64,000 nt of DNA from Bryobacterales bacterium (GTDB lineage Bacteria > Acidobacteriota > Terriglobia > Bryobacterales > UBA6623). The stretch is taken from the NCBI GenBank assembly GCA_965238045.1, contig CBDEGU010000010.1, positions 237,627 to 301,626 on the forward strand, written 5' to 3'. The notes beneath the pieces were generated by a model. It was not told where the DNA came from. It worked only from the letters and a program-made list of their open reading frames with translations, and made no database searches. Positions within the stretch are counted from its first letter, which is position 1. The number at the start of each line of letters is the position of its first letter. Positions 1-64,000 of this stretch are shown here, piece after piece. Both the position numbers and the translations under genes were made by a program.

Positions 1-1007
1 CTACCGGGGAGGCCTTCCCTGTTTCAGAGAACAGCCGTTACGCTACGGTGGCAGCGGATGAAACGCTGGTTTACCTCGACATGTTCGGCTCCTCGGGGCA
101 ACAGCAACTGGTTTGGGTTGACCGTGATGGCAAGAAAGTTGCAGAGATCGGTCAAGCACAGGACGGAATACTTATGGCGGCACTCTCCCCCGATGGCCGC
201 TGGGCGGCGGTGGCGGTGGCGGAGGGCTCCAGTCCGGACGTGTGGGTTTGGGATCTTGCCCGGGGGGTCAGCACACGTTTGAGCACCGCCCCGGAATTCG
301 ACGCTCTCCCGGTGTGGTCGCCCGCGGGCGACGAGGTAGCGTTTGGGTCCCTTCGGGCGGGCAATCTCGATATCTATCTCCGGCGGGCCGACGGCAGCGG
401 GGAGGAGCAGGCGGTGGCGGCTACGTCTGAAAACGAGTGGCCATCCGACTGGTCCAGGGATGGGAAGTATCTTCTCTACGATCAATCCGACCCCGAAACC
501 GGGCGTGATCTCTGGTACCTGGAGCGCGGCGAGGACGGCAGCGGCTGGGAGCCGCACCCGTTCTTGCAAGAACCCTCGTTGCAAGCTGCGCCCAAATTCT
601 CACCCAATGGCCGGTATGTGGCCTACATCTCGGACGAATCAGGGCAGCCAGAAGTCTATGTACAGCCGTTTCCCGAGGGTGGGCGCAAGGTGACGGTGTC
701 GAACAGCGGCGGGAGCCAGGTGCGCTGGAGCCGGGACGGGAAAGAACTCTTCTATGCGGAAGGGGAGAGACTCATGGTGGTGGCGGTTTCGACGGAAGGG
801 GAGTTCTCGGCCGGCTTGCCGACGGAGCTGTTCGAGCATGCGGGACTGCGGACGGTCCTTAACTACCCGAACTACGATGTATCGCTGGATGGGCGAAGGT
901 TCATTTTGCCCGAGCCGGTCGGCTACGACGAAACCGAAGCCCCTCGGGCGACGATACGCGTCGTCGAAAACTGGTTCGCCGAGTTCAAAGACCAGCAAGA
1001 GCAGTAG
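1..1007 (+). CDS. TolB-like PD40/WD40 beta-propeller protein, C-terminal part (5' end outside window)
   Basis: Frame 3 is open from nt 3 with no stop before the GTG listed at 48, so the gene is cut by the window edge. Repeated blades of the type SPDG../SRDGK..L.Y. Stop at 1005-1007. Confidence 0.75.
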   Translation, partial: TGEAFPVSENSRYATVAADETLVYLDMFGSSGQQQLVWVDRDGKKVAEIGQAQDGILMAALSPDGRWAAVAVAEGSSPDVWVWDLARGVSTRLSTAPEFDALPVWSPAGDEVAFGSLRAGNLDIYLRRADGSGEEQAVAATSENEWPSDWSRDGKYLLYDQSDPETGRDLWYLERGEDGSGWEPHPFLQEPSLQAAPKFSPNGRYVAYISDESGQPEVYVQPFPEGGRKVTVSNSGGSQVRWSRDGKELFYAEGERLMVVAVSTEGEFSAGLPTELFEHAGLRTVLNYPNYDVSLDGRRFILPEPVGYDETEAPRATIRVVENWFAEFKDQQEQ

Positions 1008-1198
1008 CCGCCCTCACCACAACCGAAGCCACAAGAACCAAAGAAGCAGGCACTCCGGCTTCACCAAGCGTCCCGCTGGGAGATATCCCCGCCGAATTGC
1101 TGTGCGCCGGTTGGAATTGCTAGAATCTCGTTCCTATAGCATTTTCACTGATGACATAGCCCGTATCCGAAGATGCCGCAGCAGAGATGGGATGAGAA

Positions 1199-1336
1199 GG
1201 CCGCCTCAATGCTGCATGCAAGGGCGGCATTTGCGCAGTCGATCGGAGAAGTCCGCGAGGGCGCCCAGGCCTGGCGGGAAGACTGGCGCCACGACGGCGG
1301 TTTCTGGGAGAAGGTGCGAGAGAAGTTTCTTCTCGA
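1199..1336 (+). repeat. 138-bp duplicated 5' fragment of the aminotransferase gene (second copy 2441..2578)
   Basis: Manual alignment of 1199..1336 with 2441..2578 shows 2 mismatches by my count. The translated copy (..SMLHARAAFAQSIGEVREG.QAWREDWRHDGGFWEKVREKFLLE) diverges after LLE and lacks the Tat signal, so it is a gene fragment. Confidence 0.85.
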
Positions 1337-1404
1337 AAGTCGTAGCCTGCCCCCGAGTTTCCTGTCCCCGACTTTCCCCAATCGGAAACTCCAGTTAGAA
1401 TCTC

Positions 1405-2196
1405 TCAGGACGGCGGGCAAGGCGGCCGGATAAGCGCAGCGGCGTTCAGACGGTTGCCTGATTCTTCCAAGATTAACCGCTCCACCCGGCTCCAGACTTC
1501 GGGATCATAACTGATGTAAGTGTGTGCGACCCGCATCAGCTTCTTGAACCAGTTGATATGCGATATGTCGATTTTGCGTTTGCTATAGTCCACCCGGCAG
1601 TCGACTACGATCATGGTTCGCTCGGGGTCCTCCGCGCGGATGGGACCCTCTCCTCGAATCACGATGCCGTTCTTCTGGTAGAAATTCGCGGTCCGGCGCA
1701 CATTGGGCGGGATCACGCCGTCGGCCCAGCCCACGCTGTCAATCTGAATCGTCAACAGCACCGGGATGTTCAGGTTGTGCAGGTCTCGCGCAAGCTTGAC
1801 CGTGGCCGCGCCCCCGAAGCTCAGACCATAGACCACGATGCGCGCGGAAGCCCCTTCCTGGGAGTCAACGACTCCGTTTCGATCCCGGTCGAAAGCACGA
1901 TGGATCAATTCCACGGCCAGGGGGCGTCTGTCGTTTTCGAGAGTTTCCACGTGCAAGCCGCGAACCCGCAGCGAACGCAGCCTGAGAGCGAGTTTGCGAG
2001 GAGATCGTTCCTCGTTATCCCACGACTCTCGGCCTCCCAGGAATCCGATCACCAAGGTTTCGCCCAGGCCGATCGGGGTCTTCGTGAGGAAGTCTTCCCA
2101 GGTCTGGCCCTCAGCAGGCGGCAAAGAGAAACTGACAAGGAGAAGCGCCGCGGGCACACGGAAGGCTTCAAGCAGCCTCGTCACATAGCACAGCAT
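1405..2196 (-). CDS. secreted alpha/beta-hydrolase-like protein (hypothetical)
   Basis: 263-aa ORF with ATG at 2196. N-terminal hydrophobic signal-like segment (PAALLLVSFSLPPAEG). VVYGLSFGG fits a GxSxG nucleophile elbow. No firmer family call is possible. Confidence 0.6.
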   Translation of the reverse strand: MLCYVTRLLEAFRVPAALLLVSFSLPPAEGQTWEDFLTKTPIGLGETLVIGFLGGRESWDNEERSPRKLALRLRSLRVRGLHVETLENDRRPLAVELIHRAFDRDRNGVVDSQEGASARIVVYGLSFGGAATVKLARDLHNLNIPVLLTIQIDSVGWADGVIPPNVRRTANFYQKNGIVIRGEGPIRAEDPERTMIVVDCRVDYSKRKIDISHINWFKKLMRVAHTYISYDPEVWSRVERLILEESGNRLNAAALIRPPCPPS

Positions 2197-2369
2197 AGCG
2201 TCTCACGCGGGTGGCACGGCCACAGACCTGACGCTGGTGGGTGAGCCATACTCCGGCCCACTTGAGGAAGGAGCCAGCTTCGGAAATACACCAAGGGAGT
2301 GCGGGCGGGCCGCGCCGCAATCCCTTTCTGGGAAAATAAAGTGAGAATGAATAATCCAGGAGAAGACAG

Positions 2370-3689
2370 ATGACAAATACTCCAAGGCCGCAATGGTCGC
2401 GGCGTGGCTTCTTTCAGAGCTTCGTGGGTGGACCGGCCGCGGCCGCCTCCATGCTGCATGCAAGGGCGGCATTTGCGCAGTCGATCGGAGAAGTCCGCGA
2501 GGGCACCCAGGCCTGGCGGGAAGACTGGCGCCACGACGGCGGTTTCTGGGAGAAGGTGCGAGAGAAGTTTCTTCTCGAGAAGGGCTTCACGTACATGAAC
2601 AACGGCACGCTGGGCCCGACACCCAGACCGGTCTACGAAGCGATGGTGGAATACTGGCGGCTGATGGCTGTCAATCCCCATGAAAACAGCGCAATCTTCC
2701 AGAACGGGGTGGAGCAGACCCGCGCCAAGGCGGCCGACTTCCTCGGCGCCACGGTGGATGAGATCTCCATCACCCGCAACACGACCGAGGGAAACACGAT
2801 CCTGTGCCAGGGCCTGGACCTGAAACAAGGGGACGAAATTCTCATCACCGCCTACGAACATTCGAGCAACCGCGAGACTTGGAGGCGGCAGAGCAAACGC
2901 TACGGACTCGTCGTCAAACAGGTGAAGTTTCCTATACCGCCGGATGACCCTGCTGTGATTCTCAATGCTTTCGAGGATGCGATCACTCCGCGGACACGGG
3001 TGATGCATTTCGCGAATCCGCTAGGGAGCACAGGTTGCTTTCTTCCGGTCAAAGAACTCGCGGTCCTGGCGCATAGCAAGAATATCCTCTGCTTTGTCGA
3101 TGGCGCCCATTGCACGGGCCATGTGATCTTCAGCCTGCAAGATTGGGGTGTTGACGGCTTCGCCTGCAACGCGCACAAATGGCTGACCGGACCGGCGGGG
3201 TCGGGGCTGCTGTTCGTCAAACAGGAGGTGCAAGAGAGAATTTGGCCGAACATCAGCATCCTTCCCTGGGACAGGCCGCCCAAGGGCGCCCGCAAGTACA
3301 ACCTCAGCGTAGGACGACGCCCTTGGCCCGTGGTGGCGGCACTGGAAGACACGCTGGACTTCCAAAATGCCGTCGGACGCGAGCGCATCGAGCAGAGAAC
3401 CCGCGGTTTAGGGACCTACCTGAGGCGCAAGGCGGCCGAAATCCCCGGGGTGCGGATTTACACGCCCACGGCCCCCGCCATGTCGGCTGGCATCACGAGC
3501 ATCGGAATCGAGAAGGTTTCTGGGCGCAGACTGAAAGAATACCTGCGACAAAGATACGACATCTATGTACCGGGAGGCAGCCGCAGTCCGGGTGGCCGTG
3601 TTCGCATCTCGACGCACTACTACAACACCTTCGAGCAGGTGGACCTAGTGCTCAAAGCGCTCAGCGAGTTGTCTTCAGGAGCGGCATAA
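2370..3689 (+). CDS. class V aminotransferase / cysteine-desulfurase-like PLP enzyme with Tat-type signal
   Basis: 439-aa ORF. N-terminus has SRRGFFQSF...AFAQS (twin-arginine motif plus AxA). The body is typical of aminotransferase class V (YMNNGTLGP, NAHKWLTGP with PLP lysine). Confidence 0.85.
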   Translation: MTNTPRPQWSRRGFFQSFVGGPAAAASMLHARAAFAQSIGEVREGTQAWREDWRHDGGFWEKVREKFLLEKGFTYMNNGTLGPTPRPVYEAMVEYWRLMAVNPHENSAIFQNGVEQTRAKAADFLGATVDEISITRNTTEGNTILCQGLDLKQGDEILITAYEHSSNRETWRRQSKRYGLVVKQVKFPIPPDDPAVILNAFEDAITPRTRVMHFANPLGSTGCFLPVKELAVLAHSKNILCFVDGAHCTGHVIFSLQDWGVDGFACNAHKWLTGPAGSGLLFVKQEVQERIWPNISILPWDRPPKGARKYNLSVGRRPWPVVAALEDTLDFQNAVGRERIEQRTRGLGTYLRRKAAEIPGVRIYTPTAPAMSAGITSIGIEKVSGRRLKEYLRQRYDIYVPGGSRSPGGRVRISTHYYNTFEQVDLVLKALSELSSGAA

Positions 3690-3821
3690 ACTTGGAGAGG
3701 GACGCCAGAGAGGCCGTCAACAGAAAAAGTCGCCGCGTCTTCTGATGGGCTCGAATAGTTCGCATGCGTTATCAAACGCGGATCGCGGCCCCATTCCGTT
3801 CCCCCCATTCAGCGCCTCCAT

Positions 3822-4601
3822 TCAGTGCCGTCGTTGTTTCCGTTCCGCGTGCTCCACAACGGCCTGAACCAAATGAGGCGGAATGAACGTGATGCCCATG
3901 CGGTCGCCGAGAACGATGTCGCCCGGCATGACCGTCACGCCGCCGATGCGAGTCGGAGTATTGAGTCCGGTCAGGATGGCGTTGCCCCGCACGCCAGGGT
4001 GATAGCCCCGGCTGAAAACAATCGTGTTCATGGGATAGACGCCATCGAGATCTCGAAATGATCCATCGACAATAAACCCGTTGCCGGTCGCCAAGAACAT
4101 GCTGAAGATCAAGTTGTCGCCGCCGAAGGTGCCTTCCTCGATTCTCCCCATCACGTCCACAACCGGCACGTCGCCGGGACCGAACATCTCCATGACACGC
4201 TGGGTCACCGGCGTGGGAATCTCTTCCTCGTTGCGCGCCGCTTCCACGTCGCCTAGAATCAATTTTTCCAAATCAGGCCGCGAGGGCATGAACTGCACGG
4301 TGAACGCCCGGCCGATCAGCTTCTGCTCGGGATGCACAATGGCCCAACCGTCCTCCCACTGATTGGGGTATCCCGCCCGGCGCAACAGCTCGGCCGCCGA
4401 TGTCGACGAGGCGGCCTCGAGACGTTTCAGCCAATAGCCGGGCACGTGCGGCCGTCCGTCGACCGAGCGGCTGTAGGGATTCAGATGGGTGTACTTGATG
4501 AGCTGTTCTCTCGAAAACCCGTCAAATTGCGCCGACAAAGGCGCGACGGCGAGAGCCGCGAGCATGAGAAGCAGAGGCGGTCTGTAGGACATGGCTGGCA
4601 T
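3822..4601 (-). CDS. RraA-family (RraA / HMG-CHA aldolase-like) protein with Sec-type signal peptide
   Basis: 259 aa. Signal LLLMLAALAVAPLSAQ. RraA-like core (GDVPVVD...GTFGGDNL...GNGFIVDGSFRD...V.PGDIVLGD..G). Paralog of 4633..5511. Confidence 0.8.
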   Translation of the reverse strand: MPAMSYRPPLLLMLAALAVAPLSAQFDGFSREQLIKYTHLNPYSRSVDGRPHVPGYWLKRLEAASSTSAAELLRRAGYPNQWEDGWAIVHPEQKLIGRAFTVQFMPSRPDLEKLILGDVEAARNEEEIPTPVTQRVMEMFGPGDVPVVDVMGRIEEGTFGGDNLIFSMFLATGNGFIVDGSFRDLDGVYPMNTIVFSRGYHPGVRGNAILTGLNTPTRIGGVTVMPGDIVLGDRMGITFIPPHLVQAVVEHAERKQRRH

Positions 4602-4632
4602 CGCCGGTCGGAGTTCGGAGGCCGGGACGGGC

Positions 4633-5511
4633 CTATTCGATTCCCAACTCCTTTTTCTTCTTCGCCAGCCATGCCTCGTACTCTGCCTTGAGTTTCGGAT
4701 CTTTCGGCCTCGGGTAAAGCTCGCTCGACTTGTACCTGCCGGTGGCGAACTTGCCCTTGGTCCAGATGTCGTGCAGCTCGGTAATCTTGGCGCTCTTGTA
4801 GACCGACTCCACCAACTCCGGCGGCACGAAGGTCAGACCTTCACGGTCGCCGATCACCAGATCTCCCGGCATCACGGTGGTATTGCCGACCCGAATCGGC
4901 ACGTTCACGCCGGTAAGCATCACATTACCCAGCGCCGAGACATGGAAACCGCGAACGTAGACCGGAATGTTCTGCGGATGGATGCCGTCGAGGTCGCGCA
5001 CTCCGCCGTCGATCACGAAACCATTGCCCGTCGCCGAGTGAATCGACGCCGCGAGGTTGTCTCCGGCGAACGTGCCCTGGTCGATTTTCCCAAACAGATC
5101 GACAATCAGAACATCGCCGGGCCGCAGCAGGTTGATCACCCGCTGGTTATGGCTCACCTTCGTCTCGCCGCGGTTGTTGTCGCCTTCGATGACATCGCTC
5201 AGGTCCGAACGCAGGGGCATGAACTGCGCCGTGAACACTCGTCCGATGAGCTTCTTTTCCGGATGAACAATCTGCCAGCCGCCGGACCATTGGTTGTGAT
5301 AGCCCGCGCCCCGCATCGGCCCCCAGACCATTTCCGACGAAGCCGCCCGCAGGCCATCAATGTATTTCTGAGGCACCTTCGGACGCCCGTCGTCGAAACG
5401 GCCAAACGGATTGTTCGCCGTGTACTTGATGAGCTGCTGCTTGCCGAAACCATCAAGCTGCGCCCAGGCTGGAGCGGCGAAAATCAGTAGCATCAGACCA
5501 AATCGTTTCAT
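4633..5511 (-). CDS. RraA-family protein with Sec-type signal peptide (tandem paralog)
   Basis: The track ORF runs 4633..5679, but the sensible start is the internal ATG at 5511 (MKRFGLMLLIFAAPAWAQ signal), which aligns with the N-terminus of the 3822..4601 paralog (QLDGFGKQQLIKY vs QFDGFSREQLIKY). Confidence 0.8.
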   Translation of the reverse strand: MKRFGLMLLIFAAPAWAQLDGFGKQQLIKYTANNPFGRFDDGRPKVPQKYIDGLRAASSEMVWGPMRGAGYHNQWSGGWQIVHPEKKLIGRVFTAQFMPLRSDLSDVIEGDNNRGETKVSHNQRVINLLRPGDVLIVDLFGKIDQGTFAGDNLAASIHSATGNGFVIDGGVRDLDGIHPQNIPVYVRGFHVSALGNVMLTGVNVPIRVGNTTVMPGDLVIGDREGLTFVPPELVESVYKSAKITELHDIWTKGKFATGRYKSSELYPRPKDPKLKAEYEAWLAKKKKELGIE

Positions 5512-5660
5512 GCCGAAGAATGTAGCACAGTGACAACAGCACGCGGGGGGGCGGCAGGCGGCGCGCGGGTCTTGGTCACAGTCCGGGAAGCGATCTGCTG
5601 AATCCGGTATAATGCCCTCGGGAAAAAGCCGCAAGAAAACCGAAAGAAAAAGAGGTCGGA

Positions 5661-6653
5661 ATGACAAGCAGCTGGACACGCCGCGAGATTCTCACCGCAA
5701 TCGCTTCCCCGATGGTTCTCGAGGCCCTGCCGCCGCGCGCGGTTGCGGGCAAGACCATGCGGGGAGCGTTCATCATCACCGCAACGCCTTATACCGAGGC
5801 GAAGAAAGTTGACTTCGAGGACCTGGCGGGCGAGGTGGATTTTCTCGATCGCTGCGGCGTGCAGGGCATGGTCTGGCCTCAGTTCGCCAGCGAGTACCCC
5901 TACCTCACCAAGGACGAGCGGTTCGAGGGCATGGAAGTGCTCGCCAAAGCGGCCAAGGGGAAGAAGCTCGCGCTCGTGCTCGGCGTCCAGGCCGCCAACA
6001 CCAGCGAGATGCTCGCGTTCGCGCGGCACGCCGAAAAAGTCGAACCCGACGCCGTCATCGCCATGCCTCCCAAAGAGGCCGCTTCGCTCGACGACTTCCG
6101 CGATTACTACCGCGCCCTGTGCAAGCTCGCCAAGCGGCCCGTATTCATCCAGACGACCGGAGGCGCCAAAGGCATCGAACCCACCGTGGAGTTCATTGTC
6201 GAACTGGCCAGGGAGTTTCCCAATTTCGGCTACATCAAGGAAGAGTACAAACCCAGCCTCCCCCGCATGCTCACGCTGGCCAAACACCGTCCCGGCCCCA
6301 TCAAGAGTATTTTTGGAGGAGCCGCCGGCCGTGCCTGGCCCTACGAGATGCGCTACGGACTCGACGGCACGATGCCCGGCGCCATGTACGCCGATGTCTA
6401 CGCCACCCTCTGGGAGCTGCACCTGAGGGGCGAGCGCGACCAGCTTCGCGAAGTCTTCAGCAAGCTCATGCTGATGATCAACCTTGACGCGCACATTCCC
6501 GGCGTCCGCAACTATGTCTTCAAGCGGCGGGGCATTTTCAAAACCAGCATCTCGCGAAAAGCCGACTATACCTGGTCCAGAGAGGCCGTCGAGGAGATCG
6601 AACACAACCTCGCCGGACTGGCTCCCTATCTGAAAATCAAGCTGCCCTCCTAA
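5661..6653 (+). CDS. dihydrodipicolinate synthase (DapA/NAL) family class I aldolase-like protein with Tat-like N-terminus
   Basis: 330 aa. N-terminus TRREILTAIASP. DHDPS-family layout with the candidate Schiff-base lysine in FGYIKEE. Confidence 0.8.
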   Translation: MTSSWTRREILTAIASPMVLEALPPRAVAGKTMRGAFIITATPYTEAKKVDFEDLAGEVDFLDRCGVQGMVWPQFASEYPYLTKDERFEGMEVLAKAAKGKKLALVLGVQAANTSEMLAFARHAEKVEPDAVIAMPPKEAASLDDFRDYYRALCKLAKRPVFIQTTGGAKGIEPTVEFIVELAREFPNFGYIKEEYKPSLPRMLTLAKHRPGPIKSIFGGAAGRAWPYEMRYGLDGTMPGAMYADVYATLWELHLRGERDQLREVFSKLMLMINLDAHIPGVRNYVFKRRGIFKTSISRKADYTWSREAVEEIEHNLAGLAPYLKIKLPS

Positions 6654-6709
6654 GCGGCGACGCGAAGCGTTCGATGCCCGTGAACGCCGGTGTCCCGGTT
6701 TCCTCCTTG

Positions 6710-7858
6710 CTACGGGGCGGGTGGGTGATTCCAGCCACAGGCTTTCATCATGATGTGGAAGATCTGGGTGTTCTCGATAAAGCCCTGGACCGCGTCCGAG
6801 CCCGGGCCTTCGGCCATCAGGGGCACCTGTTCGGCCGTGTGGTTTCCGCCGATCTCGATTGAGTCTAGGATTTCCTTTGTGCGGCCTTTGCCGCGGAGCA
6901 TGCGGAGATCGTAGGAGTGATCGGCGGTGACCAGCAGCAGCGTTGGTGTCGCCCTCAAGCGGTCCGCGGTTTCGCGGATGATCTGGTCCATGCGGATCAC
7001 CCCGTCCAGGGTCTTGGCGGGCTCGCGGAAATGATTGTTGGATTCCACCATCAAGAAGAAACCGTTGGGGTTACGGCTCAAGATGTCGATTGCCAGCTTG
7101 ACCGCTGGCAGCAGGTCGAAGTCCGATTGATGCGCTACGTTGAACAGACCGACTACCCGGGAGGCGCTGCTGGGAACCTCGGCCAATTGGGCGGGGTCGT
7201 CCAAATAGACATACCCGGCGTATTTCACCCGGGCGGGCACATCGAGACCGATTTCAGCGGCGCTCTTGAAGAGGCGCTCGCGGCCCGTGCCGATGAGGAC
7301 ATCCACGCCGTCGCCAAACCGGGGCGCAAGGAACTGTTCGAAGGTCCGGCCCCATTCGTCGCGTTCGTTGCTGTGGGCGTAGCAGGCGGCGGGCGTGGCA
7401 TCGGTTGCTCCGCTGTTGGTAACGATGCCAGTCGAGAGGCCTCGCTCTTCGGCGTATTCCAGGATCGTCTTGAGGGTCTGGCCATCCTTGGAGCCTCGCA
7501 CCGCATCGGAAGCCTGTGAGACGACGCCGTTGTGGGTCTTCTCGCCTGTAACGATGGCCGTCATGCCGGCGGCGGAATCGGAAACCCACCTCGAGGCCGA
7601 AGATGTATCGGACAGGGCGAGATGCGGCATCTGGTGCAGGTAGAGGCCCTGCGAGCCGCCGGTAGCGCGCACGCTAGCCGCATGCAGCGAAGCCAGCCCG
7701 GTACCGTCACCGAGGAACAGGACCACGTTTTTGGCGCGAGCGGTTGGTGGTGGCGAGCAGGCGGCCGATAGGGCGCCGGTGACAAGCAGAGCTAATAGTA
7801 AGTTGATGTGCGAAGGCTGGCTGGAAGGCCGATTGGGAGTGGAGATCGTTGGGAGCAT
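6710..7858 (-). CDS. alkaline phosphatase (PhoA family), probable lipoprotein
   Basis: 382 aa. VVLFLGDGTG and TDSAAGMTAIVTGEKT (active-site Ser motif). N-terminal LLVTGALSAAC lipobox-like sequence. Confidence 0.85.
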   Translation of the reverse strand: MLPTISTPNRPSSQPSHINLLLALLVTGALSAACSPPPTARAKNVVLFLGDGTGLASLHAASVRATGGSQGLYLHQMPHLALSDTSSASRWVSDSAAGMTAIVTGEKTHNGVVSQASDAVRGSKDGQTLKTILEYAEERGLSTGIVTNSGATDATPAACYAHSNERDEWGRTFEQFLAPRFGDGVDVLIGTGRERLFKSAAEIGLDVPARVKYAGYVYLDDPAQLAEVPSSASRVVGLFNVAHQSDFDLLPAVKLAIDILSRNPNGFFLMVESNNHFREPAKTLDGVIRMDQIIRETADRLRATPTLLLVTADHSYDLRMLRGKGRTKEILDSIEIGGNHTAEQVPLMAEGPGSDAVQGFIENTQIFHIMMKACGWNHPPAP

Positions 7859-8065
7859 ATGAGGCGGGCACCACGAGAAGCCTAAATTCTACCACGGAAG
7901 CGGGGTTGTTTGACGGGGCTGGATACGCCGTGCTTTTCCAGTCAGCGGTAACGAGTCCTGAGTTTCTTGGCTTCTCCTGAGGGGTCCACTCCACCCGTTG
8001 GCGGGTCCACAGGCGACGACGTTTCGCTGAAGTGAGGGTTCCGTTATTTCCCTGCTACGCCCGCG

Positions 8066-9598
8066 CTAGCTCATTCGCTTTGCTTGCCATCGCCCGGCGC
8101 CGTACTCGCCGAGGCCGACTTTGCCGGACATGAGGTCGCCGGATACCCGTCCGGTGAAGCGGTACCGCAAGGAAGTTCCTTCATAGCGAGCCGAACTGCG
8201 GATGTCGATTTGCGAGCCGCTCACCCGGCCGCTGACCGGTCCGCTGGCAATCCGGCCGATGTGCTCGCCGCTTACCTGGCTCTGCCGCATTGCGAGGAAG
8301 AACTTGTGGCGGGCGGAACCCACTGAGTATTCGATCCGCACGTCCCAGTGACCTGACACGTTGACCGCGGCCGGCGGATCTTCCGGCGGGGGTAGTTTAG
8401 GTCCCGGGGCGTTGCTGAAGATCTCGTAGAGTCTTTCGGCGACAAGGGTCTCATCACCGGCATAGAGCGCCGCCGCCCGGATGCCGAGGGAATGCCCCGC
8501 CCCTCCCGCATGGGCTCTGATGCGCGGCTTTCCGGTCAACAGCAGCTCGTTGACCTCTCCCGAGGTCAGCCCGATCCGCCGCGGGTCCCAATCGATGCTC
8601 ATGCGAACGTAGTTGCCTTCGATCTCGCCTTCGGTAATCCGGCCGGTGACGCCGCTAACTTGCGAGACGCGGTGGATGATGTGGCGGTACCAAGTGCGCC
8701 ACAGCTCGTCCTCTTGGGACCGGTCGGGCTTGCTGGCAAGAGCTTCCACGGCCGCAAGCAGCCCCATGATCTCTTCCTTGCTGACCTTCATGGCGCGAGC
8801 GAAGGTGTGGTGAGGAGCACTGTTGATGAATGCGGCAGCGATGAGGTCCTTTCGCCCCAGCAACAGCCCTGCGGTCTGAGGACCTCTGACGATCTTTCCG
8901 CCGCTGTAGGCCACAAGATCGACGCCGCGGCGCAGGAACGGATTCGGCCGATGCGGGGTGCCGTCGGCTGCGTCCATCAGCACCGGAACCCCGCGTCCGT
9001 GGGCTGCCGCGACGTACTGCTCAAGAGAGAACGGGTTGCCCTTTTCGCCCATGTGGATCAGCCCGGCAGCCATGGCCGTCTTGGGACCGAAAGCCTTTTG
9101 AAGGTCCTCCGCCGTGGTCACTTCAATGATGTGCACCCCCACGGAGCGAATCGCCTGGTCGTAAACGATGCGAGACCAACTCGGGATCACCACCTCATTC
9201 TTGAGGCCTCGCGTGTCGGGCACCTGCTGGATCTTCTCGGGGTCGCCGCCGGCGACGCAGGCGAGAGTGGCGCAGGTAACAGCGCCCGCCGCCCCGGAGC
9301 TGACATGAGCCGCTTCGGCATCGAGCAACTCAGCGATCCGCGGGCCCACTGCCGACATGAGTTCGTCGAGGTTGACGTGATAGTACGCAGCCTGGCGGAT
9401 GGCTTCGATGACTTCCGGCCGTTGCGCCGACCCGCCGTGAATTGTGGTTATCGCCGTGCAGTTGATGTAGGGCTTCGCGCCGAATCTCGTATAGACTTCG
9501 GGCCCGCCACCGCGCAGCGGCAAACCCGTCCGTGGATCGGCAGGCGGATTGGAGGCCGCCGCAAATCCCAAAAGCTCACGGCGCGCGCTTCTCCTCAT
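8066..9598 (-). CDS. SelA-like (L-seryl-tRNA(Sec) selenium transferase / DgaE-type) PLP enzyme with Tat-like signal and extra C-terminal domain
   Basis: 510 aa. N-terminus ARRELLGFAAAS. YSGGKIVRGPQTAGLLLGRKDLI matches the SelA-family PLP-lysine region. The last roughly 110 aa (VSGHWDVRIEY...G.VSG repeats) is an additional domain. Confidence 0.75.
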   Translation of the reverse strand: MRRSARRELLGFAAASNPPADPRTGLPLRGGGPEVYTRFGAKPYINCTAITTIHGGSAQRPEVIEAIRQAAYYHVNLDELMSAVGPRIAELLDAEAAHVSSGAAGAVTCATLACVAGGDPEKIQQVPDTRGLKNEVVIPSWSRIVYDQAIRSVGVHIIEVTTAEDLQKAFGPKTAMAAGLIHMGEKGNPFSLEQYVAAAHGRGVPVLMDAADGTPHRPNPFLRRGVDLVAYSGGKIVRGPQTAGLLLGRKDLIAAAFINSAPHHTFARAMKVSKEEIMGLLAAVEALASKPDRSQEDELWRTWYRHIIHRVSQVSGVTGRITEGEIEGNYVRMSIDWDPRRIGLTSGEVNELLLTGKPRIRAHAGGAGHSLGIRAAALYAGDETLVAERLYEIFSNAPGPKLPPPEDPPAAVNVSGHWDVRIEYSVGSARHKFFLAMRQSQVSGEHIGRIASGPVSGRVSGSQIDIRSSARYEGTSLRYRFTGRVSGDLMSGKVGLGEYGAGRWQAKRMS

Positions 9599-9695
9599 CG
9601 CACATAGGGTATCAGATTCTCGCGGACGGCACGGGGTATTTGGGCGGCACGGGGTATTTCGAGCAGCACGAAGTTCCAGATTCTTTCAGGCCGCT

Positions 9696-10727
9696 TTAGC
9701 CGGCGGTCGCAAACCCATGCTGAAGGCGGTGATGGGGACCGTCGAAATGCTTGCTCGACTTGAATAACTCATGCCGGCCGTCGCCCGCGTCCGCGGCCGC
9801 CATCTGGACCAACTCTCCTTTGTCGCTATCGGACATTGCCTGGAAGTTGCGGGCGATTCGCAGATCCTGCTCCAAATCTTCCATCGACCGGATGCCGACA
9901 CAAAGACTGGAGATGGGCAGGCTCAGCGCATAACGGATGCACTGCTCGGCCGTGATGCTCGTTTCGCTCGGGATGCGGCCCTTGGGGTAGTCGGGCGAGC
10001 CGCCCAGGCTCTTCATCCCGATCACGCCGACATTCTTGTTGAGGCAGACCGGCACGACTTCCTTCTGGAAACTACGGTAGTGCGCGTCCATCACATTGAT
10101 GGGCATCTGCGCCGTGTCCCAGTCATAGGGCTTGGCCAGCATCTTGAGGTGGATCAGCGGATCCTTGTGGCCGGTGAAACCGATAAAGCGCACCTTGCCT
10201 TCCTTCTTAGCTTCGAGAGCCGCCCGGAGCCCGCCCTTTTCGAACACCCAGTCGGGATCGTTGTCGTAGACCATCTCGTGGAACTGCCACAAGTCGACGT
10301 AGTCGGTTTTCAAGCGGCGCAGGCTGTCTTCGAGACAGCGCTTGCTGCCCTGGTAGTCCCGCTCGCAGTTCTTCGTCATCAGGAAGACTTTCTTGCGGTG
10401 GCCGCCCGATGCGAGCGCCGCGCCCATCACCCGTTCGGAGCCGCCGTTGTGATAGTCCCAGGCGTTATCGAAGAAGTTGATGCCCTCATCGATCGCCCGG
10501 TGCATGATGCGGTGGGCTTCGTTCTTGTCTTCGACAGCGCCGATGTGCCAGCCGCCGAGACAGATGATCGAGACCTGCTCGTTGGTGCGGCCGAGTTTCG
10601 CGGTTGGTATGCCGTCACCGCTCGATCGCTGCGCCAGAGCGCGTTGTGCCAGCGACGCTGCTACCGCACTGCCGAAGAGACCACGAAAGAAATCACGCCT
10701 GGAGCCGTTGCCGGTCATGTTCGTCAC
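9696..10727 (-). CDS. aldo/keto reductase with Tat signal
   Basis: 343 aa. SRRDFFRGLFGSAVAASLAQRALAQ. AKR motifs (INFFDNAWDYHNGGSERVMG, LWQFHE). Confidence 0.85.
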   Translation of the reverse strand: MTNMTGNGSRRDFFRGLFGSAVAASLAQRALAQRSSGDGIPTAKLGRTNEQVSIICLGGWHIGAVEDKNEAHRIMHRAIDEGINFFDNAWDYHNGGSERVMGAALASGGHRKKVFLMTKNCERDYQGSKRCLEDSLRRLKTDYVDLWQFHEMVYDNDPDWVFEKGGLRAALEAKKEGKVRFIGFTGHKDPLIHLKMLAKPYDWDTAQMPINVMDAHYRSFQKEVVPVCLNKNVGVIGMKSLGGSPDYPKGRIPSETSITAEQCIRYALSLPISSLCVGIRSMEDLEQDLRIARNFQAMSDSDKGELVQMAAADAGDGRHELFKSSKHFDGPHHRLQHGFATAG

Positions 10728-10815
10728 CTCGCGGGAAATGTTGATCCCATTTTACATGAGCGCGGCTGGTTCGGCCACTGGAGTCCCGCGATCCTCCACG
10801 GCGAGTAAGGAGCGC

Positions 10816-12096
10816 TCACGAACCACCCAAGTATTGCGCGGCTTGTGGCAGAGTATCGAGCAAGATTGCCCGGATATCCACGCGATCAGCAGCGGACAAG
10901 TGGCTGAAGCGGTCGCTTTCGTCACGACCCGTCAAGATCTCATCGAGCCGCTTGTAGACGTAGTCCTTGACTTGCTCTGGAAGTTCACGAAAGGCCTCAG
11001 AGTAAATGAGAAAACTGCACGGGTAGCGAAACAGCCTTGTCGTCAGATCCAGATCCCGCAAAGACCGGCCCTTGGCATCGCCGAGACCCTGCCTCTGGAA
11101 ATCCTCGGCGAACGAGGTTGGACCCTCGACAGGGCCCGGGAGCGGCGTCTCACCGGAAAGCAGCAGATGGCGCACGAGACGCTCGCTGGGCCCTTCGATG
11201 CGCCGGCGAACGGAAGCCAGTAAGTCTTCGGAAGGATCACCCATGATGCGGATCATGTCGTCGCGATAGGCGAGGGCCTTGCGCGCCTCAATGTTGGCGA
11301 ACGCGATGCGATTGTGCATCTGGGTCTGATGAGCCAAAACAATGTGCGCGACGATGTCGCTGTGCGGAGTCAGATAAGCCTCGACACTAAAGCGGCCGGC
11401 CAGATCAGTCACAGTCGAGCCAGCCCCCTTCTCGAACTCCGGCGCCTGACTGGGACTAGCGAGCGTCGCGTTTCCGCGGTGGGTGCCCTTCACTCTGCCG
11501 GTGACATACCAACCACCGAAACGCTCGGAGATCTCGGTCGTGTGATCAACGTTCGTTGTCCCGAGCTGGAAATAGGGCATGCCGCCGGTACTGGGGTACA
11601 CCGAGCGTGTGAGATGACCAGGAATGCCGAGGGTCCGTCCTGTTTCGTGGCATTGCAGGCAAGCCCCGTTGTCGGGAACAAAGCGGGGCTTTTCGGTCGG
11701 TTCTTGCGGCAGGGTGTAAAAGACGGCGCCGCCGGCGGGGTCGGCGACGGAGATTTCCATCAAGCGGCTTCCACGAACCCAGCCGACATAGATGTCATCG
11801 TTGAAATAGATGGCGCGGGGGAAGGAGGGCGAGATCAGCCGGAATTGGGCGCTGGTCTTCGAAAAGACAAGGACCTGCGATGAAGTGGGGATTTCCAGGG
11901 CTTCGAGGAGCGAGGGCAGGTATCCCAACTGGGAGTCATACTCGAGGCGGGCCTCACCGCGATCGATGCGGTCTTGGAAACGCGCAATCGGATCGAGCGC
12001 GCCGGTCGGCCGTTGCTGGGCGGAAGCGGACCCGAGAGCCATGAAGGCCCACAGGAGTAAGGCCAGGAAGCGGGCCGAGGGGGGAAACATACTCAC
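10816..12096 (-). CDS. secreted protein with a single CxxCH heme-binding motif (hypothetical cytochrome c-like)
   Basis: 426 aa. Signal FLALLLWAFMALGSASAQ. CLQCH motif. No other recognisable domain. Confidence 0.6.
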   Translation of the reverse strand: MSMFPPSARFLALLLWAFMALGSASAQQRPTGALDPIARFQDRIDRGEARLEYDSQLGYLPSLLEALEIPTSSQVLVFSKTSAQFRLISPSFPRAIYFNDDIYVGWVRGSRLMEISVADPAGGAVFYTLPQEPTEKPRFVPDNGACLQCHETGRTLGIPGHLTRSVYPSTGGMPYFQLGTTNVDHTTEISERFGGWYVTGRVKGTHRGNATLASPSQAPEFEKGAGSTVTDLAGRFSVEAYLTPHSDIVAHIVLAHQTQMHNRIAFANIEARKALAYRDDMIRIMGDPSEDLLASVRRRIEGPSERLVRHLLLSGETPLPGPVEGPTSFAEDFQRQGLGDAKGRSLRDLDLTTRLFRYPCSFLIYSEAFRELPEQVKDYVYKRLDEILTGRDESDRFSHLSAADRVDIRAILLDTLPQAAQYLGGS

Positions 12097-12247
12097 GATA
12101 TCTGCTCCTGATCTGCTCTGCTGCTGAGCTGCTCCTGGAATTGATAGTAATGAGTAGCGGGCGAGTTTGGCCGGCTCATTCCAGATCGCTTCGGGGTAGC
12201 GGGATTTTCTTGTTCTGGTTGGACGATGCTCGTGCTCTGTGGCTCGT

Positions 12248-12328
12248 GAAACCGGAAACCGCGGAAATCGGCGGAAATCGGGACGGCCTCGATTCTTGCA
12301 AAGTGCTGGGGTTTCCCGGTTTCCGTTG
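12248..12328. repeat. REP-like palindromic element (copy A) with CGGAAA(C/T)CG units
   Basis: gaaaccggaaaccgcggaaatcggcggaaatcgggacggcctcga...ggggtttcccggtttccg. Shares cggaaa(t/c)cgggac(g/a)gcctcga and tcccggtttccg with 13693..13758. Confidence 0.45.
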
Positions 12329-12453
12329 AATCCGAGCCGTGGATTGGCGTATACTCACCGTTGCCGGGATAGCCGAAATGGAAATCCCAGGATGGAAATC
12401 TTGGTTGCATAACACGGAATCGTGCTCATCCGCGATCTGATTCCCGCGCAACA

Positions 12454-13692
12454 ATGACGCTACCTTCCCCCACCCGCCGCGCCTTCCTCGCCGCCCTGGC
12501 CTGCGCGCCCCTCGCCTGCTCCGAATCGCTCCCGCCCATCCGCCCAATCACCCGCGGACCCAACTTCCACTGGTTCGGCTACTACGACAAGCTGCAATTC
12601 GACCCCTCAAGCCGCTACGCCCTGGGCGTCGAAGGGACCTTCGAACACCGCCTGCCTACCGCTGATGACAAAATCGCCATCGGCATGGTCGACACCGAAG
12701 ACGGCGACCGCTGGATCGCGCTCGGCGAATCCCGCGCCTGGAGCTGGCACCAGACCTCGATGCTTCAATGGCTGCCCAGTTCGGACCACGAAATCATCTG
12801 GAACGACCGCCTGGGCGATCACTTCGGCGCGCATATTGTCGATGTCAGAACCCGCAAGAAGCGCACGATTGATTCGCCCATCTACTGCCTCCACCCCGAC
12901 GGACAATCCGCGCTCGCCAACGACTTCCGCCGCCTCTACGACGTCCGCCCCGAAACCGGCTACGCCGGCGTCCCCGACCCCAATGGTGATATCGCCGCGC
13001 CCGACAACGCCGGCATTTGGCGCGTCGAACTCGCCAGCGGTAAGCGCGAGTTGCTGCTCTCCTTCGCCGACGCCGCCAAGGTCGATGACGGAGTCTCCGA
13101 CTGGACCGGCGCCAAGCACTGGTTCAACCACTTGCTCTACGCCCCCGGCGGTAAGCGTTTCGTCTTTCTTCACCGCTGGCGCAAACCCGGCCAGGGCCGC
13201 GGATTCACCACGCGCATGTTTACCGCCAACGCCGACGGCACAAAGCTGCGTCTGCTCGATGCCAGCGGGCGCACCTCGCACTTCATCTGGCGCGATGCCA
13301 GCCACCTGCTTGTCTGGACGCACCGCGAAAGCCATGGCCGCCGCTTCTACCTGTTTGAAGACGCCGACGGAGGCACGGTCGAGCCCGTCGCCCCCGATAT
13401 CCTCACCCGCAACGGCCACTGCTCCTACTTGCCCGGCAACCGCTGGATTCTGAGCGACACCGGCCCCGACGACGATCGCCTGCAGCACCCCCTCCTGTTC
13501 GACACCAGAACCAACCGTCTCGTCCCGCTCGGGCACTTCCACTCGCCGCCCGAATACACCCGCGTCTGGCGCTGCGACACGACCCCCCGCTTCAGTCCCG
13601 ACGGCAAGAAAGTGGTCTTCGATTCGCCCCACGGCGGCAACGGCCGGCAGATGTACCTCGTGGACGTCAGCGCGATCACCGGCGCCGTGTGA
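12454..13692 (+). CDS. beta-propeller protein (TolB/DPP-IV N-terminal-like, oligogalacturonide-lyase-like) with Tat-like/lipoprotein N-terminus
   Basis: 412 aa. TRRAFLAALACAPLAC. C-terminal RFSPDGKKVVFDS blade. Function uncertain. Confidence 0.65.
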   Translation: MTLPSPTRRAFLAALACAPLACSESLPPIRPITRGPNFHWFGYYDKLQFDPSSRYALGVEGTFEHRLPTADDKIAIGMVDTEDGDRWIALGESRAWSWHQTSMLQWLPSSDHEIIWNDRLGDHFGAHIVDVRTRKKRTIDSPIYCLHPDGQSALANDFRRLYDVRPETGYAGVPDPNGDIAAPDNAGIWRVELASGKRELLLSFADAAKVDDGVSDWTGAKHWFNHLLYAPGGKRFVFLHRWRKPGQGRGFTTRMFTANADGTKLRLLDASGRTSHFIWRDASHLLVWTHRESHGRRFYLFEDADGGTVEPVAPDILTRNGHCSYLPGNRWILSDTGPDDDRLQHPLLFDTRTNRLVPLGHFHSPPEYTRVWRCDTTPRFSPDGKKVVFDSPHGGNGRQMYLVDVSAITGAV

Positions 13693-13758
13693 GCGACCGG
13701 AAACCGGGACAGCCTCGACATGTACCTATCATGGATGTCCCGGTTTCCGGTTAGTCGC
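13693..13758. repeat. REP-like long hairpin (copy B) at the core/island junction
   Basis: gcgaccggaaaccgggac (13693..13710) pairs with gtcccggtttccggttagtcgc (13737..13758): a 14-bp perfect core stem with a 26-nt loop. It lies between the convergent stops of 12454..13692 and 13758..14258. Confidence 0.55.
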
Positions 13759-14258
13759 TAGACCGACTTCCAGTCCGTCTTGAAGTCCAACTCGCGGACG
13801 AATCCAAACGTGTCAAGGCACCTCAGTCCAAGGTCAGCGCAGACATTCGGTATGTGGCGGTTTGCACGCTCTCTCTTGGGTTTCGACCTCTCTGTCGTTA
13901 CCACGCACCGGTCCAATTGCATTGTCAGGGCATACGCGATCAGGAACGGGTCGCGGCCGATTTTTTCGACCTCGTCGTCCGTGAGATCAGATGCGTATCC
14001 TTGGTCGATAACGCGTGAGACAAGCGATACATCGGCCTCTTCATCCAGCAGAAGAGCCTCCCCGACTTCTTCCTGCTTCGCCCACTTCCCGAGGTCATCG
14101 GACCCCGTTTTGATTTCTTCGTATATCTCGACCGGGATCTTGACCAGATCTTCGAGGCCGTTGTGCTCAAGCCATTCCCAGAACTCAGGGACTCGCGCGA
14201 TGGGGTAGTAGTCCCGGTTCGCGTCGATCAATACGTTGGCGTCTAGCAGATAGAGCAA
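13758..14258 (-). CDS. DUF4411-type PIN-like nuclease domain protein
   Basis: 166 aa. MLYLLDANVLIDA... N-terminus typical of PIN-like/DUF4411 proteins. Lies 9 nt downstream of the XRE-ImmA/IrrE gene. Confidence 0.7.
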   Translation of the reverse strand: MLYLLDANVLIDANRDYYPIARVPEFWEWLEHNGLEDLVKIPVEIYEEIKTGSDDLGKWAKQEEVGEALLLDEEADVSLVSRVIDQGYASDLTDDEVEKIGRDPFLIAYALTMQLDRCVVTTERSKPKRERANRHIPNVCADLGLRCLDTFGFVRELDFKTDWKSV

Positions 14259-14267
14259 AGGATTTTC

Positions 14268-15479
14268 CTACGCCGTCATCCTAGTTGTTCCGCTCCTGCC
14301 TTGCTGGAGGAGCACTTCCACCTGCTTAGGCTTAACGCCAAGCACTTTTCCTGCCTTGGTTGTTGTGATGGCGCCGGCGCTCACCATTCGCCCAACCAAA
14401 TCAAGTAGAGCCGTTCCGACCCGATGTGCTCTCAGCACGTAGAAGCTTGGCCCCCCTTCCTGCTCACGGGCTCGCTCGCGCTGTTTGAGACGCTGTTGAC
14501 TCCACAAGTCACGAAAAGAGGTGTTGAGACGCAACCACCTGTCCTGGCCAATGGTTCCAGCTCGATAGAGCCTGTACGCAACCATCGTGCTGCTCAGGTT
14601 GCGCTCCTTCGCGAAGTCGCTGATTCGCGCCTGGATCGCTTCCAAGCCGCTCGTATCGTTGAGCGAGAGTTGTTTAAGCTCGTTCGCCGACAAGAGGAAC
14701 TCGCCAGCGACATCGTTACAGAATCGCTCGATTGTGATGCCAGCGCGCTCCCCGCTGACCCCTGTTTGCCCGAGCCAAAGGTGGGCGAGTTCATGGAGGA
14801 GGGTAAAGGACCACGCAGCTCGGGCATCCTGGTCGTTGATGACAACAAATGGAGCTACGTCGTCCGCCAACGCCAGACCCCGGAAAGTCTCAACTCCGAT
14901 TGCGGAGTGGTAGCTTCCGAGGTTTCCGATGAGCAGGACGAACACACCCGCCTTCTCTGTACGATTACGGAGTAGCGCGAAGGCTTCCGCCGGAGACGGC
15001 TGCGCATATAGATCACCTCTGGTTGTCCCTAGGGTATTGCGAATCGACGAGACGACGGCCCGGACACCATCGGACATCGTCATGGACCCAACGAATGTGA
15101 GCAGCAAAGCCTCATCCTCGTCTTCCAATACCGCGCGGACCATGCTTTGGCGCGCGCGGACATCCCGGATCAAGGCGTCCACGAGCGCGTCGTCGGCTGC
15201 TGTGTGGTCGGCGGGCAGTGTGCGAAAGTCCTGTCCGCGGTCGCCGCGCCGGGGCTTGTTGGACATATAAAACGTTACAAGGGGGCGACGGTACTGCTTT
15301 GCCATGCGCAAAAGCATGGGCCGCGTCGGCGCATCCTCGCCTGCCTCTAGGGCGGCCAAGCGGCTGACGGCGGACGAGCCCCGGGCCGGCCGCAATTGAA
15401 CCTTCTTAACAGCCTGCTCTGGCGTGAAGCCTGCTGTCTCACGAGCCCAACGAAGTATGTCTGGGTTGACGCTTGGCAT
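14268..15479 (-). CDS. XRE-type HTH fused to ImmA/IrrE family zinc metallopeptidase
   Basis: 403 aa. N-terminal HTH (LRWARETAGFTPEQAVKKV). HEXXH motif HELAHLWLG. Confidence 0.85.
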   Translation of the reverse strand: MPSVNPDILRWARETAGFTPEQAVKKVQLRPARGSSAVSRLAALEAGEDAPTRPMLLRMAKQYRRPLVTFYMSNKPRRGDRGQDFRTLPADHTAADDALVDALIRDVRARQSMVRAVLEDEDEALLLTFVGSMTMSDGVRAVVSSIRNTLGTTRGDLYAQPSPAEAFALLRNRTEKAGVFVLLIGNLGSYHSAIGVETFRGLALADDVAPFVVINDQDARAAWSFTLLHELAHLWLGQTGVSGERAGITIERFCNDVAGEFLLSANELKQLSLNDTSGLEAIQARISDFAKERNLSSTMVAYRLYRAGTIGQDRWLRLNTSFRDLWSQQRLKQRERAREQEGGPSFYVLRAHRVGTALLDLVGRMVSAGAITTTKAGKVLGVKPKQVEVLLQQGRSGTTRMTA

Positions 15480-15692
15480 TTGCTCTCGGACGGCGGCGCC
15501 CGTCAGAGCGCCTCGCCAACCGGATTATCGCTCATCTTGAGGACAACGTGCGTCTGCTCTCCTGCGCTAACTCGTGTTGGGGTGACCCACATTGAACCGG
15601 TTGTGGTCGCCAACGCACCCGCGATTCAGAGTCAAGGAAAACCCCGGGGGAACCCGGAGTGCGAGTTGCGAGCCGTGGCGACGGCGGCGATC

Positions 15693-15721
15693 TTTACAAA
15701 CTACATGGGGTTTGATAGCAT
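15693..15721 (+). promoter_or_regulatory. sigma70-like promoter TTTACA-17-TAGCAT with ACAAAC-N8-GTTTG operator-like inverted repeat
   Basis: tttaca 15693..15698, tagcat 15716..15721. Followed by AGGAGA (15731..15736) and ATG at 15744. 23/29 identical to 17213..17241. Confidence 0.45.
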
Positions 15722-15743
15722 TCAGTGCGTAGGAGACTTACCT

Positions 15744-15938
15744 ATGCGCTGCCCTCATTGTGAGTCCGAGCTGACAGAGGCACAAGTGAAGAGACTCTGG
15801 AGCGACCTGACACGCTCTCGAATACGCCACCCCAGTGGCGGTCCGAAGAACCCGGTCTGGCGCAAGCACAGCGACAAAGCGGGCTCCCGCTGCCGCTGTC
15901 AGACGTGCAACGACCGCCGGGCCACTCGAACTGACTAG
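15744..15938 (+). CDS. small zinc-ribbon protein (hypothetical)
   Basis: 64 aa MRCPHCESELTE...CRCQTCNDRR (two CxxC pairs). Strong SD AGGAGA 7 nt upstream. Only the 3' third of track ORF 15396..15938 is plausible. The stop TAG overlaps the TA target of the IS630 element. Confidence 0.45.
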   Translation: MRCPHCESELTEAQVKRLWSDLTRSRIRHPSGGPKNPVWRKHSDKAGSRCRCQTCNDRRATRTD

Positions 15939-17168
15939 TATATCGTTTCATTAAACTGTACTCATCTCAGACGCGCTCTCCAGCGGCTCGAACTTCCTCC
16001 AGCGGTGAACGACGGGGGCGGCGTTGATCTCCGCGATCCCCTGCAGGATTCGTTCTCGAAGTTCCTCCCAGGACTCCACCCGGATTCGCTTCAAAAAAGT
16101 GCGCGCCATCTTCCCGAACAGCGTCTCGACAATGTTCAGCCAGGATCCGTGGGTCGGCGTATGCACGTATTTGAAGCGGTTCGGACGCGTCGCCAAATAG
16201 TCCTTCGTCTCCTTGGAAACGTGGGAGGAATGATTATCCAAGATCAATCGGATCGTGCAGTGGGCCGGGTAGGATTGGTCCAGATCCTTGAGCAGTAAGA
16301 TGAATTCCCGGCTGCGGTGGCGCCGCTCCACCCGCGCTGTCACCCGACCGTCGTGCAAGTCCAGCGCCGCCAGAATCGAGCAAGTTCCCAGACGTTTGTA
16401 TTCGTAATCTCGAGCCACGCAGGGATGCCGCCCCGCAGTCGGCGGCAGGTCCGGAGCGGTGTTGGCGATCGCTTGCACGCCGGGCTTTTCGTCGACCGAA
16501 ACCGTAATCACGCCCGGCGATGGGCCGCCCTCGCCCGCGCTTTCATTCTGCAAGGCCACCTCGCGGTAGACCAGCAGCACCTGCCGCATCTTGGACTCAA
16601 AATCCGGGTCGCGGCGCTGCAAGTAGTACTTCACCTTCTCCGGGTGAAGAGGTTGCTCGGCCAGAATCCGATGGACGGTCGCCTTGGCCGCTTGGGCCAA
16701 GGCCGGATAGCCCGCTTCCACGGCATGCTGGCGCACGTGCCGGGCGAGCGCGCCGCGGGTCCAGAGCTCGGCGGCGTAACCGAGTTGCTTGGGTTTGCTA
16801 CAGGCCAAGTGCACCACCCAGGCCTTGGCCTCTTCGCTGATGCGGGGTTCCCGGGGACGATGATAGGCATCCTTGAGCGCCGCTTCCACCCCCATGGCCA
16901 GGGCTCGCTCGATCCATTTGCCAACGCTTTTGCGCGTCATCTTCACGGCCCGCATAATCTCGGCGATCGTCTCGCCGCAATGATAGCGCCACAGAATCTC
17001 GGCTCTCTGCACCTCCCGAGCCGGAGCCTTACGCGAACGACGCAGCCGCTGCAGATGTTGCGACTCTTCGGGCGTGAGAAGCAGTTGGGGACGCTTCGAT
17101 TTTCCTGCCATGCATCCAGCCTAGCAGGAAACATCCTCGTATCGATATGTTTTAATGAAACGCTATAC
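15938..17168 (-). mobile_element. IS630-family insertion sequence (1,231 bp) with TA target duplication
   Basis: IRs gtatatcgtttcattaaa (15938..15955) and the reverse complement of 17151..17168 (gtatagcgtttcattaaa) match 17/18. Flanked by TA at 15936-37 and 17169-70. Confidence 0.85.
15951..17111 (-). CDS. IS630-family DDE transposase
   Basis: 386 aa. N-terminal HTH, then DEKPGVQA...LILDNHSSH...WLNIVE typical of IS630/Tc1-like transposases. Confidence 0.9.
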   Translation of the reverse strand: MAGKSKRPQLLLTPEESQHLQRLRRSRKAPAREVQRAEILWRYHCGETIAEIMRAVKMTRKSVGKWIERALAMGVEAALKDAYHRPREPRISEEAKAWVVHLACSKPKQLGYAAELWTRGALARHVRQHAVEAGYPALAQAAKATVHRILAEQPLHPEKVKYYLQRRDPDFESKMRQVLLVYREVALQNESAGEGGPSPGVITVSVDEKPGVQAIANTAPDLPPTAGRHPCVARDYEYKRLGTCSILAALDLHDGRVTARVERRHRSREFILLLKDLDQSYPAHCTIRLILDNHSSHVSKETKDYLATRPNRFKYVHTPTHGSWLNIVETLFGKMARTFLKRIRVESWEELRERILQGIAEINAAPVVHRWRKFEPLESASEMSTV

Positions 17169-17212
17169 TAGGTACTAGTAGGTTCATTTTTCGCCAAACG
17201 GAGATTTGCACC

Positions 17213-17241
17213 TTTACAAACTCTATAGAGTTTGTTAGAAT
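17213..17241 (+). promoter_or_regulatory. sigma70-like promoter TTTACA-17-TAGAAT overlapping a perfect 20-bp palindrome
   Basis: tttaca 17213..17218, tagaat 17236..17241, palindrome acaaactctatagagtttgt 17216..17235. In an AT-rich stretch upstream of 17313. Confidence 0.5.
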
Positions 17242-17312
17242 GGTGTGTATGAGAATATCTTCCCGAAAAACATTCTCATCCCACAAAACAATTAAGGAGC
17301 ATCCCTTTTCCA

Positions 17313-17915
17313 ATGAAACTTACTGATGAAGTTAAGGACTGGAAGAAGTACTGCTGGCAACGAAAAGAATTCGTTTTGTTCGATTCCGAAGGAGAACCTG
17401 TTGCCAAGGGCAAGGCAACGATTCGCTGTAACAAACGGCAGTCTCACGTGGTGATCGCCGGGATTAAGATTGGCCATAGTGGCCACCCGATTGGCTACCC
17501 AGCTAGCTATGGCAAACTCGGCCGGCTTCGCGCGTGCCCTTGGGAGTCGTTGCCGCCAGCCGACCGAGACGAAGTCGACCGGCGATTGCGCGACAGGGCA
17601 GCCACCAGGCTAATCGAGCAGTACCCGGGTGAGGCGGCAGATCTCCTGGGTGTGCCTCGCGGGAGACCTTTTTGGAAGCTGATCATAAGCAATCGCCGTA
17701 TGTCTTCAGGTGACCAGAAAGCCTTCGTTGATTCTATTCGCGAGCATGAGCGTGCCGCCACAGTCGCGAGGCAGGCGGAGCAGGCCCGGATCCGAAGAGC
17801 GAAGGCACGTCGCGACCGTGCTCAAGGCATCGCCAGTCGCGACGCACAGCGATCAAGAATGGATCAGGCGTTCGGGAACGAAACCGCTGACGGCCGTCGC
17901 TTCAGCCAACGGTAG
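17313..17915 (+). CDS. hypothetical protein (Arg-rich C-terminus)
   Basis: 200-aa ORF. AAGGAG at 17294..17299. No recognisable domain. Confidence 0.6.
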   Translation: MKLTDEVKDWKKYCWQRKEFVLFDSEGEPVAKGKATIRCNKRQSHVVIAGIKIGHSGHPIGYPASYGKLGRLRACPWESLPPADRDEVDRRLRDRAATRLIEQYPGEAADLLGVPRGRPFWKLIISNRRMSSGDQKAFVDSIREHERAATVARQAEQARIRRAKARRDRAQGIASRDAQRSRMDQAFGNETADGRRFSQR

Positions 17916-18016
17916 CCAACAATACCGCGTGCCTGACCAGAGGGCCGCGGCTGGTTGATGCTTGACCGAGAGCGCCAAGGCCGACGAGATCTGCTGCTTT
18001 GAAATCGTCTATGATC

Positions 18017-19597
18017 CTAGGAGCCTGTCCGAGTATTGGTCATTTTCTTCTTTGAGAAAAAACACAAGTGGGCGATAATGGTTTATGGGAAAAACTTACC
18101 GCCCCTACCTTCCCGAGCAAGAACTGCTGCTGCCTCCTAGTTTGCGCGATTGGCTGCCGGAAAGCCACCTCGTCTACTTCGTCAGCGACGTGGTCGATCA
18201 ACTGGATTTGTCGGCGATCGAGAAGGTCTATGAAAAGGAGTGGCGCGGCCAGCCGCCTTACCATCCGCGGCTGATGGTGAAGCTGCTGCTCTACGGCTAC
18301 TGCCTGGGGGTGCGTTCCTCGCGCAAGATCGCCGAGCGTCTGGTCGAGGACGTGCCTTTTCGGGTGTTGGCGGCCGGCAATCAGCCCGACTTCCGCACGA
18401 TTTCCGACTTTCGCAAGATCCACCTGGAAGCGCTGCACCAGCTGTTCGAGCAGGTGTTGCGGCTGGCGCTGGAAGCCGGGGCGATGAAGCTGGGTCGGGT
18501 GGCGCTGGACGGCACGAAGATGAAAGCCAACGCCTCCAAGCACAAGGCCATGAGTTGGGGGCGGATGAAGCAAACCGAGCAGCAGATTGCCGCCGAGGTC
18601 CAACAGATGCTGACCGAAGCGGAGAGGGCCGATGCCGCCGAGGACGCCCGCTACGGGCCTGAGCAGACGGGCCAGGAGCTGCCCGAGGAGTTGCAGCGCC
18701 GCCAGACGCGGCTGGAAAAGATTCGGCAAGCCCAGAGAGCCCTAAAACAAAGGGCGCGCGACAAAGCGGCCGCCCAAGACCACTCAGCCGACGACGTCCG
18801 CAAAGCGAAGCCGCGCGACAAGGATCAGTACAACTTCAGCGATCCGGAATCGCGCATCATGAAAGGCGGCGACGGGTTCTTGCAGGCCTACAACGCGCAG
18901 GCGGCGGTGGAGGGGGTCTGTCAGTTGATCGTGGGGCAGACGGTGACGCAGGCGGCGAACGACAAACAACAACTGCAGCCGCTGCTCGAAGCGGTCGAGC
19001 AGCAGGCGGGGCAGCGGCCACAACAAGTGTTGGCCGACAGCGGCTATTGTTCGGAGCAGAATCTGCAATCTTTGGAATCGGCCGCCGCGCCGGAGAACAA
19101 GATTGAGGCTTACATCGCCACGAAGAAAGACAAGCACGGGGAGCGGCCACCGCCAGCGAAGCGCGGACCCTTGCGGCGGGGAGCAACGCGGCTGGAGCGG
19201 ATGAAACGCAAATTGCAGACGCGGGCTGGAGCGAAGGTTTACGCCCAACGCAAGGGGATCGTCGAGCCGGTGTTTGGTCAGATCAAACAGGGGCGCGGGA
19301 TGCGAGGGTTTCTCTTGCGCGGGTTGGAGAAGGTGCGCGGCGAATGGGCGTTGATTTGCCTGACGCACAACATATTGAAGATGCACACCCTCTGCCATGG
19401 ATAGCAAGAAGGAAATGCGGTTCGAAGAGTTCGCGGAGGCTTCTGCGGGGCGCGAGAAACTGCTGCCAGGCGGTGTTTGTCCATCCCGCCCGACTTCGAC
19501 CGCCCGAGCCCTGCCTTTGCCGAACGAGTAAATCTCCCGCCGGAAATTCAACCCAGCACCAAAACCGTGCCAAGCTGATACTCGGACGGACTCCTAG
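18017..19597 (+). mobile_element. IS1182/IS5-like insertion sequence (about 1,581 bp), no evident target duplication
   Basis: IRs ctaggagcctgtccgagtat (18017..18036) and the reverse complement of 19578..19597 (ctaggagtccgtccgagtat) match 18/20. Confidence 0.8.
18085..19404 (+). CDS. IS1182-family (IS5-like, DUF772 N-terminus) DDE transposase
   Basis: 439 aa. YHPRLMVKLLLYGYCLGVRSSRKIAE...ALDGTKMKANAS...LADSGY typical of this transposase group. Confidence 0.9.
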   Translation: MGKTYRPYLPEQELLLPPSLRDWLPESHLVYFVSDVVDQLDLSAIEKVYEKEWRGQPPYHPRLMVKLLLYGYCLGVRSSRKIAERLVEDVPFRVLAAGNQPDFRTISDFRKIHLEALHQLFEQVLRLALEAGAMKLGRVALDGTKMKANASKHKAMSWGRMKQTEQQIAAEVQQMLTEAERADAAEDARYGPEQTGQELPEELQRRQTRLEKIRQAQRALKQRARDKAAAQDHSADDVRKAKPRDKDQYNFSDPESRIMKGGDGFLQAYNAQAAVEGVCQLIVGQTVTQAANDKQQLQPLLEAVEQQAGQRPQQVLADSGYCSEQNLQSLESAAAPENKIEAYIATKKDKHGERPPPAKRGPLRRGATRLERMKRKLQTRAGAKVYAQRKGIVEPVFGQIKQGRGMRGFLLRGLEKVRGEWALICLTHNILKMHTLCHG

Positions 19598-19666
19598 GCG
19601 ACCCGGCGCTCCCAGTAGGCGGATCGAGCGATGTTCGTTTCGCGTGCCCTTGGCTTTGGCGTTCAT
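19598..19666 (-). pseudogene. 23-codon 5' fragment of a small gene (Hjc-type resolvase-like N-terminus) cut by the IS1182-like element
   Basis: ATG at 19666. MNAKAKGTRNEHRSIRLLGAPGR resembles the KGxxxER..xxLL..G N-terminus of Hjc-like nucleases. The reading frame runs straight into the IS end at 19597. Confidence 0.3.
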
Positions 19667-19674
19667 GATGAGCG

Positions 19675-20088
19675 CTACATGTCTCGGTTGCCCTTGTCGC
19701 CGATGTTGAGCGTGAACTTGAAGTCCTTCTCCGGGGCGTCCTCAGGCCGCTCAGAGTAACCGCGCGATTTGCCCCTCGTCTTCAGGAAAAAGATGATCGC
19801 CGTCAGGTTGCCATCTTCAATCGCGGCCATCAGCTTCGACTCCGCGAAGTCCAGCGCGCTCTCGCGCGCCTCGGACAGCACCTCATCGAGATCCGGGTAG
19901 CGCTTGAGATATTCGTACACCGTTTTCCGGGAGCACGACAAGCTCCTGGCCGCCGTCTCGATCACGCCGTAGGCTTCCGTGAGCGCCTGCGCTACACGGG
20001 CCTCGGTGAACTTGGTTTGCCGACGATCCTTTTTTTGGTAGTGTCTCAGTTTGAATCCAGCAGCCCAATAATTTCTTCGAGCGACCAA
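19675..20088 (-). CDS. terminase small subunit-like HTH protein, 5' end replaced by read-through from the IS1-like element
   Basis: HTH (TAARSLSCSRKTVYEYLKRY) plus LTAIIFFLKTRGKSRGY, as in phage TerS-type proteins. Codons upstream of 20036 lie in the IS inverted repeat. The native SD and GTG sit at 23106..23121 (see findings). Confidence 0.55.
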   Translation of the reverse strand: MVARRNYWAAGFKLRHYQKKDRRQTKFTEARVAQALTEAYGVIETAARSLSCSRKTVYEYLKRYPDLDEVLSEARESALDFAESKLMAAIEDGNLTAIIFFLKTRGKSRGYSERPEDAPEKDFKFTLNIGDKGNRDM

Positions 20089-20879
20089 ACGTGATGCGAA
20101 ACGCCCGCCTCCATCGCCGGAGTCACACGCAGGCTCTTGTGAATCCTCGCGAAGTTGTAGTACATGAAATGAATCGCGACCGCGTGAGCATGGTTCTGGA
20201 TCTTCTTTGAGAATCCGTTGCTCAGGCGCGTGAAGCGGCGCATCGACATTCGCATCGTCAGGTTTTGGCGCTCGATGTAGCTGGTCGAGACGTGTTCCGG
20301 GTCAGGGTTGCCGATCTTCACTTCCCGCTTCGTTCCGTTGACCTTAGGCGGACTGTAGCGCGTCTCCGGCTCGCTTTCGTCCCTTCCGTAGATCTTCTGG
20401 AGCATCGCATAATCGATGTTGCTGCGAAACGCCTCATCGACTGCATCCAGGTAGACCCTGTGGCCGTCGGTGGTGAGTTGCACGCGCTCCGCAAGGCGCG
20501 GGGCTAGGTCCTGCATGAACTCCCACGCGCTGCCCGCGCCACGGTCACCGGTGAACCACGTCGGAATCAGCTTCGTGTCGGCACAAATAGCCGTCCACGT
20601 CCAGACATCACCGAATCCGAACTGGCCGCGCTTGTCCTCAGGGACGTTCTTTTGCTTCGCGTAGCAGAACGACCAAATTTCGTCACACTGAATCCGCTTG
20701 CAGGGCAGGTTTTGCATGACCTCATCCTGATACTTGGCGCAAACGACACCGAGGTCCACAAGCAGCTTCGTGACCGTGTTGATGGAGCAGCCCACCATCC
20801 GGGTCGTCGCCCGCAGGCTACAACCTTCTACGAGGGCTGATACGATCTGGACGCGCTTGGCTGTAGGCAGATTATTCAT
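20046..20879 (-). CDS. IS1-family transposase
   Basis: Start taken at MNNLPTAKRVQIV (ATG at 20879; the track ORF begins at 20930). HTH N-terminus, then DEIWSFCYAKQKN and YIERQNLTMRMSMRRFTRLSNGFSKK, both IS1 InsB-like. Confidence 0.85.
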   Translation of the reverse strand: MNNLPTAKRVQIVSALVEGCSLRATTRMVGCSINTVTKLLVDLGVVCAKYQDEVMQNLPCKRIQCDEIWSFCYAKQKNVPEDKRGQFGFGDVWTWTAICADTKLIPTWFTGDRGAGSAWEFMQDLAPRLAERVQLTTDGHRVYLDAVDEAFRSNIDYAMLQKIYGRDESEPETRYSPPKVNGTKREVKIGNPDPEHVSTSYIERQNLTMRMSMRRFTRLSNGFSKKIQNHAHAVAIHFMYYNFARIHKSLRVTPAMEAGVSHHVWSLEEIIGLLDSN

Positions 20880-21023
20880 ACTGACTATTATGCTTGAGAA
20901 GGACAACAGTGTCAAGATCTTTTTTTTCATACGGTTAGAGAATAAACTTCTTGTTTTTCAACCTCGGATGATGTATCATATCAGGAAGAGAAGACGGCGT
21001 TGGCGTTGGAGAACTAAAACACG

Positions 21024-21686
21024 ATGCAACCATACAGAGTGTACTCTGAAACCATTGAGGCGGCTGGAGAACTTGCAGGACTGGGTCTGACGGAACAGAT
21101 CTTGCTCGATGCTGTGACGGCTGGCCATGAAGCGGCTGCGGCCTCGACTCGGCACCACCCCGCCTCTCATTCAGGATTCGTTATGTGGTCAGAAACGACC
21201 AAGGCGCTCCGGGACCTTCTCACTCCCAAAGGTTGGGAAGCGGAGAACGTAAAGGGTCAACCTCTTGTGGTGAGTCCCGATGCGGCGGTCGCTATCACTG
21301 TTTCCGGTGGCAACGAAGCAACGGGATGCAAGGGGCGGCGGCCCAAGTCAAGTTGTACGAAGGGCTCAGTCACGGTCAACGCCGTTGCGTCCAACGTTCG
21401 GTGGATTCTGCCGGAACTAGAGCAGGCCGAGGTCAAACGCCTCCAGCGTCTAGACAAGCGGGATACCTGGATCTTGCTGGTCCACAGAGATGATCTAGTT
21501 GGCAAGACCCGTAGTGAGTTATCCCGACCCACACAAACCGATGGCAACGGTCGCATCGCGGACTGGTCCGACCGAATACTCCTTCCCGCGATTGATTACG
21601 GCGATACACCGACAGCCGTTGCCCGAGGCGGTAACGAGCCGAACCAGACCGGTGAAATCCGCGTTGAGATCAAGCGTAAGGCTTGA
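21024..21686 (+). CDS. hypothetical protein (passenger gene 1, unknown fold)
   Basis: 220-aa ORF. GGAGA 11 nt upstream. Candidate TTGTTT-17-TATCAT promoter at 20951..20979. Stop is 13 nt before the next start. Confidence 0.6.
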   Translation: MQPYRVYSETIEAAGELAGLGLTEQILLDAVTAGHEAAAASTRHHPASHSGFVMWSETTKALRDLLTPKGWEAENVKGQPLVVSPDAAVAITVSGGNEATGCKGRRPKSSCTKGSVTVNAVASNVRWILPELEQAEVKRLQRLDKRDTWILLVHRDDLVGKTRSELSRPTQTDGNGRIADWSDRILLPAIDYGDTPTAVARGGNEPNQTGEIRVEIKRKA

Positions 21687-21699
21687 AGGGGTACGTCCA

Positions 21700-22788
21700 A
21701 TGTTCAATCCACGACGGCTCTCACTCGCCCGAGAGCGCCGAGGTTTTACTAAGACTGAACTCGCGAGACGGCTAAAGGTATCCACGAGGACTGTGACGGC
21801 GTGGGAATCAGGAGAGTTCACTCCTTCAGCGACCGTTCTGAGGCGGTTATCTGGCGTGCTCGACTTTCCGGTCGAGTTCTTTGCCGGTGAGCATTTGGAA
21901 ACCATCGCAACGGACACGGTCAGTTTCCGCTCGATGACGAAGATGACAGCGGCACAACGAGGCATGGCATTAGCGCAGGGTTGCTTGGCCGTCCACCTTG
22001 CTAAATGGCTCGATGAACGTTTTGAGTTACCAACATCATCTATCCCCGACCTTAGTCACGAAAGAGACGCTGAAGCTGCTGCTGAGACGCTTAGACAGTC
22101 TTGGGGCCTCGAACAGCTTTGTATCCAGAACATGATTCACTTTCTGGAGGCGAAGGGTGTACGGGTTTTCTCGCTCGGCATCCAGAGCAGGGAGGTTGAT
22201 GCCTTCTCGACTTGGAAAGGCGAAACTCCCTTTGTCTTCTTGAACAGCTTCAAGTCCAGTGAGCACGGTCGTTTCGATGCAGCCCATGAGTTAGGCCACT
22301 TGGTGCTCCATAGGCATGCCGGTCCCAGCGGCCACGAAGCCGAGCGCCAAGCGAACAGATTCGCGGCTGCATTCCTCATGCCGCGAGGTGATGTCCTAGC
22401 GGAAGCGCCGCGAAGGGTCACGATCAACGGGCTAATTGGTCTGAAGTCTCGCTGGATTGTCTCACTCAGTGCTTTAACTCGCAGACTTCACGAAGTAGGC
22501 ATCCTTAGCGACTGGCAGTATAGGAGCGCGTGTGTCGAGATCTCCAAGCGTGGCTATCGCACTCACGAGCCGCATGAGGCAGTTCGCGAACGCTCACTAG
22601 TCTTATCGGAGATGCTTAGCTATCTTTATCGAGAGGAGGGGGTGACGCGGGCAGCCATTGCCCGCGATCTCGCTATCAGTGTTCAGGAGTTAGAGGAAGC
22701 CCTTTTCGGGTTGGTGCTAACCGTTGTTTCTGGTGGGAGGCGGGGCGCACCAAGGGGACCAACACCAAGACTGGCTAGAGTCAAGTAA
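21700..22788 (+). CDS. XRE-type HTH fused to ImmA/IrrE family zinc metallopeptidase (passenger gene 2)
   Basis: Start at ATG 21700 (MFNPRRLSLARERRGFTKTELARRLKVSTRTVTAWESG). HEXXH motif HELGHLVLH. The track ORF start at 21499 overlaps the upstream gene and is unlikely. Confidence 0.85.
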   Translation: MFNPRRLSLARERRGFTKTELARRLKVSTRTVTAWESGEFTPSATVLRRLSGVLDFPVEFFAGEHLETIATDTVSFRSMTKMTAAQRGMALAQGCLAVHLAKWLDERFELPTSSIPDLSHERDAEAAAETLRQSWGLEQLCIQNMIHFLEAKGVRVFSLGIQSREVDAFSTWKGETPFVFLNSFKSSEHGRFDAAHELGHLVLHRHAGPSGHEAERQANRFAAAFLMPRGDVLAEAPRRVTINGLIGLKSRWIVSLSALTRRLHEVGILSDWQYRSACVEISKRGYRTHEPHEAVRERSLVLSEMLSYLYREEGVTRAAIARDLAISVQELEEALFGLVLTVVSGGRRGAPRGPTPRLARVK

Positions 22789-23026
22789 GCCAACGCTTCT
22801 CTGCAGCCTTCTTAGCGATCTTCCGACGCTCTTCGGCTGTCAGTTTGTTCGCGCGCGCCTTTCCGCCTTTCTGTCCACCGAGGCGACCACGGGCAACAGC
22901 TCTAGGGTCCTTGCCCTCGTTATCAGGCTCGTCCGCAACTTCACCCGCCGCGATATCAACGATCAGCTTGGCGCGTTCGTTTATGTCCCGTGGGCGCTTG
23001 GGCTTGCCGGGTCGGTTCGCCATCAC
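22781..23026 (-). CDS. small basic protein (passenger gene 3), GGKARA...KAAxKRW C-terminus
   Basis: 81-aa ORF converging on the ImmA-like gene with 8 nt of overlap. Lys/Arg-rich. No assignable family. Confidence 0.5.
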   Translation of the reverse strand: MMANRPGKPKRPRDINERAKLIVDIAAGEVADEPDNEGKDPRAVARGRLGGQKGGKARANKLTAEERRKIAKKAAEKRWLT

Positions 23027-23105
23027 CCATCATTGTTGCACGTCGGAGCCGACCGGCCCAGCGCTACTGGATTCAAACTGCGACACTACCCTTTTTTTTA
23101 GCTGT

Positions 23106-23121
23106 CACTTCTGTTACCTCC
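23106..23121 (-). promoter_or_regulatory. orphaned Shine-Dalgarno (GGAGGT) plus GTG start of the terS-like gene
   Basis: The minus strand reads GGAGGT-aacagaa-GTG ACA GCT A.., immediately outside the right IS inverted repeat and TSD. It is in frame with 20028 downward after in-silico excision. Confidence 0.5.
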
Positions 23122-23323
23122 AATGTGCTGTGTCCAGCGTGCGCGGGTGGCCATGCTGGCGCTCTGACTGCGTTCGGCAGGGGTGAGCCTCGCGGCTGTG
23201 GCAAGCCCGCCGATGCGTCCCGCGATCTGTCTTGAGACTCTCATGGTTCTGCCGGCACAGGATCGCGCTGCGGCGATGTATGGCCGCCTTCCAGCAATTT
23301 GATCCTCCCCCTTAGATAGTCAC

Positions 23324-24151
23324 TTACAGGCCCCGAAGAGCATTCACAAGCTGCTCTTTCTCCTGGTGTTCCTTTTCTTTGACTTGACTCAAAGCCCCCA
23401 AATCAAGCCGTGACTCCACCTCTTGTCTCAGCCGATCGGTCAGAACATCCATCGGCAACGCATCTAGCTCGACCGAGATGTCACCATATCGCGCAACGAA
23501 TGCCGCACTGCGGGTGTCCTTCTTCTTGGTGAAGTCTGTGGGTAGCTTGTATCTGCCAACGTCGTCAAACGTCAGGGCGCATTTGACGATTGGCGGGCGA
23601 CACTCGAAGAAGTCCAAACGCTCCTGAAGACTCCGCACCATGTCTTCTCCGCTCGGGTCGAAGTCCCCGAAGTAGAGTACAGATACTGGCTTCCGGCAGG
23701 CCATGAACCGGCGAGCAGCGTTCCGAATCGAGTCCCAGCCGTCAAATCCGCGACCAACGTTCAACGTCACGCCATATTCTTCAAGCACGTCTTCAAAGAT
23801 GCCCGAGAGCGCATCTTTCTCCAACCATGCCTCAATGTACGCGGGCTGAGTGCTCCACACATTCCGCCGGTACGCTGATCTCACAGTTTCCGCGAAGTCA
23901 CCCAGCCCATCCCACATTGAGACGGCGCGGGGACGACGAAGCCGGTCTTCAATCCACGCCCACGGAATCACTCCTTCTTGGCGGGCGTTCACAAGCGCCT
24001 TGCTGAGCGCTTGATATCGTCCCCGGTTGTTTTCTAGGACTTGTCTAGAAACAAGCTGGTAGTAGACTTGGCGTACTGTCATGGGGTGGTGCTCTGTCAG
24101 CACGAGCCTAGCCTCTTCGATCAAGCGGATCGTTTTGGCGTGCCTACTCAT
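23324..24151 (-). CDS. Spo11/Topo VI subunit A-like protein (5Y-CAP + Toprim), short MGE-type
   Basis: Start at ATG 24151 (MSRHAKTIRL). TVRQVYYQLV (RxxYY catalytic-Tyr motif), WLEKDAL (Toprim Glu) and LYFGDFDPSGEDM (DxD). Confidence 0.75.
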   Translation of the reverse strand: MSRHAKTIRLIEEARLVLTEHHPMTVRQVYYQLVSRQVLENNRGRYQALSKALVNARQEGVIPWAWIEDRLRRPRAVSMWDGLGDFAETVRSAYRRNVWSTQPAYIEAWLEKDALSGIFEDVLEEYGVTLNVGRGFDGWDSIRNAARRFMACRKPVSVLYFGDFDPSGEDMVRSLQERLDFFECRPPIVKCALTFDDVGRYKLPTDFTKKKDTRSAAFVARYGDISVELDALPMDVLTDRLRQEVESRLDLGALSQVKEKEHQEKEQLVNALRGL

Positions 24152-24251
24152 CAGTCGGTTTTCCCCTGCGTCGCTGGCTCTGCCTTCTCGGCGCGCTTGT
24201 TGCGCACACCACCTGCCGGGGGTGTGTCTAAAATGCCACACTCTACAGTCA

Positions 24252-24968
24252 TCAGCTAGCCTCGAAACCGAACCGCGTCCAGGTGAGCGTGAAACTTCGC
24301 TCCTGGGCCGCGCGGTTCTTGAACTGGCGAATACAGATAGTGCGATCGGCCACCCGGTCAATTCGGCACGCGATATCCGGGGCCGCCTCGATTTCCGTCG
24401 CGCCCCGGAAGTTCTTCTCCGATCCCTTCCCGGTGTGGTGGAGCACAACAACCGTTGCGCCATTGCGAGCGAGAGCAACGAAGCTGTCCATCACCCGCGC
24501 CATTTCCGTGTTGTCGTTTTCGTTGCCGTGGTGAAACCGGATCAAGCTATCGAAGATCAGCAGGGGCCTGACGGCTTCCGCGTAGTCGAGCAGTTCCTTC
24601 GCCCCGATACCGACGAACGGGAGGGCGCACCAGCGCCCCCAATACCTGAGCTTCGGCGTGTCGGGAATACCGAGAATCTCCCGCCGATGGGCGATGAGGT
24701 TAGGGCCGTTCTCTTGGTCGACATAGAGCACTTCACGGGCCGCGCTGCCGCCCATCTGGGCAAAGGCCTGCCCGAGCGCTACGGCGCGTGCTAGGTCTAG
24801 CGCCAGCCAGCTCTTGTACGTTCCCGGTTTCCCCACGAACAGCACGAAGGACCCCACCGGAATGAACTCCTCAATGAGCCAGCTCACCGGCTCGTACTTG
24901 ATATCCGCGAGCGTGGGAATGCGGGACCACCACGGGAGCGACGTGAAGGCATGGCGGCCGGTCTTCAT
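24252..24968 (-). CDS. RecA-fold AAA ATPase (RepA/AAA_25-like replicative helicase-type)
   Basis: 238 aa. Walker A GKPGTYKS, Walker B LLIFDSL. 4-nt overlap with the upstream gene. Confidence 0.8.
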   Translation of the reverse strand: MKTGRHAFTSLPWWSRIPTLADIKYEPVSWLIEEFIPVGSFVLFVGKPGTYKSWLALDLARAVALGQAFAQMGGSAAREVLYVDQENGPNLIAHRREILGIPDTPKLRYWGRWCALPFVGIGAKELLDYAEAVRPLLIFDSLIRFHHGNENDNTEMARVMDSFVALARNGATVVVLHHTGKGSEKNFRGATEIEAAPDIACRIDRVADRTICIRQFKNRAAQERSFTLTWTRFGFEAS

Positions 24969-25597
24969 AGCCCTTGAACCTCCGCCCGGAAATCATGGTC
25001 GCCGTAAAGCCCCCGCAAGAACGGCTCGATCGCGAAGGACGGGTCCGCGTGGAGCTTCACCAGTTGCTCGTCGATAAGCGCCATCCCAACATGGGCACTG
25101 GTTATCGCCGCGTGAACGGCATCTACCTTCGCCCGGTCGATATCGTCGGAGTTGAAGAACTCTTCGAGAAAGGCCAGGTTCGCCGTTTGCTGATCGCCGA
25201 GAAATTGCCAGTCCGCAAATAGCCGCGCTTTTTTCAGAGCCAGCCAACGATCGAAAGACCGTACCTCCGCGTCGCTCAGCTTCGCCGCCAACGACGGCGC
25301 TTCGTAGGCGTCGTGACTGTCAAACGGAACACCGGCGATGCCCGCGAGACGGCGGAGCGCGCCGCGAAAGCTGAGCCCCTCGGCTAGTTCGAGAAACGAG
25401 ATGACATCGCCGCCCTTCCCGCAACCGAAGCAATGCCACAAGCCCAATTCGTTGACACTGAAGCTCGGGGTCTTCTCGTTGTGGAAGGGGCACAGGCCCG
25501 CGTGCCGCTTGCCGACCTTGCGCAACCGGACGTATCGGCCGACTACTTCAACGGGACTCACCGCTGCCTTCAACTCGTGTGCTGAGATCATTCCCAA
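24965..25597 (-). CDS. DnaG-type CHC2 zinc-finger protein (primase N-terminal domain only)
   Basis: 210 aa. CPFHNEKTPSFSV...WHCFGCGKGGDVISF. No Toprim/RNA-polymerase domain is recognisable after the finger. Confidence 0.8.
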   Translation of the reverse strand: MGMISAHELKAAVSPVEVVGRYVRLRKVGKRHAGLCPFHNEKTPSFSVNELGLWHCFGCGKGGDVISFLELAEGLSFRGALRRLAGIAGVPFDSHDAYEAPSLAAKLSDAEVRSFDRWLALKKARLFADWQFLGDQQTANLAFLEEFFNSDDIDRAKVDAVHAAITSAHVGMALIDEQLVKLHADPSFAIEPFLRGLYGDHDFRAEVQGL

Positions 25598-26415
25598 CTC
25601 CTTTTGAAGCCGTCGCTGTTCTGTGCGGCGACCTCCGGTTCCTGGTTCCAGAGCCCTTTGCTGAAGTAGCGCTGAACGTGCGGCAACGATTCGGCGAATG
25701 CGCCGCGCGCCTTCATTCGCTCAATGTGGCTCACCCGGATTGCTAGGTACTGGCCGGCTAGCTCGATATCGTCGTCTGACACGACGACCTTTGACGCTTG
25801 CTTGAAGGCGGGTTTCTTGGCTCCCTTCCGCGATGGGTACGAAGCCCAGAAACGCTCAAACCAGCCAGGGTAAGAACCGTTCTTGGCTGGTCGAAATTCA
25901 ACGCTTTTCACAGTGTATTTCTTATTCAACTTCTTAGGCGTCTCTAAGCCGTTGATATGAAGCTGTTTAGGTATGTCTAGCGGTCCGGGTAATGGTCCGA
26001 ATTCCGGACCGGTAGATATAGGTAGCGGTCCGCTCTCCGGACCGGTAGAACGGGGCTCTAGCGGCGCGGAAGTCGGACCGGTAGAATGGGGCTCTACTGG
26101 TACGGATTTGGGAATAGTAAAACGGTCGAAGCGCAACACCCGATACGTGGTCAGGCCGTGCCGGTTGCTCGCCCGTTCGACTTCAATAAACGGCTTCGGT
26201 GATAGACCTTCCAGCTCTTTGATTGCGCTCAGCATAGACTCTCGACGCATCCCAAGTTCTTCAGACAGTGCCCGCGTGGTAGCCCTGCAAGTACCCCGAT
26301 CCGCGCCCTTCCATTCGACTCGCAAGAGCAGATAGACGTACACCTTGACCGCGTTCGCCGAGAGGCGCGGAAGGTGCTCCCGCAATCCCCTCCGCAGCAT
26401 CAGAAAGCCGGGCAC
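25588..26415 (-). CDS. winged-helix replication initiator-like protein with internal STGP repeats
   Basis: 275 aa. N-terminal wHTH (AVKVYVYLLLR...TTRALSEELGMRRESMLSAIKELE). Central STGPxxxPL x3. C-terminal FERFWASYPSRKGAKKPA motif seen in phage/plasmid replication proteins. Confidence 0.7.
   Translation of the reverse strand: MPGFLMLRRGLREHLPRLSANAVKVYVYLLLRVEWKGADRGTCRATTRALSEELGMRRESMLSAIKELEGLSPKPFIEVERASNRHGLTTYRVLRFDRFTIPKSVPVEPHSTGPTSAPLEPRSTGPESGPLPISTGPEFGPLPGPLDIPKQLHINGLETPKKLNKKYTVKSVEFRPAKNGSYPGWFERFWASYPSRKGAKKPAFKQASKVVVSDDDIELAGQYLAIRVSHIERMKARGAFAESLPHVQRYFSKGLWNQEPEVAAQNSDGFKRSWE
26005..26085. repeat. three direct CGGACCGGTAGA repeats (iteron-like) inside the initiator gene
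   Basis: 12-mers at 26005..26016, 26038..26049 and 26074..26085 (spacing 33 and 36 nt). Inverted CGGTCCG cores at 25981..25987 and 26026..26032. Confidence 0.5.
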
Positions 26416-26418
26416 GGT

Positions 26419-26730
26419 TCAAACCGCCTCCTCCCGGTGCATCTCAATAAGGGCGTCCAAGTCGCGAACGTCGATGAGCACCCGGCGGATAACCCGACCA
26501 TCCCGAGCACGCGGGCACGGCAATTTCACGGTCGGCAACGTACCAGCAAAGACAAGGTCGCGAGTTGTCCAGTACGACAGCCCTAGGTAGCGACCAGCCG
26601 CGTGCAGGTCGAGCAGGCGGGGTGGGAGGGCGGCTTTACCCGCGTCCGTTGCCCCGCTATTCATGCGGGCTTCCGCGTCCGCTGCGCGTGTATTGGTATG
26701 GTCTGGGGTCGTTTCTGGATTGGTGGGCAT
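26419..26730 (-). CDS. excisionase/AlpA-type HTH DNA-binding protein
   Basis: 103 aa. LLDLHAAGRYLGLSYWTTRDLVFAGTLPTVKL...IDVRDLDALIE typical of the HTH_17/excisionase family. Confidence 0.7.
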   Translation of the reverse strand: MPTNPETTPDHTNTRAADAEARMNSGATDAGKAALPPRLLDLHAAGRYLGLSYWTTRDLVFAGTLPTVKLPCPRARDGRVIRRVLIDVRDLDALIEMHREEAV

Positions 26731-26773
26731 TGACTTCCTCTAGTGTTCAGTGTTATCGTACATCAGAATCAAT

Positions 26774-27796
26774 ATGACGTTAAATATGAGACCGGACGCA
26801 ACGCACACCCAAGCAAAAGTCGCCGGAATCGCCATTGAGGGAGCGGACCTTGCGGTCCGCGCAGATCGTCATCTTTCATACCTGGTCCCGAGTGAGATCG
26901 CCGTCGTTTCTGCAAGCGAATTACGAAGTCCGGTGATTACTAAACCCGGCCCGAAATGGCTTGCATGGCCGTGGGTCAAAGATGACGGCCAGGTTCTTAC
27001 CTATAGGTGGGTTGATCTCGATCGCGTCTCCCCTCGTAAGGGGAAATGCCTTGAGGCATTCATCCGGCTAGCGGGCGTCCGGGCAGACGGGTTTCCACAG
27101 GCAGTTTTGGGTTTTGCGAAACGCTGGGGTCCGCTCGAAATCTGCAAACATCGCAAGCCTCAAAACCACAGCGATCCAGTCTACCCGCCCTGCGGGAGCA
27201 GCAGAATGGGTAGCGGCGGCATGGGCACTGAACCGGTTGAAGCATGGCGAAGGTACTCCCGGCAGTTACGGGCCATCCTGCGGGTTGCCGCGAACCTCTA
27301 TCAGGGGAGGCCCGGCGATAGGGCGGACTGGGCCAATGTCGAGCGAGGCGAACCAGAGGGAATCTCCGCAGAAGACCGCCATTACTGGGGTCCGGGAAAG
27401 ATTGCCGGGAAGCTTATTCACGAGCGGCAGACAATCGCACTGGCCCTGAGACAATGGTTCCGCTATGGCCAAGTCGGGTTGTCACCGCAGTGGCTCATGC
27501 GGCGAGATACGAAGGAACACTGGTTTGAGATTCAGACAGAGTATTGGGGGTTGACCGGGAGGCTGGCGGTCGATTTGGCGGCCGCGCTCTGCTCACCAAA
27601 TGGACTATATCGCTGCGCTGGCTGCGGTCGACCCTTCACCCCGGAGTCCAGAAAACGTTCACGCGACCGCGAGAAGTGGTGCGATTCACAGGAATGCAAG
27701 CTAGAGCAGGATCGCCGGAACTCCAGGAGGTACTACGTCCGGAAGTCCGAGGCAAAACCGAAGCAACGCAAGACAGCCAAGAAAGGAGAAGCCTGA
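26774..27796 (+). CDS. hypothetical protein with CGNR-like C-terminal zinc finger
   Basis: ATG at 26774 preferred over the 26750 alternative. C-terminus YRCAGCGRPF...REKWCDSQEC...RRNSRRYY. The stop TGA directly abuts the integrase ATG (TGAATG). Confidence 0.55.
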   Translation: MTLNMRPDATHTQAKVAGIAIEGADLAVRADRHLSYLVPSEIAVVSASELRSPVITKPGPKWLAWPWVKDDGQVLTYRWVDLDRVSPRKGKCLEAFIRLAGVRADGFPQAVLGFAKRWGPLEICKHRKPQNHSDPVYPPCGSSRMGSGGMGTEPVEAWRRYSRQLRAILRVAANLYQGRPGDRADWANVERGEPEGISAEDRHYWGPGKIAGKLIHERQTIALALRQWFRYGQVGLSPQWLMRRDTKEHWFEIQTEYWGLTGRLAVDLAAALCSPNGLYRCAGCGRPFTPESRKRSRDREKWCDSQECKLEQDRRNSRRYYVRKSEAKPKQRKTAKKGEA

Positions 27797-28984
27797 ATGG
27801 GATCAATCTATCGGCGAAAGTGGAAGGACAAAAACGGCAACGTCCGGGAGTCCGATGTTTACTGGATCAAGTACTACAGCGATGGCCGGCCGATGCGGGA
27901 AAGCTCGGAAGGCACGAAGGAATCCGACGCGAGGAAACTCCTCAAGCTCCGCGAAGGGGAAGTAGTTAAGGGCGTGCCCGTCATGCCGAAGCGGGTTCGC
28001 TTTAGCGAGCTGGCGGAAGACGTTGTGAATGACTACAGGGTGAACGGGAGGCGCTCGCTCCGAGACTTGGAAATGCGGCTTCGCCGTCACGTGCTGCCGT
28101 TCTTCGGACACCGCCGGGCCGCGTCCATCTCCAAGGCCGACGTGAACCGATTCATCTTGAAGCGCCTAGGGGAAGGCGCATCCAACGGCGAGATCAACCG
28201 CGAATTGGCCCATGTCAAGAGAGCATTTTCTCTCGCCATTGATGACGAGAAAGTACTGCATCAGCCCAAGGTGTCGATGCTGCAAGAAAACAACGTTCGG
28301 AAAGGATTCTTCGAGCGGGAGCAATTCGACGCGGTACGGCGCTGCCTGCCCGAACATCTTCGGCGCGTCCTCACCTTCGCCTACGTCACGGCGTGGCGCG
28401 TGCCTAGCGAGGTGCTCACGCTCAAGTGGAGCCAAGTAGACTTCCGGGGCGCGACTGTTTCCCTGGAGCCCGGCACGACCAAGAATGACGAGGGCCGCGT
28501 GTTTCCGTTCACTGACGAACTACGGGACGCCCTCACAGAGCAGCGCCGGTTCACCGATGAAACACAGCGACGACTCCGCGCCGTCATTCCGTGGGTGTTC
28601 CATCGAGCCGACGGGAAGCGCATTGTGGGCTTCCGTAAGGCATGGGCGCGCGCCTGCTACAACGCCGGTCTGCCCTGCCACGTCGAGACCGAGACAGGGA
28701 AGGACGGCAAGGTCCGAATCAAGAAAATTCAAGCCGTCCACATACCGCATGATCTCCGGAGAAGCGGCGTGCGTAACTTGGTTAGGGCCGGTGTTTCCGA
28801 GACGGTCGCTATGACTTTGTCCGGCCACAAGACCCGCTCCGTTTTCGACCGATACAACATCGTCAGTGAGGCCGACCTGAAAGACGCGGCCCGGCGTCTC
28901 GACGCGTTCCAAACCGGCCCGGCCGCAAATACGGGCACGAATGCGGGCACAATGACGGCTTCCGCTGCGAGAGTGAAAAGCTAA
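27797..28984 (+). CDS. int: tyrosine recombinase / phage-type integrase
   Basis: 395 aa. N-terminal SAM-like arm region. C-terminal HDLRRSGVRNLVRAGV...LSGHKTRSVFDRYNI (H-x-x-R ... H ... Y). Confidence 0.9.
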   Translation: MGSIYRRKWKDKNGNVRESDVYWIKYYSDGRPMRESSEGTKESDARKLLKLREGEVVKGVPVMPKRVRFSELAEDVVNDYRVNGRRSLRDLEMRLRRHVLPFFGHRRAASISKADVNRFILKRLGEGASNGEINRELAHVKRAFSLAIDDEKVLHQPKVSMLQENNVRKGFFEREQFDAVRRCLPEHLRRVLTFAYVTAWRVPSEVLTLKWSQVDFRGATVSLEPGTTKNDEGRVFPFTDELRDALTEQRRFTDETQRRLRAVIPWVFHRADGKRIVGFRKAWARACYNAGLPCHVETETGKDGKVRIKKIQAVHIPHDLRRSGVRNLVRAGVSETVAMTLSGHKTRSVFDRYNIVSEADLKDAARRLDAFQTGPAANTGTNAGTMTASAARVKS

Positions 28985-28997
28985 GTTGTTGAAAGAA

Positions 28998-29073
28998 TGG
29001 AGCCACGGGTCGGAGTCGAACCGACGACCTGCGGTTTACGAAACCGCTGCTCTGCCAACTGAGCTACCGTGGC
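28998..29073 (-). tRNA. tRNA-Thr (anticodon CGU), CCA encoded
   Basis: The reverse complement folds by hand into a cloverleaf: GCCACGG/CCGTGGC acceptor, GCTC/GAGC D stem, GCGGT-TTCGTAA-ACCGC anticodon arm (CGT), GTCGG-TTCGACT-CCGAC T arm, then T-CCA. Confidence 0.95.
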
Positions 29074-29171
29074 CTTCGAGGGCTTACTGTACCAGTATTT
29101 TACCAGGGCGAGCCGCGCCACGCCCGCGGCAATTCTCTCACTCTTGGAGTGAAAACCCGCCCGACCCGAAC

Positions 29172-29358
29172 CCGCATTTCTCACCACGTGGCGACCGAAG
29201 CGCATGAGAGGCCCGCCATTCCTTCGTTGCGCTTGCTCGCCGTGCTCAACGTACTGTCAAGTACGCCTGCGCTCGTCAAGCGGCACGCGCCTCCCGCTGA
29301 CGTGCCTCTCACGCACTTCGCCCCTCCACTTCACCGGGCCACGTGGTGAGAAAAGCGG
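29172..29358. repeat. MITE-like structured repeat, copy 1 (187 bp)
   Basis: Terminal inverted repeats ccgcatttctcaccacgtggc (29172..29192) and 29338..29358 match 20/21. A 62-bp core is identical to copy 2. Contains nested palindromes (cgtactgtcaagtacg). Confidence 0.7.
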
Positions 29359-29436
29359 GCTAAGCCCGCTTCTCCGCCCCTTCTCCCGCACCCGCCGGCA
29401 AGCTCCCATGGCGTGCGCGCTTGCCATAATGGGTCC

Positions 29437-30297
29437 ATGCTCGTCATCGACACGCACGCGCATCTGTACTCGCCCGATGAAACGCGTTACCCGCCCCGGC
29501 CCAATCCCGCCCGCCCGCCGCAAGGCACCGGAACCATCGAGCACCTGCGGCGCGAGATGAAGAGCAACGGCGTCGACGGCATCTGCGCCGTCCAGGTCGG
29601 AGGGTTCTACCGCTTCGACAACCGTTTTATCTGCGATGTGTCCAAGGCGCATCCCGATTGGATCGCGGGGATTTGCACGTTTGATCCCAACGATCCGCAC
29701 AGCCCCGGACTTCTCGCCCAGTTTGCCCGCGACTACGGCATCCGCGGGATGCGAAGCGTCGTCGCCGCCGGCCGCCAGCTTGATCATCCGGGCGTGCGCG
29801 CGCTGTGGAAAACCGCGCTTGCAAACGATATCGTGATCAACTTGCTGATCGGCCACGAGTTGGCCGGCCAGGCCAGCCGTCTGCTGGCGGACTTCCCCGA
29901 ACTGCCCGTCGCCCTCGACCACACTCTGGGACTCCGGACCGGCGGGCCGGTCAAGGAAACATTAGCGGCGCTGCGAACCCTCGCGCGGCACAAGAACTGT
30001 CACACGAAAATCTCTTTCATCGCCAACGGCCCGCAAGGCTGTGCCGGCGGCTATCCGTGCCAGAGCTTCCACTCCGTTGTGATGGACGTCATTGATCTTT
30101 TCGGCCCCGAGCGCTGTGCCTGGGGCGCCCATTTCCCGCTAGAAAAATTCTCGCCCGCGCTTACCTACGCCCAGCACCTGCGCATCTTCAGCGAAGTGCT
30201 CCCGCTCTCGAGCGAAGCCAGGGCGGCCATACTGGGCGGCACCGCCCGTCGTCTCTATTTCCGGGGAACCAATCTCCAAGACCGCAACGCGCCCTAA
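29437..30297 (+). CDS. amidohydrolase-2 family (TIM-barrel metal-dependent hydrolase)
   Basis: Start at MLVIDTHAHLY (ATG 29437). LDH motif near FPELPVALDH. Confidence 0.8.
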   Translation: MLVIDTHAHLYSPDETRYPPRPNPARPPQGTGTIEHLRREMKSNGVDGICAVQVGGFYRFDNRFICDVSKAHPDWIAGICTFDPNDPHSPGLLAQFARDYGIRGMRSVVAAGRQLDHPGVRALWKTALANDIVINLLIGHELAGQASRLLADFPELPVALDHTLGLRTGGPVKETLAALRTLARHKNCHTKISFIANGPQGCAGGYPCQSFHSVVMDVIDLFGPERCAWGAHFPLEKFSPALTYAQHLRIFSEVLPLSSEARAAILGGTARRLYFRGTNLQDRNAP

Positions 30298-30344
30298 TCG
30301 CGTGCGCTAGCGGGTGCGCGTCGCCGCCCCATGCCCGACCTAGC

Positions 30345-30517
30345 CCGCATTTCTCACCACCTGACGACCGAAGCACGCAATAGGCCCGCCAGTACTTCGT
30401 TGCGCTTGCTCGCCGTGCTCAACGTACTGTCAAGTACGCCTGCGCTCGTCAAGCGGCGCGCGCCTCGTACTGACGGGCCTCTCACGCACTTCGCTTCGTC
30501 ACGTGGTGAGAAAAGCG
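30345..30517. repeat. MITE-like structured repeat, copy 2 (173 bp)
   Basis: Same orientation as copy 1. Ends ccgcatttctcaccac (30345..30360) and cacgtggtgagaaaagcg (30500..30517). Has the identical 62-bp core. Confidence 0.7.
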
Positions 30518-30519
30518 AC

Positions 30520-31758
30520 CTAGGCCAAGGCTCGCAGCAACCGCCCGATATCCTCCTGGTTGCTGAACACTGATGGCGAAATCCTCATTTTGTTGCCAAA
30601 GCGCATCGCCACATGCACGCCGGCGGCTCGCAACTTTTTCATTGTCTCCGCGGGGTTGCTCGCGCGAAAAACGACGATGGGGCTTTCGTTGCCTTTCGGC
30701 GTAATCGAGGGATATCCCATGGCGGGCAACTCCTCGTGCAGCCGCTGAGTCAGTGTCCGTACGTGAGCGCGTATATTCGGCACACCGAGTTGGTGGATAT
30801 ATTTCAGGCTCTCCAGCGCGCAGATCGCGCCCTCGTACGACGGATAGCTCACCTCATAACATCGGGGCCCTGGTCTGGGCTGGAACGTGATATCGTCCTC
30901 CGCCGGACTGGAACCCTCGACCCACGGGGCGTAGTGGAATCGAACCCCGCCAGAGTGTTGCGTGGGCTTGACGACCGTGTTTTGCAGGTCCTTTCTCACG
31001 TAGAAAAACCCGAACCCCTTCACGCCCATCAGCCACTTGTAAGTAGAACAGGCGGCGAAGTCAATCCCCATCGCCCGGACATCGATCGGCACCGCTCCGG
31101 CCGCCTGAATGATATCGGCGTAGAGGTACGCTCCATGGGCGTGGGCGAGATCGCTGAGCGCCTTCACCTCGGAAAGATATCCGTTGACGTTAGAAACCAA
31201 GGTGATGGAGATCAGCCTCGTATTGCCGTCCACGGCCCGTTCCATGTCGCCTAAATCGATCCGCCAGTCACGATTCTTGACCACGCGCAGGTCGAGACCT
31301 TCCCGCTGCCGCATCTTGTAGTTATAAAGAGCCGCCGTGTAGTGCAGATCGTTCGTGACAACATTGCCCCCGGCCAGCGTCTCACGCATGCCGTTGAGCA
31401 GATTGCTCTCCGACTCGATCGTGCTCCGCGCGAAAGCGATTTCCGATGGCTTGGCGTTGATCAGCCCCGCGAACAGGTTCTTGGCTTCGTCGCGAGGCTC
31501 CACCCACGAGGGCCACCACGGCTCGCCGACTTCATGAGTCGCCCAATCGATGTAGCGATGCAGCGCGGCGGAAGAATGCACATTCAGCGGATGCGAGGAA
31601 GCACAGTCGAGATAGGCGGCCGTTCTCGCTCTGGGAAAATCGCCGCGCACGGCGCTGAAGTCAGGCGCCCCCGCCGCCGAACTCGATGACGGGTCCGCCG
31701 CCGCCTTCGCCCCGGATGCCGCCACTGCCGTCGCTGTTAAGAATTGACGCCGGTTCAT
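30520..31758 (-). CDS. class V aminotransferase-like PLP enzyme with Tat signal
   Basis: Start at ATG 31758 (MNRRQFLTATAVAASGAKAA) preceded by GGAGGAG. CSTYKWLMG (PLP Lys region). The upstream 58 codons of the track ORF are unlikely. Confidence 0.85.
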   Translation of the reverse strand: MNRRQFLTATAVAASGAKAAADPSSSSAAGAPDFSAVRGDFPRARTAAYLDCASSHPLNVHSSAALHRYIDWATHEVGEPWWPSWVEPRDEAKNLFAGLINAKPSEIAFARSTIESESNLLNGMRETLAGGNVVTNDLHYTAALYNYKMRQREGLDLRVVKNRDWRIDLGDMERAVDGNTRLISITLVSNVNGYLSEVKALSDLAHAHGAYLYADIIQAAGAVPIDVRAMGIDFAACSTYKWLMGVKGFGFFYVRKDLQNTVVKPTQHSGGVRFHYAPWVEGSSPAEDDITFQPRPGPRCYEVSYPSYEGAICALESLKYIHQLGVPNIRAHVRTLTQRLHEELPAMGYPSITPKGNESPIVVFRASNPAETMKKLRAAGVHVAMRFGNKMRISPSVFSNQEDIGRLLRALA

Positions 31759-32046
31759 AAGTCTCCTCCCGCGGCTCCCGTTAGAAGGGCTGGGCGGCTG
31801 GTGCGCCACCTCCCGGCATCGTAAGCCAGATCCGCCAAGGGCTCGCTCGCCCCGCCGGGATATCAGCGATCCTCGGGCGCCTGGGCCAATTGTACCGCTG
31901 AACCTATCATCGCCGCCGGGAAGAAATGCCACGTCCGCGGCCAGCTCTGGGGTAGAATCGAAACATTCCGCGCCGCCGCCTGCTCACCCGGTGGCCGCAG
32001 CTCGTGTGGCGAGCGAGGCCAAGAGCGCCATACGCGGGAGAAGTTC

Positions 32047-33339
32047 ATGCTCTATAGCCGCCGTCACTTTATGGGAGCCGCCGCGGGAACATTCGCCGGC
32101 GCGTCCTCGCCGCGAGGATGCAACCTGTCCCAACCGGCGGCCAGCGAAAGCTCCCGAACCGCGCCGTCCCCTGTCACTTCGCCGGCACACCGTTCGGGCC
32201 TCAAGATTACAGGCGTCAAGACCACCTTCCTTGAAGCCGACTGGGGGCCCTGGCAGCGCCGCTGGCTGCTGGTTCGCGTCGATACCGATCAGGGCATTTC
32301 TGGTTACGGAGAGGCCGCCCTCGCCACCGAGCAAGTCAAGTCCCACGTGCATGGCTACCAGGATCTTCTCATCGGGGAAGACCCAACGAATGTCGAGGCC
32401 CTGTTTCGCAAGATGGTCACGCGGGCCTACGCCGGTTTTACCGCGTCTCACTTTGACGGCGGCCTCGCCATCCATGCGGTCAGCGGCATCGAGACCGCCC
32501 TGTGGGATCTCGCCGGCAAGGCCGCGGGCCTGCCCGTCTACAAGCTTCTCGGCGGCCGCCATCGCGACCGCGTCCGGCTTTATGCCTGCGTGGGCTTCCT
32601 CGACACCTATCTGGAGATGGAGGACGTCTACAAGAAATTGGGCATCACCTGTCTCAAGTTCGACATCACCCCAGTCGCCATCGCCGATCTTCCTGGCGGC
32701 ACGATGGACCAGCACCTGACGCGAAAAGGGCTCCGCGAGATTGTCGCACTGCTGGAGAAGATCCGCGCCCGCGTGGGCGACGACATCGAAGTCGCCGTCG
32801 AAGCCCGCTGCGGAACCGTCGCCAACGCTCTGCGCTTCGTCAAGGCCGTCGAGCCGTTCGATCTAACCTGGGTCGAAGATCCCATCCCGCCGACCGATAT
32901 CGAAGGCTGGGTGAGCCTCACCGCCGCAACGCCGGTGCCCATCCTGACCGGCGAGGGTTTGCATCTCCGGCACGAGTTTCTCGACTACTTTCGCCGAGGG
33001 GCGATGAATATCGCGGCGCCGGACTTCCAGGTCTGCGGAGGTTTGGCCGAAGGCAAGAAAATCTGCGAGATGGCGGATCTGCATCACATGCTGGCATCTC
33101 CTCACAACGCCGCCAGCGCCGTCGGCATTGCCGCCGCCGTGCACGCCTGCGCGGCGATCCCGAATCTGCTGGCGCTCGAGTTCCACGCCATGCCTCAATG
33201 GGACCGCATCCTGAGCGGATTCCGCCCGCGCATCGCCGATGGCTTCATTGAAGTGCCCGAAGGCCCAGGACTAGGCATCGAACTCGACGAGGATGAGACA
33301 CGGAAATACATGCCGGAAGGCGAGACGTTCTTTGAATAG
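32047..33339 (+). CDS. enolase-superfamily enzyme (mandelate racemase/muconate lactonizing, galactonate-dehydratase-like) with Tat-like N-terminus
   Basis: 430 aa. SRRHFMGAAAGTFAGA. KITGVKTTFLE...VRVDTDQGISGYGEA. WVEDP. Confidence 0.85.
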   Translation: MLYSRRHFMGAAAGTFAGASSPRGCNLSQPAASESSRTAPSPVTSPAHRSGLKITGVKTTFLEADWGPWQRRWLLVRVDTDQGISGYGEAALATEQVKSHVHGYQDLLIGEDPTNVEALFRKMVTRAYAGFTASHFDGGLAIHAVSGIETALWDLAGKAAGLPVYKLLGGRHRDRVRLYACVGFLDTYLEMEDVYKKLGITCLKFDITPVAIADLPGGTMDQHLTRKGLREIVALLEKIRARVGDDIEVAVEARCGTVANALRFVKAVEPFDLTWVEDPIPPTDIEGWVSLTAATPVPILTGEGLHLRHEFLDYFRRGAMNIAAPDFQVCGGLAEGKKICEMADLHHMLASPHNAASAVGIAAAVHACAAIPNLLALEFHAMPQWDRILSGFRPRIADGFIEVPEGPGLGIELDEDETRKYMPEGETFFE

Positions 33340-33429
33340 TTCCGTGCAAGCGCCGCCTTCGGTCCCGAAGCCAGCACGAGGGCCAGCCCCGAAGTCAGCA
33401 GCGCGGCCAAACATCCGAAGGAGCATCCA

Positions 33430-34824
33430 ATGACGGCAAGCCGGCTTGGAGAAAACCTCTGCGAGGCAACAGCCCGATCACGGCCCGCAACCCGCCTTTG
33501 GTTGATCCCGCTAGTGCTGTTGGCGGCTCTTTCCGCTCTGCTCCGGCTCGCAGCCCAAAGCCCGGCCCAAACCCCGCCGAATATCATCTGGATCTGGGCC
33601 GACAACCTGGCCTACGGAGACCTCGGCGTCTCCGGAAGCGACCGCGTCCGCACACCGGTGATTGACGGTCTGGCCGCCGGTGGCGTCCGGCTGACGCAGT
33701 ATTACATTGCTCACGCGGTTTGCAGCCCCTCCAGGGCGGCACTGCTCACCGGACGGCAGCCGTTTCGAGTGGGGATCGTGGACGTGCTCCGCCCCGACAG
33801 CCCCAGCGGTCTCCCCGCCAGCGAGATTACGCTCGCCGAAGCGCTGCGCGAGCGAGGCTACGCCACCCAGGCCATCGGCAAATGGCACCTCGGCGACCGC
33901 CGGGAGTTCCTGCCTCCGCAACACGGCTTCGACCACTATTTTGGCCTGCCCTACAGCATGGATATGTTGCCCACCGTGCTCTACCGCGACAACGAGATCA
34001 TCGACCGGCTCGGCGGCGACAAGGTCCAGGATGTGACCATCCGCCTGACCGACGAAGCCATCCGATTCGTCGAGTCCAATCACGAGAGGCCGTTCTTCCT
34101 GTACTTCTCGCATACCATCCCGCACCCCCCGCTCAATCTGCCCGACAGCGCGCGAACGGCGGGGCGTCCCATCTACGACGACGCCATCGAGCACATGGAC
34201 CAGCAAACGGGCCGCTTGATCGACACTCTCGACCGCCTCGGCATCCGCGAGAATACGCTGGTCATCTTCACCAGCGACAACGGACCCATGAACCGCGGGG
34301 GCGACACCGGCGGATTGCGCGGCCGCATCCGCGACTCCTATGAAGGAGGCATACGGGTGCCCTTGATCGCCAATTGGCCGGGGACGATTCCTCCCGCCCG
34401 GCGCGTGGATACTCCCGCGATCGCCTACGACATTTTCCCGACGCTTCTGCGCCTGGCCGGCGCCCAGCTCCCCGCCGACCGCGTCTACGACGGCCAGGAC
34501 ATCACCCCGCTGCTGACCGGGCAGGGCGGTTTCCGTCGCCAGAAACCCTTTGTGTGGGTCTACCTCGACAACGTCACCGCAATCCGCGACGGCCGCTGGA
34601 AGCTGCACGTAGCGCACCGCGACAAACAACTAGAACCCGCCGAACTCTACGACCTCGCCGCCGATCCGGGGGAAACGCGGAACCTCCAGGCCGAACACCC
34701 CGACGTAGTAAGGCGGCTGAAGCTGAGCCTGGGCCGGGTACAGAAGGAAATCCCCAAGGTATGGAGTCTGCGGTATCCGGTGCGCGACCCGGCAAAACGG
34801 CCCGGCGGCGTTCGCCGCAAGTAG
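33430..34824 (+). CDS. arylsulfatase (formylglycine-dependent sulfatase family)
   Basis: 464 aa. Signal region. CSPSRAALLTGR (C-x-P-x-R). GKWHLG. Confidence 0.9.
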   Translation: MTASRLGENLCEATARSRPATRLWLIPLVLLAALSALLRLAAQSPAQTPPNIIWIWADNLAYGDLGVSGSDRVRTPVIDGLAAGGVRLTQYYIAHAVCSPSRAALLTGRQPFRVGIVDVLRPDSPSGLPASEITLAEALRERGYATQAIGKWHLGDRREFLPPQHGFDHYFGLPYSMDMLPTVLYRDNEIIDRLGGDKVQDVTIRLTDEAIRFVESNHERPFFLYFSHTIPHPPLNLPDSARTAGRPIYDDAIEHMDQQTGRLIDTLDRLGIRENTLVIFTSDNGPMNRGGDTGGLRGRIRDSYEGGIRVPLIANWPGTIPPARRVDTPAIAYDIFPTLLRLAGAQLPADRVYDGQDITPLLTGQGGFRRQKPFVWVYLDNVTAIRDGRWKLHVAHRDKQLEPAELYDLAADPGETRNLQAEHPDVVRRLKLSLGRVQKEIPKVWSLRYPVRDPAKRPGGVRRK

Positions 34825-34984
34825 ACCCGGCTGGAACCGCCGCGCACGGATGGCAAATCGGGCACCGCCGCCGGAGCCGAAGCGGCCTGTTTCGGCTCCC
34901 GCCGCGCGGTGTTATCTGCGCTACTATCGTGGTGGTATTTGAAGGGGCGACGGTTTCAAGGAGCATAGATCTCAAGGGGCGCAG

Positions 34985-35581
34985 ATGAAAATTCCAGAGT
35001 TTGCCCGCCAGAACGCCGCTCTCGTCGCCGGCATCAGCCTGCCGATCGTGGTTGTCGTCTTCTTCCTGCTCGCCACTTCGGTCCCGCGCTTGCTCGTCGA
35101 CCCGCCACGGCACGATTTCCTCTTCGTCCAAAACGACGCCTATAGCGCCGACCGGTCTCGACTGCGCCACGAGATCGACATCGACGAAAACCACCACCTT
35201 CGTATCAGGGCTTTCCTCCGGCGGAAAGACCAGTACGCGCCCGGCGCTCGGCTGTTCGTGTTCGAGCACGAGACGGCCAATGTCCGCGAGATCAGCCTGC
35301 CGATCCCCGAGATTGCCGAGGGAACAGAAACCGGCGTCATGGTCGAGGTTCCCGCTCTCAAGGATCGATTTATCGACACCCATCGCATCGCGCCCGATGG
35401 CTACGAGGTGATCGACCCGGGCAGCAACCGCTACGGCCTGTTTGGGTTGTTCTATGGCCGCAACCGGCGCGGCCTGTCCTATGGCAAGAACGGCGCCGTG
35501 TTCCCGGTACCGGCCAGCCGTGACAGCTACGGATATGGAACACGCTTTCTGGGCTGGATCATCACGCCGCCCGGCCAGTAG
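34985..35581 (+). CDS. membrane-anchored hypothetical protein
   Basis: 198 aa with a single N-terminal TM segment (LVAGISLPIVVVVFFLLA). 6 nt before the next gene. Confidence 0.5.
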   Translation: MKIPEFARQNAALVAGISLPIVVVVFFLLATSVPRLLVDPPRHDFLFVQNDAYSADRSRLRHEIDIDENHHLRIRAFLRRKDQYAPGARLFVFEHETANVREISLPIPEIAEGTETGVMVEVPALKDRFIDTHRIAPDGYEVIDPGSNRYGLFGLFYGRNRRGLSYGKNGAVFPVPASRDSYGYGTRFLGWIITPPGQ

Positions 35582-35587
35582 ACCGCC

Positions 35588-36517
35588 ATGACAGCGAAGC
35601 AGAACGCACTCCAGGAAATCGCGGCCATCGCCAGCCAGCACGATCTAACCCCCGCCGAAGTCCTTGCCGCGCTTCCCTCATCGGGGACAGACAGCGGCGA
35701 CAAGCAGTCCTCGATCCTGACCCGCCTGCTCGGCTATCTCGGCGGCATCTTCGTATTCGCCGGACTCGCCATCTTCATCACCATGCAGTGGGACGGCATG
35801 AATGCCCTGGCCCGCGTCGTCGTGACGCTCGGGTCGGGCATGGCGGCCTTTGTGATGGCCGTGACCGGCGCCCGAGACGAGCGTTTTGCGAAGGCAGCGA
35901 CGCCTTTGTTCCTGCTCGCCGCCCTGCTACAGCCGACTGGAATTCTCGTTGCCCTCGACGAGTTCTCCACCGGCGGCAACGAGCGCTACGCGGTGCTGCT
36001 CGCCACCGGCGTCATGCTAGTCCAGCAGGGCGCGATCTTCTGGACCACCCGCCGCACCGCACTGCTATTCCTTACCCTGTGTTTCGCAATCTGCTTCTGC
36101 GGAACCGCCATGGATCTGATCGGCTTGGATGGCGACCTGATCGTCTTCACCCTTGGAGCATCGGTGCTGCTGCTCTCCCGCTCCATCGACCAATCCCTTC
36201 ACGAGGCGATGGCCCCGTTCTGGTACTTCGTCAGCTCGGCGGCCATGCTCGGGGCGCTGTTTTCGCTGCTGGAAGAAACGCCGCTGGAGATCCTGTTTCT
36301 GGGAGCCGCCTGCGGTCTGGTCTTCGTGAGCACCTGGGTCAAGAGCCGTACGCTGCTGCTGGCCGGCACGGTAGCGATCCTGAGCTACATCGGCTATTTC
36401 ACGTCCGAGAACTTCGCCGCCGCGGTAGGCTGGCCCATCGCGCTCATGCTCTTCGGACTGCTCCTCATCGGCCTAAGTGCCCTGGCCTTCCGCATCAACC
36501 GCAAATACATCGCCTAG
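35588..36517 (+). CDS. polytopic integral membrane protein (DUF2157-like)
   Basis: 309 aa with multiple hydrophobic segments after a soluble N-terminal roughly 45 aa. Confidence 0.6.
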   Translation: MTAKQNALQEIAAIASQHDLTPAEVLAALPSSGTDSGDKQSSILTRLLGYLGGIFVFAGLAIFITMQWDGMNALARVVVTLGSGMAAFVMAVTGARDERFAKAATPLFLLAALLQPTGILVALDEFSTGGNERYAVLLATGVMLVQQGAIFWTTRRTALLFLTLCFAICFCGTAMDLIGLDGDLIVFTLGASVLLLSRSIDQSLHEAMAPFWYFVSSAAMLGALFSLLEETPLEILFLGAACGLVFVSTWVKSRTLLLAGTVAILSYIGYFTSENFAAAVGWPIALMLFGLLLIGLSALAFRINRKYIA

Positions 36518-36676
36518 CAGCCCGCGATGCCGGCGAAAATCGGCGAGCCGTCCCCCGATCGCATCTCCATCGCTCCCTGCCAGAGAGCCCGGCGCGAAAA
36601 TCGTTGGCAAGAACCTTCTGCCGGTGTTTCCATCTGGGGTCACGCCCTCCGATGCGCGCTAGAATGTACTCGGATC

Positions 36677-37633
36677 ATGTTGCAACATCTCGGCAACCGC
36701 TATCGCGGCGCACTGTGCGGTCTGGCGGCCGGAGACGCTCTTGGCGCGCCGTATGAAGGTTTGCCGCCGGGCTCGTTCGAGGTCGGCCAAGAGATGGCTG
36801 GCGGCGGAGCCCACGGCCTCGAGCCGGGCCAATGGACCGACGACACCGCCATGGCGTTGTGTCTGGCCTCGAGTTTGTTGGAGTGCAGGGGCTTTGACGC
36901 CGGCGATCAGATGGACCGCTATGTTCGCTGGCTCCGGGAAGGCTACATGAGCAGCAGCGGACGGGCTGTTGGCGTGGGCCGCACGGTCCGGTCATCCATC
37001 GAACGGTATCAGGCAACCGGCGACCCCATGGCGGGATCGAGCGATCCGCGCTCGGCCGGCAACGGCTCTTTAATGCGGCTGGCCCCGGTTCCGATGTATC
37101 TGCTGCATGACGGCACGCGCGCCAAGGAGATCGCCGCGCGAACATCGCGTACCACCCACGCGGCCACCGAAGCGGTCGATGCCTGCCGCTATCTGAGCGG
37201 CCTGATCGTCGGCGCCCTGCGGGGCGAGTCGAAAGAAAACTTGCTCTCGGATCTGTATTCTCCCGTCTATAATTATTGGTTTTTTCAAGACTTCGCCCTT
37301 GCCCCGGCGATTGACGCGATTGCCCGCGGCGTCTACAAGACGAAGAACGCCTCCGAGCTGCCGGCGACGGGCTATGTGGTCGATACCCTCGAGGCGGCAC
37401 TGTGGGCTTTCTATCAGACAGACACCTTCGAGGAGGGCGCGCTGCTGGCGGTGAGTTTGGGGAACGACACCGACACGACCGCCGCGGTGTACGGACAATT
37501 GGCCGGGGCCTGCTATGGTTATGAGGCGATCCCGCGATCGTGGCGCGCAAAAATTGCGCAACTTGAGATGATTGAGAAAATCGCCGACTCGCTGCTGCGG
37601 GAAACCAAGCAGAGTATTCGGCACTTTACCTGA
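36677..37633 (+). CDS. ADP-ribosylglycohydrolase family protein
   Basis: Start at ATG 36677 (MLQHLGNRYRGALCGLAAGDALGAPYEG). C-terminal GNDTDTTAAVYGQLAGACYG. Confidence 0.85.
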   Translation: MLQHLGNRYRGALCGLAAGDALGAPYEGLPPGSFEVGQEMAGGGAHGLEPGQWTDDTAMALCLASSLLECRGFDAGDQMDRYVRWLREGYMSSSGRAVGVGRTVRSSIERYQATGDPMAGSSDPRSAGNGSLMRLAPVPMYLLHDGTRAKEIAARTSRTTHAATEAVDACRYLSGLIVGALRGESKENLLSDLYSPVYNYWFFQDFALAPAIDAIARGVYKTKNASELPATGYVVDTLEAALWAFYQTDTFEEGALLAVSLGNDTDTTAAVYGQLAGACYGYEAIPRSWRAKIAQLEMIEKIADSLLRETKQSIRHFT

Positions 37634-37634
37634 C

Positions 37635-38258
37635 ATGCCAGAAGTCCTCCAACAAGCCAGCTCCGTGGCCAGGCGCAGCCCGCGGACGATGATCAGCCAG
37701 GTCTTCTCCGTGCCAAATCAGCTCACCATGCTGCGCATGCTGCTGCTGCCGTTCGTGCTCATATCGATGATCTACCTGCGGCACGACATCGCCTTGGGGC
37801 TGTTTTTCGCCGCGGCGGTCACTGATGTCATTGACGGCCTGGTGGCAAGACATTTCAATCAAAAGACCGCGCTCGGCGAGTTCCTGGATCCGATCGCTGA
37901 CAAACTGCTGCTCAGTTCCTGTTTTGTCGTGCAATCTCTGATCGGCGTGCTGCCCTGGTGGATCACGATTTTCGTTCTCCTGCGAGATGTGATGATCATC
38001 TCGACCGCTCTGGTGGTCGTTCTCACCACCTCGGTGCGGGACTTTCCGCCCAGCGCGGTGGGGAAGGCAAATACCATCGTGCAGGTGGCTACCATCTTGT
38101 CGGTGCTGATCGGCAATGTCTGGCCCGAGAGCTGGCCCCACGCCCTGACGACGCTGCTGATCTGGGTGGCGGCGGCAACGACCGTGATGAGCGCGGTTCA
38201 CTACGCTCTCGAGACCTCGCGCCGAGTCAACAGCCACGATGCGGGCGCCGCGGGCTGA
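37635..38258 (+). CDS. pgsA: CDP-alcohol phosphatidyltransferase (PgsA-like)
   Basis: DGLVARHFNQKTALGEFLDPIADK matches the D-G-x2-A-R-x8-G-x3-D-x3-D motif. ATG at 37635 is 1 nt after the preceding stop. Confidence 0.85.
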   Translation: MPEVLQQASSVARRSPRTMISQVFSVPNQLTMLRMLLLPFVLISMIYLRHDIALGLFFAAAVTDVIDGLVARHFNQKTALGEFLDPIADKLLLSSCFVVQSLIGVLPWWITIFVLLRDVMIISTALVVVLTTSVRDFPPSAVGKANTIVQVATILSVLIGNVWPESWPHALTTLLIWVAAATTVMSAVHYALETSRRVNSHDAGAAG

Positions 38259-38324
38259 CAAACCGCGAGCGTGCCGCCTGGTTGACGCCGAAAAACCGTC
38301 GCGCTACGCTTAGGATGTTTCGAG

Positions 38325-38891
38325 ATGACTCGCTATCGCGCATCGGGCCATTACATGCGGGCCAGCATCGTTTCCGCGATCTTGGCGATTTTTTCAGCCT
38401 GGTGCGGAACGCGCTGGGGCTACGCATTTATCCCGTCCGGTTTGTTCGTTCTCAGCTCGGTCTTGCTTGCCTATATCGGCACGCGCCCCGACATTGAGGT
38501 GCATGAGACCCAGATGCGAATCGGCGACCGGCTGGTGGGCTGGGGCGATATTGCGCGCATTGATTCCACCGCCTGGGTCGCGCCGCTGATCTTGAACCTG
38601 ACGCTGCGTGGCGGCAGCCGATTTCGCCTCGTCTATCCGGGCGACGCCGAGTCTTCGGCGCGGCTGCTGCGGCACCTCAGAGGGATGGCAACCAGAGCCT
38701 TGCTCGATGGGGTTCCCTATCAGCAATATTGGGGTGCAGTTCTAACCCCAGACGCCTCGGGCCGTCAAGCCGCGGAGACGCATCGCCTGCTGCGGCCCGA
38801 AGACGAGGCGGAGGTGGAAGAGCTCTATCGGCAACTCAAGTCCGTCGGACGTCTGGACGGCCCGTCATCGGCCGGCGACCGCAAGAAGTGA
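38325..38891 (+). CDS. hypothetical membrane protein
   Basis: 188 aa with two N-terminal TM segments, then a soluble domain. No family call. Confidence 0.5.
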   Translation: MTRYRASGHYMRASIVSAILAIFSAWCGTRWGYAFIPSGLFVLSSVLLAYIGTRPDIEVHETQMRIGDRLVGWGDIARIDSTAWVAPLILNLTLRGGSRFRLVYPGDAESSARLLRHLRGMATRALLDGVPYQQYWGAVLTPDASGRQAAETHRLLRPEDEAEVEELYRQLKSVGRLDGPSSAGDRKK

Positions 38892-38993
38892 AAGCCGCAC
38901 CGGCCGCGATGTCTTCGCCAAGAGACGCGGGTGGTTCGCTTCGCCGGTGACCGGTCCGCCCGCGCCCGGCGGCGGCGGTAATTCCCAAACGCC

Positions 38994-39602
38994 GTGATGG
39001 CATCCATGAAGCCGCCCCGCCGCCTGCTGATGACTTTGCTGCTCGCTTCCGCGGTGGCCCTATTGTATGTTTCCGGTCCGTACTATCTGCCCGCCGTGGG
39101 TTCGTTTCTGATCAAGACCGATCCGCTCGAAGAGGCGGAGATTGTCGTGGTCCTGGCCGGCGACGGAAGCGGACACCGCATCATGAAAGCGGTGGAACTG
39201 GTCGAGCAGGGATACGCGCCCCTCGTGCTTGTCGATGGACCCCTGCGGCACTATGACTTTAGCGAGGCGGCTCTGGCCATCGAATTCGCCGCGCGGCGCG
39301 GCGCGGCGAGAGAGATTCTGGAAGCATTTCCGATCCTGGCGTCCTCGACCCAAAGCGAGGCTGAGATGGTTGACCAAGAACTGCGGCGGCGCGGAATACG
39401 CAAAGCCCTCGTGGTTACTTCCGATTTCCATACGCGGCGCGCGAGAAATCTATTCCGGAAGCGAACTTCCGGCCTCGTCGCCTACCGTGTCGTGGCGGCT
39501 CGCTATCCCGGTTTCCACCCAGAAAGTTGGTGGCGCAGCCGGTTCGGCCTGAAGGTAGTATTCCTGGAGTATATAAAGACCGCGGCCTCCTGGCTGGAGT
39601 GA
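38994..39602 (+). CDS. DUF218 / YdcF (SanA/ElyC-like) family protein
   Basis: 202 aa. N-terminal TM. VVVLAGDGSGHRIMKAVELVEQGYAPLVLVDG typical of DUF218. Confidence 0.7.
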   Translation: MMASMKPPRRLLMTLLLASAVALLYVSGPYYLPAVGSFLIKTDPLEEAEIVVVLAGDGSGHRIMKAVELVEQGYAPLVLVDGPLRHYDFSEAALAIEFAARRGAAREILEAFPILASSTQSEAEMVDQELRRRGIRKALVVTSDFHTRRARNLFRKRTSGLVAYRVVAARYPGFHPESWWRSRFGLKVVFLEYIKTAASWLE

Positions 39603-39616
39603 CAAGCCCCTTCCCG

Positions 39617-41362
39617 ATGTTTTCCACATTGCGCGCGATTACCCCCTATCTGGTCCGCTACCGCTGGCGCTACGCGCTGGGGCTGGCGGCGCTGGTTCTG
39701 AAAACTTTGGGCTCGGCCGCGTTTCCCGTTATTGTCGGAATGACCATCGATTCACTGCATTCCGGGGCCAGCCTGACGAACTTGTACTGGTGGATCGCCG
39801 TCCTGCTGGCGGTAGCGTTATTTCGGGCCGTGTGTCAGCACTACCGGCAGTGGATCCTGCAGTCCATCAGCCGCGATATCGAATTCGATATGCGGAATGG
39901 TTTTGTTCGCCGTCTGTTGAGTTTCTCGCCGCGTTTCTACGGCGCCTACCACACCGGTGACCTGATGTCGCGCGCGACCAGCGACATGGAAGCCGTACGG
40001 TTGATGGCCGGCTCCGGGGCGATGTATTTTTTTGAGTTCTGCCTGCTCTTCGCGGTCGCGGTCGCGGTGATGAGCGCGACCGACTGGCGGCTGACCCTGC
40101 TGGTCTTCGTTCCCATCCCCGTGATTTCACTTACCGTCAGCTACTTTGGGCGCCGGATTCACGACGGCTTCCAGGCCGTCCAGGCGCGTCTGGCTGGCAT
40201 TAGTTCTCTGGCCCAAGAGACGCTTCGTCATATTCGAGTTCTCAGGGTCTTCGGGCGGCAGCGCCACTGCTCGGAACGTTTCCATGACCGCAGCCAGAGC
40301 TATGTCCGCGAGAACCTCAAGCTCGCCGCCCTTTGGTCCCGCTTCTTTCCCGCGCTCGAGGTTCTAATCGGTTTCATCTACGTCGCCGTGCTCTGGTACG
40401 GAGGCCGGCGCGTGCTCGATGGCTCGATCACGCTGGGTTCCTTTGTGATGTTTCTGGTCTATGTGAATCTGCTCTCGTGGCCGATCATCGGCCTTGGTTG
40501 GGTCACGAATCTCTTGCAGCGCGGCACCGCCTCGCTGGGGCGGCTCAATGAAATTCTCGCTCAGGAGCCTGATGTCGCCGACGCCGGCCAGGCGTCTCCC
40601 CTGTGGGATATCCGGGGCGATATCGAATTTCGCGGCGTCAGCTACACATATCCTGGCGCGCATCAACCGGCGGTCGATCAGATTCAGCTCTATATTCCCG
40701 CGGGAGAGACCCTCGCCCTGATGGGCGCCACCGGAAGCGGCAAGACAACGCTGGTGAAACTTATCGCCCGCCTAATGGATCCTCAACGGGGAAACATCCT
40801 CATCGACGGCATCGACGTGCGCCAAGCGCCCCTGGAGGTCCTGCGGCGCTCCATCGGCTTCGTGCCGCAAGACACCTCGCTGCTGGCCCGTCCGATTCGG
40901 GATAACATCGCCCTGGGCGTGCCCGAAGCCGCTGACTGGGAGATTATCGAGGCCGCTGAAATGGCCGAAGTGGCCGCGGAAGTGCTCGCCTTCCCCGACC
41001 GCTTCGAAACCGAAGTCGGCGAGAAAGGCGCGACTCTCTCGGGCGGACAAAAACAAAGAACGGCGATTGCCCGCGCGCTGCTCAAGAAACCTCGCATCCT
41101 CATCTTGGACGATCCTGCTTCGAGCGTGGACGCGGATACCGAGGAGCGTATCCTCGGGAACCTGCGGCCGATGATGCGGAATCGAACAACCCTGCTCATC
41201 TCCCACCGGATCTCCGCCGCAAAGCTCGCTAGCAGGATCGCCGTTCTCAGCGGCGGCCGCATCGTCGAGCTCGGCACGCACGAGGAACTGCTCGCTCTCG
41301 ATGGCCACTACCGCCGGCTGCATGACATTCAGCTTCTGGAAGAGGAGTTGAAACGTGCCTGA
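39617..41362 (+). CDS. ABC exporter, fused permease/ATPase (MsbA/multidrug type), subunit 1
   Basis: Start at ATG 39617. Six-TM region. Walker A GATGSGKTT, signature LSGGQKQR, Walker B ILILDD. Confidence 0.9.
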   Translation: MFSTLRAITPYLVRYRWRYALGLAALVLKTLGSAAFPVIVGMTIDSLHSGASLTNLYWWIAVLLAVALFRAVCQHYRQWILQSISRDIEFDMRNGFVRRLLSFSPRFYGAYHTGDLMSRATSDMEAVRLMAGSGAMYFFEFCLLFAVAVAVMSATDWRLTLLVFVPIPVISLTVSYFGRRIHDGFQAVQARLAGISSLAQETLRHIRVLRVFGRQRHCSERFHDRSQSYVRENLKLAALWSRFFPALEVLIGFIYVAVLWYGGRRVLDGSITLGSFVMFLVYVNLLSWPIIGLGWVTNLLQRGTASLGRLNEILAQEPDVADAGQASPLWDIRGDIEFRGVSYTYPGAHQPAVDQIQLYIPAGETLALMGATGSGKTTLVKLIARLMDPQRGNILIDGIDVRQAPLEVLRRSIGFVPQDTSLLARPIRDNIALGVPEAADWEIIEAAEMAEVAAEVLAFPDRFETEVGEKGATLSGGQKQRTAIARALLKKPRILILDDPASSVDADTEERILGNLRPMMRNRTTLLISHRISAAKLASRIAVLSGGRIVELGTHEELLALDGHYRRLHDIQLLEEELKRA

Positions 41363-43208
41363 GGGCGGCCACCGGAAACGGACGGGCGCCCGGGCCGAAG
41401 GGGCGGTCACCGGAGGGGGACGGGCGCCGCTGGGCCGGCTGCTCGAATACCTGCGGCCCTACCGCGGCTCGGTGGCGGCCTCCGCGGGTCTGCTGATGGT
41501 CCACTCCCTGCTGGAAGTCGCCGGGCCCTATCTCACCAAGGTCGCGGTCGACCGTTATTTAAGTCCGGCCGGCGGCGAGCGCTCTCCGCTGGGCCCATGG
41601 CTGAGTGACCATGCGCTCGAAGGCCTTGACCAACTGGCGATCCTGTACCTTGCCGTCCTGGCCCTGGGATTCGTCTCGCGCTATTGGCAGATCTGGTGGA
41701 TGCACAACACAGGGCAGCGGGCCGTGCACGACCTGCGCGTGCGTGTTTTCGCCCATCTGCGGCGGATGAGCGCCAGCTACTACGACCAGCAGCGGGTCGG
41801 CAAGCTGGTCACGCGCGTGACCAGCGACGTCGGAGCGCTCAATGAACTATTTACCTCGGGCGTCGTCGCGATTTTCGGCGACTTGCTGACGCTGGTCGCC
41901 ATCTTTGGCGCCATGCTGTACCTCAGCCCCTCGCTGACGCTTGTTCTGCTGGCCGTGGCGCCGCCGATCGTGCTGTTGATGCTGTGGTTTCGAACCCGTG
42001 CGCGGGCCGCTCATCGCGACATCCGGGGAGCTCTTGGGACCATGAACGCGTTCCTCGAAGAGCACATCTCGTCCATGACGCTCATTCAGCTATTCTCCCA
42101 CGAGCGCCTCAGCTACGACGAGTTTCAGGGCATCAACACCCGCCATCGCGATGCCGAAAAGCGGGCTCTGCATGCCAGTTCTTTCTTTTTTCCCGGAATC
42201 GAACTCATGGGGTCGGTCGCCATTGCGGTCTTGCTGTTCTACGGGGGCTGGCGGGTGATCGGCGGCACTCTGGAGCTCGGCGTCATCGTGGCGTTTCTCC
42301 AATATGGCGCCCGTGTGTTCCGCCCCTTGCAGGATCTCAGCGGGAAATACAACGTGCTACAGGCGGCCATCGCGAGCAGCGAGCGAATTTTCGCCGTGCT
42401 CGACACTCCGGCGCAAGAACCCAGCGACACCACGCCGGCGAGCGAAGACGGCCCGGCCGCTGTCGCCGATCCGCGCATTGAATTTCGCAACGTGTGGTTC
42501 GCTTATCGCGACCAGGACTGGGTGTTGCGTGACGTTAGTTTCTCGATCGAGCCCGGCGAGACCCTCGCCGTCGTCGGTCATACGGGCGCCGGCAAGACCA
42601 CGCTCACCAACTTGCTGCTGCGTTTCTATGACGCCCAGCGAGGCACGATCCTCGTCGGCGGTCTCGACATCCGGGAATGGGACCTGGAGCGGTTGAGGCG
42701 GCATTTCGGTGTTGTGCTTCAGGACCCCTGCATGTTCCGCGACAGCCTGGAATACAATATCAGCCTCGGCGACCCGGAGATTTCGATGGAGCGCGTGAAA
42801 CAAGTAGCACGCGAGGTCCACTTGGCGGAATTCGCCGAATCTCTCCCCAAGAAGTATCAGACGCCTCTCGACGAGCGCGGCGATTCGATTTCCTGGGGCC
42901 AAAAGCAGCTCGTGAGCTTCGCGCGGGCGTTAGTCCGCCGCCCTCGGATTCTGATACTGGATGAAGCCACCTCGAGCGTCGACAGTGAAACCGAACGCAA
43001 GATCCGCGATGCGATACCGCGTCTGACCAGCGGACACACCTCCATCGTCATCGCGCACCGGCTCTCCACGATCCAGCATGCCGACCGCGTACTGGTCTTG
43101 CACCACGGAGAAGTGCGGGAACTCGGCACGCACAAGCAGCTCCTGGAGAAACGGCGGATCTATTGGCGTCTTCACCAGTTGCAGTTCCGGCAGTCGCAGG
43201 CCGGCTAG
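41355..43208 (+). CDS. ABC exporter, fused permease/ATPase, subunit 2 (likely heterodimer partner)
   Basis: 8-nt overlap with subunit 1. Walker A GHTGAGKTT, degenerate signature ISWGQKQL, Walker B ILILDE. Confidence 0.9.
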   Translation: MPEGGHRKRTGARAEGAVTGGGRAPLGRLLEYLRPYRGSVAASAGLLMVHSLLEVAGPYLTKVAVDRYLSPAGGERSPLGPWLSDHALEGLDQLAILYLAVLALGFVSRYWQIWWMHNTGQRAVHDLRVRVFAHLRRMSASYYDQQRVGKLVTRVTSDVGALNELFTSGVVAIFGDLLTLVAIFGAMLYLSPSLTLVLLAVAPPIVLLMLWFRTRARAAHRDIRGALGTMNAFLEEHISSMTLIQLFSHERLSYDEFQGINTRHRDAEKRALHASSFFFPGIELMGSVAIAVLLFYGGWRVIGGTLELGVIVAFLQYGARVFRPLQDLSGKYNVLQAAIASSERIFAVLDTPAQEPSDTTPASEDGPAAVADPRIEFRNVWFAYRDQDWVLRDVSFSIEPGETLAVVGHTGAGKTTLTNLLLRFYDAQRGTILVGGLDIREWDLERLRRHFGVVLQDPCMFRDSLEYNISLGDPEISMERVKQVAREVHLAEFAESLPKKYQTPLDERGDSISWGQKQLVSFARALVRRPRILILDEATSSVDSETERKIRDAIPRLTSGHTSIVIAHRLSTIQHADRVLVLHHGEVRELGTHKQLLEKRRIYWRLHQLQFRQSQAG

Positions 43209-43410
43209 GAATCTGTGCCAGCGGATCTTCGCCGCCACACGATGAGGACTTGGACCTTCCGCGCGTCAAACCCGTTAAGATAAGAAACTCTCAAGATCTC
43301 CCGCCCCGCGCCCGCGGACAACTCGCCTCACTTTGGCTGGAGGGATCCGCTCTCTTTTGTGCTCCGGCCGGCACCGGTGGACGAGCTTCCCCGTTCGGAG
43401 AATGCCTTTC

Positions 43411-45267
43411 ATGCCCGTTGAAATTTCCAGCAGCCTCTTGACTCTGCTCCGCGACAAAGCAAACCTCCTGCGGATCCACTCCATTCGCTCGACCAGCGAA
43501 GCGGGCAGCGGACATCCCACCAGTTGCGCCTCGGCGGCCGAGATCGTCTCGGCGCTCTTCTTCTCGGTGATGCGCTACGACCCTCGCGACCCCGCTCACC
43601 GGGCGAACGACATATTCATTCTCTCGAAAGGACACGCGGCTCCCCTCCTTTACGCGGCCTGGGCCGAGGCCGGCTATCTGAAAGTGGACGATCTGCTGAC
43701 CTTGCGCCGGATCGATTCCGACCTCGAGGGCCATCCTCCGACCAAACTGCCCTTCGTCGACTTGGCGACCGGCTCGCTCGGCCAGGGACTCTCCGCGGGC
43801 GTCGGCATGGCCTTGAACGGGCGACTCGACGGCGCCAGTCAGAGAATTTACGTGCTGATGGGTGACGGAGAATCGGCGGAAGGATCGGTTTGGGAAGCAG
43901 CCTCGATGGCCTCGGACAGCAAACTTGGCAATCTTTGCGCCATGGTTGACGTCAACCGCCTGGGACAGAGCGGGCCCACCATGCTGGGCCACGACATGGA
44001 CGCCTACCGCAAGCGCTGGGAGGCCTTCGGATGGCAGGCGCTCGTCATCGACGGACACGACATCGCGGCGCTGCTCTCTGCCTACCAGCAGGCCGCCCAG
44101 ACGCCGGAAGTTCCCACCGTTATCCTCGCCAAGACCCTCAAGGGCAAGGGCATGGACTTCGCCGAAGACAAGGACGGCTGGCACGGCAAACCCCTGTCCA
44201 AGGGCGAGCAAACCGACGAGGTGATCGCGGCGATTGAAGCGCGGCTCTCGGGGGAAAATATTGTCTGGGAACCCAAGATTCCCGCCTCCAACAGGGCCGG
44301 CTTCGCCCCGAGCACGCCGCTGCCCGCGCCCCCCTACGCCATCGGCGACAAGCTGGCCACGCGGAAGGCTTTCGGCGCCGCGCTGGCCGCGCTGGCCACA
44401 TCGAACCCGTTGATTGTCGCTCTCGACGGCGATGTGAAAAACTCGACCTTCACGCAGGATACGGAAAAGGCCGTGCCCGAGCGATTCTTTCAAGGTTTCA
44501 TCGCCGAGCAGAACATGGTTGGCGTGGCGATGGGCTTCGCCACCCGCGGCAAGATCCCCTTCGCCGCCAGCTTTGCCTGCTTCCTAAGCCGGGCCTATGA
44601 TTTCATGCGGCTCGCCGCCATCAGCGGAACGAATCTCAAGCTGGTGGGCACCCACGCCGGTGTTTCGATCGGCGAAGACGGCGCATCGCAAATGGGGCTG
44701 GAAGACCTGGCCATGACCTGCGCCCAGCCCAGCTTTACGGTCTTCTATCCTAGCGACGCCACCAGCGCCTGGCGCGCCATCGAACTCGCCGCCGCCATTA
44801 AGGGGCCCGTCTACGTCAGAACGAGCCGCCCGGCCACGCCGGTCATCTATGACGCCGCGGAATCCTTCGAGAGAGGTAAGGCGAAGGTCATCCGGAGGAG
44901 CGACAACGACCAGGTCACGGTCGTCGCCGCCGGAGTCACCCTTTTTGAGGCGCTGGATGCTCATGAGCAGCTCGCCGCCGAAGGCATCGCGATCCGGGTC
45001 GTCGACCTGTTCAGCGTACAGCCGGTGGACCAGGCAACACTGGTTGCCTCGGCCAAGGCCACCGGCGGGCGCCTCGTCACGGTCGAAGACCACTACGCCC
45101 ATGGCGGCATCGGCGACGCCGTGCTCTCGGCGCTGGCCGCCGAACAGACGACCATCCGCAAGCTGGCCGTTGGCCGCATTCCGCGCAGCGGCAAGTCCGC
45201 CGAACTGCTCGACCGATTCGGCATCTCGGCCCGCCACATCGTCGAGGCCGTCAAGAGTTTGACTTAA
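43411..45267 (+). CDS. tkt: transketolase
   Basis: GSGHPTSCASAAEI, GSLGQGLS, GDGESAEGSVWEA (TPP motif). ATG at 43411 preferred (GGAG 10 nt upstream); alternative at 43402. Confidence 0.9.
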   Translation: MPVEISSSLLTLLRDKANLLRIHSIRSTSEAGSGHPTSCASAAEIVSALFFSVMRYDPRDPAHRANDIFILSKGHAAPLLYAAWAEAGYLKVDDLLTLRRIDSDLEGHPPTKLPFVDLATGSLGQGLSAGVGMALNGRLDGASQRIYVLMGDGESAEGSVWEAASMASDSKLGNLCAMVDVNRLGQSGPTMLGHDMDAYRKRWEAFGWQALVIDGHDIAALLSAYQQAAQTPEVPTVILAKTLKGKGMDFAEDKDGWHGKPLSKGEQTDEVIAAIEARLSGENIVWEPKIPASNRAGFAPSTPLPAPPYAIGDKLATRKAFGAALAALATSNPLIVALDGDVKNSTFTQDTEKAVPERFFQGFIAEQNMVGVAMGFATRGKIPFAASFACFLSRAYDFMRLAAISGTNLKLVGTHAGVSIGEDGASQMGLEDLAMTCAQPSFTVFYPSDATSAWRAIELAAAIKGPVYVRTSRPATPVIYDAAESFERGKAKVIRRSDNDQVTVVAAGVTLFEALDAHEQLAAEGIAIRVVDLFSVQPVDQATLVASAKATGGRLVTVEDHYAHGGIGDAVLSALAAEQTTIRKLAVGRIPRSGKSAELLDRFGISARHIVEAVKSLT

Positions 45268-45298
45268 AGCGGATCTTTCCCCCTAGTTCCCAGCGGCT

Positions 45299-46501
45299 CT
45301 AGTTCACAGTGGGTTGGCGCCGCACCGCCGCCGGTTTGCGCGCCCCGTGGATTTTGTTGATCGCTCTCGAAACATCGAGGGCGTCTTCCTCGCTACCCAT
45401 CAGCGTCTTGAGGGGCAGCCAGAAGGAAGTCTCGCAGGCGCGCTCGGCCACCGGACAGGGCTCGGCGCGATGAGCTACCGTCTCATACATCGGGTTCTTG
45501 TAGAGCGGGTGGCCGTAAAACGGGCTACAGGGTATCCCTTCGGCTCGCATGGCGGCGACAAACTCATCGCGCGTCATGCCATAGGTATCGGCTTGGATCG
45601 CGCCCGTCACCAGATAGCAGGATCGCGTGTTCACGCCATCGGGAATCGACTGGAAGCTCACCCCGTCGGCGGTAACCGCGTCTTCGAGGATGCCAGCGTT
45701 TTTTTCGCGGCGCCGAATCTGCTTGGGCAGACGCTCAAGCTGGGCCGTCAGAACGGCCGCCTGAAAGCCGCTGAGGCGGTAGTTCGACGCCGTGATGAAA
45801 TGATCGAACCAGCCATGTCCGGGCCGCCGCCCGCAGTTGAGATACGACCACACGCGCTCCGCGACTGCATCGTCGCTCGTGGTCACCAAGCCGCCTTCCC
45901 CCGAGGTCATCACCTTGCTGTTCTGAAAGCTGAACGTGCCGGCCAGCCCCATGCTGCCCGCCCGGCGTCCCTTCCATTCCGCGCCAGGCGCGTGCGCGGC
46001 GTCTTCGATCACGACCAGTCCATGACGCCGGGCAGCTTCTTCCATGCGGTCCATGTCGGCCATGATGCCGCTGAAGTGAACCACGATCAGCGCCTTCGTC
46101 TTGCCCGTAACCGCCTCTGAGATCCGCCCCGGATCGAGGTTGTACGTTCCATCTTCGAGATCGGCGAAAACCGGAATCGCGCCAACCCGCGAGACCGCCG
46201 AGGCCGTGGAGATAAAACTGTGCGCGGGAACGATGACTTCGTCGCCCGGGCCGATGCCCGCTCCGTAAAGCGCCAACTCAATCGCGACCGTTCCGTTCGC
46301 GCAGGCGATCGCGTGCCGGGCGTCATGCATGCCGGCGAAGAGCTTCTCGAACTTCTCCACCATCGGGTGATAGCCGCCCCACTGCTTCGAGCGAACCACT
46401 TCCAGCAGCAACTCTTCTTCCCTTTCTCCGGAAATCGGCCATTCCGGATAGTCCGTCCGGCGAACCCGGTCACCGCCATCCATCGCTAGTCTGCCTGGCA
46501 T
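45299..46501 (-). CDS. DegT/DnrJ/EryC1/StrS family aminotransferase
   Basis: FSFQNSKVMTSGEGG (PLP Lys). Start uncertain (ATG at 46501 or 46483). The Gly-rich upstream extension of the track ORF is unlikely. Confidence 0.85.
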   Translation of the reverse strand: MPGRLAMDGGDRVRRTDYPEWPISGEREEELLLEVVRSKQWGGYHPMVEKFEKLFAGMHDARHAIACANGTVAIELALYGAGIGPGDEVIVPAHSFISTASAVSRVGAIPVFADLEDGTYNLDPGRISEAVTGKTKALIVVHFSGIMADMDRMEEAARRHGLVVIEDAAHAPGAEWKGRRAGSMGLAGTFSFQNSKVMTSGEGGLVTTSDDAVAERVWSYLNCGRRPGHGWFDHFITASNYRLSGFQAAVLTAQLERLPKQIRRREKNAGILEDAVTADGVSFQSIPDGVNTRSCYLVTGAIQADTYGMTRDEFVAAMRAEGIPCSPFYGHPLYKNPMYETVAHRAEPCPVAERACETSFWLPLKTLMGSEEDALDVSRAINKIHGARKPAAVRRQPTVN

Positions 46502-46725
46502 GCCCTCCCCCACATATACCATCCCCCCCTGCGCCATTCCCCTGTGCCGTCCCCCTCCACCATTCCCCCCTCCACCATTCCATAGTACCCGCACGCGGAG
46601 GCGCCCGCCCAAGCAACGCGGCCCGCCGCGGGCTTACCATGCAACGCGGCATGCCAAGCCTCAATTTGACGCTCCTCACGCGATTGCCTATGCTGCTAGG
46701 TAGTGGTCGAGACGACCTTCTCTTC

Positions 46726-47502
46726 ATGCGCTACTACCCTTCCTCTTCCGGCGTGCAGCACAATTTTGGCGGCATCGTCCCGTTGGGCATCAAATGGCTG
46801 CTGATCTCCAACTGCGCACTCTTTGTCGTCTATTACATCTCGCACATTTTTCAACTGCGGCTCTTGCTGTGGCTGTTTCACGGTTTGAGTCTGATTCCCG
46901 GCTGGCTCATCAGAGGCGCGATCTGGCAGCCGGTGACGTACCTGTTTCTCCATAGCCCGCTCGGGTTCGGTCACATCCTCATGAACATGCTGATGCTGTG
47001 GATGTTCGGCAGCGATCTTGAGCGCGATTGGGGTTTGCGAAAATTCCTGAACTACTACTTTGTCTGCGGCATCGGCGCCGGATTGCTCGACGTCGCCGCG
47101 CGCATCGTGCTGGGAGGGAATCTCTCGGCGGCGACGATCGGCAACTCGGGCGCGGTTTACGGAGTCTTGCTGGCGTTCGGCCTGCTCTATCCTCACCGCA
47201 CGATTTACGTGTTTTTGATGTTCCCCATTCCGGCTCGCATCTTCGTGTTCATTGTGGGCTCGATCGTCTTTCTCTCGGCGCTGGGTGGTTCCGGCGGTTC
47301 GGTTGCGCACTTTGCGCACCTGGGTGGCATGCTGTTTGGATTTTTCTATCTGCGCTACCGGCCGGCCTTCCTTGATATTGACTGGCTTGGGTCCTACCGG
47401 CAGTGGCAGTTGCGGCGCGCCCGCAGGAGATTCCAAGTCTACATGAAGAAGCGAGACGGCGATTCAGGACGAGGTTCGCCTGGCGGAGGCTGGGTAAACT
47501 AG
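46726..47502 (+). CDS. rhomboid family intramembrane serine protease
   Basis: Start at ATG 46726. GNSGAVYGVLLAF (GxSG) and HLGGMLFGFFY (catalytic His). Multiple TM segments. Confidence 0.8.
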   Translation: MRYYPSSSGVQHNFGGIVPLGIKWLLISNCALFVVYYISHIFQLRLLLWLFHGLSLIPGWLIRGAIWQPVTYLFLHSPLGFGHILMNMLMLWMFGSDLERDWGLRKFLNYYFVCGIGAGLLDVAARIVLGGNLSAATIGNSGAVYGVLLAFGLLYPHRTIYVFLMFPIPARIFVFIVGSIVFLSALGGSGGSVAHFAHLGGMLFGFFYLRYRPAFLDIDWLGSYRQWQLRRARRRFQVYMKKRDGDSGRGSPGGGWVN

Positions 47503-47598
47503 CGGGAAACTGGCGCTCTCATGGCCGATCAACGGCCGTGACCGGCGTGCTGGAACACACCGATCGCCGTCCAAGGTCCTGGTCCGGCCGGGCATGTC

Positions 47599-47628
47599 TT
47601 GACTCTGGTTTCAGTCTGCCCCTACAAT
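47599..47628 (+). promoter_or_regulatory. candidate sigma70-like promoter TTGACT-18-TACAAT for tatA
   Basis: ttgact 47599..47604, tacaat 47623..47628. AGGAGG 8 nt before ATG 47650. Confidence 0.35.
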
Positions 47629-47649
47629 TGAATCAGCAGGAGGCTCTAC

Positions 47650-47883
47650 ATGGCATTCATTCACGTTCCGCACGTACTCGGCCTGATCATTCCGACCCTC
47701 GGCGTGCAGGAGCTTATCGTCATTCTCCTAATCGCCGTGTTGATCTTCGGCGGCCGCAAGATCCCCGAGATCGGCAAGGGCATTGGAGACGGCATTCGGC
47801 AGTTCAAGAGCGCTCTTAAGGGCGACCCCAAGCCCGAAGAAGCGAAATCAGAAGAAGGCAACCGGGCGACACGCGCCTCCTAG
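47650..47883 (+). CDS. tatA: twin-arginine translocase subunit TatA/E
   Basis: 77 aa. ELIVILLIAVLIFGGRKIPEIGKGIGDGIRQFKSAL is the canonical TatA TM plus amphipathic helix. Confidence 0.85.
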   Translation: MAFIHVPHVLGLIIPTLGVQELIVILLIAVLIFGGRKIPEIGKGIGDGIRQFKSALKGDPKPEEAKSEEGNRATRAS

Positions 47884-47941
47884 ATGGCAAGCCTCCTAGG
47901 AGGCAGCCTCGTCCTCGGATACCGAATTTGGGGACAGATGA

Positions 47942-47970
47942 CCCCATCCAGCTTCCGCCGGATGGGGTTT
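47942..47970 (+). terminator. candidate intrinsic terminator between convergent tatA and HU genes
   Basis: ccccatcc (47942..47949) pairs with ggatgggg (47960..47967), 10-nt loop, followed by ttt. Confidence 0.4.
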
Positions 47971-47989
47971 CGTCGTTGCAGCGGGCGGT

Positions 47990-48298
47990 TTACTTCTTCT
48001 TCTTTGGCGGGACGATGGCGTCTTTCGTCGCTTTCGCAATTCTGAACTTCACGACTTTCTTGGCCGGTATCTTGATGGCCTCGCCCGTTGCCGGATTGCG
48101 GCCAATACGAGCCTTGCGGTCGGACCGCACGAGACGCCCAAGACCGGGGATAATGCAGACGCCGCTGCGCTTGGTCTCCTTGACGGCGAGTTCGGCAAGC
48201 GCCTCCATCACGCCCTTCACAACCTTCTTGTTCAGATCACACTGTTCGGACAGCGCCGTGATGATCTGTGCTTGAGTGAGTTTCTTCTTTTCAGCCAT
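47990..48298 (-). CDS. hup: HU/IHF family DNA-binding protein with Lys-rich tail
   Basis: 102 aa. IPGLGRLVRSDRKARIGRNPATGEAIKIPAKKVVKFR is the HU beta-arm signature. Confidence 0.9.
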   Translation of the reverse strand: MAEKKKLTQAQIITALSEQCDLNKKVVKGVMEALAELAVKETKRSGVCIIPGLGRLVRSDRKARIGRNPATGEAIKIPAKKVVKFRIAKATKDAIVPPKKKK

Positions 48299-48392
48299 GC
48301 TCCTCCTTGTGAACCTGCCGAACGGACCTAGGTGACCGGGGCAGTCAACGCTAAAACATACACGGTGAGAAATGTTTTATATCTAACGTCCC

Positions 48393-48421
48393 ATCATACG
48401 GGAGTTTCCGCCTCTTGTAAA
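48393..48421 (-). promoter_or_regulatory. candidate sigma70-like promoter TTTACA-17-TATGAT for the HU gene
   Basis: The minus strand reads tttaca (48421..48416), a 17-nt spacer, then tatgat (48398..48393). About 95 nt upstream of ATG 48298. Confidence 0.4.
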
Positions 48422-48631
48422 GACAAAAAACGCACGAGCGAACCTCGCCCACAGGGTTTCCGTCCTCACGCCCGCGGAAGTTCGGCGCCTTCCCGGCCGC
48501 TCCACTGCACCAAGTATACGCGGTTGCGAACTAATTTCGGGAATAATTCCTCGCTCAGTCCGCCTCGCGGATTCGTTGGCACGGCCCGAGGCCGCGGGCC
48601 GGAGGCGTCTCCGCCCGGGCGATGCGAGCGC

Positions 48632-49189
48632 TCAGAGCAGCGAATCAAAGTAGTTGACCATGTCGGTCCGGCTCCAGTCCTGTGGTCCGACGTACTTGCG
48701 AATGACCGTGCCCTCGCGGTCGATCAGATAGGTCTCCGGATACTTGACCGTGCCATACATCGTGCTGGCACGCCGCTCCGGATCCCGCACCGTGGGAAAG
48801 CGTACCCCCCAGCGGTCGAGGAATTGACCATATTCTTGCTCGTCATCGTCGACACTGACGCCCAGCACGATCAGGTCCTCGCCGTCATACCGCTGATGCA
48901 GCGCGTTGAGCGAAGGCAGTTCCTCGACGCAGGGCGGGCACCAAGTAGCCCAGAAGTTCAACAGCACGAACTTGCCGCGAAAATCGGCGAGCCGGACCCC
49001 GCGGCCTTCATCGCTGGTGAGGTCGAATTCCGGTGCACGATCGCCTACCCGCACATCGTGCACTTGCATATAAGGGGCCACGCGGTAGAGCAGCGCCGCC
49101 GTGAGCAGGACCAGCAGCGAGGCAGCCACGATGTCTCTTCGGGTCACAGTGTCTCTTCGGTCCGCGATGCCTCTTTGGGAAGATGCCAT
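48632..49189 (-). CDS. TlpA/ResA-like thiol:disulfide oxidoreductase (thioredoxin fold), membrane-anchored
   Basis: FVLLNFWATWCPPCVEELP. Start taken at ATG 49189 (MASSQRG...VAASLLVLLTAALLY anchor). Confidence 0.8.
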   Translation of the reverse strand: MASSQRGIADRRDTVTRRDIVAASLLVLLTAALLYRVAPYMQVHDVRVGDRAPEFDLTSDEGRGVRLADFRGKFVLLNFWATWCPPCVEELPSLNALHQRYDGEDLIVLGVSVDDDEQEYGQFLDRWGVRFPTVRDPERRASTMYGTVKYPETYLIDREGTVIRKYVGPQDWSRTDMVNYFDSLL

Positions 49190-49253
49190 AATGAAAACGT
49201 CCAGATCCTCACTGTAACGGGACAGCTTAGTTCGCCGCAACGAACACGATTCC

Positions 49254-49718
49254 ATGGTTCTCATTACTCGCCGCGAAGAGTTCTCCTCGTCGCACTTCTG
49301 CGCTCAGCCCAAGCTATCGGCGGCGGAGAACGAAGCGCTCTACGGCAAGGCCAGCCGGCCGAGCGGGCATGGCCACAATTACGCCCTGGAGGTAACCGTC
49401 GGCGGCGACGTCGACCCGGCCCTGGGCATGATCATGGACCTCAAAGAGCTCAAAGAGATCATCAAACGGGACGTCATCGACATCTACGACCATCGCTTTC
49501 TCAATCACGAAGTGCCGCCTTTCGATCGGGTCGTGCCGACGGCGGAAAACCTGGCGGCCGATATCTGGCGGCGGCTAGCGCCCAGCATCGAGCGCGGGAA
49601 GCGGCATCTGCACGGCATCCGGCTCTACGAGACGCCGGATCTTTTTGTGGACTACTTCGGCGAGGAATCCGGCGCCCAGGCTCTGGGCGGCTCCGCGGGC
49701 CCGCCCAATGCTGGCTGA
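49254..49718 (+). CDS. 6-pyruvoyl-tetrahydropterin synthase/QueD family protein lacking the canonical Cys
   Basis: 154 aa. SSSH...GKASRPSGHGHNY...DHRFLN. Aligns with the downstream paralog but has Ala where that one has Cys ([11 protein letters not shown]). Confidence 0.8.
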   Translation: MVLITRREEFSSSHFCAQPKLSAAENEALYGKASRPSGHGHNYALEVTVGGDVDPALGMIMDLKELKEIIKRDVIDIYDHRFLNHEVPPFDRVVPTAENLAADIWRRLAPSIERGKRHLHGIRLYETPDLFVDYFGEESGAQALGGSAGPPNAG

Positions 49719-49730
49719 GGACCCGTCTCC

Positions 49731-50165
49731 ATGTTGCGACTGACCAAGACGTACCGGTTTTCCGCTTCGCACCGGCTGCACAGCCAGCGGTTGAGCGCTG
49801 CTGAAAACGCGCGGGTGTTCGGAAAGTGCAACAATCCCCAAGGGCACGGCCACAACTATATCTTGAGCGTAAGCGTGAGCGGCAAGCCCGACCCCTCGTC
49901 GGGGCTGCTCCTTTCCCGGAGCCGCCTTGATGCGCTAGTGGATCGCACCGTTCTTGCCGGCCTCGATTACACCCATCTCAATACCGGCGTGGAAGAGTTC
50001 CGCGAAATCGTCCCGACGACCGAGAACCTCTCGCTGCTGATTCACCGCCGGCTCAGCCAGGCATGGGAACAAGAATTCGGCCGGCAGTCGCCGCGTCTCG
50101 ACCGGGTTCGCGTCGAAGAGACGGCACGAAACTTTTTTGAAGTCACCGGCGAACCGGCCCTATGA
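49731..50165 (+). CDS. 6-pyruvoyl-tetrahydropterin synthase (PTPS-II-like, CxxxxxHGH)
   Basis: 144 aa. FSASHRL...[14 protein letters not shown] closely resembles the animal-type PTPS motif. Confidence 0.85.
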
Positions 50166-50809
50166 CGAAGCCATCGCAACCCAGTCTCGAGGCTGCCGCC
50201 GGCAGCCGGCTCGAGGAACCCGGCGCTTCCCAGCCCGGCGCTCAGGAGGAAATAGCCTCCCTGGTCCGGCGCCTGCTGGTCCAGCTCGGCGAGGACCCCA
50301 GCCGCGGCGGACTGCGCCGCACGCCCGAGCGAGCCGCCAGCGCACTGACCCAGCTCACCAGCGGCTACGCCATGAAGGCGGAAGAGATCTTGAACGGAGC
50401 GCTCTTCGATGTCAGCTACGACGAGATGGTCATCGTCAAGGACATCGAGATGTTCAGCCTCTGCGAACATCACATGCTGCCTTTTTTCGGCAAAGTCCAC
50501 GTGGCCTATATCCCGAAGAAAAAAGTCATCGGCTTAAGCAAGATCGCCCGCGTAGTGAACATGTTCTCCCTCCGGCTGCAGATTCAAGAGAGGCTCACCC
50601 AGCAGATCGCCGAGACCATCCAGGAGGCCATCGATCCGGCCGGAGTCGGCGTCGTGGTCGAAGCCCGCCACCTGTGCATGATGATGCGGGGGGTAGAGAA
50701 GCAGCATTCCTCGGCCGTGACCAGCGCCATGCTCGGTGCATTCCGCGACAAGCAGCAAACACGCGATGAGTTCCTCTCGCTCATCCAGCGCCCCGTCAGC
50801 GGCATCTGA
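50162..50809 (+). CDS. folE: GTP cyclohydrolase I
   Basis: 215 aa. [20 protein letters not shown] and [15 protein letters not shown]. 4-nt overlap with the upstream gene. Confidence 0.9.
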
Positions 50810-50823
50810 GCCTCCCTGGCGGG

Positions 50824-52014
50824 CTAACTCAGCGGCACAAACCGCAGGCACACCGGGGCTGGCGTTTGGATCACATCGCCGGTAGGCGTGAGCTGGCCGG
50901 TCGTCTGATCGATCTTGAACACAACCACCGAGTCCGACGACTGATTCTCTGCCAACAGATATTTCCCCGTCGGATCGATATTGAAGTTTCTCGGCGTCTC
51001 ACCCCCGGTAGGAACGATTTCAATCAGGGTCAGCTTTCCAGTGGACTCATCGACCGCGAACACGGCGATCGAATCGTGCCCGCGATTGGAACCGTAGATG
51101 AATTTCCCCGACGGATGAACCCGAATTTCCGCCGTATGCGTCACCTTCGCATACCCGGCCGGCAGCGTCGAGATCATCTGCATCTCTTCCAGCACTCCGC
51201 GCTGGGCGTCGTAGTTGAATGCCGTGATGGTGTTGCCCATCTCATTGATCACATAGGCATAGCGCCCCGAGGGATGGAAGGTGAAATGACGCGGTCCCCC
51301 GCCCGCCTTGACGCTCACCGAAGGCGGGTCGTTGGGCGCCAGAGTGGCCTTCTCCGGATCAACCTTGTAGACAAAAAGCTTGTCGGCGCCCAAATCGGCC
51401 GTAATCACGAAGCGATTGTCGGGCGAGAAGTTCACCGAGTGGCCATAGGGTTTTTTCTGGCGCTTTTCGTCAATACTCGATCCCTCGTGCTTCATGACCG
51501 AGGCGGCCTCGCCCAGCGAGCCGTCTTCGTTGATCGGGAACGAAGACGTGCTGCCGCCTCCATAGTTGGCGACCGCGAGCATCTTGCCGGTGGCGTCCAC
51601 ATTCAAATGGCACGGCCCGGCGCCTTGCGAGGAGACCTGATTGAGCGGTTTGAGCTTGCCGCTTTCCTTGTCGATCTCAAACGCGCTGACCGCGCCCTTG
51701 CCCTGCCCCGCCTCGGTCACCGCGTAGAGATAGCGATGGTTCGGATGAATCGCGACAAACGAAGGATTGGTAATCTTGGCCGCCAGCCCCAGCGGGGTCA
51801 TCTTGCCGCTGCCGGCTTCGAAACGGTAAACCTGAATCCCTTCGCTATCCCCCCGGGTATAGCTGCCGAAATAGGCCAGATACGCCGGACCGGAATCCTC
51901 CCCGCTGTTTGCCCCGCTGTTGGTCATCGATTCGTCTGGGGCGGAACCACAACCCATCAGCAACACAATCGCGGTGGATACAAGAACGCTCGATAGGAAC
52001 CTAGCTCTTCGCAT
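50824..52014 (-). CDS. lactonase family 7-bladed beta-propeller protein (6-phosphogluconolactonase-like), lipoprotein
   Basis: Start at ATG 52014 (MRRARFLSSVLVSTAIVLLMGC). GAGPCHLNVDATGKMLAVANYGGGS typical of the family. Confidence 0.85.
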   Translation of the reverse strand: MRRARFLSSVLVSTAIVLLMGCGSAPDESMTNSGANSGEDSGPAYLAYFGSYTRGDSEGIQVYRFEAGSGKMTPLGLAAKITNPSFVAIHPNHRYLYAVTEAGQGKGAVSAFEIDKESGKLKPLNQVSSQGAGPCHLNVDATGKMLAVANYGGGSTSSFPINEDGSLGEAASVMKHEGSSIDEKRQKKPYGHSVNFSPDNRFVITADLGADKLFVYKVDPEKATLAPNDPPSVSVKAGGGPRHFTFHPSGRYAYVINEMGNTITAFNYDAQRGVLEEMQMISTLPAGYAKVTHTAEIRVHPSGKFIYGSNRGHDSIAVFAVDESTGKLTLIEIVPTGGETPRNFNIDPTGKYLLAENQSSDSVVVFKIDQTTGQLTPTGDVIQTPAPVCLRFVPLS

Positions 52015-52135
52015 GGACCATATCAAAGCGCAATCCCGCCAAGATTGCAAGTGCCTAAGCGGTGAAGCAGCCAGCGGCGAGGCAGCCAGGCCGCCGCCGA
52101 TCGGCATGCCGCCAGCCCGTCACGCTCGAGGCCCT

Positions 52136-54602
52136 CTACTCCATCCCCGCCGGTTCGGCCAGCCAAATGTTCGATTTGGTCTCGCCCAGTGGAAGGTAGT
52201 GCCGGTCGGCGGTCATGCCGTAAGCGAATGACGCTGCACCAGCACTTCGGAGCAGGCCGTGGAAGTGTTGGACCGCCTTGGGAGGGCCTTTCGGCTTCTT
52301 CGTGGCCGGGTCGAGGGCCTGCGCCCAAATACAGTTAAACTCGTCTTGGCGCGACAAAAAATAGAGCGTGTTGCCGTCGGGCGACCACCAATTGTGCCCC
52401 CCGCCGACACCACCAGCAGATGAATTTCCGAGAGCAATCCATCTGCTTTCGTCCTGTGCTCTGCCGTCTTTCAGGCTCGAAACAAAGAGCGGGGCGCCAG
52501 GAGCCAGAAGCTTGAACGATAGCCATTTCTGGTCAGCAGAGAAGCGGACGCTGTGTACCGGATATTGCGAGTGCTCCAGCCCAAGGTTCTGTTGCCGCCC
52601 AGTTGCAAGATCGGCGGTCTTCCAGCGAATGGGTGAGTTCGTGTAGTAGAGGATTTTCTTGCCGTCCGGTGTCCAATCCATAAGCGCACCGGCATCCTCG
52701 ATCAGGAGCCGCTCCGTCCCCCGGCTGAGTTCGATGACATGGACGGTTGTCTTTCCCTCACGGCGGCGCAAAAAGGCGACTTCTGTGCCGTCGGGCGAGA
52801 TGACTCCCCGGTATTCCGCGTCCGGACCAACCGTGACGGGTGTATCCCCGCCACTTTCGAGATCCCGCAGCCAGATGTCCATGTTGCCGGAGCGGTCGGA
52901 AGTGTAGACCAGCTTGCGGCCGTCGCCGGAGATCGACGGGTACTGGTCGGTGCTTAGCCCGGATACGACACGCTCGGGTTCACCGAGCGCCTGGGCGCGG
53001 TTGGGGTCCAGAGGCAAGCTCCAGATGTCCCAATCGGTTGTGGAATTCGAAAATGCAATGCGTCCGTCCCGCGATGCGGAAGGCTCCCGTTCGCCGGTTC
53101 CCGCCGTCAATCTCTGGGGCTCCCCTAGCACTCGCCCGTCGCTAGGGGAAATTTGCATACGCCAGACGTTTCGAGTGCCACCCTCTCGCATCGCGGCGCG
53201 AAAGATGACCCAGTTCCCCTCCGCCAGCCAGGTTCTGGGACTGGGAAAGTTGCGCCCTCGGCCAATTCCGCCAATCTGAAAGCCAGCGGCTTCGAACATC
53301 TCGTGGACCCTCAGGCTAATCGCTTCACCGCCTTCCACCGGCTGGAGCCACCAGTCAAATTCGCTTGTACGGCCGAAATCGCCTGGCTCTATTCTGCCCG
53401 CAACCAGCAACTGCTTCCCATCAGGTGACCAAACGGCTGATGCCGCTACAGCCAGGTTCGTCTCCACCCGCCGCGCGGCGCCGCCGGAAGAAGGCGCGAT
53501 CTCGGTCCAATAAAATATCTGATTCTTAGTATTGGCCCTTCCGGTCGAGTAGCTCACATGGGAGCCGTCCGGTGAGAAGCGGGGATCGCGGCCAGCAGCC
53601 GCGATTCGCCTTGGGCTTCCCCCCAGAGCGGGAACCACATAGATGCCGCCCCCATCCCGGTCGGACCGAAAGACGATACGATTGCCATCGGGTGAAAACG
53701 AAGGAGCCTGATCGTTAGCTTTGCCGGTAGTGAGCCGGATCGGGTTGCCCCCTCCCAATTGCTGCACCCAGATGTCGAGATTGCCCTCCCCGCCTCGATT
53801 CGAGGCATAGGCCAGGAGTCTTCCATCGGGCGAAAGAGCCGGCTGGCCGGTGTCGCGGGTGATTTGGCTAAGGTTGTATCGCGGCGGGCCTTGCGCGGCC
53901 GGTTCCCCCGAGCCGCCGAACCACCAGCCCAGGCCCAGGGCGCCCAGCACGACAGCGGCCACCACGCCAAGCGTCGCCGGTGAGACGCGTTTAGCGAGGG
54001 CGGGTTTGGCGCCGACTCGCGACGCTTGCGGTTCCAGCCCCCGGCGCACCGCTTGCAGATCCACAAGCAAATCGCTGACATGCTGGTAGCGCTCGTCCGC
54101 TTGCTTCGCCAGACACTTGTCAACGATTCCTTCCAAGTCTTTCGGCACTCCGGTGCGGACGGCCGTCAGCGGTTCAGGCTGCTCGTTCGTAATGGAATAG
54201 ATGACAGCGTGATCGACCTCGCCCTTGAATGGCGGCTGCCCCGCGACCATCTCATAAAGAACGACGCCGAGTCCCCAGACGTCCGAGCGCCGGTCGGTGG
54301 GCTCTCCCAGCCTTCTTGCTCAGCGTCCGGCCTTCAAGGAAGGCCATGACGATGAAGGTGCGGCCATCCACCTCGTCGATTTCGTGGACCGTGCAGATGT
54401 TGGGGTGATCGAGTTTCGCGGCGGCCTTGGCCTCGCGCTCGAAACGCTTGCGGCCTTCCTCATCACGGAGCAGATGCGGCGCCGGAAATTTCAGAGCCAC
54501 CGGCCGGTCCAGCTTGAGATCCTCGGCCTTATAGACGACACCCATGCCGCCTTCGCCGAGTTTCTCGGTGATGCGGTAGTGGGAGATGGTCTGGCCAATC
54601 AT
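52136..54602 (-). pseudogene. Ser/Thr kinase::TM::TolB-propeller gene with about 251-bp frameshifting deletion of the catalytic core
   Basis: The N-terminal ORF (54252..54602) has [15 protein letters not shown]. The next frame (52136..54250) resumes at VAGQPPFKG. The junction at 54310/54311 aligns to 56787 and 57039 of the intact copy, removing HRDIKPDN, DFG and SPE. Confidence 0.8.
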
Positions 54603-57329
54603 TTATTGGGTCCCCACCGGTTCGGCGAGCCAAATGTTGCCACGGGATTCGTAGACCGGGAAGTAGAGCGCGTCGGTGGTCATGGCGAAGCCGAACAACG
54701 CGGGGCCGACAGGCCCAAAGCGCTGCCGGCCGTGGAGATGCCGCAGCACCTTGAGCGGGCCTTTAGGCCGCTTGGTCGCGGGGTCCAAGGGCTGAGCCCA
54801 GATACAGGCGAACTCATCTCGGTCGGAAAGGAAATAGATCGTGTTGCCGTCCGGCGACCACCAGGGATGAACGTCTCGACGACCTCCAGAGGTAATCTCA
54901 ACCCACTGGGAGTGCTCTAGCGGTTGCCGGTTCTCCACGCGAGCCACATAGATTCGGCGCTCATCCGAGGGTCCCCCAAGATTGAGGGCAAAAGCCAGCC
55001 AATCCCCCCGGGGCGAATATCGGAGTGACCCAGATCGGTATTCCGGGTGTTCGAGACCAACGTCGCTGACGTGGCCGGTATCGACATCCACCACCCGGAA
55101 AACCAGGTTCGGCGACGGCGTGTAATAGAGGACTTTCTTGCCGCCGGGCATCCAGCCCATCAGGCTGCTGATGCCTTCGAGAACTCGCTTCTCGGTTTCC
55201 GTGGCCAAGTCCTTAACGTACAAACTCGTCTGGTCATTCTCTCGACGATTGAAAACGACACGCGAGCCGTCGGGTGAGATTTCCCCACGATACTCCCCGG
55301 TGTCGCTTACCGTGATGCGGGTATCCCGCCCGGCCGCAAGGTCCCGCCGCCAGATATCGCTGTTGCCCGCACGGTCGGAAGTGTAGATCAGGTTCCGCGC
55401 ATCTTTGGGAATGGAAGGGAAGTTGTCTCTGCTCAGCCCCGAAATCACTCGCTCCGGCTCGCCCCGCACCCCGACCGCGTTCGCGTCGATCGGGAGTTTC
55501 CAGATGTCCCAGTCTTGGATGGCATTGACAAAAGCGATCCGGCCATCTTGGGTCGCGGAAGGATCTTGCTCGCCGGTACCCGAGGTGAGCCGCTGGGGGT
55601 CGCCGATGAGACGCCGGCCATCGGCTGAGATTTGAACCCGCCACAGATTGGAAGCCCCGCCCCCAGAGGCCGCATGGAACAGAATATAGTTCCCGTCAGC
55701 CACCCATTGATGAGGAGAAATAAACCTTTGCTGAAACATTTGCTGAATGTCTCTTTGCAGAAACAGATCGCGCGCGCCAAGCGGGACTGGTTCACCGCCC
55801 TCCACTGGCACAGTCCACCAGTCCATCAGCCGCCTCACGCCAAAACCGCTGGGCTCGGCCGAACCGGCGAACAGCAGATACTTCCCGTCAGGTGACCAAA
55901 CGGCTGATTGCGCTATAGCCAGGTTCGTCTCCACCCGCCGCGCGGCGCCGCCGGAAGAAGGCGCGATCTCAGTCCAATAAAATATCTGATTCTTAGTGTT
56001 GCTCCCCCTAGTCGAGTAGCTCACATGGGAGCCGTCGGGTGAGAAACGCGGATTGCTGCCAGCAGCCGCGATTCGCCTTGGGCTTCCCCCCAGAGCGGGA
56101 ACCACATAAATGCCGCCTCCATCCCGGGCTGACCGGAAGACGATACGATTGCCATCGGGTGAAAACGAAGGGGTCTGGTCGTTAGCTTCGTCGGTAGTCA
56201 GCCGAATCGGGTTGCCGCCGCCCAATTGCTGCACCCAGATGTCGAGATTGCCCTCCTCGCCGCGATTCGAGGCATAGGCCAGGAGTCTGCCATCGGGCGA
56301 GAGCGCCGGCTGGCCCGTGAAGCCGGTGTCGCGGGTGAGCTGGCTGAGGTTGTATCGCGGCGGGGCTTGCGTGGCCGGTTCCTCCGAGCGGCCGAACCAC
56401 CAACCCAGGCCCAGGGCGGCCAGCACCACAGCGGCCACCGCGCCAAGCGTCGCCGGTGAGGCGCGCTTGGCGAGGGCGGGTTTGCCGCCGACTCGCGACG
56501 CTTGCGGCTCCAGAGCGCGGCGCACCGATTGCAGATCCACAAGCACATCGCTGACGTGCTGGTAGCGCTCGCCGGCTTGCTTCGCCAGACACTTGTCAAC
56601 GATTCCTTCCAGGTCTTTCGGCACGCCGGTGCGGACGGCCGTCAGCGGTTCAGGCTGCTCGTTGGTAATCGAATAGATGACAGCGTGATCGACCTCGCCC
56701 TTGAATGGCGGCTGCCCCGCGACCATCTCATAGAGAACGACGCCGAGTCCCCAGACGTCCGAGCGCCGGTCGGTGGGCTCTCCCAGCGCTTGTTCCGGGG
56801 ACATGTAGACCGGAGTTCCGAGGGTCGTACCCTCGCGAGTGAGCTTCGAGCTTTCGGCGAGTTGCGCCAGCCCGAAGTCCATCAACTTCACGAGCCCACG
56901 CGAGCCCTTCATCAGCATCACGTTGTCGGGCTTGATGTCGCGATGCGTAGTGCCCTTTTCGTGCGCGGCGTCGAGCCCTTCGGCCATCTGGATGGCGATC
57001 GAGAGCGCCTCGGGGAGCTTGAGCGGGCCTTCGGCAATCTTCCTGCTCAGCGTTCGGCCTTCGAGGAAGGCCATGACGATGAAGGTGCGGCCATCCACTT
57101 CGTCAATCTCATGGACGGTGCAGATGTTCGGGTGGTCCAAAGAAGCGGCTGCCATGGCCTCGCGTTCAAAACGCTTGGGGCCTTCTTCGTCGCGCAGAAG
57201 GTGAGGAGCCAAGAACTTAAGCGCTACCGATCGCTTGAGTCTGATGTCCTCGGCTTTATAGACGACACCCATGCCGCCTTCGCCGAGTTTCTCGGTGATG
57301 CGGTAGTGGGAGATGGTCTGGCCAATCAT
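54603..57329 (-). CDS. Ser/Thr protein kinase fused to a TM segment and TolB-like PD40 beta-propellers (intact copy)
   Basis: 908 aa. [31 protein letters not shown]. Hydrophobic ATLGAVAAVVLAALGLGWWF. Many SPDG blades. Confidence 0.9.
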   Translation of the reverse strand: MIGQTISHYRITEKLGEGGMGVVYKAEDIRLKRSVALKFLAPHLLRDEEGPKRFEREAMAAASLDHPNICTVHEIDEVDGRTFIVMAFLEGRTLSRKIAEGPLKLPEALSIAIQMAEGLDAAHEKGTTHRDIKPDNVMLMKGSRGLVKLMDFGLAQLAESSKLTREGTTLGTPVYMSPEQALGEPTDRRSDVWGLGVVLYEMVAGQPPFKGEVDHAVIYSITNEQPEPLTAVRTGVPKDLEGIVDKCLAKQAGERYQHVSDVLVDLQSVRRALEPQASRVGGKPALAKRASPATLGAVAAVVLAALGLGWWFGRSEEPATQAPPRYNLSQLTRDTGFTGQPALSPDGRLLAYASNRGEEGNLDIWVQQLGGGNPIRLTTDEANDQTPSFSPDGNRIVFRSARDGGGIYVVPALGGSPRRIAAAGSNPRFSPDGSHVSYSTRGSNTKNQIFYWTEIAPSSGGAARRVETNLAIAQSAVWSPDGKYLLFAGSAEPSGFGVRRLMDWWTVPVEGGEPVPLGARDLFLQRDIQQMFQQRFISPHQWVADGNYILFHAASGGGASNLWRVQISADGRRLIGDPQRLTSGTGEQDPSATQDGRIAFVNAIQDWDIWKLPIDANAVGVRGEPERVISGLSRDNFPSIPKDARNLIYTSDRAGNSDIWRRDLAAGRDTRITVSDTGEYRGEISPDGSRVVFNRRENDQTSLYVKDLATETEKRVLEGISSLMGWMPGGKKVLYYTPSPNLVFRVVDVDTGHVSDVGLEHPEYRSGSLRYSPRGDWLAFALNLGGPSDERRIYVARVENRQPLEHSQWVEITSGGRRDVHPWWSPDGNTIYFLSDRDEFACIWAQPLDPATKRPKGPLKVLRHLHGRQRFGPVGPALFGFAMTTDALYFPVYESRGNIWLAEPVGTQ

Positions 57330-59533
57330 TTATTGGGTCCCCACCGGTTCGGCGAGCCAAATGTTGCCACGGGATTCGTAGGCCGGGAAGTAGAGCGCGT
57401 CGGCGGTCATGGCGTAACCGAAGCCGCTGAGTTGAATGCGCTGCCGACCGTGGAGATGCCGCAGGACTTTGAGCGGGCCCTTGGGCCGCTTGGTCGCAGC
57501 GTCCAATGGCTGGGCCCAGATGCAGGCGAACTCATCCCGGTTGGAAAAGAAATAGATCGTGTCGCCGTCTGGCGACCACCAGGGATGATCGTCTCGACGA
57601 CCTCCAGAGGTAATCTCAACCCACTGGGAGTGCTCTAGCGGTTGCCGGTTCTCCACACGAGCCACATAGATTCTGCTCTCACCCGCGAATGCGTCAAGGA
57701 CGAGCGCGAAAGCCAGCCAATCCCCCCGGGGCGAATATCGGAGTGCCACAGATCGGTATTCCGGGTGTTCGAGACCAACGTCGCTGACGTGGCCGGTATC
57801 GACATCCACCAAGCGGAAAACCAAGTTCGGCGACGGTGTGTAATAGAGGACCTTCTTGCCGCCGGGCATCCAGCCCATCAGGCTGCTGATGCCTTCGAGG
57901 ACACGCTTCTCGGTTTCCGTGGCCAAGTCCTTAACGTACAAACTCGTCTGGTCATTCTCTCGACGATTGAAAACGACACGCGAGCCGTCGGGTGAGATCT
58001 CACCCCGCCACTCTCGGGTCGCGCTTACCGTGATGCGGGTGTCCCGCCCGGTCGCAAGGTCCCGCAGCCAGATATCGTCGTTGCCCGCCCGGTCGGAAGT
58101 GTAAATCAGGGTCCGCGCATCCGCGGGAATGGAAGGGACGACGTCTCTGCTCAGCCCCGAAATCACTCGCTCCGGCTCGCCCCGCACCCCGGCCGCGTTC
58201 GCGTCGATCGGGAGTTTCCAGATGTCCCAGTCTTGGATGGCATTGACAAAGGCGATCCGGCCATCTTGCGTCGCGGAAGGATCTTGCTCGCCGGTACCCG
58301 AGGTGAGCCGCTGGGGTTCGCCGATGAGACGCTGGCCATCGGCTGAGATTTGAACCCGCCACAGGTTGGAAGCCCCGCCCCCAGAGGCCGCATGGAACAG
58401 AACATAGTTCCCGTCAGCCACCCATTGATGAGGAGAAATAAACCTTTGCTGAAACATTTGCTGAATGTCTCTTTGCAGAAATAGATCGCGCGCGCCAAGC
58501 GGGACTGCTTCACCGCCCTCCACTGGCACAGTCCACCAGTCCCTCGGCCGCCTCACGCCAAAACCGCTGGGCTCGGCCGAACCGGCGAACAGCAGATACT
58601 TCCCGTCCGGTGACCAAACGGGTGCGTCGGCGCTAGCCAGATTGATGTCGACCCGCCGGGCTGAGCCGCCGGAGGCCGAGGCGATGTAGATTCTCTGGTA
58701 CCTCAGGATGGCGGCGTCCACCTCTTGTCGCGTGAAGCTGATCGAGGCGCCGTCGGGCGAAAAACGGGCCCCCGAACCCTTTCCGGCGACGCGCCTCGGG
58801 TTGCCACCCAGTGCTGACACTACGTAGATGCCGCCACCGTCGCGATCGGATTCGAACACGATCTGGCTGCCGTCAGGGGAGAAGGATGGGCCGAAGTCAT
58901 CCGCTGCGTGCTTGGTCAACCGGAGGGGATCACCCCCGGCCAGTTGCTCTACCCAGATGTTGAGGTCGCCTTCCCCTTGCCGGTCGGATGCATAGGCAAG
59001 CAGCTTGCCGTCGGGCGAGAGGGCTGGGTGGAGGGTGATGCCGGTGTCGCGGGTGAGCTGGGTGAGGTTGTATCGCGGCGGGGTTTGCGTGGCGGGTTCC
59101 CCCGAGCGGCCGAACCACCAGCCCAGGCCCACGGCGGCCAGCACGACGGCGGCCACCGCGCCAACGATCGCCGGTGAGGTGCGCTTGGCGAGGGTGGGTT
59201 TAGCCCCGACTCGCGACGCTTGCGGTTCCAGACCCCGGCGCGCCGATTGCAGATCCACAAGCAAATCGCTGACATGCTGGTAGCGCTCGCCGGCTTGCTT
59301 CGCCAGACACTTGTCAACGATTCCTTCCAGGTCTTTCGGCACGCCGGTGCGGACGGCCGTCAGAGGCTCAGGATTCTCGTTCGTAATGGAATAGATGACA
59401 GCGTGATCGACCTCGCCCTTGAATGGCGGCTGCCCCGCCACCATCTCATAAAGAACGACGCCGAGTCCCCAGACGTCCGAGCGCCGGTCGGTGGGCTCTC
59501 CCAACGCTTGTTCAGGGGACATGTAGACCGGAG
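57330..59533 (-). pseudogene. 3' part of a third kinase::TolB gene, split by IS256-family insertion
   Basis: The sequence resumes at ..YMSPEQALGE. Collinear with 54603..56810 of the intact copy. Ends at the TSD copy gaccggag (59526..59533). Confidence 0.85.
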
Positions 59534-60981
59534 GAGATTGTCCCGAATCTAGTTGAAGGTGGAAGGGCGGCGGTTCTCAAGCCCGGTTCTCTGAGAGAAT
59601 CGAGCAAACCTTTCACCACAAAGGAGAACCGCCGTGAAGAAACGATATCACATTCTGGATTCCGCGAAGCAACAGCCAGTCAGCCCCAACGACCTCACCC
59701 GCCTGCTCAGCCAAAACTCCCAACTCATGCTGCCCTTGGTTGAACTGGTCGAGCAGTGCCGCGGAGCCGTCGACGAGGTTATCGACGTCACCGGCCGCGC
59801 CGCCATTCAAGCCGTGCTGGAACTGTCGGCGCAGCAAGTTACCGGTGGAAAACTTTCCCAGCCCGGCAAGAAGCGCCGCGGCGATGTGGTCCGCTGGGGC
59901 CGCCAGCCCGGTCGCGTCAAGCTCAGCAACCGCAAACTGCGCGTCAGCAAACCCAGACTGCGCAAACGCTCCGGCGGCGAGGTCAAAGTGCCCGCTTACG
60001 AAGCGATGCAGGACGACGAACGCCTCGGCGCGCGCATGCTCGACATTCTGATGAAGGGCGTCTCGACGCGCAACTATGCCGGGGTGATTGGCGCAATGGC
60101 CGGCACGGCCGGGGTGTCGAAATCCGCCGTCAGCCGGGAGGCAGTCGAGGCCGCCGAAAAGAGCATCGACGAAGTGCTCACGCGGCGCCTGGATGAGTTG
60201 GATCTGCTGGTGATCTACGTGGACGGTTTGATCTTCGCAGATCATGTAGTGCTTGCAGCGGTGGGCGTAGACCGTCAGGGCAACAAACATGTGCTGGGAT
60301 TGCAGCACGCCGCCACTGAGAGCACAGCCGCCGCCGAAGACTTGCTGAGGGGCATGGTCGAGCGGGGAGTATCGACGGAGAAAAACAGGCTCTTCGTGCT
60401 CGATGGATCGAAGGCCCTGCGGGCGGCGGTGCGGCGGGTCTTCGGCAAAGTTCCGGTGCAGCGCTGCCGTGCTCACAAGCTGCGCAATGTCGTCGAGCGG
60501 CTGCCTAAGGCCGAGCGCGATCAGGCCAAAGCGGCGATCCGGGCCGCCTGGCGGCTGGGAGCCCAAGATGGACAAGCGCGGCTGGAGAAGCTAGCCCAGT
60601 GGTACGAGGGTGACTGGCCCGAGGCGGCGGTGAGTTTGCGCGAAGGCATGGAGGAGTGTTTCACCATCAACCGCCTGGGTGCGCCGCCGTCGCTGCATCG
60701 CTGCCTGGCGACGACGAACATCGTCGAGTCTCCTAACGCCGGGGTGCGGCGGAGAACGCGGCGAGTGACCCGCTGGAAGGACGCGGCCATGGTGTGTCGC
60801 TGGGCCACGGCTGCATTCCTCGATACCGAGAAAAGCTTCCGCAAGATCATGGGTTACAAGGATCTGTGGATGCTCGACGCCATCCTCAATCCGGCCAAGG
60901 CCACAGCAGCAAAGGCTGCCTAGTACAATGCTCTTTTACGCCGCCGCCCTACAAACCCTCAACTACGATTGGGACACTCTC
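59534..60981 (+). mobile_element. IS256-family insertion sequence (1,448 bp) with 8-bp target duplication GACCGGAG
   Basis: TSD at 59526..59533 and 60982..60989. Imperfect roughly 27-bp IRs: gagattgtcccgaatctagttgaaggt vs the reverse complement gagagtgtcccaatcgtagttgagggt. Confidence 0.85.
59634..60923 (+). CDS. IS256-family (Mutator-type) transposase
   Basis: 429 aa. LVIYVDGL...VLDGSKALRAAV...QRCRAHKLRNV...TTNIVES typical of IS256 transposases. Confidence 0.9.
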   Translation: MKKRYHILDSAKQQPVSPNDLTRLLSQNSQLMLPLVELVEQCRGAVDEVIDVTGRAAIQAVLELSAQQVTGGKLSQPGKKRRGDVVRWGRQPGRVKLSNRKLRVSKPRLRKRSGGEVKVPAYEAMQDDERLGARMLDILMKGVSTRNYAGVIGAMAGTAGVSKSAVSREAVEAAEKSIDEVLTRRLDELDLLVIYVDGLIFADHVVLAAVGVDRQGNKHVLGLQHAATESTAAAEDLLRGMVERGVSTEKNRLFVLDGSKALRAAVRRVFGKVPVQRCRAHKLRNVVERLPKAERDQAKAAIRAAWRLGAQDGQARLEKLAQWYEGDWPEAAVSLREGMEECFTINRLGAPPSLHRCLATTNIVESPNAGVRRRTRRVTRWKDAAMVCRWATAAFLDTEKSFRKIMGYKDLWMLDAILNPAKATAAKAA

Positions 60982-61503
60982 GACCGGAGTTCCGAGGGTC
61001 GTACCCTCGCGAGTGAGCTTCGAGCTTTCGGCGAGTTGCGCCAGCCCGAAGTCCATCAACTTCACGAGCCCGCGCGAGCCCTTCATCAGCATCACGTTGT
61101 CGGGTTTGATGTCGCGATGCGTAGTGCCCTTTTCGTGCGCGGCGTCGAGACCTTCGGCCATCTGGATGGCGATCGAGAGCGCCTCGGGGAGCTTGAGCGG
61201 GCCTTCGGCAATCTTCTTGCTCAGCGTTCGGCCTTCGAGGAAGGCCATGACGATGAAGGTGCGGCCATCCACTTCGTCAATCTCATGGACGGTGCAGATG
61301 TTCGGGTGGTCCAAAGAAGCGGCTGCCATGGCCTCGCGTTCAAAACGCTTGGGGCCTTCTTCGTCGCGCAGAAGGTGAGGCGCCAAAAACTTCAGCGCTA
61401 CCGATCGCTTGAGTCTGGTGTCCTCGGCCTTGTAGACGACACCCATGCCGCCTTCACCGAGCTTCTCGGTGATCTTGTAGTGGGAAATGGTTTGACCGAT
61501 CAT
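60982..61503 (-). pseudogene. 5' part (kinase N-lobe and catalytic loop) of the IS256-split kinase::TolB gene
   Basis: ATG at 61503 ([26 protein letters not shown]...HRDIKPDN...DFG...GTLGTPV), then the IS junction. Confidence 0.85.
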
Positions 61504-61611
61504 AGCCCCGACCGAGCCTGAGTGGATTGTACCGCAACAGGGCGGATGGCGAAGGCGGGGAATATAAAAAAGTGGAGTGGATTCTTGAGGCGAAACCACG
61601 AAACTAAAGAG

Positions 61612-61863
61612 GTGTTGTGGCTGACTGATACGTATAATACGCGGGCTATTACTTATGCAGTCAGGATACGGACGATCACCGTGCCGGAAGAGGTCTATCG
61701 AGGGCTGCACGCCAAGATCGGCGGCGGACGCATCAGCGGTTTTATTGATGCGCTCGCCCGGCCGCATGTTGTGCTCAGCGTACTTGACTGTACACTGAGC
61801 ACGGCGAGCAAGCACAACGAAGCAATGGCGGTCCTGTCATATGCTTCGGTCGTCAGATGGTGA
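61612..61863 (+). CDS. possible orphan ribbon-helix-helix (CopG/VapB-like) small protein; start unclear
   Basis: RTITVPEEVYRGLHAKIGGGRISGFIDALARP fits a beta-strand/helix/helix RHH pattern. TATAAT at 61633..61638 lies inside the ORF, so the true start may be further downstream. No adjacent toxin gene. Confidence 0.25.
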   Translation: MLWLTDTYNTRAITYAVRIRTITVPEEVYRGLHAKIGGGRISGFIDALARPHVVLSVLDCTLSTASKHNEAMAVLSYASVVRW

Positions 61864-61880
61864 GAAATGCGGTCCCGGTA

Positions 61881-62378
61881 CTAACCGCCCCCCTCGCCGC
61901 CTTCGCTCTCTTCGCCCATCTGCTGCGACAGATAGACACCGATGCCCATTTGTTCGATCATCGTCAGCTGCGCTTCGAGAAAATCGACGTGGCGCTCCTC
62001 GTCGTTGAGAATTTTCTGGAATAGATCGCGCGAGCCGTTGTCGCCGGCTTCTTGGGACGCCTTGATGGCTGCGTTCAGACGCGGCAGGGCTTCGAGCTCC
62101 AGGTTGAGATCGTTCTGAAGCTGCGCTTTGACGTCCTCACCGATAGTCAGAGGGAACATCTCCCGAAGATTCGGGATCGCGTCGAGGAAAAGAATTCTTT
62201 CGATGAGAGCCTCGGCGTGGCGCATCTCTTCGATCGATTCCGTCCTGACGTACTGGTAGAGCTTGTCGTAACCCCAGTCCTTGCACATCTCCGCGTGCAA
62301 GAAGTACTGGCTAATCGCGGTCAGCTCCGCCTGCAGCGCTTCCTTGAGGTGACCGATGACTTCCGGGTTGCCTTTCAT
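61881..62378 (-). CDS. bfr: bacterioferritin
   Basis: Start at ATG 62378 (MKGNPEVIGHLKEALQAELTAISQYFLHAEM...), GGAG upstream. Ferroxidase-site E/H pattern (EEMRHAE, DEERHVDFLE). Acidic Gly-rich tail. Confidence 0.9.
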   Translation of the reverse strand: MKGNPEVIGHLKEALQAELTAISQYFLHAEMCKDWGYDKLYQYVRTESIEEMRHAEALIERILFLDAIPNLREMFPLTIGEDVKAQLQNDLNLELEALPRLNAAIKASQEAGDNGSRDLFQKILNDEERHVDFLEAQLTMIEQMGIGVYLSQQMGEESEGGEGGG

Positions 62379-62496
62379 GGCTACTCCTTCCCGGCCCGCG
62401 GTCAGCGCCCAGCGACCGTCCCCAAAGACGGTCCCCAACGGCAGTCTAACGACCAGGCCGTAACGTCTCTACATTGTATCGGGCCGTCTAGCCCCC

Positions 62497-62532
62497 GTGT
62501 CGTCCGGCTGTGTCGTCCGGCTGTGTCGTCCG
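62497..62532. repeat. 13-bp tandem repeat GTGTCGTCCGGCT x2.8
   Basis: Copies at 62497..62509, 62510..62522 and 62523..62532 (partial). Lies between the epimerase stop (62543) and the bfr start (62378). Confidence 0.6.
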
Positions 62533-62542
62533 CCCCCTATCG

Positions 62543-63520
62543 TCACAAGCTCGCCAGCACCTTGTCGTCGAAGGAAAAGTCCGGCGCCGCCCCGCCCGTT
62601 TGCCGCCGGCGCCAGGCGAAGGCACCGGCAAGACCTTCTTCAAACCTCACCGGTTCAAACCCCAGTTCCTCCCGGGCGCGCCCGGTCCGCTGCGTGATCG
62701 GGGGCATGTCGAAATATTGCCCGAAGTAATAGGGCGGCTCAAAAATCCTCCCTCCCATATCGAGCAGTTTCTCGCGCGGGACCAATACCACCTCGAGCTT
62801 CCTTCCAGCCGCGCGGGCAAGCGATTCCACCAGCTCCCGCTGCGTGAGGGGCGATGGGTTTGCGATGTTATACGCCCGTCCGGCCGCGCAGTCGCTTTCA
62901 GCGGCCAGGATCGCCGCGCGGGCAATGTCATCGGCCAGGACGAACTGCATCGGCCGTTCTCCGTCGCCGGGAACGATCACCGCCCGGCCGGCCAGCAGAC
63001 GGTCCCAGAAGAACGCCTCGCGATAAAAAGGATTCTCCGGGCCGTAGACGTAGGGCGGTCTCAGGGTAACGGCCGGAAAGCCTTGCTCGCGATGCAGCGC
63101 GAAAAGCATCGCCTCGGTTTGGGCCTTGTTGCGAACGTAGTCGTCCGGGTGGTCGTCCGGGGCCAGCGGGCTGTCCTCGTCCAGGTCCAGACCTTCGCCA
63201 TAGGCCGCGACGCTCGAGGTGAAGACATAGCGCCGCGGGCGAGGCGAGAGCGCCAGCGCCAGCGCCCGGACTTGCCCGGCCGTGGTGCCGCGCTGCCAGT
63301 CATACACATTGTCATAGACCAGATCGAAGGTTTTGCCTTCCAGGACCCGTCGCACCGCCTCGGTATCGTTGCGGTCGCAGCGAATCTCTCCCGTCTGACC
63401 CGCGAAAGGATTCCCCGCGCCCCGATGCAGTATGGTGACCTGGTCGCCCCGGGCGAGGAGTCGCCGCACCAGCGCGCGGCCAATGAAGAGAGTACCGCCG
63501 ATGACGAGAGTGCGTGCCAA
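62543..63520 (-). CDS. NAD-dependent epimerase/dehydratase family protein
   Basis: 325 aa. N-terminal LVIGGTLFIGRALVRRLL (GxxGxxG Rossmann). Confidence 0.85.
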   Translation of the reverse strand: MARTLVIGGTLFIGRALVRRLLARGDQVTILHRGAGNPFAGQTGEIRCDRNDTEAVRRVLEGKTFDLVYDNVYDWQRGTTAGQVRALALALSPRPRRYVFTSSVAAYGEGLDLDEDSPLAPDDHPDDYVRNKAQTEAMLFALHREQGFPAVTLRPPYVYGPENPFYREAFFWDRLLAGRAVIVPGDGERPMQFVLADDIARAAILAAESDCAAGRAYNIANPSPLTQRELVESLARAAGRKLEVVLVPREKLLDMGGRIFEPPYYFGQYFDMPPITQRTGRAREELGFEPVRFEEGLAGAFAWRRRQTGGAAPDFSFDDKVLASL

Positions 63521-63618
63521 GGTTTGAGCAGACTTCGAGCGGACTCAGAGGCTTCCGAAATACCGAGCGCGCCGACATTTTATCACACGCCCGCCGCACC
63601 GGGTCCGGGATACTGTTA

Positions 63619-64000
63619 CTAGAGCTTGAACAGCTCCCGCAAGCGTTTCGTTTGTGCCCGGCTGACAGGAATTTCCGTTTGATTGCGGTCGCTCATGCGG
63701 AGATGGTAGCTTGACTTGAACCAGGGAACGACCTCTTGGATCTTGTCGATGTTGACAAGATAAGAACGGTGCACCCTCCAAAACGAAGTCAAGTCCAGGC
63801 TCGACTGCAGATCCTCGAGCGTGCGATAGTTCGACATCCCTTCGATTTCCGATGAAACGATCGTAATCAATCCATCCTGGATGGTGGCGAAGACCACCTC
63901 GCCGGCATCGACCAGGAACAGGTGCTTATGGCTTTTCAGCAGCACCTTCGCCGGTCGCTGGAGGCCCAGCCGAAGCTGCGAGACGATCTCGCCGATACGG
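63619..64000 (-). CDS. LytTR-domain DNA-binding regulator, C-terminal part (5' end outside window)
   Basis: FWRVHRSYLVNIDKI...VPVSRAQTKRLRELF is the LytTR signature. The frame stays open from 63945 to the window end (…RIGEIVSQLRLGLQRPAKV). Confidence 0.75.
   Translation of the reverse strand, partial: RIGEIVSQLRLGLQRPAKVLLKSHKHLFLVDAGEVVFATIQDGLITIVSSEIEGMSNYRTLEDLQSSLDLTSFWRVHRSYLVNIDKIQEVVPWFKSSYHLRMSDRNQTEIPVSRAQTKRLRELFKL

Follow-up and report, generated by a model that had tools for sequence, protein, structure and literature searches.

Class-V-fold PLP enzymes, DgaE-like lyases, aldo-keto reductases (AKRs) and the DHDPS-like, enolase-type and RraA-like families are normally cytoplasmic. 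There are precedents for individual enzymes: PvdN and PtaA leave the cytoplasm through Tat with PLP (PMC6206403), glucose-fructose oxidoreductase (GFOR) is Tat-exported with its NADP non-dissociably bound, and a non-dissociable NADP has likewise been proposed for Bacteroides BT2158, which carries a Tat signal (PMC8121099). Cofactor-loaded export has thus been established for PvdN/PtaA and for GFOR. An expansion of enolase-superfamily and DHDPS/NAL paralogues, with signals unmentioned, has been reported in Candidatus Solibacter usitatus, which is related to the organism studied here (PMC3174227).

How does a locus compare in which several such enzymes lie together? The window (the 64,000-nt stretch of DNA that was analysed) comes from a Bryobacterales soil acidobacterium and carries conserved export signals on PLP lyases/aminotransferases, an AKR, aldolases and a dehydratase. 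Export N-termini are found on eight proteins of normally cytoplasmic type (Table 1): six twin-arginine (two class-V PLP enzymes, the DgaE-like lyase, the AKR, the DHDPS-like protein and the enolase-type dehydratase) and two Sec-type (both RraA-like). The set points to an unusually rich metabolism beyond the cytoplasm. Since gene order is not conserved and the trait is lineage-wide, the region is probably a local patch of the very extensive set of exported enzymes that typifies the order, a mosaic with no defined pathway.

Table 1. Features of the region, in window coordinates
Feature	Position	Strand	Basis
First class-V-fold PLP enzyme, 439 aa	2370..3689	+	Pfam Aminotran_5 1.6e-51
First RraA-like (class II aldolase/decarboxylase fold)	3822..4601	-	Pfam RraA-like 4.3e-21
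Second RraA-like	4633..5511	-	Pfam RraA-like 2.4e-24
DHDPS/NAL-family class I aldolase-like	5661..6653	+	Pfam DHDPS 1.9e-11
Alkaline phosphatase	6710..7858	-	Pfam Alk_phosphatase 8.4e-48
DgaE/SelA-like PLP ammonia-lyase-type enzyme	8066..9598	-	NCBIfam TIGR01437 155 bits (cutoff 385)
Aldo-keto reductase	9696..10727	-	Pfam Aldo_ket_red 3.7e-35
CxxCH protein, 426 aa, no known family	10816..12096	-	Sec-type signal
'Propeller' protein, 412 aa, no known family	12454..13692	+	Weak C-terminal PD40/TolB repeat
Integrative mobile element	13758..29073		Pfam of island genes, tRNA
Amidohydro_2 (lactonase/hydratase-type)	29413..30297	+	Pfam Amidohydro_2 3.8e-25, residues 12-283
Second class-V-fold PLP enzyme	30520..31758	-	Pfam Aminotran_5 6.5e-40
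Enolase-superfamily (galactonate-dehydratase-like)	32047..33339	+	Pfam MR_MLE_C 2.5e-54, MR_MLE_N 8.6e-18
Cys-type sulfatase	33430..34824	+	Pfam Sulfatase 1e-57

Signals and families

The initial annotation listed seven twin-arginine N-termini; all are present as quoted in the ORF translations and survive start correction. The first class-V PLP enzyme (...WSRRGFFQSF...AFAQ) is Tat-type, with SRRGFF followed by AFA-Q; the AKR has a canonical Tat signal (SRRDFFRGLFGSAVAASLAQRALA-Q; ...GSRRDFFRGL...ALAQ), and the second class-V PLP enzyme, from its true start MNRRQFLTAT, is again Tat-type (MNRRQFLTATAVAASGAKAAA-D). The enolase-type ORF begins MLYSRRHFMGAA, its RR N-terminus (SRRHFMGAAAGTFAGA) leading into a Ser/Pro-rich linker, and the propeller protein carries RR in TRRAFLAALACAPLAC (...PTRRAFLAAL...). 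Two signals are weak or atypical: the DgaE-like RR (MRRSARRELLGF) precedes a shortened h-region of about 8 residues (LLGFAAAS), and the DHDPS-like one (...WTRREILTAI..., RR in TRREIL) has a Glu inside its h-region. By eye, 7 of the 13 cluster proteins are Tat-like, which exceeds what chance would give. A home-made heuristic, matching 1.3-2.8% of internal control positions, catches six of these and misses the DHDPS-like protein because of that Glu. Outside the cluster it matches just 2 of about 35 window genes, both likely membrane anchors, and two is also the count for the right-hand 29 kb. The curated models TIGR01409 and PF10518 give sub-threshold matches for three of the seven, e.g. the propeller protein (TIGR01409, 15.2 bits, cutoff 16.7) and the second class-V PLP enzyme (PF10518 16.5 and TIGR01409 13.9 bits), and no match for the other four; none reaches threshold.

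The hydrophobic, Sec-type starts attributed to both RraA-like proteins, the CxxCH protein, the sulfatase and the phosphatase are likewise present. The first RraA-like protein has a Sec-type signal (…LLLMLAALAVAPLSA-Q), as does the second from its true start (MKRFGLMLLIFAAPAWA-Q), which begins MKRFGLM at 5511; a longer ORF to 5679 was dropped, as it overlaps the divergent DHDPS gene. The phosphatase N-terminus is lipoprotein-like, and the sulfatase (CSPSR at C98) is Sec-type; export is usual in both families. The Amidohydro_2 protein is without any signal peptide, its domain starting at residue 12.

Pfam and NCBIfam agree with the family assignments first proposed (Aminotran_5 twice, RraA-like twice, DHDPS, Alk_phosphatase, DgaE/SelA-like, Aldo_ket_red, MR_MLE and Sulfatase) and also back Amidohydro_2; neither gives a significant family for the CxxCH and propeller proteins. 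The former, in which one haem c motif (CLQCH) occurs, at C146, has no match in Pfam, NCBIfam or PDB, and for the latter the searches return weak PD40/TolB matches only. The enolase-type protein scores 207 bits against the NCBIfam galactonate dehydratase cutoff of 311. The nearest structure to the second RraA-like protein is 5x15, followed by the HMG/CHA aldolase 3noj. The enzymes look active, to judge from residues kept: the PLP lysines (K270 and K241 in the first and second class-V enzymes, K235 in the DgaE-like one), the Schiff-base K193 of the DHDPS-like protein (PDB alignment to 3dz1 and 2vc6) and the AKR tetrad D87/Y92/K119/H150 (PDB alignments).

Are the signals conserved? The RR pair is invariant in the alignments of the DgaE-like enzyme (R6/R7, n=78), the AKR (R10/R11, with F13, n=50) and the first aminotransferase (R11/R12, n=41), with variable flanking n-regions and with Ala/Gly-rich h-regions and AxA sites after it. 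Among the 120 matches listed for each, RR is present in 118 AKR homologues (69-95% identity) and 107 first-aminotransferase homologues, those without it being mostly truncated or mis-started, and canonical Tat signals occur in nearly all DgaE-like homologues. At other Bryobacterales loci most paralogues of the DHDPS-like (8/9), enolase-type (9/13), second-aminotransferase and propeller proteins have RR signals, e.g. NRRGFL in an aminotransferase (L059, 54% identity) that adjoins a DgaE-like gene, and SRREFALAAL in a propeller homologue (L062, 54% identity). RR signals also occur on paralogues of the AKR, the sulfatases and Amidohydro_2, one of the last (L078) combining RR with a lipobox. Four orthologous MR_MLE copies without RR adjoin Tat-DHDPS genes. 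The RraA-like relatives have Sec signals, in 4/4 distinct Bryobacterales homologues of the second protein from the fetched loci and in 33 of 50 full-length 50%-cluster representatives. The export signals are under selection.

The trait is lineage-wide. Over 1.4 Mb of Bryobacterales DNA, Tat-like N-termini occur on about 10% of the genes, compared with 1.3% of internal control positions, an estimate obtained with the home-made heuristic on DNA picked around one Tat family. In its strict form the heuristic marks 9.6-13.2% of neighbouring genes, flat to 10 kb; in its loose form, 218 of 917 genes. Positive neighbours include AP_endonuc_2, GFO_IDH_MocA, MR_MLE, DUF1501, sulfatase, DegT, 2-Hacid_dh, Ala_racemase_N, M19, amidase and GH109.

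Gene order and the single-pathway reading

Do the 13 genes together make up one coherent periplasmic route for breaking down sulfated or phosphorylated amino-sugar acids, the reading first suggested? The order would be desulfation/dephosphorylation, dehydration or PLP deamination, pyruvate-aldol cleavage, and reduction or transamination. The families do fit non-phosphorylative sugar-acid routes (dehydrogenase/AKR, Amidohydro_2 lactonase, enolase-type dehydratase, DHDPS-/RraA-type aldolase), and a DgaE-to-aldolase logic is that of D-glucosaminate catabolism. Four genes (CxxCH first, then AKR, DgaE-like and phosphatase) share a strand with gaps of 88, 97 and 207 nt. Some nine independent arrangements also place a DgaE-like paralogue no more than about 3 kb from an RraA-like, DHDPS-like, MR_MLE or class-V PLP gene, against four at 3-10 kb. 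This part of the proposed co-localisation stands, in several Bryobacterales loci, as a loose, family-level association of DgaE-like genes with the RraA, DHDPS and enolase families, class-V PLP genes lying beside them as well.

Co-localisation of the whole set, however, was largely not borne out, and the single pathway is rather unlikely. Orthologues of the DgaE-like enzyme (73-86% identity), the AKR (69-85%) and the aminotransferase (73-77%) occupy unrelated neighbourhoods, none reproducing the window arrangement, and the four-gene string is unique to this genome among the neighbourhoods compared. The CxxCH protein (absent beside AKR orthologues in the neighbourhoods examined), the phosphatase and the sulfatase are not recurrent partners, and one member, Amidohydro_2, lacks a signal. 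A regulator, TonB receptor or transporter was not found in the cluster. With about 10% of lineage genes Tat-like, dense patches are to be expected. The region is a mosaic and not an operon: signals are kept per family while partners are reshuffled between genomes.

The two halves unite only after excision of the 15-kb island, whose ends are undefined by repeats (no att repeat of at least 18 nt was found there). This element would have split the region later and is outside the exported-enzyme set. Its tyrosine integrase adjoins tRNA-Thr(CGU) (28998-29073, minus strand), and its cargo comprises DUF4411 plus M78/IrrE pairs, three transposases, and primase and AAA_25 genes.

What might a patch of repertoire do?

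If the region is such a patch, the six twin-arginine enzymes would most likely fold in the cytoplasm, take up their cofactor there (PLP, NADP(H), Mg2+) and then cross via Tat, as PvdN/PtaA and GFOR do; the RraA-like proteins, for which a divalent metal is enough, would pass the inner membrane by Sec. Outside the cytoplasm there could follow elimination or deamination by the PLP enzymes, dehydration yielding 2-keto-3-deoxy acids, aldol cleavage through a Schiff base or a metal, sulfatase/phosphatase hydrolysis and possibly redox-neutral chemistry on bound nicotinamide. All of these would be ATP-independent and consume no cofactor; as neither the formation of a 2-keto-3-deoxy acid, by dehydration or by deamination, nor the pyruvate-aldol cleavage after it needs ATP, these steps are feasible in a periplasm. 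The enzymes would act on sugar acids, amino-sugar acids or amino-acid-like compounds reaching that compartment, and the products would be small molecules, for example pyruvate, aldehydes and ammonium, that can then be imported. Their likely role is to process sugar acids and amino-sugar acids in the periplasm without ATP; that the substrates are specifically sulfated or phosphorylated amino-sugar acids is pure conjecture. Periplasmic NAD(P)H supply had been called a puzzle; by analogy with GFOR, bound NADP is possibly the solution for the AKR. No product transporter or AKR redox partner was identified. Because the window's Amidohydro_2, and elsewhere the MR_MLE copies beside Tat-DHDPS genes, lack signals, some steps would be cytoplasmic.

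Alternatively, the exported PLP and redox enzymes could be tailoring or biosynthetic and act in the periplasm on a secreted metabolite, siderophore, exopolysaccharide or envelope component, in the way that PvdN and PtaA modify pyoverdine. Apart from these two, no characterised Tat-exported PLP enzyme was found in the literature (PMC6206403), and PvdN is the best curated (NCBIfam) match of the first aminotransferase. The DgaE-like family's C-terminal domain is also of small-ligand type: DgaE structures 8t7j and 7lc0 span residues 18-397 only, and beyond them lies an avidin/calycin-like 8-stranded beta-barrel (residues ~405-510, window 8069-8386; AF2 pLDDT 88.6 for the protein, 93 for the barrel modelled alone) that Foldseek relates to streptavidin-like folds (TM 0.66-0.69, E ~0.01). 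This alternative is nevertheless decidedly unlikely. At 139 bits the PvdN match falls far short of the cutoff of 650, so the aminotransferase is distantly PvdN-like and not an orthologue; NRPS, siderophore and EPS genes were not found in the window or beside orthologues; the partner families (sulfatase, phosphatase, dehydratase, aldolases, GFO, xylose-isomerase-like) have a degradative character; and dozens of paralogues per genome suit substrate diversification more than one product.

It is highly improbable that the RR N-termini are non-functional, whether as motifs arising by chance, wrongly called starts, membrane anchors or decayed relics, on enzymes that work in the cytoplasm. In favour of that reading, the curated Tat HMMs stay below threshold or give no match, the DgaE-like h-region is very short, some database entries of close relatives (P0005, P0010-13) begin MRGGGP with the signal missing and some RraA-like representatives begin at the mature domain. 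Against it, each family keeps RR without exception in the 41-78 homologues aligned despite variable n-regions, the DNA upstream of 'short' relatives (L013) still codes the RR segment, the heuristic is positive for 91% of DgaE-like genes against 1.3% of internal positions, and Pfam domains begin 30-80 residues past the N-terminus. At the other end of the AKR, the tail ...GDGRHELFKS..FDGPHHR.QHGF is invariant in the 50-sequence alignment.

Export signals of the clustered proteins

The window is a chromosomal piece of Bryobacterales (Acidobacteriota), and the nearest relatives of its DgaE-like, aldo-keto reductase (AKR) and aminotransferase proteins all belong to Bryobacterales, Bryobacteraceae or Solibacteraceae MAGs. 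The DgaE-like protein itself gave no entry in an exact database look-up, and homologues were used in its place. Thirteen clustered genes lie on the two sides of a mobile element, and seven of their products bear an RR pair: both class-V aminotransferases, the DHDPS-like and DgaE-like proteins, the AKR, the 412-aa propeller protein and the enolase-type (MR_MLE) enzyme.

Genes of the cluster and the element that splits it
Feature	Position	Strand
Class-V-fold PLP enzyme (first aminotransferase)	2370-3689	+
RraA-like protein	3822-4601	-
Second RraA-like protein	4633-5511	-
DHDPS-family protein	5661-6653	+
Alkaline phosphatase	6710-7858	-
DgaE/SelA-like PLP enzyme	8066-9598	-
Aldo-keto reductase	9696-10727	-
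CxxCH protein, 426 aa, one CLQCH motif, no family	10816-12096	-
412-aa protein, weak PD40/TolB repeat only	12454-13692	+
Integrative mobile element, ~15 kb	13758-29073	
Amidohydro_2 protein	29413-30297	+
Second class-V PLP enzyme	30520-31758	-
Enolase-superfamily (galactonate-dehydratase-like) enzyme	32047-33339	+
Cys-type sulfatase	33430-34824	+

The initial annotation proposed that these cytoplasmic-type enzymes bear Tat or Sec export signals and would amount to a periplasmic pathway. Every N-terminal string it quoted is found in the window sequence. Two start codons were corrected, those of the second RraA-like protein (MKRFGLM, 5511) and the second aminotransferase (MNRRQFL, 31758), and both corrections uncover a signal.

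How typical are these signals? A Tat signal was taken as an S/T-R-R-x-F-L-K-like motif at the n-/h-boundary within ~35 residues of the start, followed by an uncharged, moderately hydrophobic h-region of ~12-20 residues and an AxA-type cleavage site. All seven N-termini contain x-R-R-x-[FIL]-[FLM]. Five are of canonical appearance, namely those of the two aminotransferases, the AKR, the propeller and the enolase-type protein. Each of these combines RR-x-F/[FLM] with an uncharged Ala/Gly-rich h-region, and four of the five have an A-x-A site. The h-regions of the DgaE-like protein (LLGFAAAS, only ~8 residues) and of the DHDPS-like protein (with a Glu) are atypical; paralogues of both have canonical ones. 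The Amidohydro_2 protein has no signal, its domain starting at residue 12. The curated Tat-signal HMMs TIGR01409 and PF10518, short models of low sensitivity run on 45-residue N-termini, scored below threshold for three of the seven and gave no match for the other four. The scores are 15.2 for the propeller and 13.9 for the second aminotransferase against a TIGR01409 cutoff of 16.7, and 16.5 for the latter and 14.4 for the MR_MLE enzyme against a PF10518 cutoff of 22.7. These silent or sub-threshold models are probably why export goes unmentioned in the public names, which are plain 'aldo/keto reductase' or 'aminotransferase class V-fold PLP-dependent enzyme'. No tat genes are found within the window. 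A home-made Sec heuristic flags membrane proteins too and was therefore left out of quantitative use.

The RR pairs hold up across homologues. They are invariant in alignments of DgaE-like proteins (R6/R7, 78 sequences), of AKRs (R10 and R11, together with F13, 50 sequences) and of the first aminotransferase (R11/R12, 41 sequences). Nearly all of the 120 DgaE-like relatives listed (53-86% identity) show textbook signals, e.g. SRRDVFRAGTAASVASLLAALPLRSSAA or NRRQMFLAGAIAGGA...ARAA; SRRxFF...ALAQ is present in 118 of the 120 AKR relatives listed (69-95% identity). For the first aminotransferase the motif occurs in 107 of 120 relatives listed, the exceptions being mostly truncated or mis-started. 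Paralogues were scored in 79 Bryobacterales loci fetched around DgaE-like genes, where RR signals are seen in DHDPS (8 of 9) and MR_MLE (9 of 13) proteins, and also in a second aminotransferase, a propeller, an AKR, an Amidohydro_2 protein and several sulfatases. All RraA-like relatives in these loci have Sec signals; among 50 full-length RraA-like subfamily representatives from a 1.84-billion-protein library, 33 have one and ~12 begin straight at the mature domain. A start-codon artefact is rejected, as the RR segment is conserved in the proteins and, for the few DgaE-like database entries that begin MRGGGP, is still encoded in the upstream DNA (locus L013). Because the RR and Sec signals are conserved across homologues, chance and start-codon artefact are excluded by sequence comparison, and the export signals appear to be real.

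A lineage-wide repertoire and the pathway question

A simple gene caller and a home-made Tat heuristic were run on 1.42 Mb of Bryobacterales loci (L005-L083). The loose form of the heuristic flagged 218 of 917 genes (24%). The strict form flagged 91% of the DgaE-like genes and, among other genes, 11.1% at 0-3 kb, 9.6% at 3-6 kb and 13.2% at 6-10 kb from the DgaE-like gene, against 1.3% for an internal-position control. As the frequency does not drop with distance within 10 kb of the query gene, a genome-wide rate of Tat-like genes near one in ten is suggested, from a biased sample and by a home-made method. Tat substrates make up less than 1% of genes in Escherichia coli and ~2% in Streptomyces, and the Bryobacterales rate is far above both. 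With the same reservations on sample and heuristic, the figure points to a Tat secretome of exceptional size in Bryobacterales.

Forty-two non-redundant Tat-positive neighbours were scanned with Pfam. They include xylose-isomerase-like TIM barrels (four), GFO/IDH/MocA proteins (four) and MR_MLE enzymes (three), as well as DUF1501, sulfatases, DUF362, a DegT aminotransferase, a 2-hydroxyacid dehydrogenase, Ala_racemase_N, an M19 dipeptidase, an amidase, GH109 and Amidohydro_2. Since Tat-like N-termini are this frequent across Bryobacterales loci, the window cluster is one dense patch of a lineage-wide repertoire of exported enzymes.

Do the clustered genes also form a single operon or pathway? 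In tblastn comparisons of all 15 cluster and flank proteins with 83-86 loci, and in the neighbourhoods of DgaE-like, AKR and aminotransferase orthologues, no conserved arrangement was found, and this reading is downgraded for that reason. Next to DgaE-like orthologues of 82-86% identity there is only a Tat-MR_MLE gene in L005-L010, or an RraA-like together with a GFO gene in L001/L011; those at ~74% adjoin Tat-DUF1501 modules (L012/L013); and in L077 a DHDPS orthologue lies near the DgaE-like orthologue. The AKR orthologues (69-85%) and aminotransferase orthologues (73-77%) stand in unrelated contexts. Within about 3 kb of DgaE-like genes, RraA-like, DHDPS-like, MR_MLE or class-V PLP genes occur in ~9 independent arrangements, versus 4 at 3-10 kb, these being our own counts and small numbers. 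The family-level association fits a shared '2-keto-3-deoxy-acid' logic, where the acid formed by a lyase or dehydratase is cut by an aldolase, yet it defines no pathway. Compartments are also mixed, because some members lack signals, namely the Amidohydro_2 protein of the window and the MR_MLE copies that adjoin Tat-DHDPS genes in L028/29/45/46.

Thus, of the exported-enzyme pathway proposed in the initial annotation, the conserved signals and a loose, recurring family-level association stand, whereas a conserved gene order and a specific pathway do not. The lineage-level phenomenon is of moderate-to-good interest; as a specific pathway the case is weaker than proposed. The CxxCH protein, considered as a conserved redox partner of the AKR, is rejected in this role: it is absent beside the AKR orthologues and has no family or structure match.

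Two features of the orthologous loci are recorded here. The DgaE-like orthologue of L077 (10004-11501, 81% identity) consists of two overlapping open reading frames with the N-terminal part missing, either a pseudogene or a frameshift error of long-read MAG assembly. In L005 (1662-6087), L012 (2105-6699) and L013 (11508-15887), DgaE-like orthologues adjoin a Tat-signal DUF1501 gene and a gene for a ~960-980-aa protein. These pairs look like the DUF1501/PSCyt-PSD module of Planctomycetes-Verrucomicrobia, here in Acidobacteriota; PSCyt2/PSD1 matches are found in comparable large proteins of L088.

Enzyme families, known systems and a possible mechanism

No protein of the cluster scores as high as any NCBIfam equivalog cutoff. 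They belong to new subfamilies and are orthologous neither to PvdN or DgaE nor to DapA/NanA, LigK or galactonate dehydratase. The PLP lysines are kept in both aminotransferases (K270 in the first, K241 in the second) and in the DgaE-like protein, where K235 is invariant. The latter scores 155.5 bits against a cutoff of 385.3 (TIGR01437) and 154.7 against 600 (NF047797); its fold-type-I PLP domain aligns over residues 18-397 to 8t7j and 7lc0, and the AF2 model of the protein has a pLDDT of 88.6. An extra C-terminal domain of ~105 residues (~405-510; window 8069-8386) is kept in all relatives and absent from solved DgaE structures. AlphaFold predicts for it an eight-stranded up-and-down beta-barrel (pLDDT 93). 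The closest folds in Foldseek are calycin barrels, streptavidin/avidin-like ones among them (TM 0.66-0.69, E ~0.01); the likeness is one of fold only.

The AKR is clearly a member of PF00248 (121.8 bits, cutoff 24), and its tetrad D87/Y92/K119/H150, placed by PDB alignments, is invariant in 50 homologues. Its C-terminal ~45 residues (window 9696-9850) form a His-rich tail, GDGRHELFKS..FDGPHHR.QHGF, invariant in 50 of 50 Tat-AKR homologues; it may act as a lid, hold a metal or bind a partner. The DHDPS-like protein matches PF00701 (43.7 bits, cutoff 22.1), with every equivalog model (DapA, NanA, KdgD and others) far below cutoff. Its K193 aligns with the catalytic Schiff-base Lys of 3dz1 and 2vc6, and, as in 3dz1, another residue stands in place of the Tyr of its Y-N motif. 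The RraA-like pair match PF03737 (76 and 87 bits, cutoff 24.5), all equivalog or subfamily models being below cutoff (best PRK08245, 139 versus 208). The enolase-type enzyme shows its Pfam domains clearly, and the galactonate dehydratase model gives 206.9 bits against a cutoff of 311. At the position of the usual 'AVDFHGR'-type motif it reads AVEARCG, which makes Glu the first ligand and leaves no His; a D-x-H / E / E active-site pattern of canonical form is not seen.

Tat export of cofactor-loaded enzymes is textbook knowledge, and the known cargo consists mostly of respiratory redox proteins, with oddities such as glucose-fructose oxidoreductase (GFOR), PvdN and PtaA. In fluorescent pseudomonads, PvdN and PtaA have twin-arginine signals and leave the cytoplasm already folded and loaded with PLP (PMC6206403). 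Both are fold-type-I PLP enzymes; PvdN, at least, is class-V-fold, and of the curated families it is the one that the first aminotransferase matches best. PvdN and the window enzyme are distant in sequence (139 bits, equivalog cutoff 650; NF051467), and no pvd, pyoverdine or NRPS genes lie near the window gene, whose orthologues have unrelated neighbourhoods. The window lineage also differs in having many such paralogues alongside exported aldolases and dehydratases.

For the AKR the comparison is with other nicotinamide-dependent enzymes that have Tat signals. As far as it is cited in PMC8121099, Zymomonas GFOR has such a signal, and its cofactor travels with the folded protein as a prosthetic group, an arrangement with which the 'periplasmic NAD(P)H' problem would disappear; Bacteroides BT2158 is a Tat-signal GFO/IDH/MocA enzyme of a periplasmic 3-keto-glycoside route (PMC8121099). 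The same Bryobacterales loci are rich in Tat-GFO and Tat-xylose-isomerase-like genes. The window enzyme is a TIM-barrel AKR, whereas GFOR has a Rossmann fold, and only the Tat signal is seen in the AKR. The phrase 'periplasmic aldo-keto reductase' was not found in a full-text literature search.

Salmonella DgaE and DgaF, a D-glucosaminate-6-phosphate ammonia-lyase and a KDPG-type aldolase, share with the window family a homologous PLP domain (PDB 7lc0, E 2.5e-30; TIGR01437), the PLP lysine and a lyase-then-aldolase logic, aldolase-family genes being near DgaE-like ones. DgaE is cytoplasmic, PTS-fed and acts on the 6-phosphate, whereas the window family has a Tat signal, the avidin-like barrel and DHDPS/RraA genes instead of DgaF/Eda; no PTS or Eda/DgaF genes are found in the window or the 79 loci. 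Non-phosphorylative sugar-acid routes (Weimberg/Dahms-type, oxidative L-fucose/L-rhamnose) use, as is established, the same enzyme families in the same succession: a dehydrogenase, an Amidohydro_2 lactonase, an enolase-superfamily dehydratase and then a class I/II pyruvate aldolase, all ATP-free. Those routes run in the cytoplasm, and their genes form conserved operons that also include transporters and regulators, whereas the window proteins are mostly export-signalled and their gene order is unconserved. The DUF1501 (Tat)/PSCyt-PSD modules of Planctomycetes-Verrucomicrobia are an expanded Tat-/Sec-targeted set of unknown function (Kamneva et al. 2012, PMC3542564). Similar-looking modules flank DgaE-like orthologues in L005, L012 and L013 and are absent from the window, and the Tat motifs in that PVC work are on a different protein family.

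How might such a system operate? Conserved signals, intact active sites, a lineage-wide distribution and mosaic gene order are observed. By analogy with PvdN/PtaA and GFOR, for which this is established, the RR proteins would be folded and supplied with PLP, NADP(H) or Mg2+ inside the cytoplasm before crossing via Tat; the RraA-like proteins would take the Sec route and acquire metal outside. The reaction types, presumably elimination/deamination, dehydration, aldol cleavage and hydrolysis, would need neither ATP nor a free cofactor pool. The AKR might use a bound nicotinamide catalytically, by GFOR-like dismutation or redox-neutral isomerization, or it might have some partner; its cofactor turnover is the weakest link. 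A wider proposal, which we consider rather doubtful, is that in Bryobacterales, and perhaps in other soil Acidobacteriota and PVC bacteria, the periplasm is a second metabolic compartment. About one in ten genes would be Tat-routed. Whole PLP-, NAD(P)- and metal-dependent families, elsewhere known only as cytoplasmic, would degrade peptides, sugar acids and amino-sugar acids independently of ATP, and the resulting pyruvate-level products would then be taken up; exported AKRs would hold nicotinamide as a prosthetic group.

Literature searches brought up single precedents only; no direct account of export was found for DgaE-like, AKR, DHDPS-like, enolase-type or RraA-like proteins, nor any of a large Acidobacteria Tat secretome. 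The genome paper on Ca. Solibacter usitatus reports an expansion of enolase-superfamily and DHDPS/NAL paralogues, and the words twin-arginine, Tat and signal peptide are absent from it (PMC3174227). In Bryobacterales, a soil lineage that is abundant and poorly cultured, conserved export signals are found on whole 'central-metabolism-type' families: DgaE-like lyases, AKRs, aldolases of the DHDPS-like and RraA-like kinds, dehydratases of the enolase superfamily and class-V PLP enzymes. If these enzymes are truly periplasmic, MAG-based metabolic reconstructions of Acidobacteriota place their reactions in the wrong compartment, and part of the use of soil organic matter by these bacteria would take place in an ATP-free catabolic layer outside the cytoplasm. 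The Tat-AKR and the barrel-bearing DgaE-like protein would then be tractable test cases for extracytoplasmic turnover of nicotinamide and PLP enzymes.

The mobile element and neighbouring genes

The element that splits the cluster carries a tyrosine integrase (27797-28984) abutting tRNA-Thr(CGU) (28998-29073, minus strand). Its cargo comprises two DUF4411 or HTH + M78/IrrE-type pairs, three different transposases, AAA_25 and a DnaG-zinc-finger primase. No flanking att direct repeat of at least 18 nt that would define its left end was found. Inside the element, three tandem copies of ~36 nt each (25990-26094, 67-100% identical) fall within a called open reading frame (25588-26415) upstream of the primase and AAA_25 genes and are possibly iteron-like.

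At 1405-2196, immediately to the left of the cluster, is a gene for a 263-aa protein with a Sec-type hydrophobic N-terminus and faint EF-hand-like matches only. Farther right, 50824-52107 encodes a candidate lactonase/beta-propeller-like lipoprotein whose N-terminus, MRRARFLSSVLVSTAIVLLMGC, has an RR pair and a lipobox, possibly another Tat or Sec lipoprotein beyond the flagged cluster. It is followed by a run of paralogous Ser/Thr-kinase and TolB-like beta-propeller genes (52136-61815). One copy, 54603-57329, is full length and several are kinase-less or fragmentary; a kinase fragment (60949-61815) is cut off from the rest by a transposase-like gene (59634-60923).

Follow-up and report, generated by a model that had tools for sequence, protein, structure and literature searches.

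The 64-kb window, i.e. the whole stretch of DNA that was analysed, contains a 3,054-bp unit (20037-23090) bounded by inverted repeats and by an 8-bp target-site duplication, CTTTTTTT. The unit interrupts the beginning of a terS-like gene, and the features of the locus are the following:

19675..20028, minus strand: body of the terS-like gene, codons 7-123, with the frame still open (94% amino acid identity to the intact 123-aa protein P0121)
19675..20088, minus strand: predicted hybrid ORF of 137 aa with a TTG start, in which 19 IS-encoded residues are fused in frame to the terS-like body
20029..20036: left copy of the target-site duplication, CTTTTTTT, identical to the 8-mer at 23091-23098 and present as a single copy in the empty-site relative L166
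20037..20064: terminal inverted repeat at the transposase end, GGTAGTGTCTCAGTTTGAATCCAGCAGC, matching the other arm at 26/28
20046..20879, minus strand: transposase gene, 277 aa, with an N-terminal HTH, residues D66/D138/E203 and its stop codon inside the inverted repeat (HMM, hhalign, homologues)
20880..21023: divergent intergenic region between tnp and rmrT, which holds both differences from L001 (20886, 20934) and the L004 breakpoint
20887..20915, minus strand: candidate sigma-70-like promoter for the transposase, TTGACA-17-CATAAT, 11/12 (consensus scan only)
21024..21686, plus strand: rmrT, predicted Rosmer toxin component, 220 aa, cargo (PADLOC RmrT PDLC03935, E 1.3e-54)
21700..22788, plus strand: rmrA, predicted Rosmer antitoxin/regulator, 362 aa, cargo (PADLOC RmrA PDLC03949, E 3.3e-144)
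22781..23026, minus strand: ORF4, a basic protein of 81 aa conserved in the IS lineage (46/50 relatives)
23063..23090: terminal inverted repeat at the ORF4 end, matching the other arm at 26/28
23091..23098: right copy of the target-site duplication, CTTTTTTT (direct reading)
23091..23121, minus strand: severed 5' end of the terS-like gene, with the SD GGAGGT at 23121-23116, GTG at 23108-23106 and codons 1-6, VTAKKK (direct reading)

The arms 20037-20064 and 23063-23090 (reverse complement) are identical at 26/28 positions, which extends the 23/24 match reported between 20037-20060 and the reverse complement of 23067-23090 in an earlier description made from the letters of the sequence (hereafter the sequence-only reading). 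Allowing 3 mismatches at most, the 24-mer is found in the 64-kb window at the two arms and nowhere else, and it has no match in 100 dinucleotide-preserving shuffles; a repeat scan of the window found no second copy near the transposase start. Direct reading confirmed the duplication on both flanks and the 3,054-bp length that had been proposed. The duplication is exactly 8 bp long because the adjoining outer bases differ (C at 20028 vs T at 23099). The ends, GGTAGTG...CAGTTTGA, recur in relatives from several phyla, and both ends and duplication agree with the IS1 hallmarks named in the sequence-only reading (GGnnnTG ends and duplications of 8-9 bp).

In-silico excision of the unit with one copy of the duplication produces, on the minus strand, GGAGGT-AACAGAA-GTG ACA GCT AAA AAA AAG GAT CGT CGG, the beginning of an open frame of 123 codons. 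The prediction that excision restores the SD and the start codon of the terS-like gene is confirmed by this frame and by the empty site of a related element, L166, where a single 8-bp target is found in ...GGAGGTAACAAAAGTGACAGCTAAAAAAAAGGATCGTCGG..., i.e. the predicted junction apart from one SNP in the spacer between SD and start. The L166 site lacks all four genes of the element and encodes an intact 123-aa protein beginning MTAKKKDRRQTKF; the severed 5' end at 23091..23121 is identical to the start of this orthologue, bar the spacer SNP.

The terS-like nature of the target, already suspected, is supported by PHROG profiles of the terminase small subunit (phrog_309, E 4.9e-10; phrog_4044, E 2.3e-6) and by the position of its homologues, which in viral contigs immediately precede the terminase large subunit. 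In L099, L107, L118, L133 and L145 a homologue of 111-130 aa overlaps the start of an ORF of 386-474 aa, which matches Terminase_6N and Terminase_3 in L099 and L118, the two contigs scanned with Pfam. A TerL is absent after the terS-like gene in the window and in L166, and the gene may be a satellite-type or orphan one in its host element. The insertion hit codons 4-6 of this gene, in a tRNA-Thr-linked integrative element, severing the SD and the start codon. The hybrid ORF that is now predicted there (19675..20088) has no obvious SD, and its first codon at 20088 reads TTG, not ATG as formerly stated.

Both the empty site and the other copies that the sequence-only reading had proposed to look for were found. 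The copy in L001 is 3,054 bp long and 99.93% identical, with 2 differences in 3,054 bp (20886 and 20934); it is located in another context, between clpB and a DsbH-like gene, and has its own 8-bp duplication, GAGATTTT. The copy in L002, from another sample, is 3,047 bp long and 98.7% identical, and sits within an RM/AbiE/IS island with a duplication matching at 7/8. In the three copies, all at different sites, rmrT and rmrA are inside the repeats, and relatives provide at least 13 independent insertions with 8-bp duplications. Because whole-unit copies with their own duplications exist, the right-hand repeat is not a solo IS end or a MITE, the outcome that had been named as fatal to the first interpretation. 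The 3,054-bp unit moves as a whole.

The insertion is recent: two copies are identical at all but 2 of their 3,054 positions, the duplication is perfect and the frame of the target is open. It is conceivable, even if we lean towards the opposite view, that it was not functionally fresh, the host integrative element being already in decay. In fact, two further IS insertions lie immediately downstream, the att repeat of tRNA-Thr was looked for and not found, and the related element in L164 has an IS21 instead; with these other IS insertions and without a TerL, the host element may no longer have needed its terS-like gene when the unit arrived. Against this stand the perfect duplication, the near identity of the copies and the 117-codon remnant, which is uninterrupted and 94% identical to the intact orthologue. 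A decaying host is compatible with a recent insertion of the unit, since it bears on the consequence of the event and not on its mechanism.

Two of the three ORFs that had been considered passengers, rmrT and rmrA, are indeed cargo and are recognized by PADLOC as Rosmer genes; the third, ORF4, is instead a conserved gene of the lineage. The RmrT match spans protein residues 10-219 and profile positions 9-206 of 207; no relatives were found in Pfam or PDB, and no TM segment is evident by eye in this subtype (PDLC03935). RmrA is composed of an XRE-type HTH (Pfam HTH_3, 1.7e-11) and an M78 ImmA/IrrE zinc peptidase (Peptidase_M78, 9.6e-25) with the motif HELGH at residue 196, and it matches the NCBIfam spr1629-family repressor/antitoxin with E 2e-41. 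The two genes are co-oriented, rmrT ending 13 nt upstream of rmrA. By these profile matches rmrT and rmrA are identified as a Rosmer defence system, a two-gene anti-phage toxin-antitoxin (TA). RosmerTA comprises diverse toxins paired with an ImmA-protease antitoxin and has phage-defence activity (PMC10440598); Rosmer is described as a TA-type defence there and in bioRxiv 10.1101/2025.09.02.673660. The operon studied here has the same organization, an RmrT-family toxin followed by RmrA with XRE HTH and M78 HExxH peptidase, but it is embedded within an insertion sequence. By analogy with Rosmer systems already characterised, this cargo probably gives its host an abortive-infection-type defence against phages.

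ORF4 lies on the transposase strand, 64 nt inside the far inverted repeat. Of 50 full-length relatives, 46 have an ORF4-like gene upstream of the transposase and on the same strand; it is retained in L024, a member of 1,342 bp devoid of cargo, and it is also present in isolate plasmids. The ORF4 family counts 4,135 clusters at E<=1e-10, its AF2 model is a three-helix one (pLDDT 81), and searches of Pfam, PDB and Foldseek gave no match. InsA of IS1 has an analogous position without homology to ORF4 (hhalign probability 0.1%). On this distribution ORF4 is best regarded as a conserved core gene of the IS lineage, not as cargo, and we propose, from position and conservation only, that it could be the element's own DNA-binding accessory or regulator of transposition.

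ORF4 is unlikely to be instead a third passenger, such as a regulator or third component of the cargo, extraneous to the transposition machinery. In favour of a passenger, its C-terminal motif, GG.KGG.AR...L..E.R..IA..AA..RW, recurs N-terminally in P63C-domain cargo proteins and within an ORF of 48 aa that lies beyond the IS (23098-23244), and ORF4 is convergent with rmrA, with an overlap of 8 nt. However, the 46 relatives keep it with Rosmer, PD-Lambda-2-like, P63C, HEC-04, Schlafen/ClpP, STAND and unknown cargo; it always adjoins the repeat, on the transposase strand; the 1,342-bp member still has it without any cargo, and in the mosaic relative L004 it has stayed together with the repeat end.

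Perfect 8-bp duplications flank complete IR-ORF4-cargo-Tnp-IR units in L005, L007, L012, L023, L024, L025 and L033, in L010, L028 and L038, and on three isolate plasmids (Mesorhizobium, Acidiphilium and Hoeflea). Two conserved IS genes share one strand, ORF4 just inside one repeat and the transposase ending in the other, and the cargo slot lies between them on the opposite strand, occupied here by the operon rmrT-rmrA. Relatives have other TA or defence modules in this slot. The transposase of L003 is 90% identical, yet its Rosmer is of a different subtype; L004 is a mosaic, with 97% nucleotide identity in cargo and ORF4 and just 80% in tnp, and its recombination breakpoint falls in the tnp/rmrT intergenic region (20880..21023). 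A literature search found no prior description of this lineage; nor did it turn up, for IS1-family elements, a small conserved second gene beside the far repeat, a defined slot for cargo, or cargo of the defence/TA kind.

The transposase scores below the curated cut-offs of both the NCBIfam IS1 model NF033558 (E 1.5e-14, 54.4 bits, cut-off 100) and Pfam DDE_Tnp_IS1 PF03400 (22.6 bits, cut-off 24.1), and for this reason its placement rests on remote homology. IS1 is nonetheless the top-scoring family in both libraries, and homologues are labelled IS1 family transposase by JGI, NCBI and PGAP, many of them carrying PF03400. A 25-sequence profile was aligned by hhalign to InsB1 of E. coli MG1655 (IS1A) with probability 89.6% and E 1.9e-6; D/D/E are aligned, and CDEIW, TTDGH and IERQNLTMR of the transposase pair with MDEQW, MTDGW and IERHNLNLR of InsB. 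BLASTP against InsB gave E 1e-5 over the E region, and among 25 homologues D66 is invariant and D138/E203 are nearly so. The IS1-type transposase of the sequence-only reading is thus supported as a distant relative; its start, formerly set at 20930, is likelier the ATG at 20879 (277 aa). The promoter-like site TTGACA-17-CATAAT falls within the longer ORF and stops 8 nt upstream of this ATG, and it would be the transposase promoter. The canonical insA/insB' arrangement, with -1 frameshift and an InsA zinc-finger/HTH regulator, is not found: one ORF of 277 aa encodes the transposase, which has an N-terminal HTH of its own. We consider the enzyme a probable distant DDE transposase of the IS1 family.

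A placement of the element in a different DDE family, IS1595 or IS6, or in a new one, with a superficial resemblance to IS1, appears quite improbable. Besides the scores under threshold, this assignment would agree with weaker matches to models of IS6 (26.8 bits) and IS1595 (18.7 bits) as well as to DDE_Tnp_IS240, with the single ORF having ~40 extra residues between D2 and E and no InsA, and with duplications of 8 bp instead of the usual 9 bp. On the other side, no family scores better than IS1 in either library, the three catalytic residues and the motif IER(H/Q)NL..R...FSK align to E. coli InsB at the probability given above, the ends GGT(A/G)(A/G)TG are shared with IS1A, and databases name the homologues as IS1 family. 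The distant IS1 placement can be further appreciated by comparison with IS1A of E. coli (insA/insB). The DDE core is homologous to InsB, with D, D, E and IERxNLxxR...FSK aligned; the terminal repeats are of ~25 bp and start with GGTnnTG (GGTAGTG in the element, GGTAATG and GGTGATG in IS1A); the transposase stop codon is inside the repeat in both, and the target duplication is short and of fixed length. The element differs in its size (3,054 bp vs 768 bp), in the single transposase ORF with N-terminal HTH in place of the InsAB' frameshift fusion, in the D2-E spacing (64 vs 24), in lacking an InsA homologue, in its 8-bp duplications where IS1 has mostly 9-bp ones, and in carrying cargo. Single-ORF transposases, elements up to several kb and, in some cases, passengers are features of the ISMhu11 subgroup of the IS1 family (ISfinder/TnPedia).

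A chance adjacency between a ~1-kb IS1-like element and resident genes, with the right 24-mer as a solo end or MITE and the three ORFs native to the locus, is plausible a priori in an IS-rich region (IS630-like at 15951-17111, IS1182/IS5-like at 18085-19404) and found no other support, but it is already refuted by the same 3,054-bp unit in the unrelated context of L001 with its own 8-bp duplication and by the L166 empty site without the four genes, and it is further contradicted by the third copy in another sample and by the absence of a second inverted repeat near the transposase start.

We are confident that 20037-23090 constitutes a single autonomous transporter insertion sequence (tIS) from a distant IS1 branch, carrying Rosmer in its slot and recently inserted into the terS-like gene. 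The tIS concept is documented in PMC7986276 and PMC9330008; here, genes unrelated to transposition are inside the repeats and move with the element, and the empty site is without rmrT and rmrA. The transposase recognises the ~28-bp terminal inverted repeats starting with GGTAGTG, and the whole unit is inserted by an 8-bp staggered cut, as the three copies and the empty site show; a copy-in or cut-and-paste chemistry would be presumed from IS1 only.

Other mobile elements offer partial parallels. P2/P4-type variable loci flanked by conserved genes are defence hotspots of phages and satellites, and they resemble the present element in having variable defence cargo between two conserved genes, with evidence of module exchange among relatives; here, in place of a phage or satellite, an insertion sequence carries the modules. 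In 2021 Benler et al. reportedly described Tn7-like transposons carrying defence cargo. TA pairs in Tn3-family transposons are summarised in PMC9330008. In these cases too defence or TA modules travel on a transposon; however, the carriers are large multi-gene transposons with unrelated machineries (TnsABC, or TnpA and a resolvase), whereas the present element consists of a minimal IS, with two genes in 1.3 kb, and a slot of 1-2.5 kb. Judging from its relatives, the element belongs to a widespread IS1-like lineage in which the middle slot holds interchangeable defence cargo, and a TA pair in this slot would penalise loss of the element, favouring retention and spread of the IS.

The element is 3,054 bp long (window 20037-23090), with a G+C content of 56.3% against 61.2% for the window, and is bounded by terminal inverted repeats (IRs). 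The sequence-only reading had matched 20037-20060 (GGTAGTGTCTCAGTTTGAATCCAG) with the reverse complement of 23067-23090 at 23 of 24 positions; this was reproduced, and the match is longer, with 26 of 28 positions identical across 20037-20064 and 23063-23090. With up to three mismatches allowed, the 24-mer has no other site in the 64-kb window, and dinucleotide-preserving shuffles gave 0 of 100. Both IR arms are abutted by the proposed target-site duplication, CTTTTTTT (20029-20036 and 23091-23098), whose length is exactly 8 bp, since the two sides no longer agree at the next base outward. The genes of the element are the following:

20046-20879, minus: tnp, the transposase gene
21024-21686, plus: rmrT, PADLOC PDLC03935, E 1.3e-54, full length
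21700-22788, plus: rmrA, PADLOC PDLC03949, E 3.3e-144; XRE HTH and M78 peptidase, HELGH at residue 196
22781-23026, minus: ORF4, 81 aa, 64 nt inward of the far IR

The interrupted terS-like gene is on the minus strand (body 19675-20028). Excision of the element in silico gives, as predicted, GGAGGT-AACAGAA-GTG ACA GCT AAA AAA AAG GAT CGT..., encoding a 123-aa protein, and a protein search with this restored sequence retrieved P0121, which is 123 aa long, 94% identical and has the N-terminus MTAKKKDRRQTKF. The locus of P0121, on contig L166, reads CACATTGGAGGTAACAAAAGTGACAGCTAAAAAAAAGGATCGTCGGCAAACC: it is an empty site with the predicted junction and a single 8-bp target copy, the SD-start spacer differing by one SNP. 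A non-matching junction had been named as refuting the insertion, and L166 gives no such refutation. Codons 4-6 are the site of the insertion, as had been stated, which cut the terS-like gene off from its SD and start codon; the other 117 codons remain open. The hybrid ORF 19675-20088, said to start with ATG, has TTG as its actual in-frame start and no obvious SD. With such corrections, the sequence-only interpretation is supported. L166 also carries two copies of an IS256-family (Transposase_mut) element that are 99.3-99.8% identical to that at window 59531-60981, which suggests that L166 comes from a closely related genome.

The whole unit is present at other loci. Copy L001 (ENA ERZ26166282 contig_52), found by exact-protein look-up of the 362-aa ORF, is 3,054 bp long and 99.93% identical; it is located between clpB and a DsbH-like gene and has its own 8-bp duplication, GAGATTTT. 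Its only two differences from the window copy, at 20886 and 20934, are both in the tnp-rmrT intergenic region of divergent promoters, one of them adjoining the -10 box predicted for tnp. Since contig_49 of the same sample is 100% identical to window 27038-38984, the two copies very probably come from a single organism. A third copy, L002, from another sample, has 3,047 bp, 98.7% nucleotide identity and a duplication matching at 7 of 8 positions, and lies in an island with type I RM, AbiE and other IS genes. These whole-unit copies exclude that the right-hand repeat is a solo end or MITE. The IR-bounded unit inserts with an 8-bp duplication, and at least three such insertions took place with the Rosmer cargo on board; the window gives a clean and fully documented insertion, composed of filled site, empty site and sister copy.

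The label terS-like is justified by both homology and synteny. The restored protein matches the PHROG terminase-small-subunit families phrog_309 (4.9e-10) and phrog_4044 (2.3e-6), and 235 relatives were found among IMG/VR contigs. In the five viral contigs inspected (L099, L107, L118, L133 and L145), a homologue of 111-130 aa overlaps the start of an ORF of 386-474 aa with a Walker A motif; a Pfam scan of this downstream ORF in two of the five (L099 and L118) gave Terminase_6N and Terminase_3. No TerL follows the terS-like gene in the window. One end of the host integrative element is marked by two features:

27797-28984: tyrosine integrase, ending 14 nt from tRNA-Thr
28998-29073, minus: tRNA-Thr(CGT)

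Its other genes encode a replication initiator, a CHC2 primase, an AAA_25 helicase-like protein (24252-24968; no record by exact-protein look-up) and a phrog_6247 protein. A search of the rest of the window for an att-type repeat of the tRNA-Thr, of 13 nt or more, found none, and the other end of the host integrative element may be lost. This element is either satellite-like or a decaying prophage. It has also been struck by IS1182/IS5-like and IS630-like elements: the IS1182/IS5-like transposase (DUF772 and DDE_Tnp_1; 18085-19404, plus) is directly downstream of the terS-like gene, and the IS630-like element is at 15951-17111. For the gene next to the terS-like gene (19283-19666, minus; MNAKAKGTRNEHRS...), conservation in L166 stops at window ~19619, so that it appears to be truncated by a second IS insertion. 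The ORFs 2370-3689 and 18085-19404, both of 439 aa, were considered as copies of one IS, but self-BLAST found no similarity. Contig L164, a 99.8% relative of window 23373-38976, was rejected as an empty site: homology ends within the 3' part of the phrog_6247 gene (23373) and is followed by an IS21 (IstA/IstB; L164 3147-5407) and unrelated DNA. The same host integrative element has thus been remodelled by different ISs in separate samples. Elsewhere in the window, 53405-61503 contains several long internal repeats of 83-96% identity (for example 54312-55955 with 57039-58673, and 56798-57329 with 60971-61503), which overlap ORFs of 704-908 aa and look like tandem paralogous large genes. A repeat of ~163 bp is present as two direct copies (29159-29321 and 30333-30494; 89.6%) and, over 95 bp, as an inverted partial copy (61778-61872); it could be a REP-like or MITE-like element.

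The attribution of the transposase to the IS1 family is upheld as a remote relationship. Its best NCBIfam family is IS1 (E 1.5e-14, 54 bits), and its Pfam match is DDE_Tnp_IS1 (22.6 bits); neither score reaches the curated cut-off. Many of its homologues, which number >8,000, are labelled IS1 family transposase. A profile of 25 homologues matches InsB of Escherichia coli IS1A (probability 89.6%, E 1.9e-6), with which D66, D138, E203 and the IERxNLxxR...FSK motif pair. The end GGTAGTG resembles GGTAATG and GGTGATG of IS1A, and in both elements the transposase stop codon is inside the repeat; unlike IS1A, the window transposase has no frameshift arrangement and carries ~40 additional residues between the second D and the E. 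On these comparisons it is filed as a distant IS1-family branch. Among possible starts, ATG 20879, giving 277 aa, is favoured by a TTGACA-17-CATAAT site at 20915-20887; exact-protein look-up of the 294-aa transposase ORF gave no record. A literature search for ISMhu11, to which the element had been likened, gave no match. With only 3 transposase relatives in viral contigs, the lineage is not notably phage-borne.

Three passenger genes had been proposed, two of which (21024-21686 and 21700-22788) are borne out as a Rosmer pair; the third (22781-23026) is ORF4, which is retained in relatives and is not a passenger. Rosmer is a toxin-antitoxin (TA)-type anti-phage system with diverse toxins and an ImmA-protease antitoxin, one member of which causes membrane depolarisation and protects against coliphages (PMC10440598); for another, the pneumococcal Spr1630/1629, the target is the sliding clamp (bioRxiv 10.1101/2025.09.02.673660). 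For RmrT of the window subtype, a PDB sequence search gave chance-level matches only, and a single-sequence AlphaFold model (pLDDT 33) is too poor for use. In the same IS-rich region, outside the element, 14268-15479 (minus) encodes a 403-aa protein with a Peptidase_M78 (ImmA/IrrE) domain, which could be another Rosmer-like or PD-Lambda-2-like regulator or antitoxin.

When 185,579 species genomes were scanned with the transposase, 80 loci were found, of which those in Bryobacterales MAGs are the closest. The transposase is full-length at 50 loci, and at 46 of these HMM search and tblastn show an ORF4-like gene upstream of tnp and on the same strand. At loci with a mapped repeat nearby, the distance from that repeat inward to the start of the ORF4-like gene is typically 55-100 nt; the spacing of the gene from tnp ranges from 120 bp to ~2.5 kb. 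At L024, a unit of 1,342 bp consists of IR-ORF4-tnp-IR with a perfect 8-bp duplication and no cargo. Judged by this distribution, ORF4 is a conserved gene of the IS lineage and not a passenger, and its position and conservation suggest a transposition accessory or regulator. The family has the motifs KRPRD.NQLAK.IVDIATGE and GR.GG.KGGKARA..L..E.R.EIA.KAA.ARW and comprises 4,135 clusters at 50% identity (E<=1e-10); it has no annotation, and database names are 'hypothetical' or, in one Mesorhizobium plasmid record, 'histone H1'. ORF4 has no family in Pfam, NCBIfam or PADLOC, no match among PDB sequences at E<=10 and no similarity to IS1 InsA; its predicted structure has three helices (pLDDT 81), and Foldseek found no match for this model in the PDB. 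A large unannotated family has acquired a testable context. The C-terminal motif of ORF4 is shared by a 48-aa ORF (23098-23244, minus; GG...A..LTPAERS....A..ARW; phrog_2384, E 0.004) outside the IS and immediately upstream of the terS-like gene. In L010 and L036, P63C-domain cargo proteins have this motif as their N-terminus, and it may be a DNA-binding module that is widespread in mobile genetic elements.

Cargo of the relatives, typed by clustering and Pfam/PADLOC scans
Rosmer variants, three further RmrT profile types: L003, L004, L009, L021, L028
HTH-M78 protein (PD-Lambda-2_B match) with ~160-aa partner, sometimes with HigB-like toxin: 12 loci
P63C-domain proteins: L010, L036, L043
HEC-04 AAA_15/21 ATPase: L059
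Schlafen/AlbA_2 and ClpP: L045
nSTAND/AAA_16 NTPase: L046
ClpP-like SDH protease: L042
Aspartyl protease and DUF5678: L018
Nested ISs: L010, L025, L026

The slots of several relatives hold cargo without recognised identity. By a crude count, 55 cargo ORFs of at least 90 aa are antisense to tnp and 14 are not. Members of the lineage occur in Acidobacteriota, Chloroflexota, Omnitrophota, Desulfobacterota, plasmids of Alphaproteobacteria and others. Whole units with perfect 8-bp duplications were found at L005, L007, L012, L023, L024, L025 and L033, also at L010, L028 and L038, and likewise on three complete plasmids of cultured bacteria:

Mesorhizobium loti p_1: 3,370 bp, duplication CGCTGGTG, ORF4 annotated 'histone H1'
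Acidiphilium multivorum: 2,634 bp, duplication AAGCCGAG
Hoeflea sp. IMCC20628 plasmid NZ_CP011481.1 (L169): 1555-5778, 4,224 bp, duplication GATGATTG

In the Hoeflea unit, Rosmer-like cargo is co-oriented with tnp, and the stretch from the transposase to the right repeat holds two further ORFs (60 and 201 aa), so cargo is not confined to the ORF4-tnp slot. A search up to 140 nt from the transposase stop found no right-end repeat in roughly half of the remoter relatives, some of which may carry extra DNA downstream of tnp, as in Hoeflea. L003 has 90% transposase identity to the window element, yet a different Rosmer subtype, whereas L004 has 97% nucleotide identity over rmrT-rmrA-ORF4 that drops, at a breakpoint in the tnp promoter region, to only 80% for tnp. 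Alignments of this kind indicate that cargo is exchanged between close relatives.

From knowledge of the IS1 family, the DDE transposase would bind the IRs through an N-terminal HTH and make staggered 8-bp cuts in the target. Both simple insertions and cointegrates are possible for IS1, and two near-identical copies in one genome would fit a copy-generating pathway. ORF4 may be the InsA-like regulator or an architectural factor of the element, and the Rosmer literature suggests that rmrTA would act as an autoregulated TA-type abortive-infection module, a cargo that would benefit the host and stabilise the IS. We tentatively propose a joint reading, which falls somewhat short of probable: a widespread, undescribed IS1-related lineage with the order IR, 'histone-H1-like' gene, antisense cargo slot, tnp and IR, in which the slot would preferentially hold compact TA-type anti-phage modules (several Rosmer subtypes, PD-Lambda-2-like, HEC-04, Schlafen with ClpP, STAND NTPase, P63C) and cargo would be swapped by recombination in the conserved flanks.

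Phages, satellites, ICEs and large Tn7- or Tn3-type transposons are known carriers of defence systems, and Tn7-like and Tn3-family transposons with defence or TA cargo have already been described. The transporter IS is an established category (PMC7986276, PMC9330008). Literature searches on the IS1 family, passenger genes, insertion sequences and defence systems returned the transporter IS concept and Tn7/Tn3 cargo only; they gave no IS1-family defence cargo, and nowhere in the literature searched was an IS1-family lineage described that combines a small, conserved second gene with a slot for exchangeable defence/TA modules.

If the joint reading is true, the lineage would be the smallest autonomous vehicle for defence systems, and the 81-aa family (>4,000 clusters) would gain a role as a new transposition accessory factor. 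An IS core of ~1.3 kb with an interchangeable defence/TA slot of 1-2.5 kb would be a far smaller and more promiscuous vehicle, able to move a complete defence operon within a genome (two copies here) and between replicons (plasmids in cultured Alphaproteobacteria). TA-like cargo may in turn stabilise the IS, which would be a mutualism between selfish element and cargo. Annotation pipelines now break such units into unrelated genes, and recognising the repeats and the architecture would improve the annotation of ISs and defence islands; the lineage could help to explain the scatter of small TA-type defence modules across genomes and phyla.
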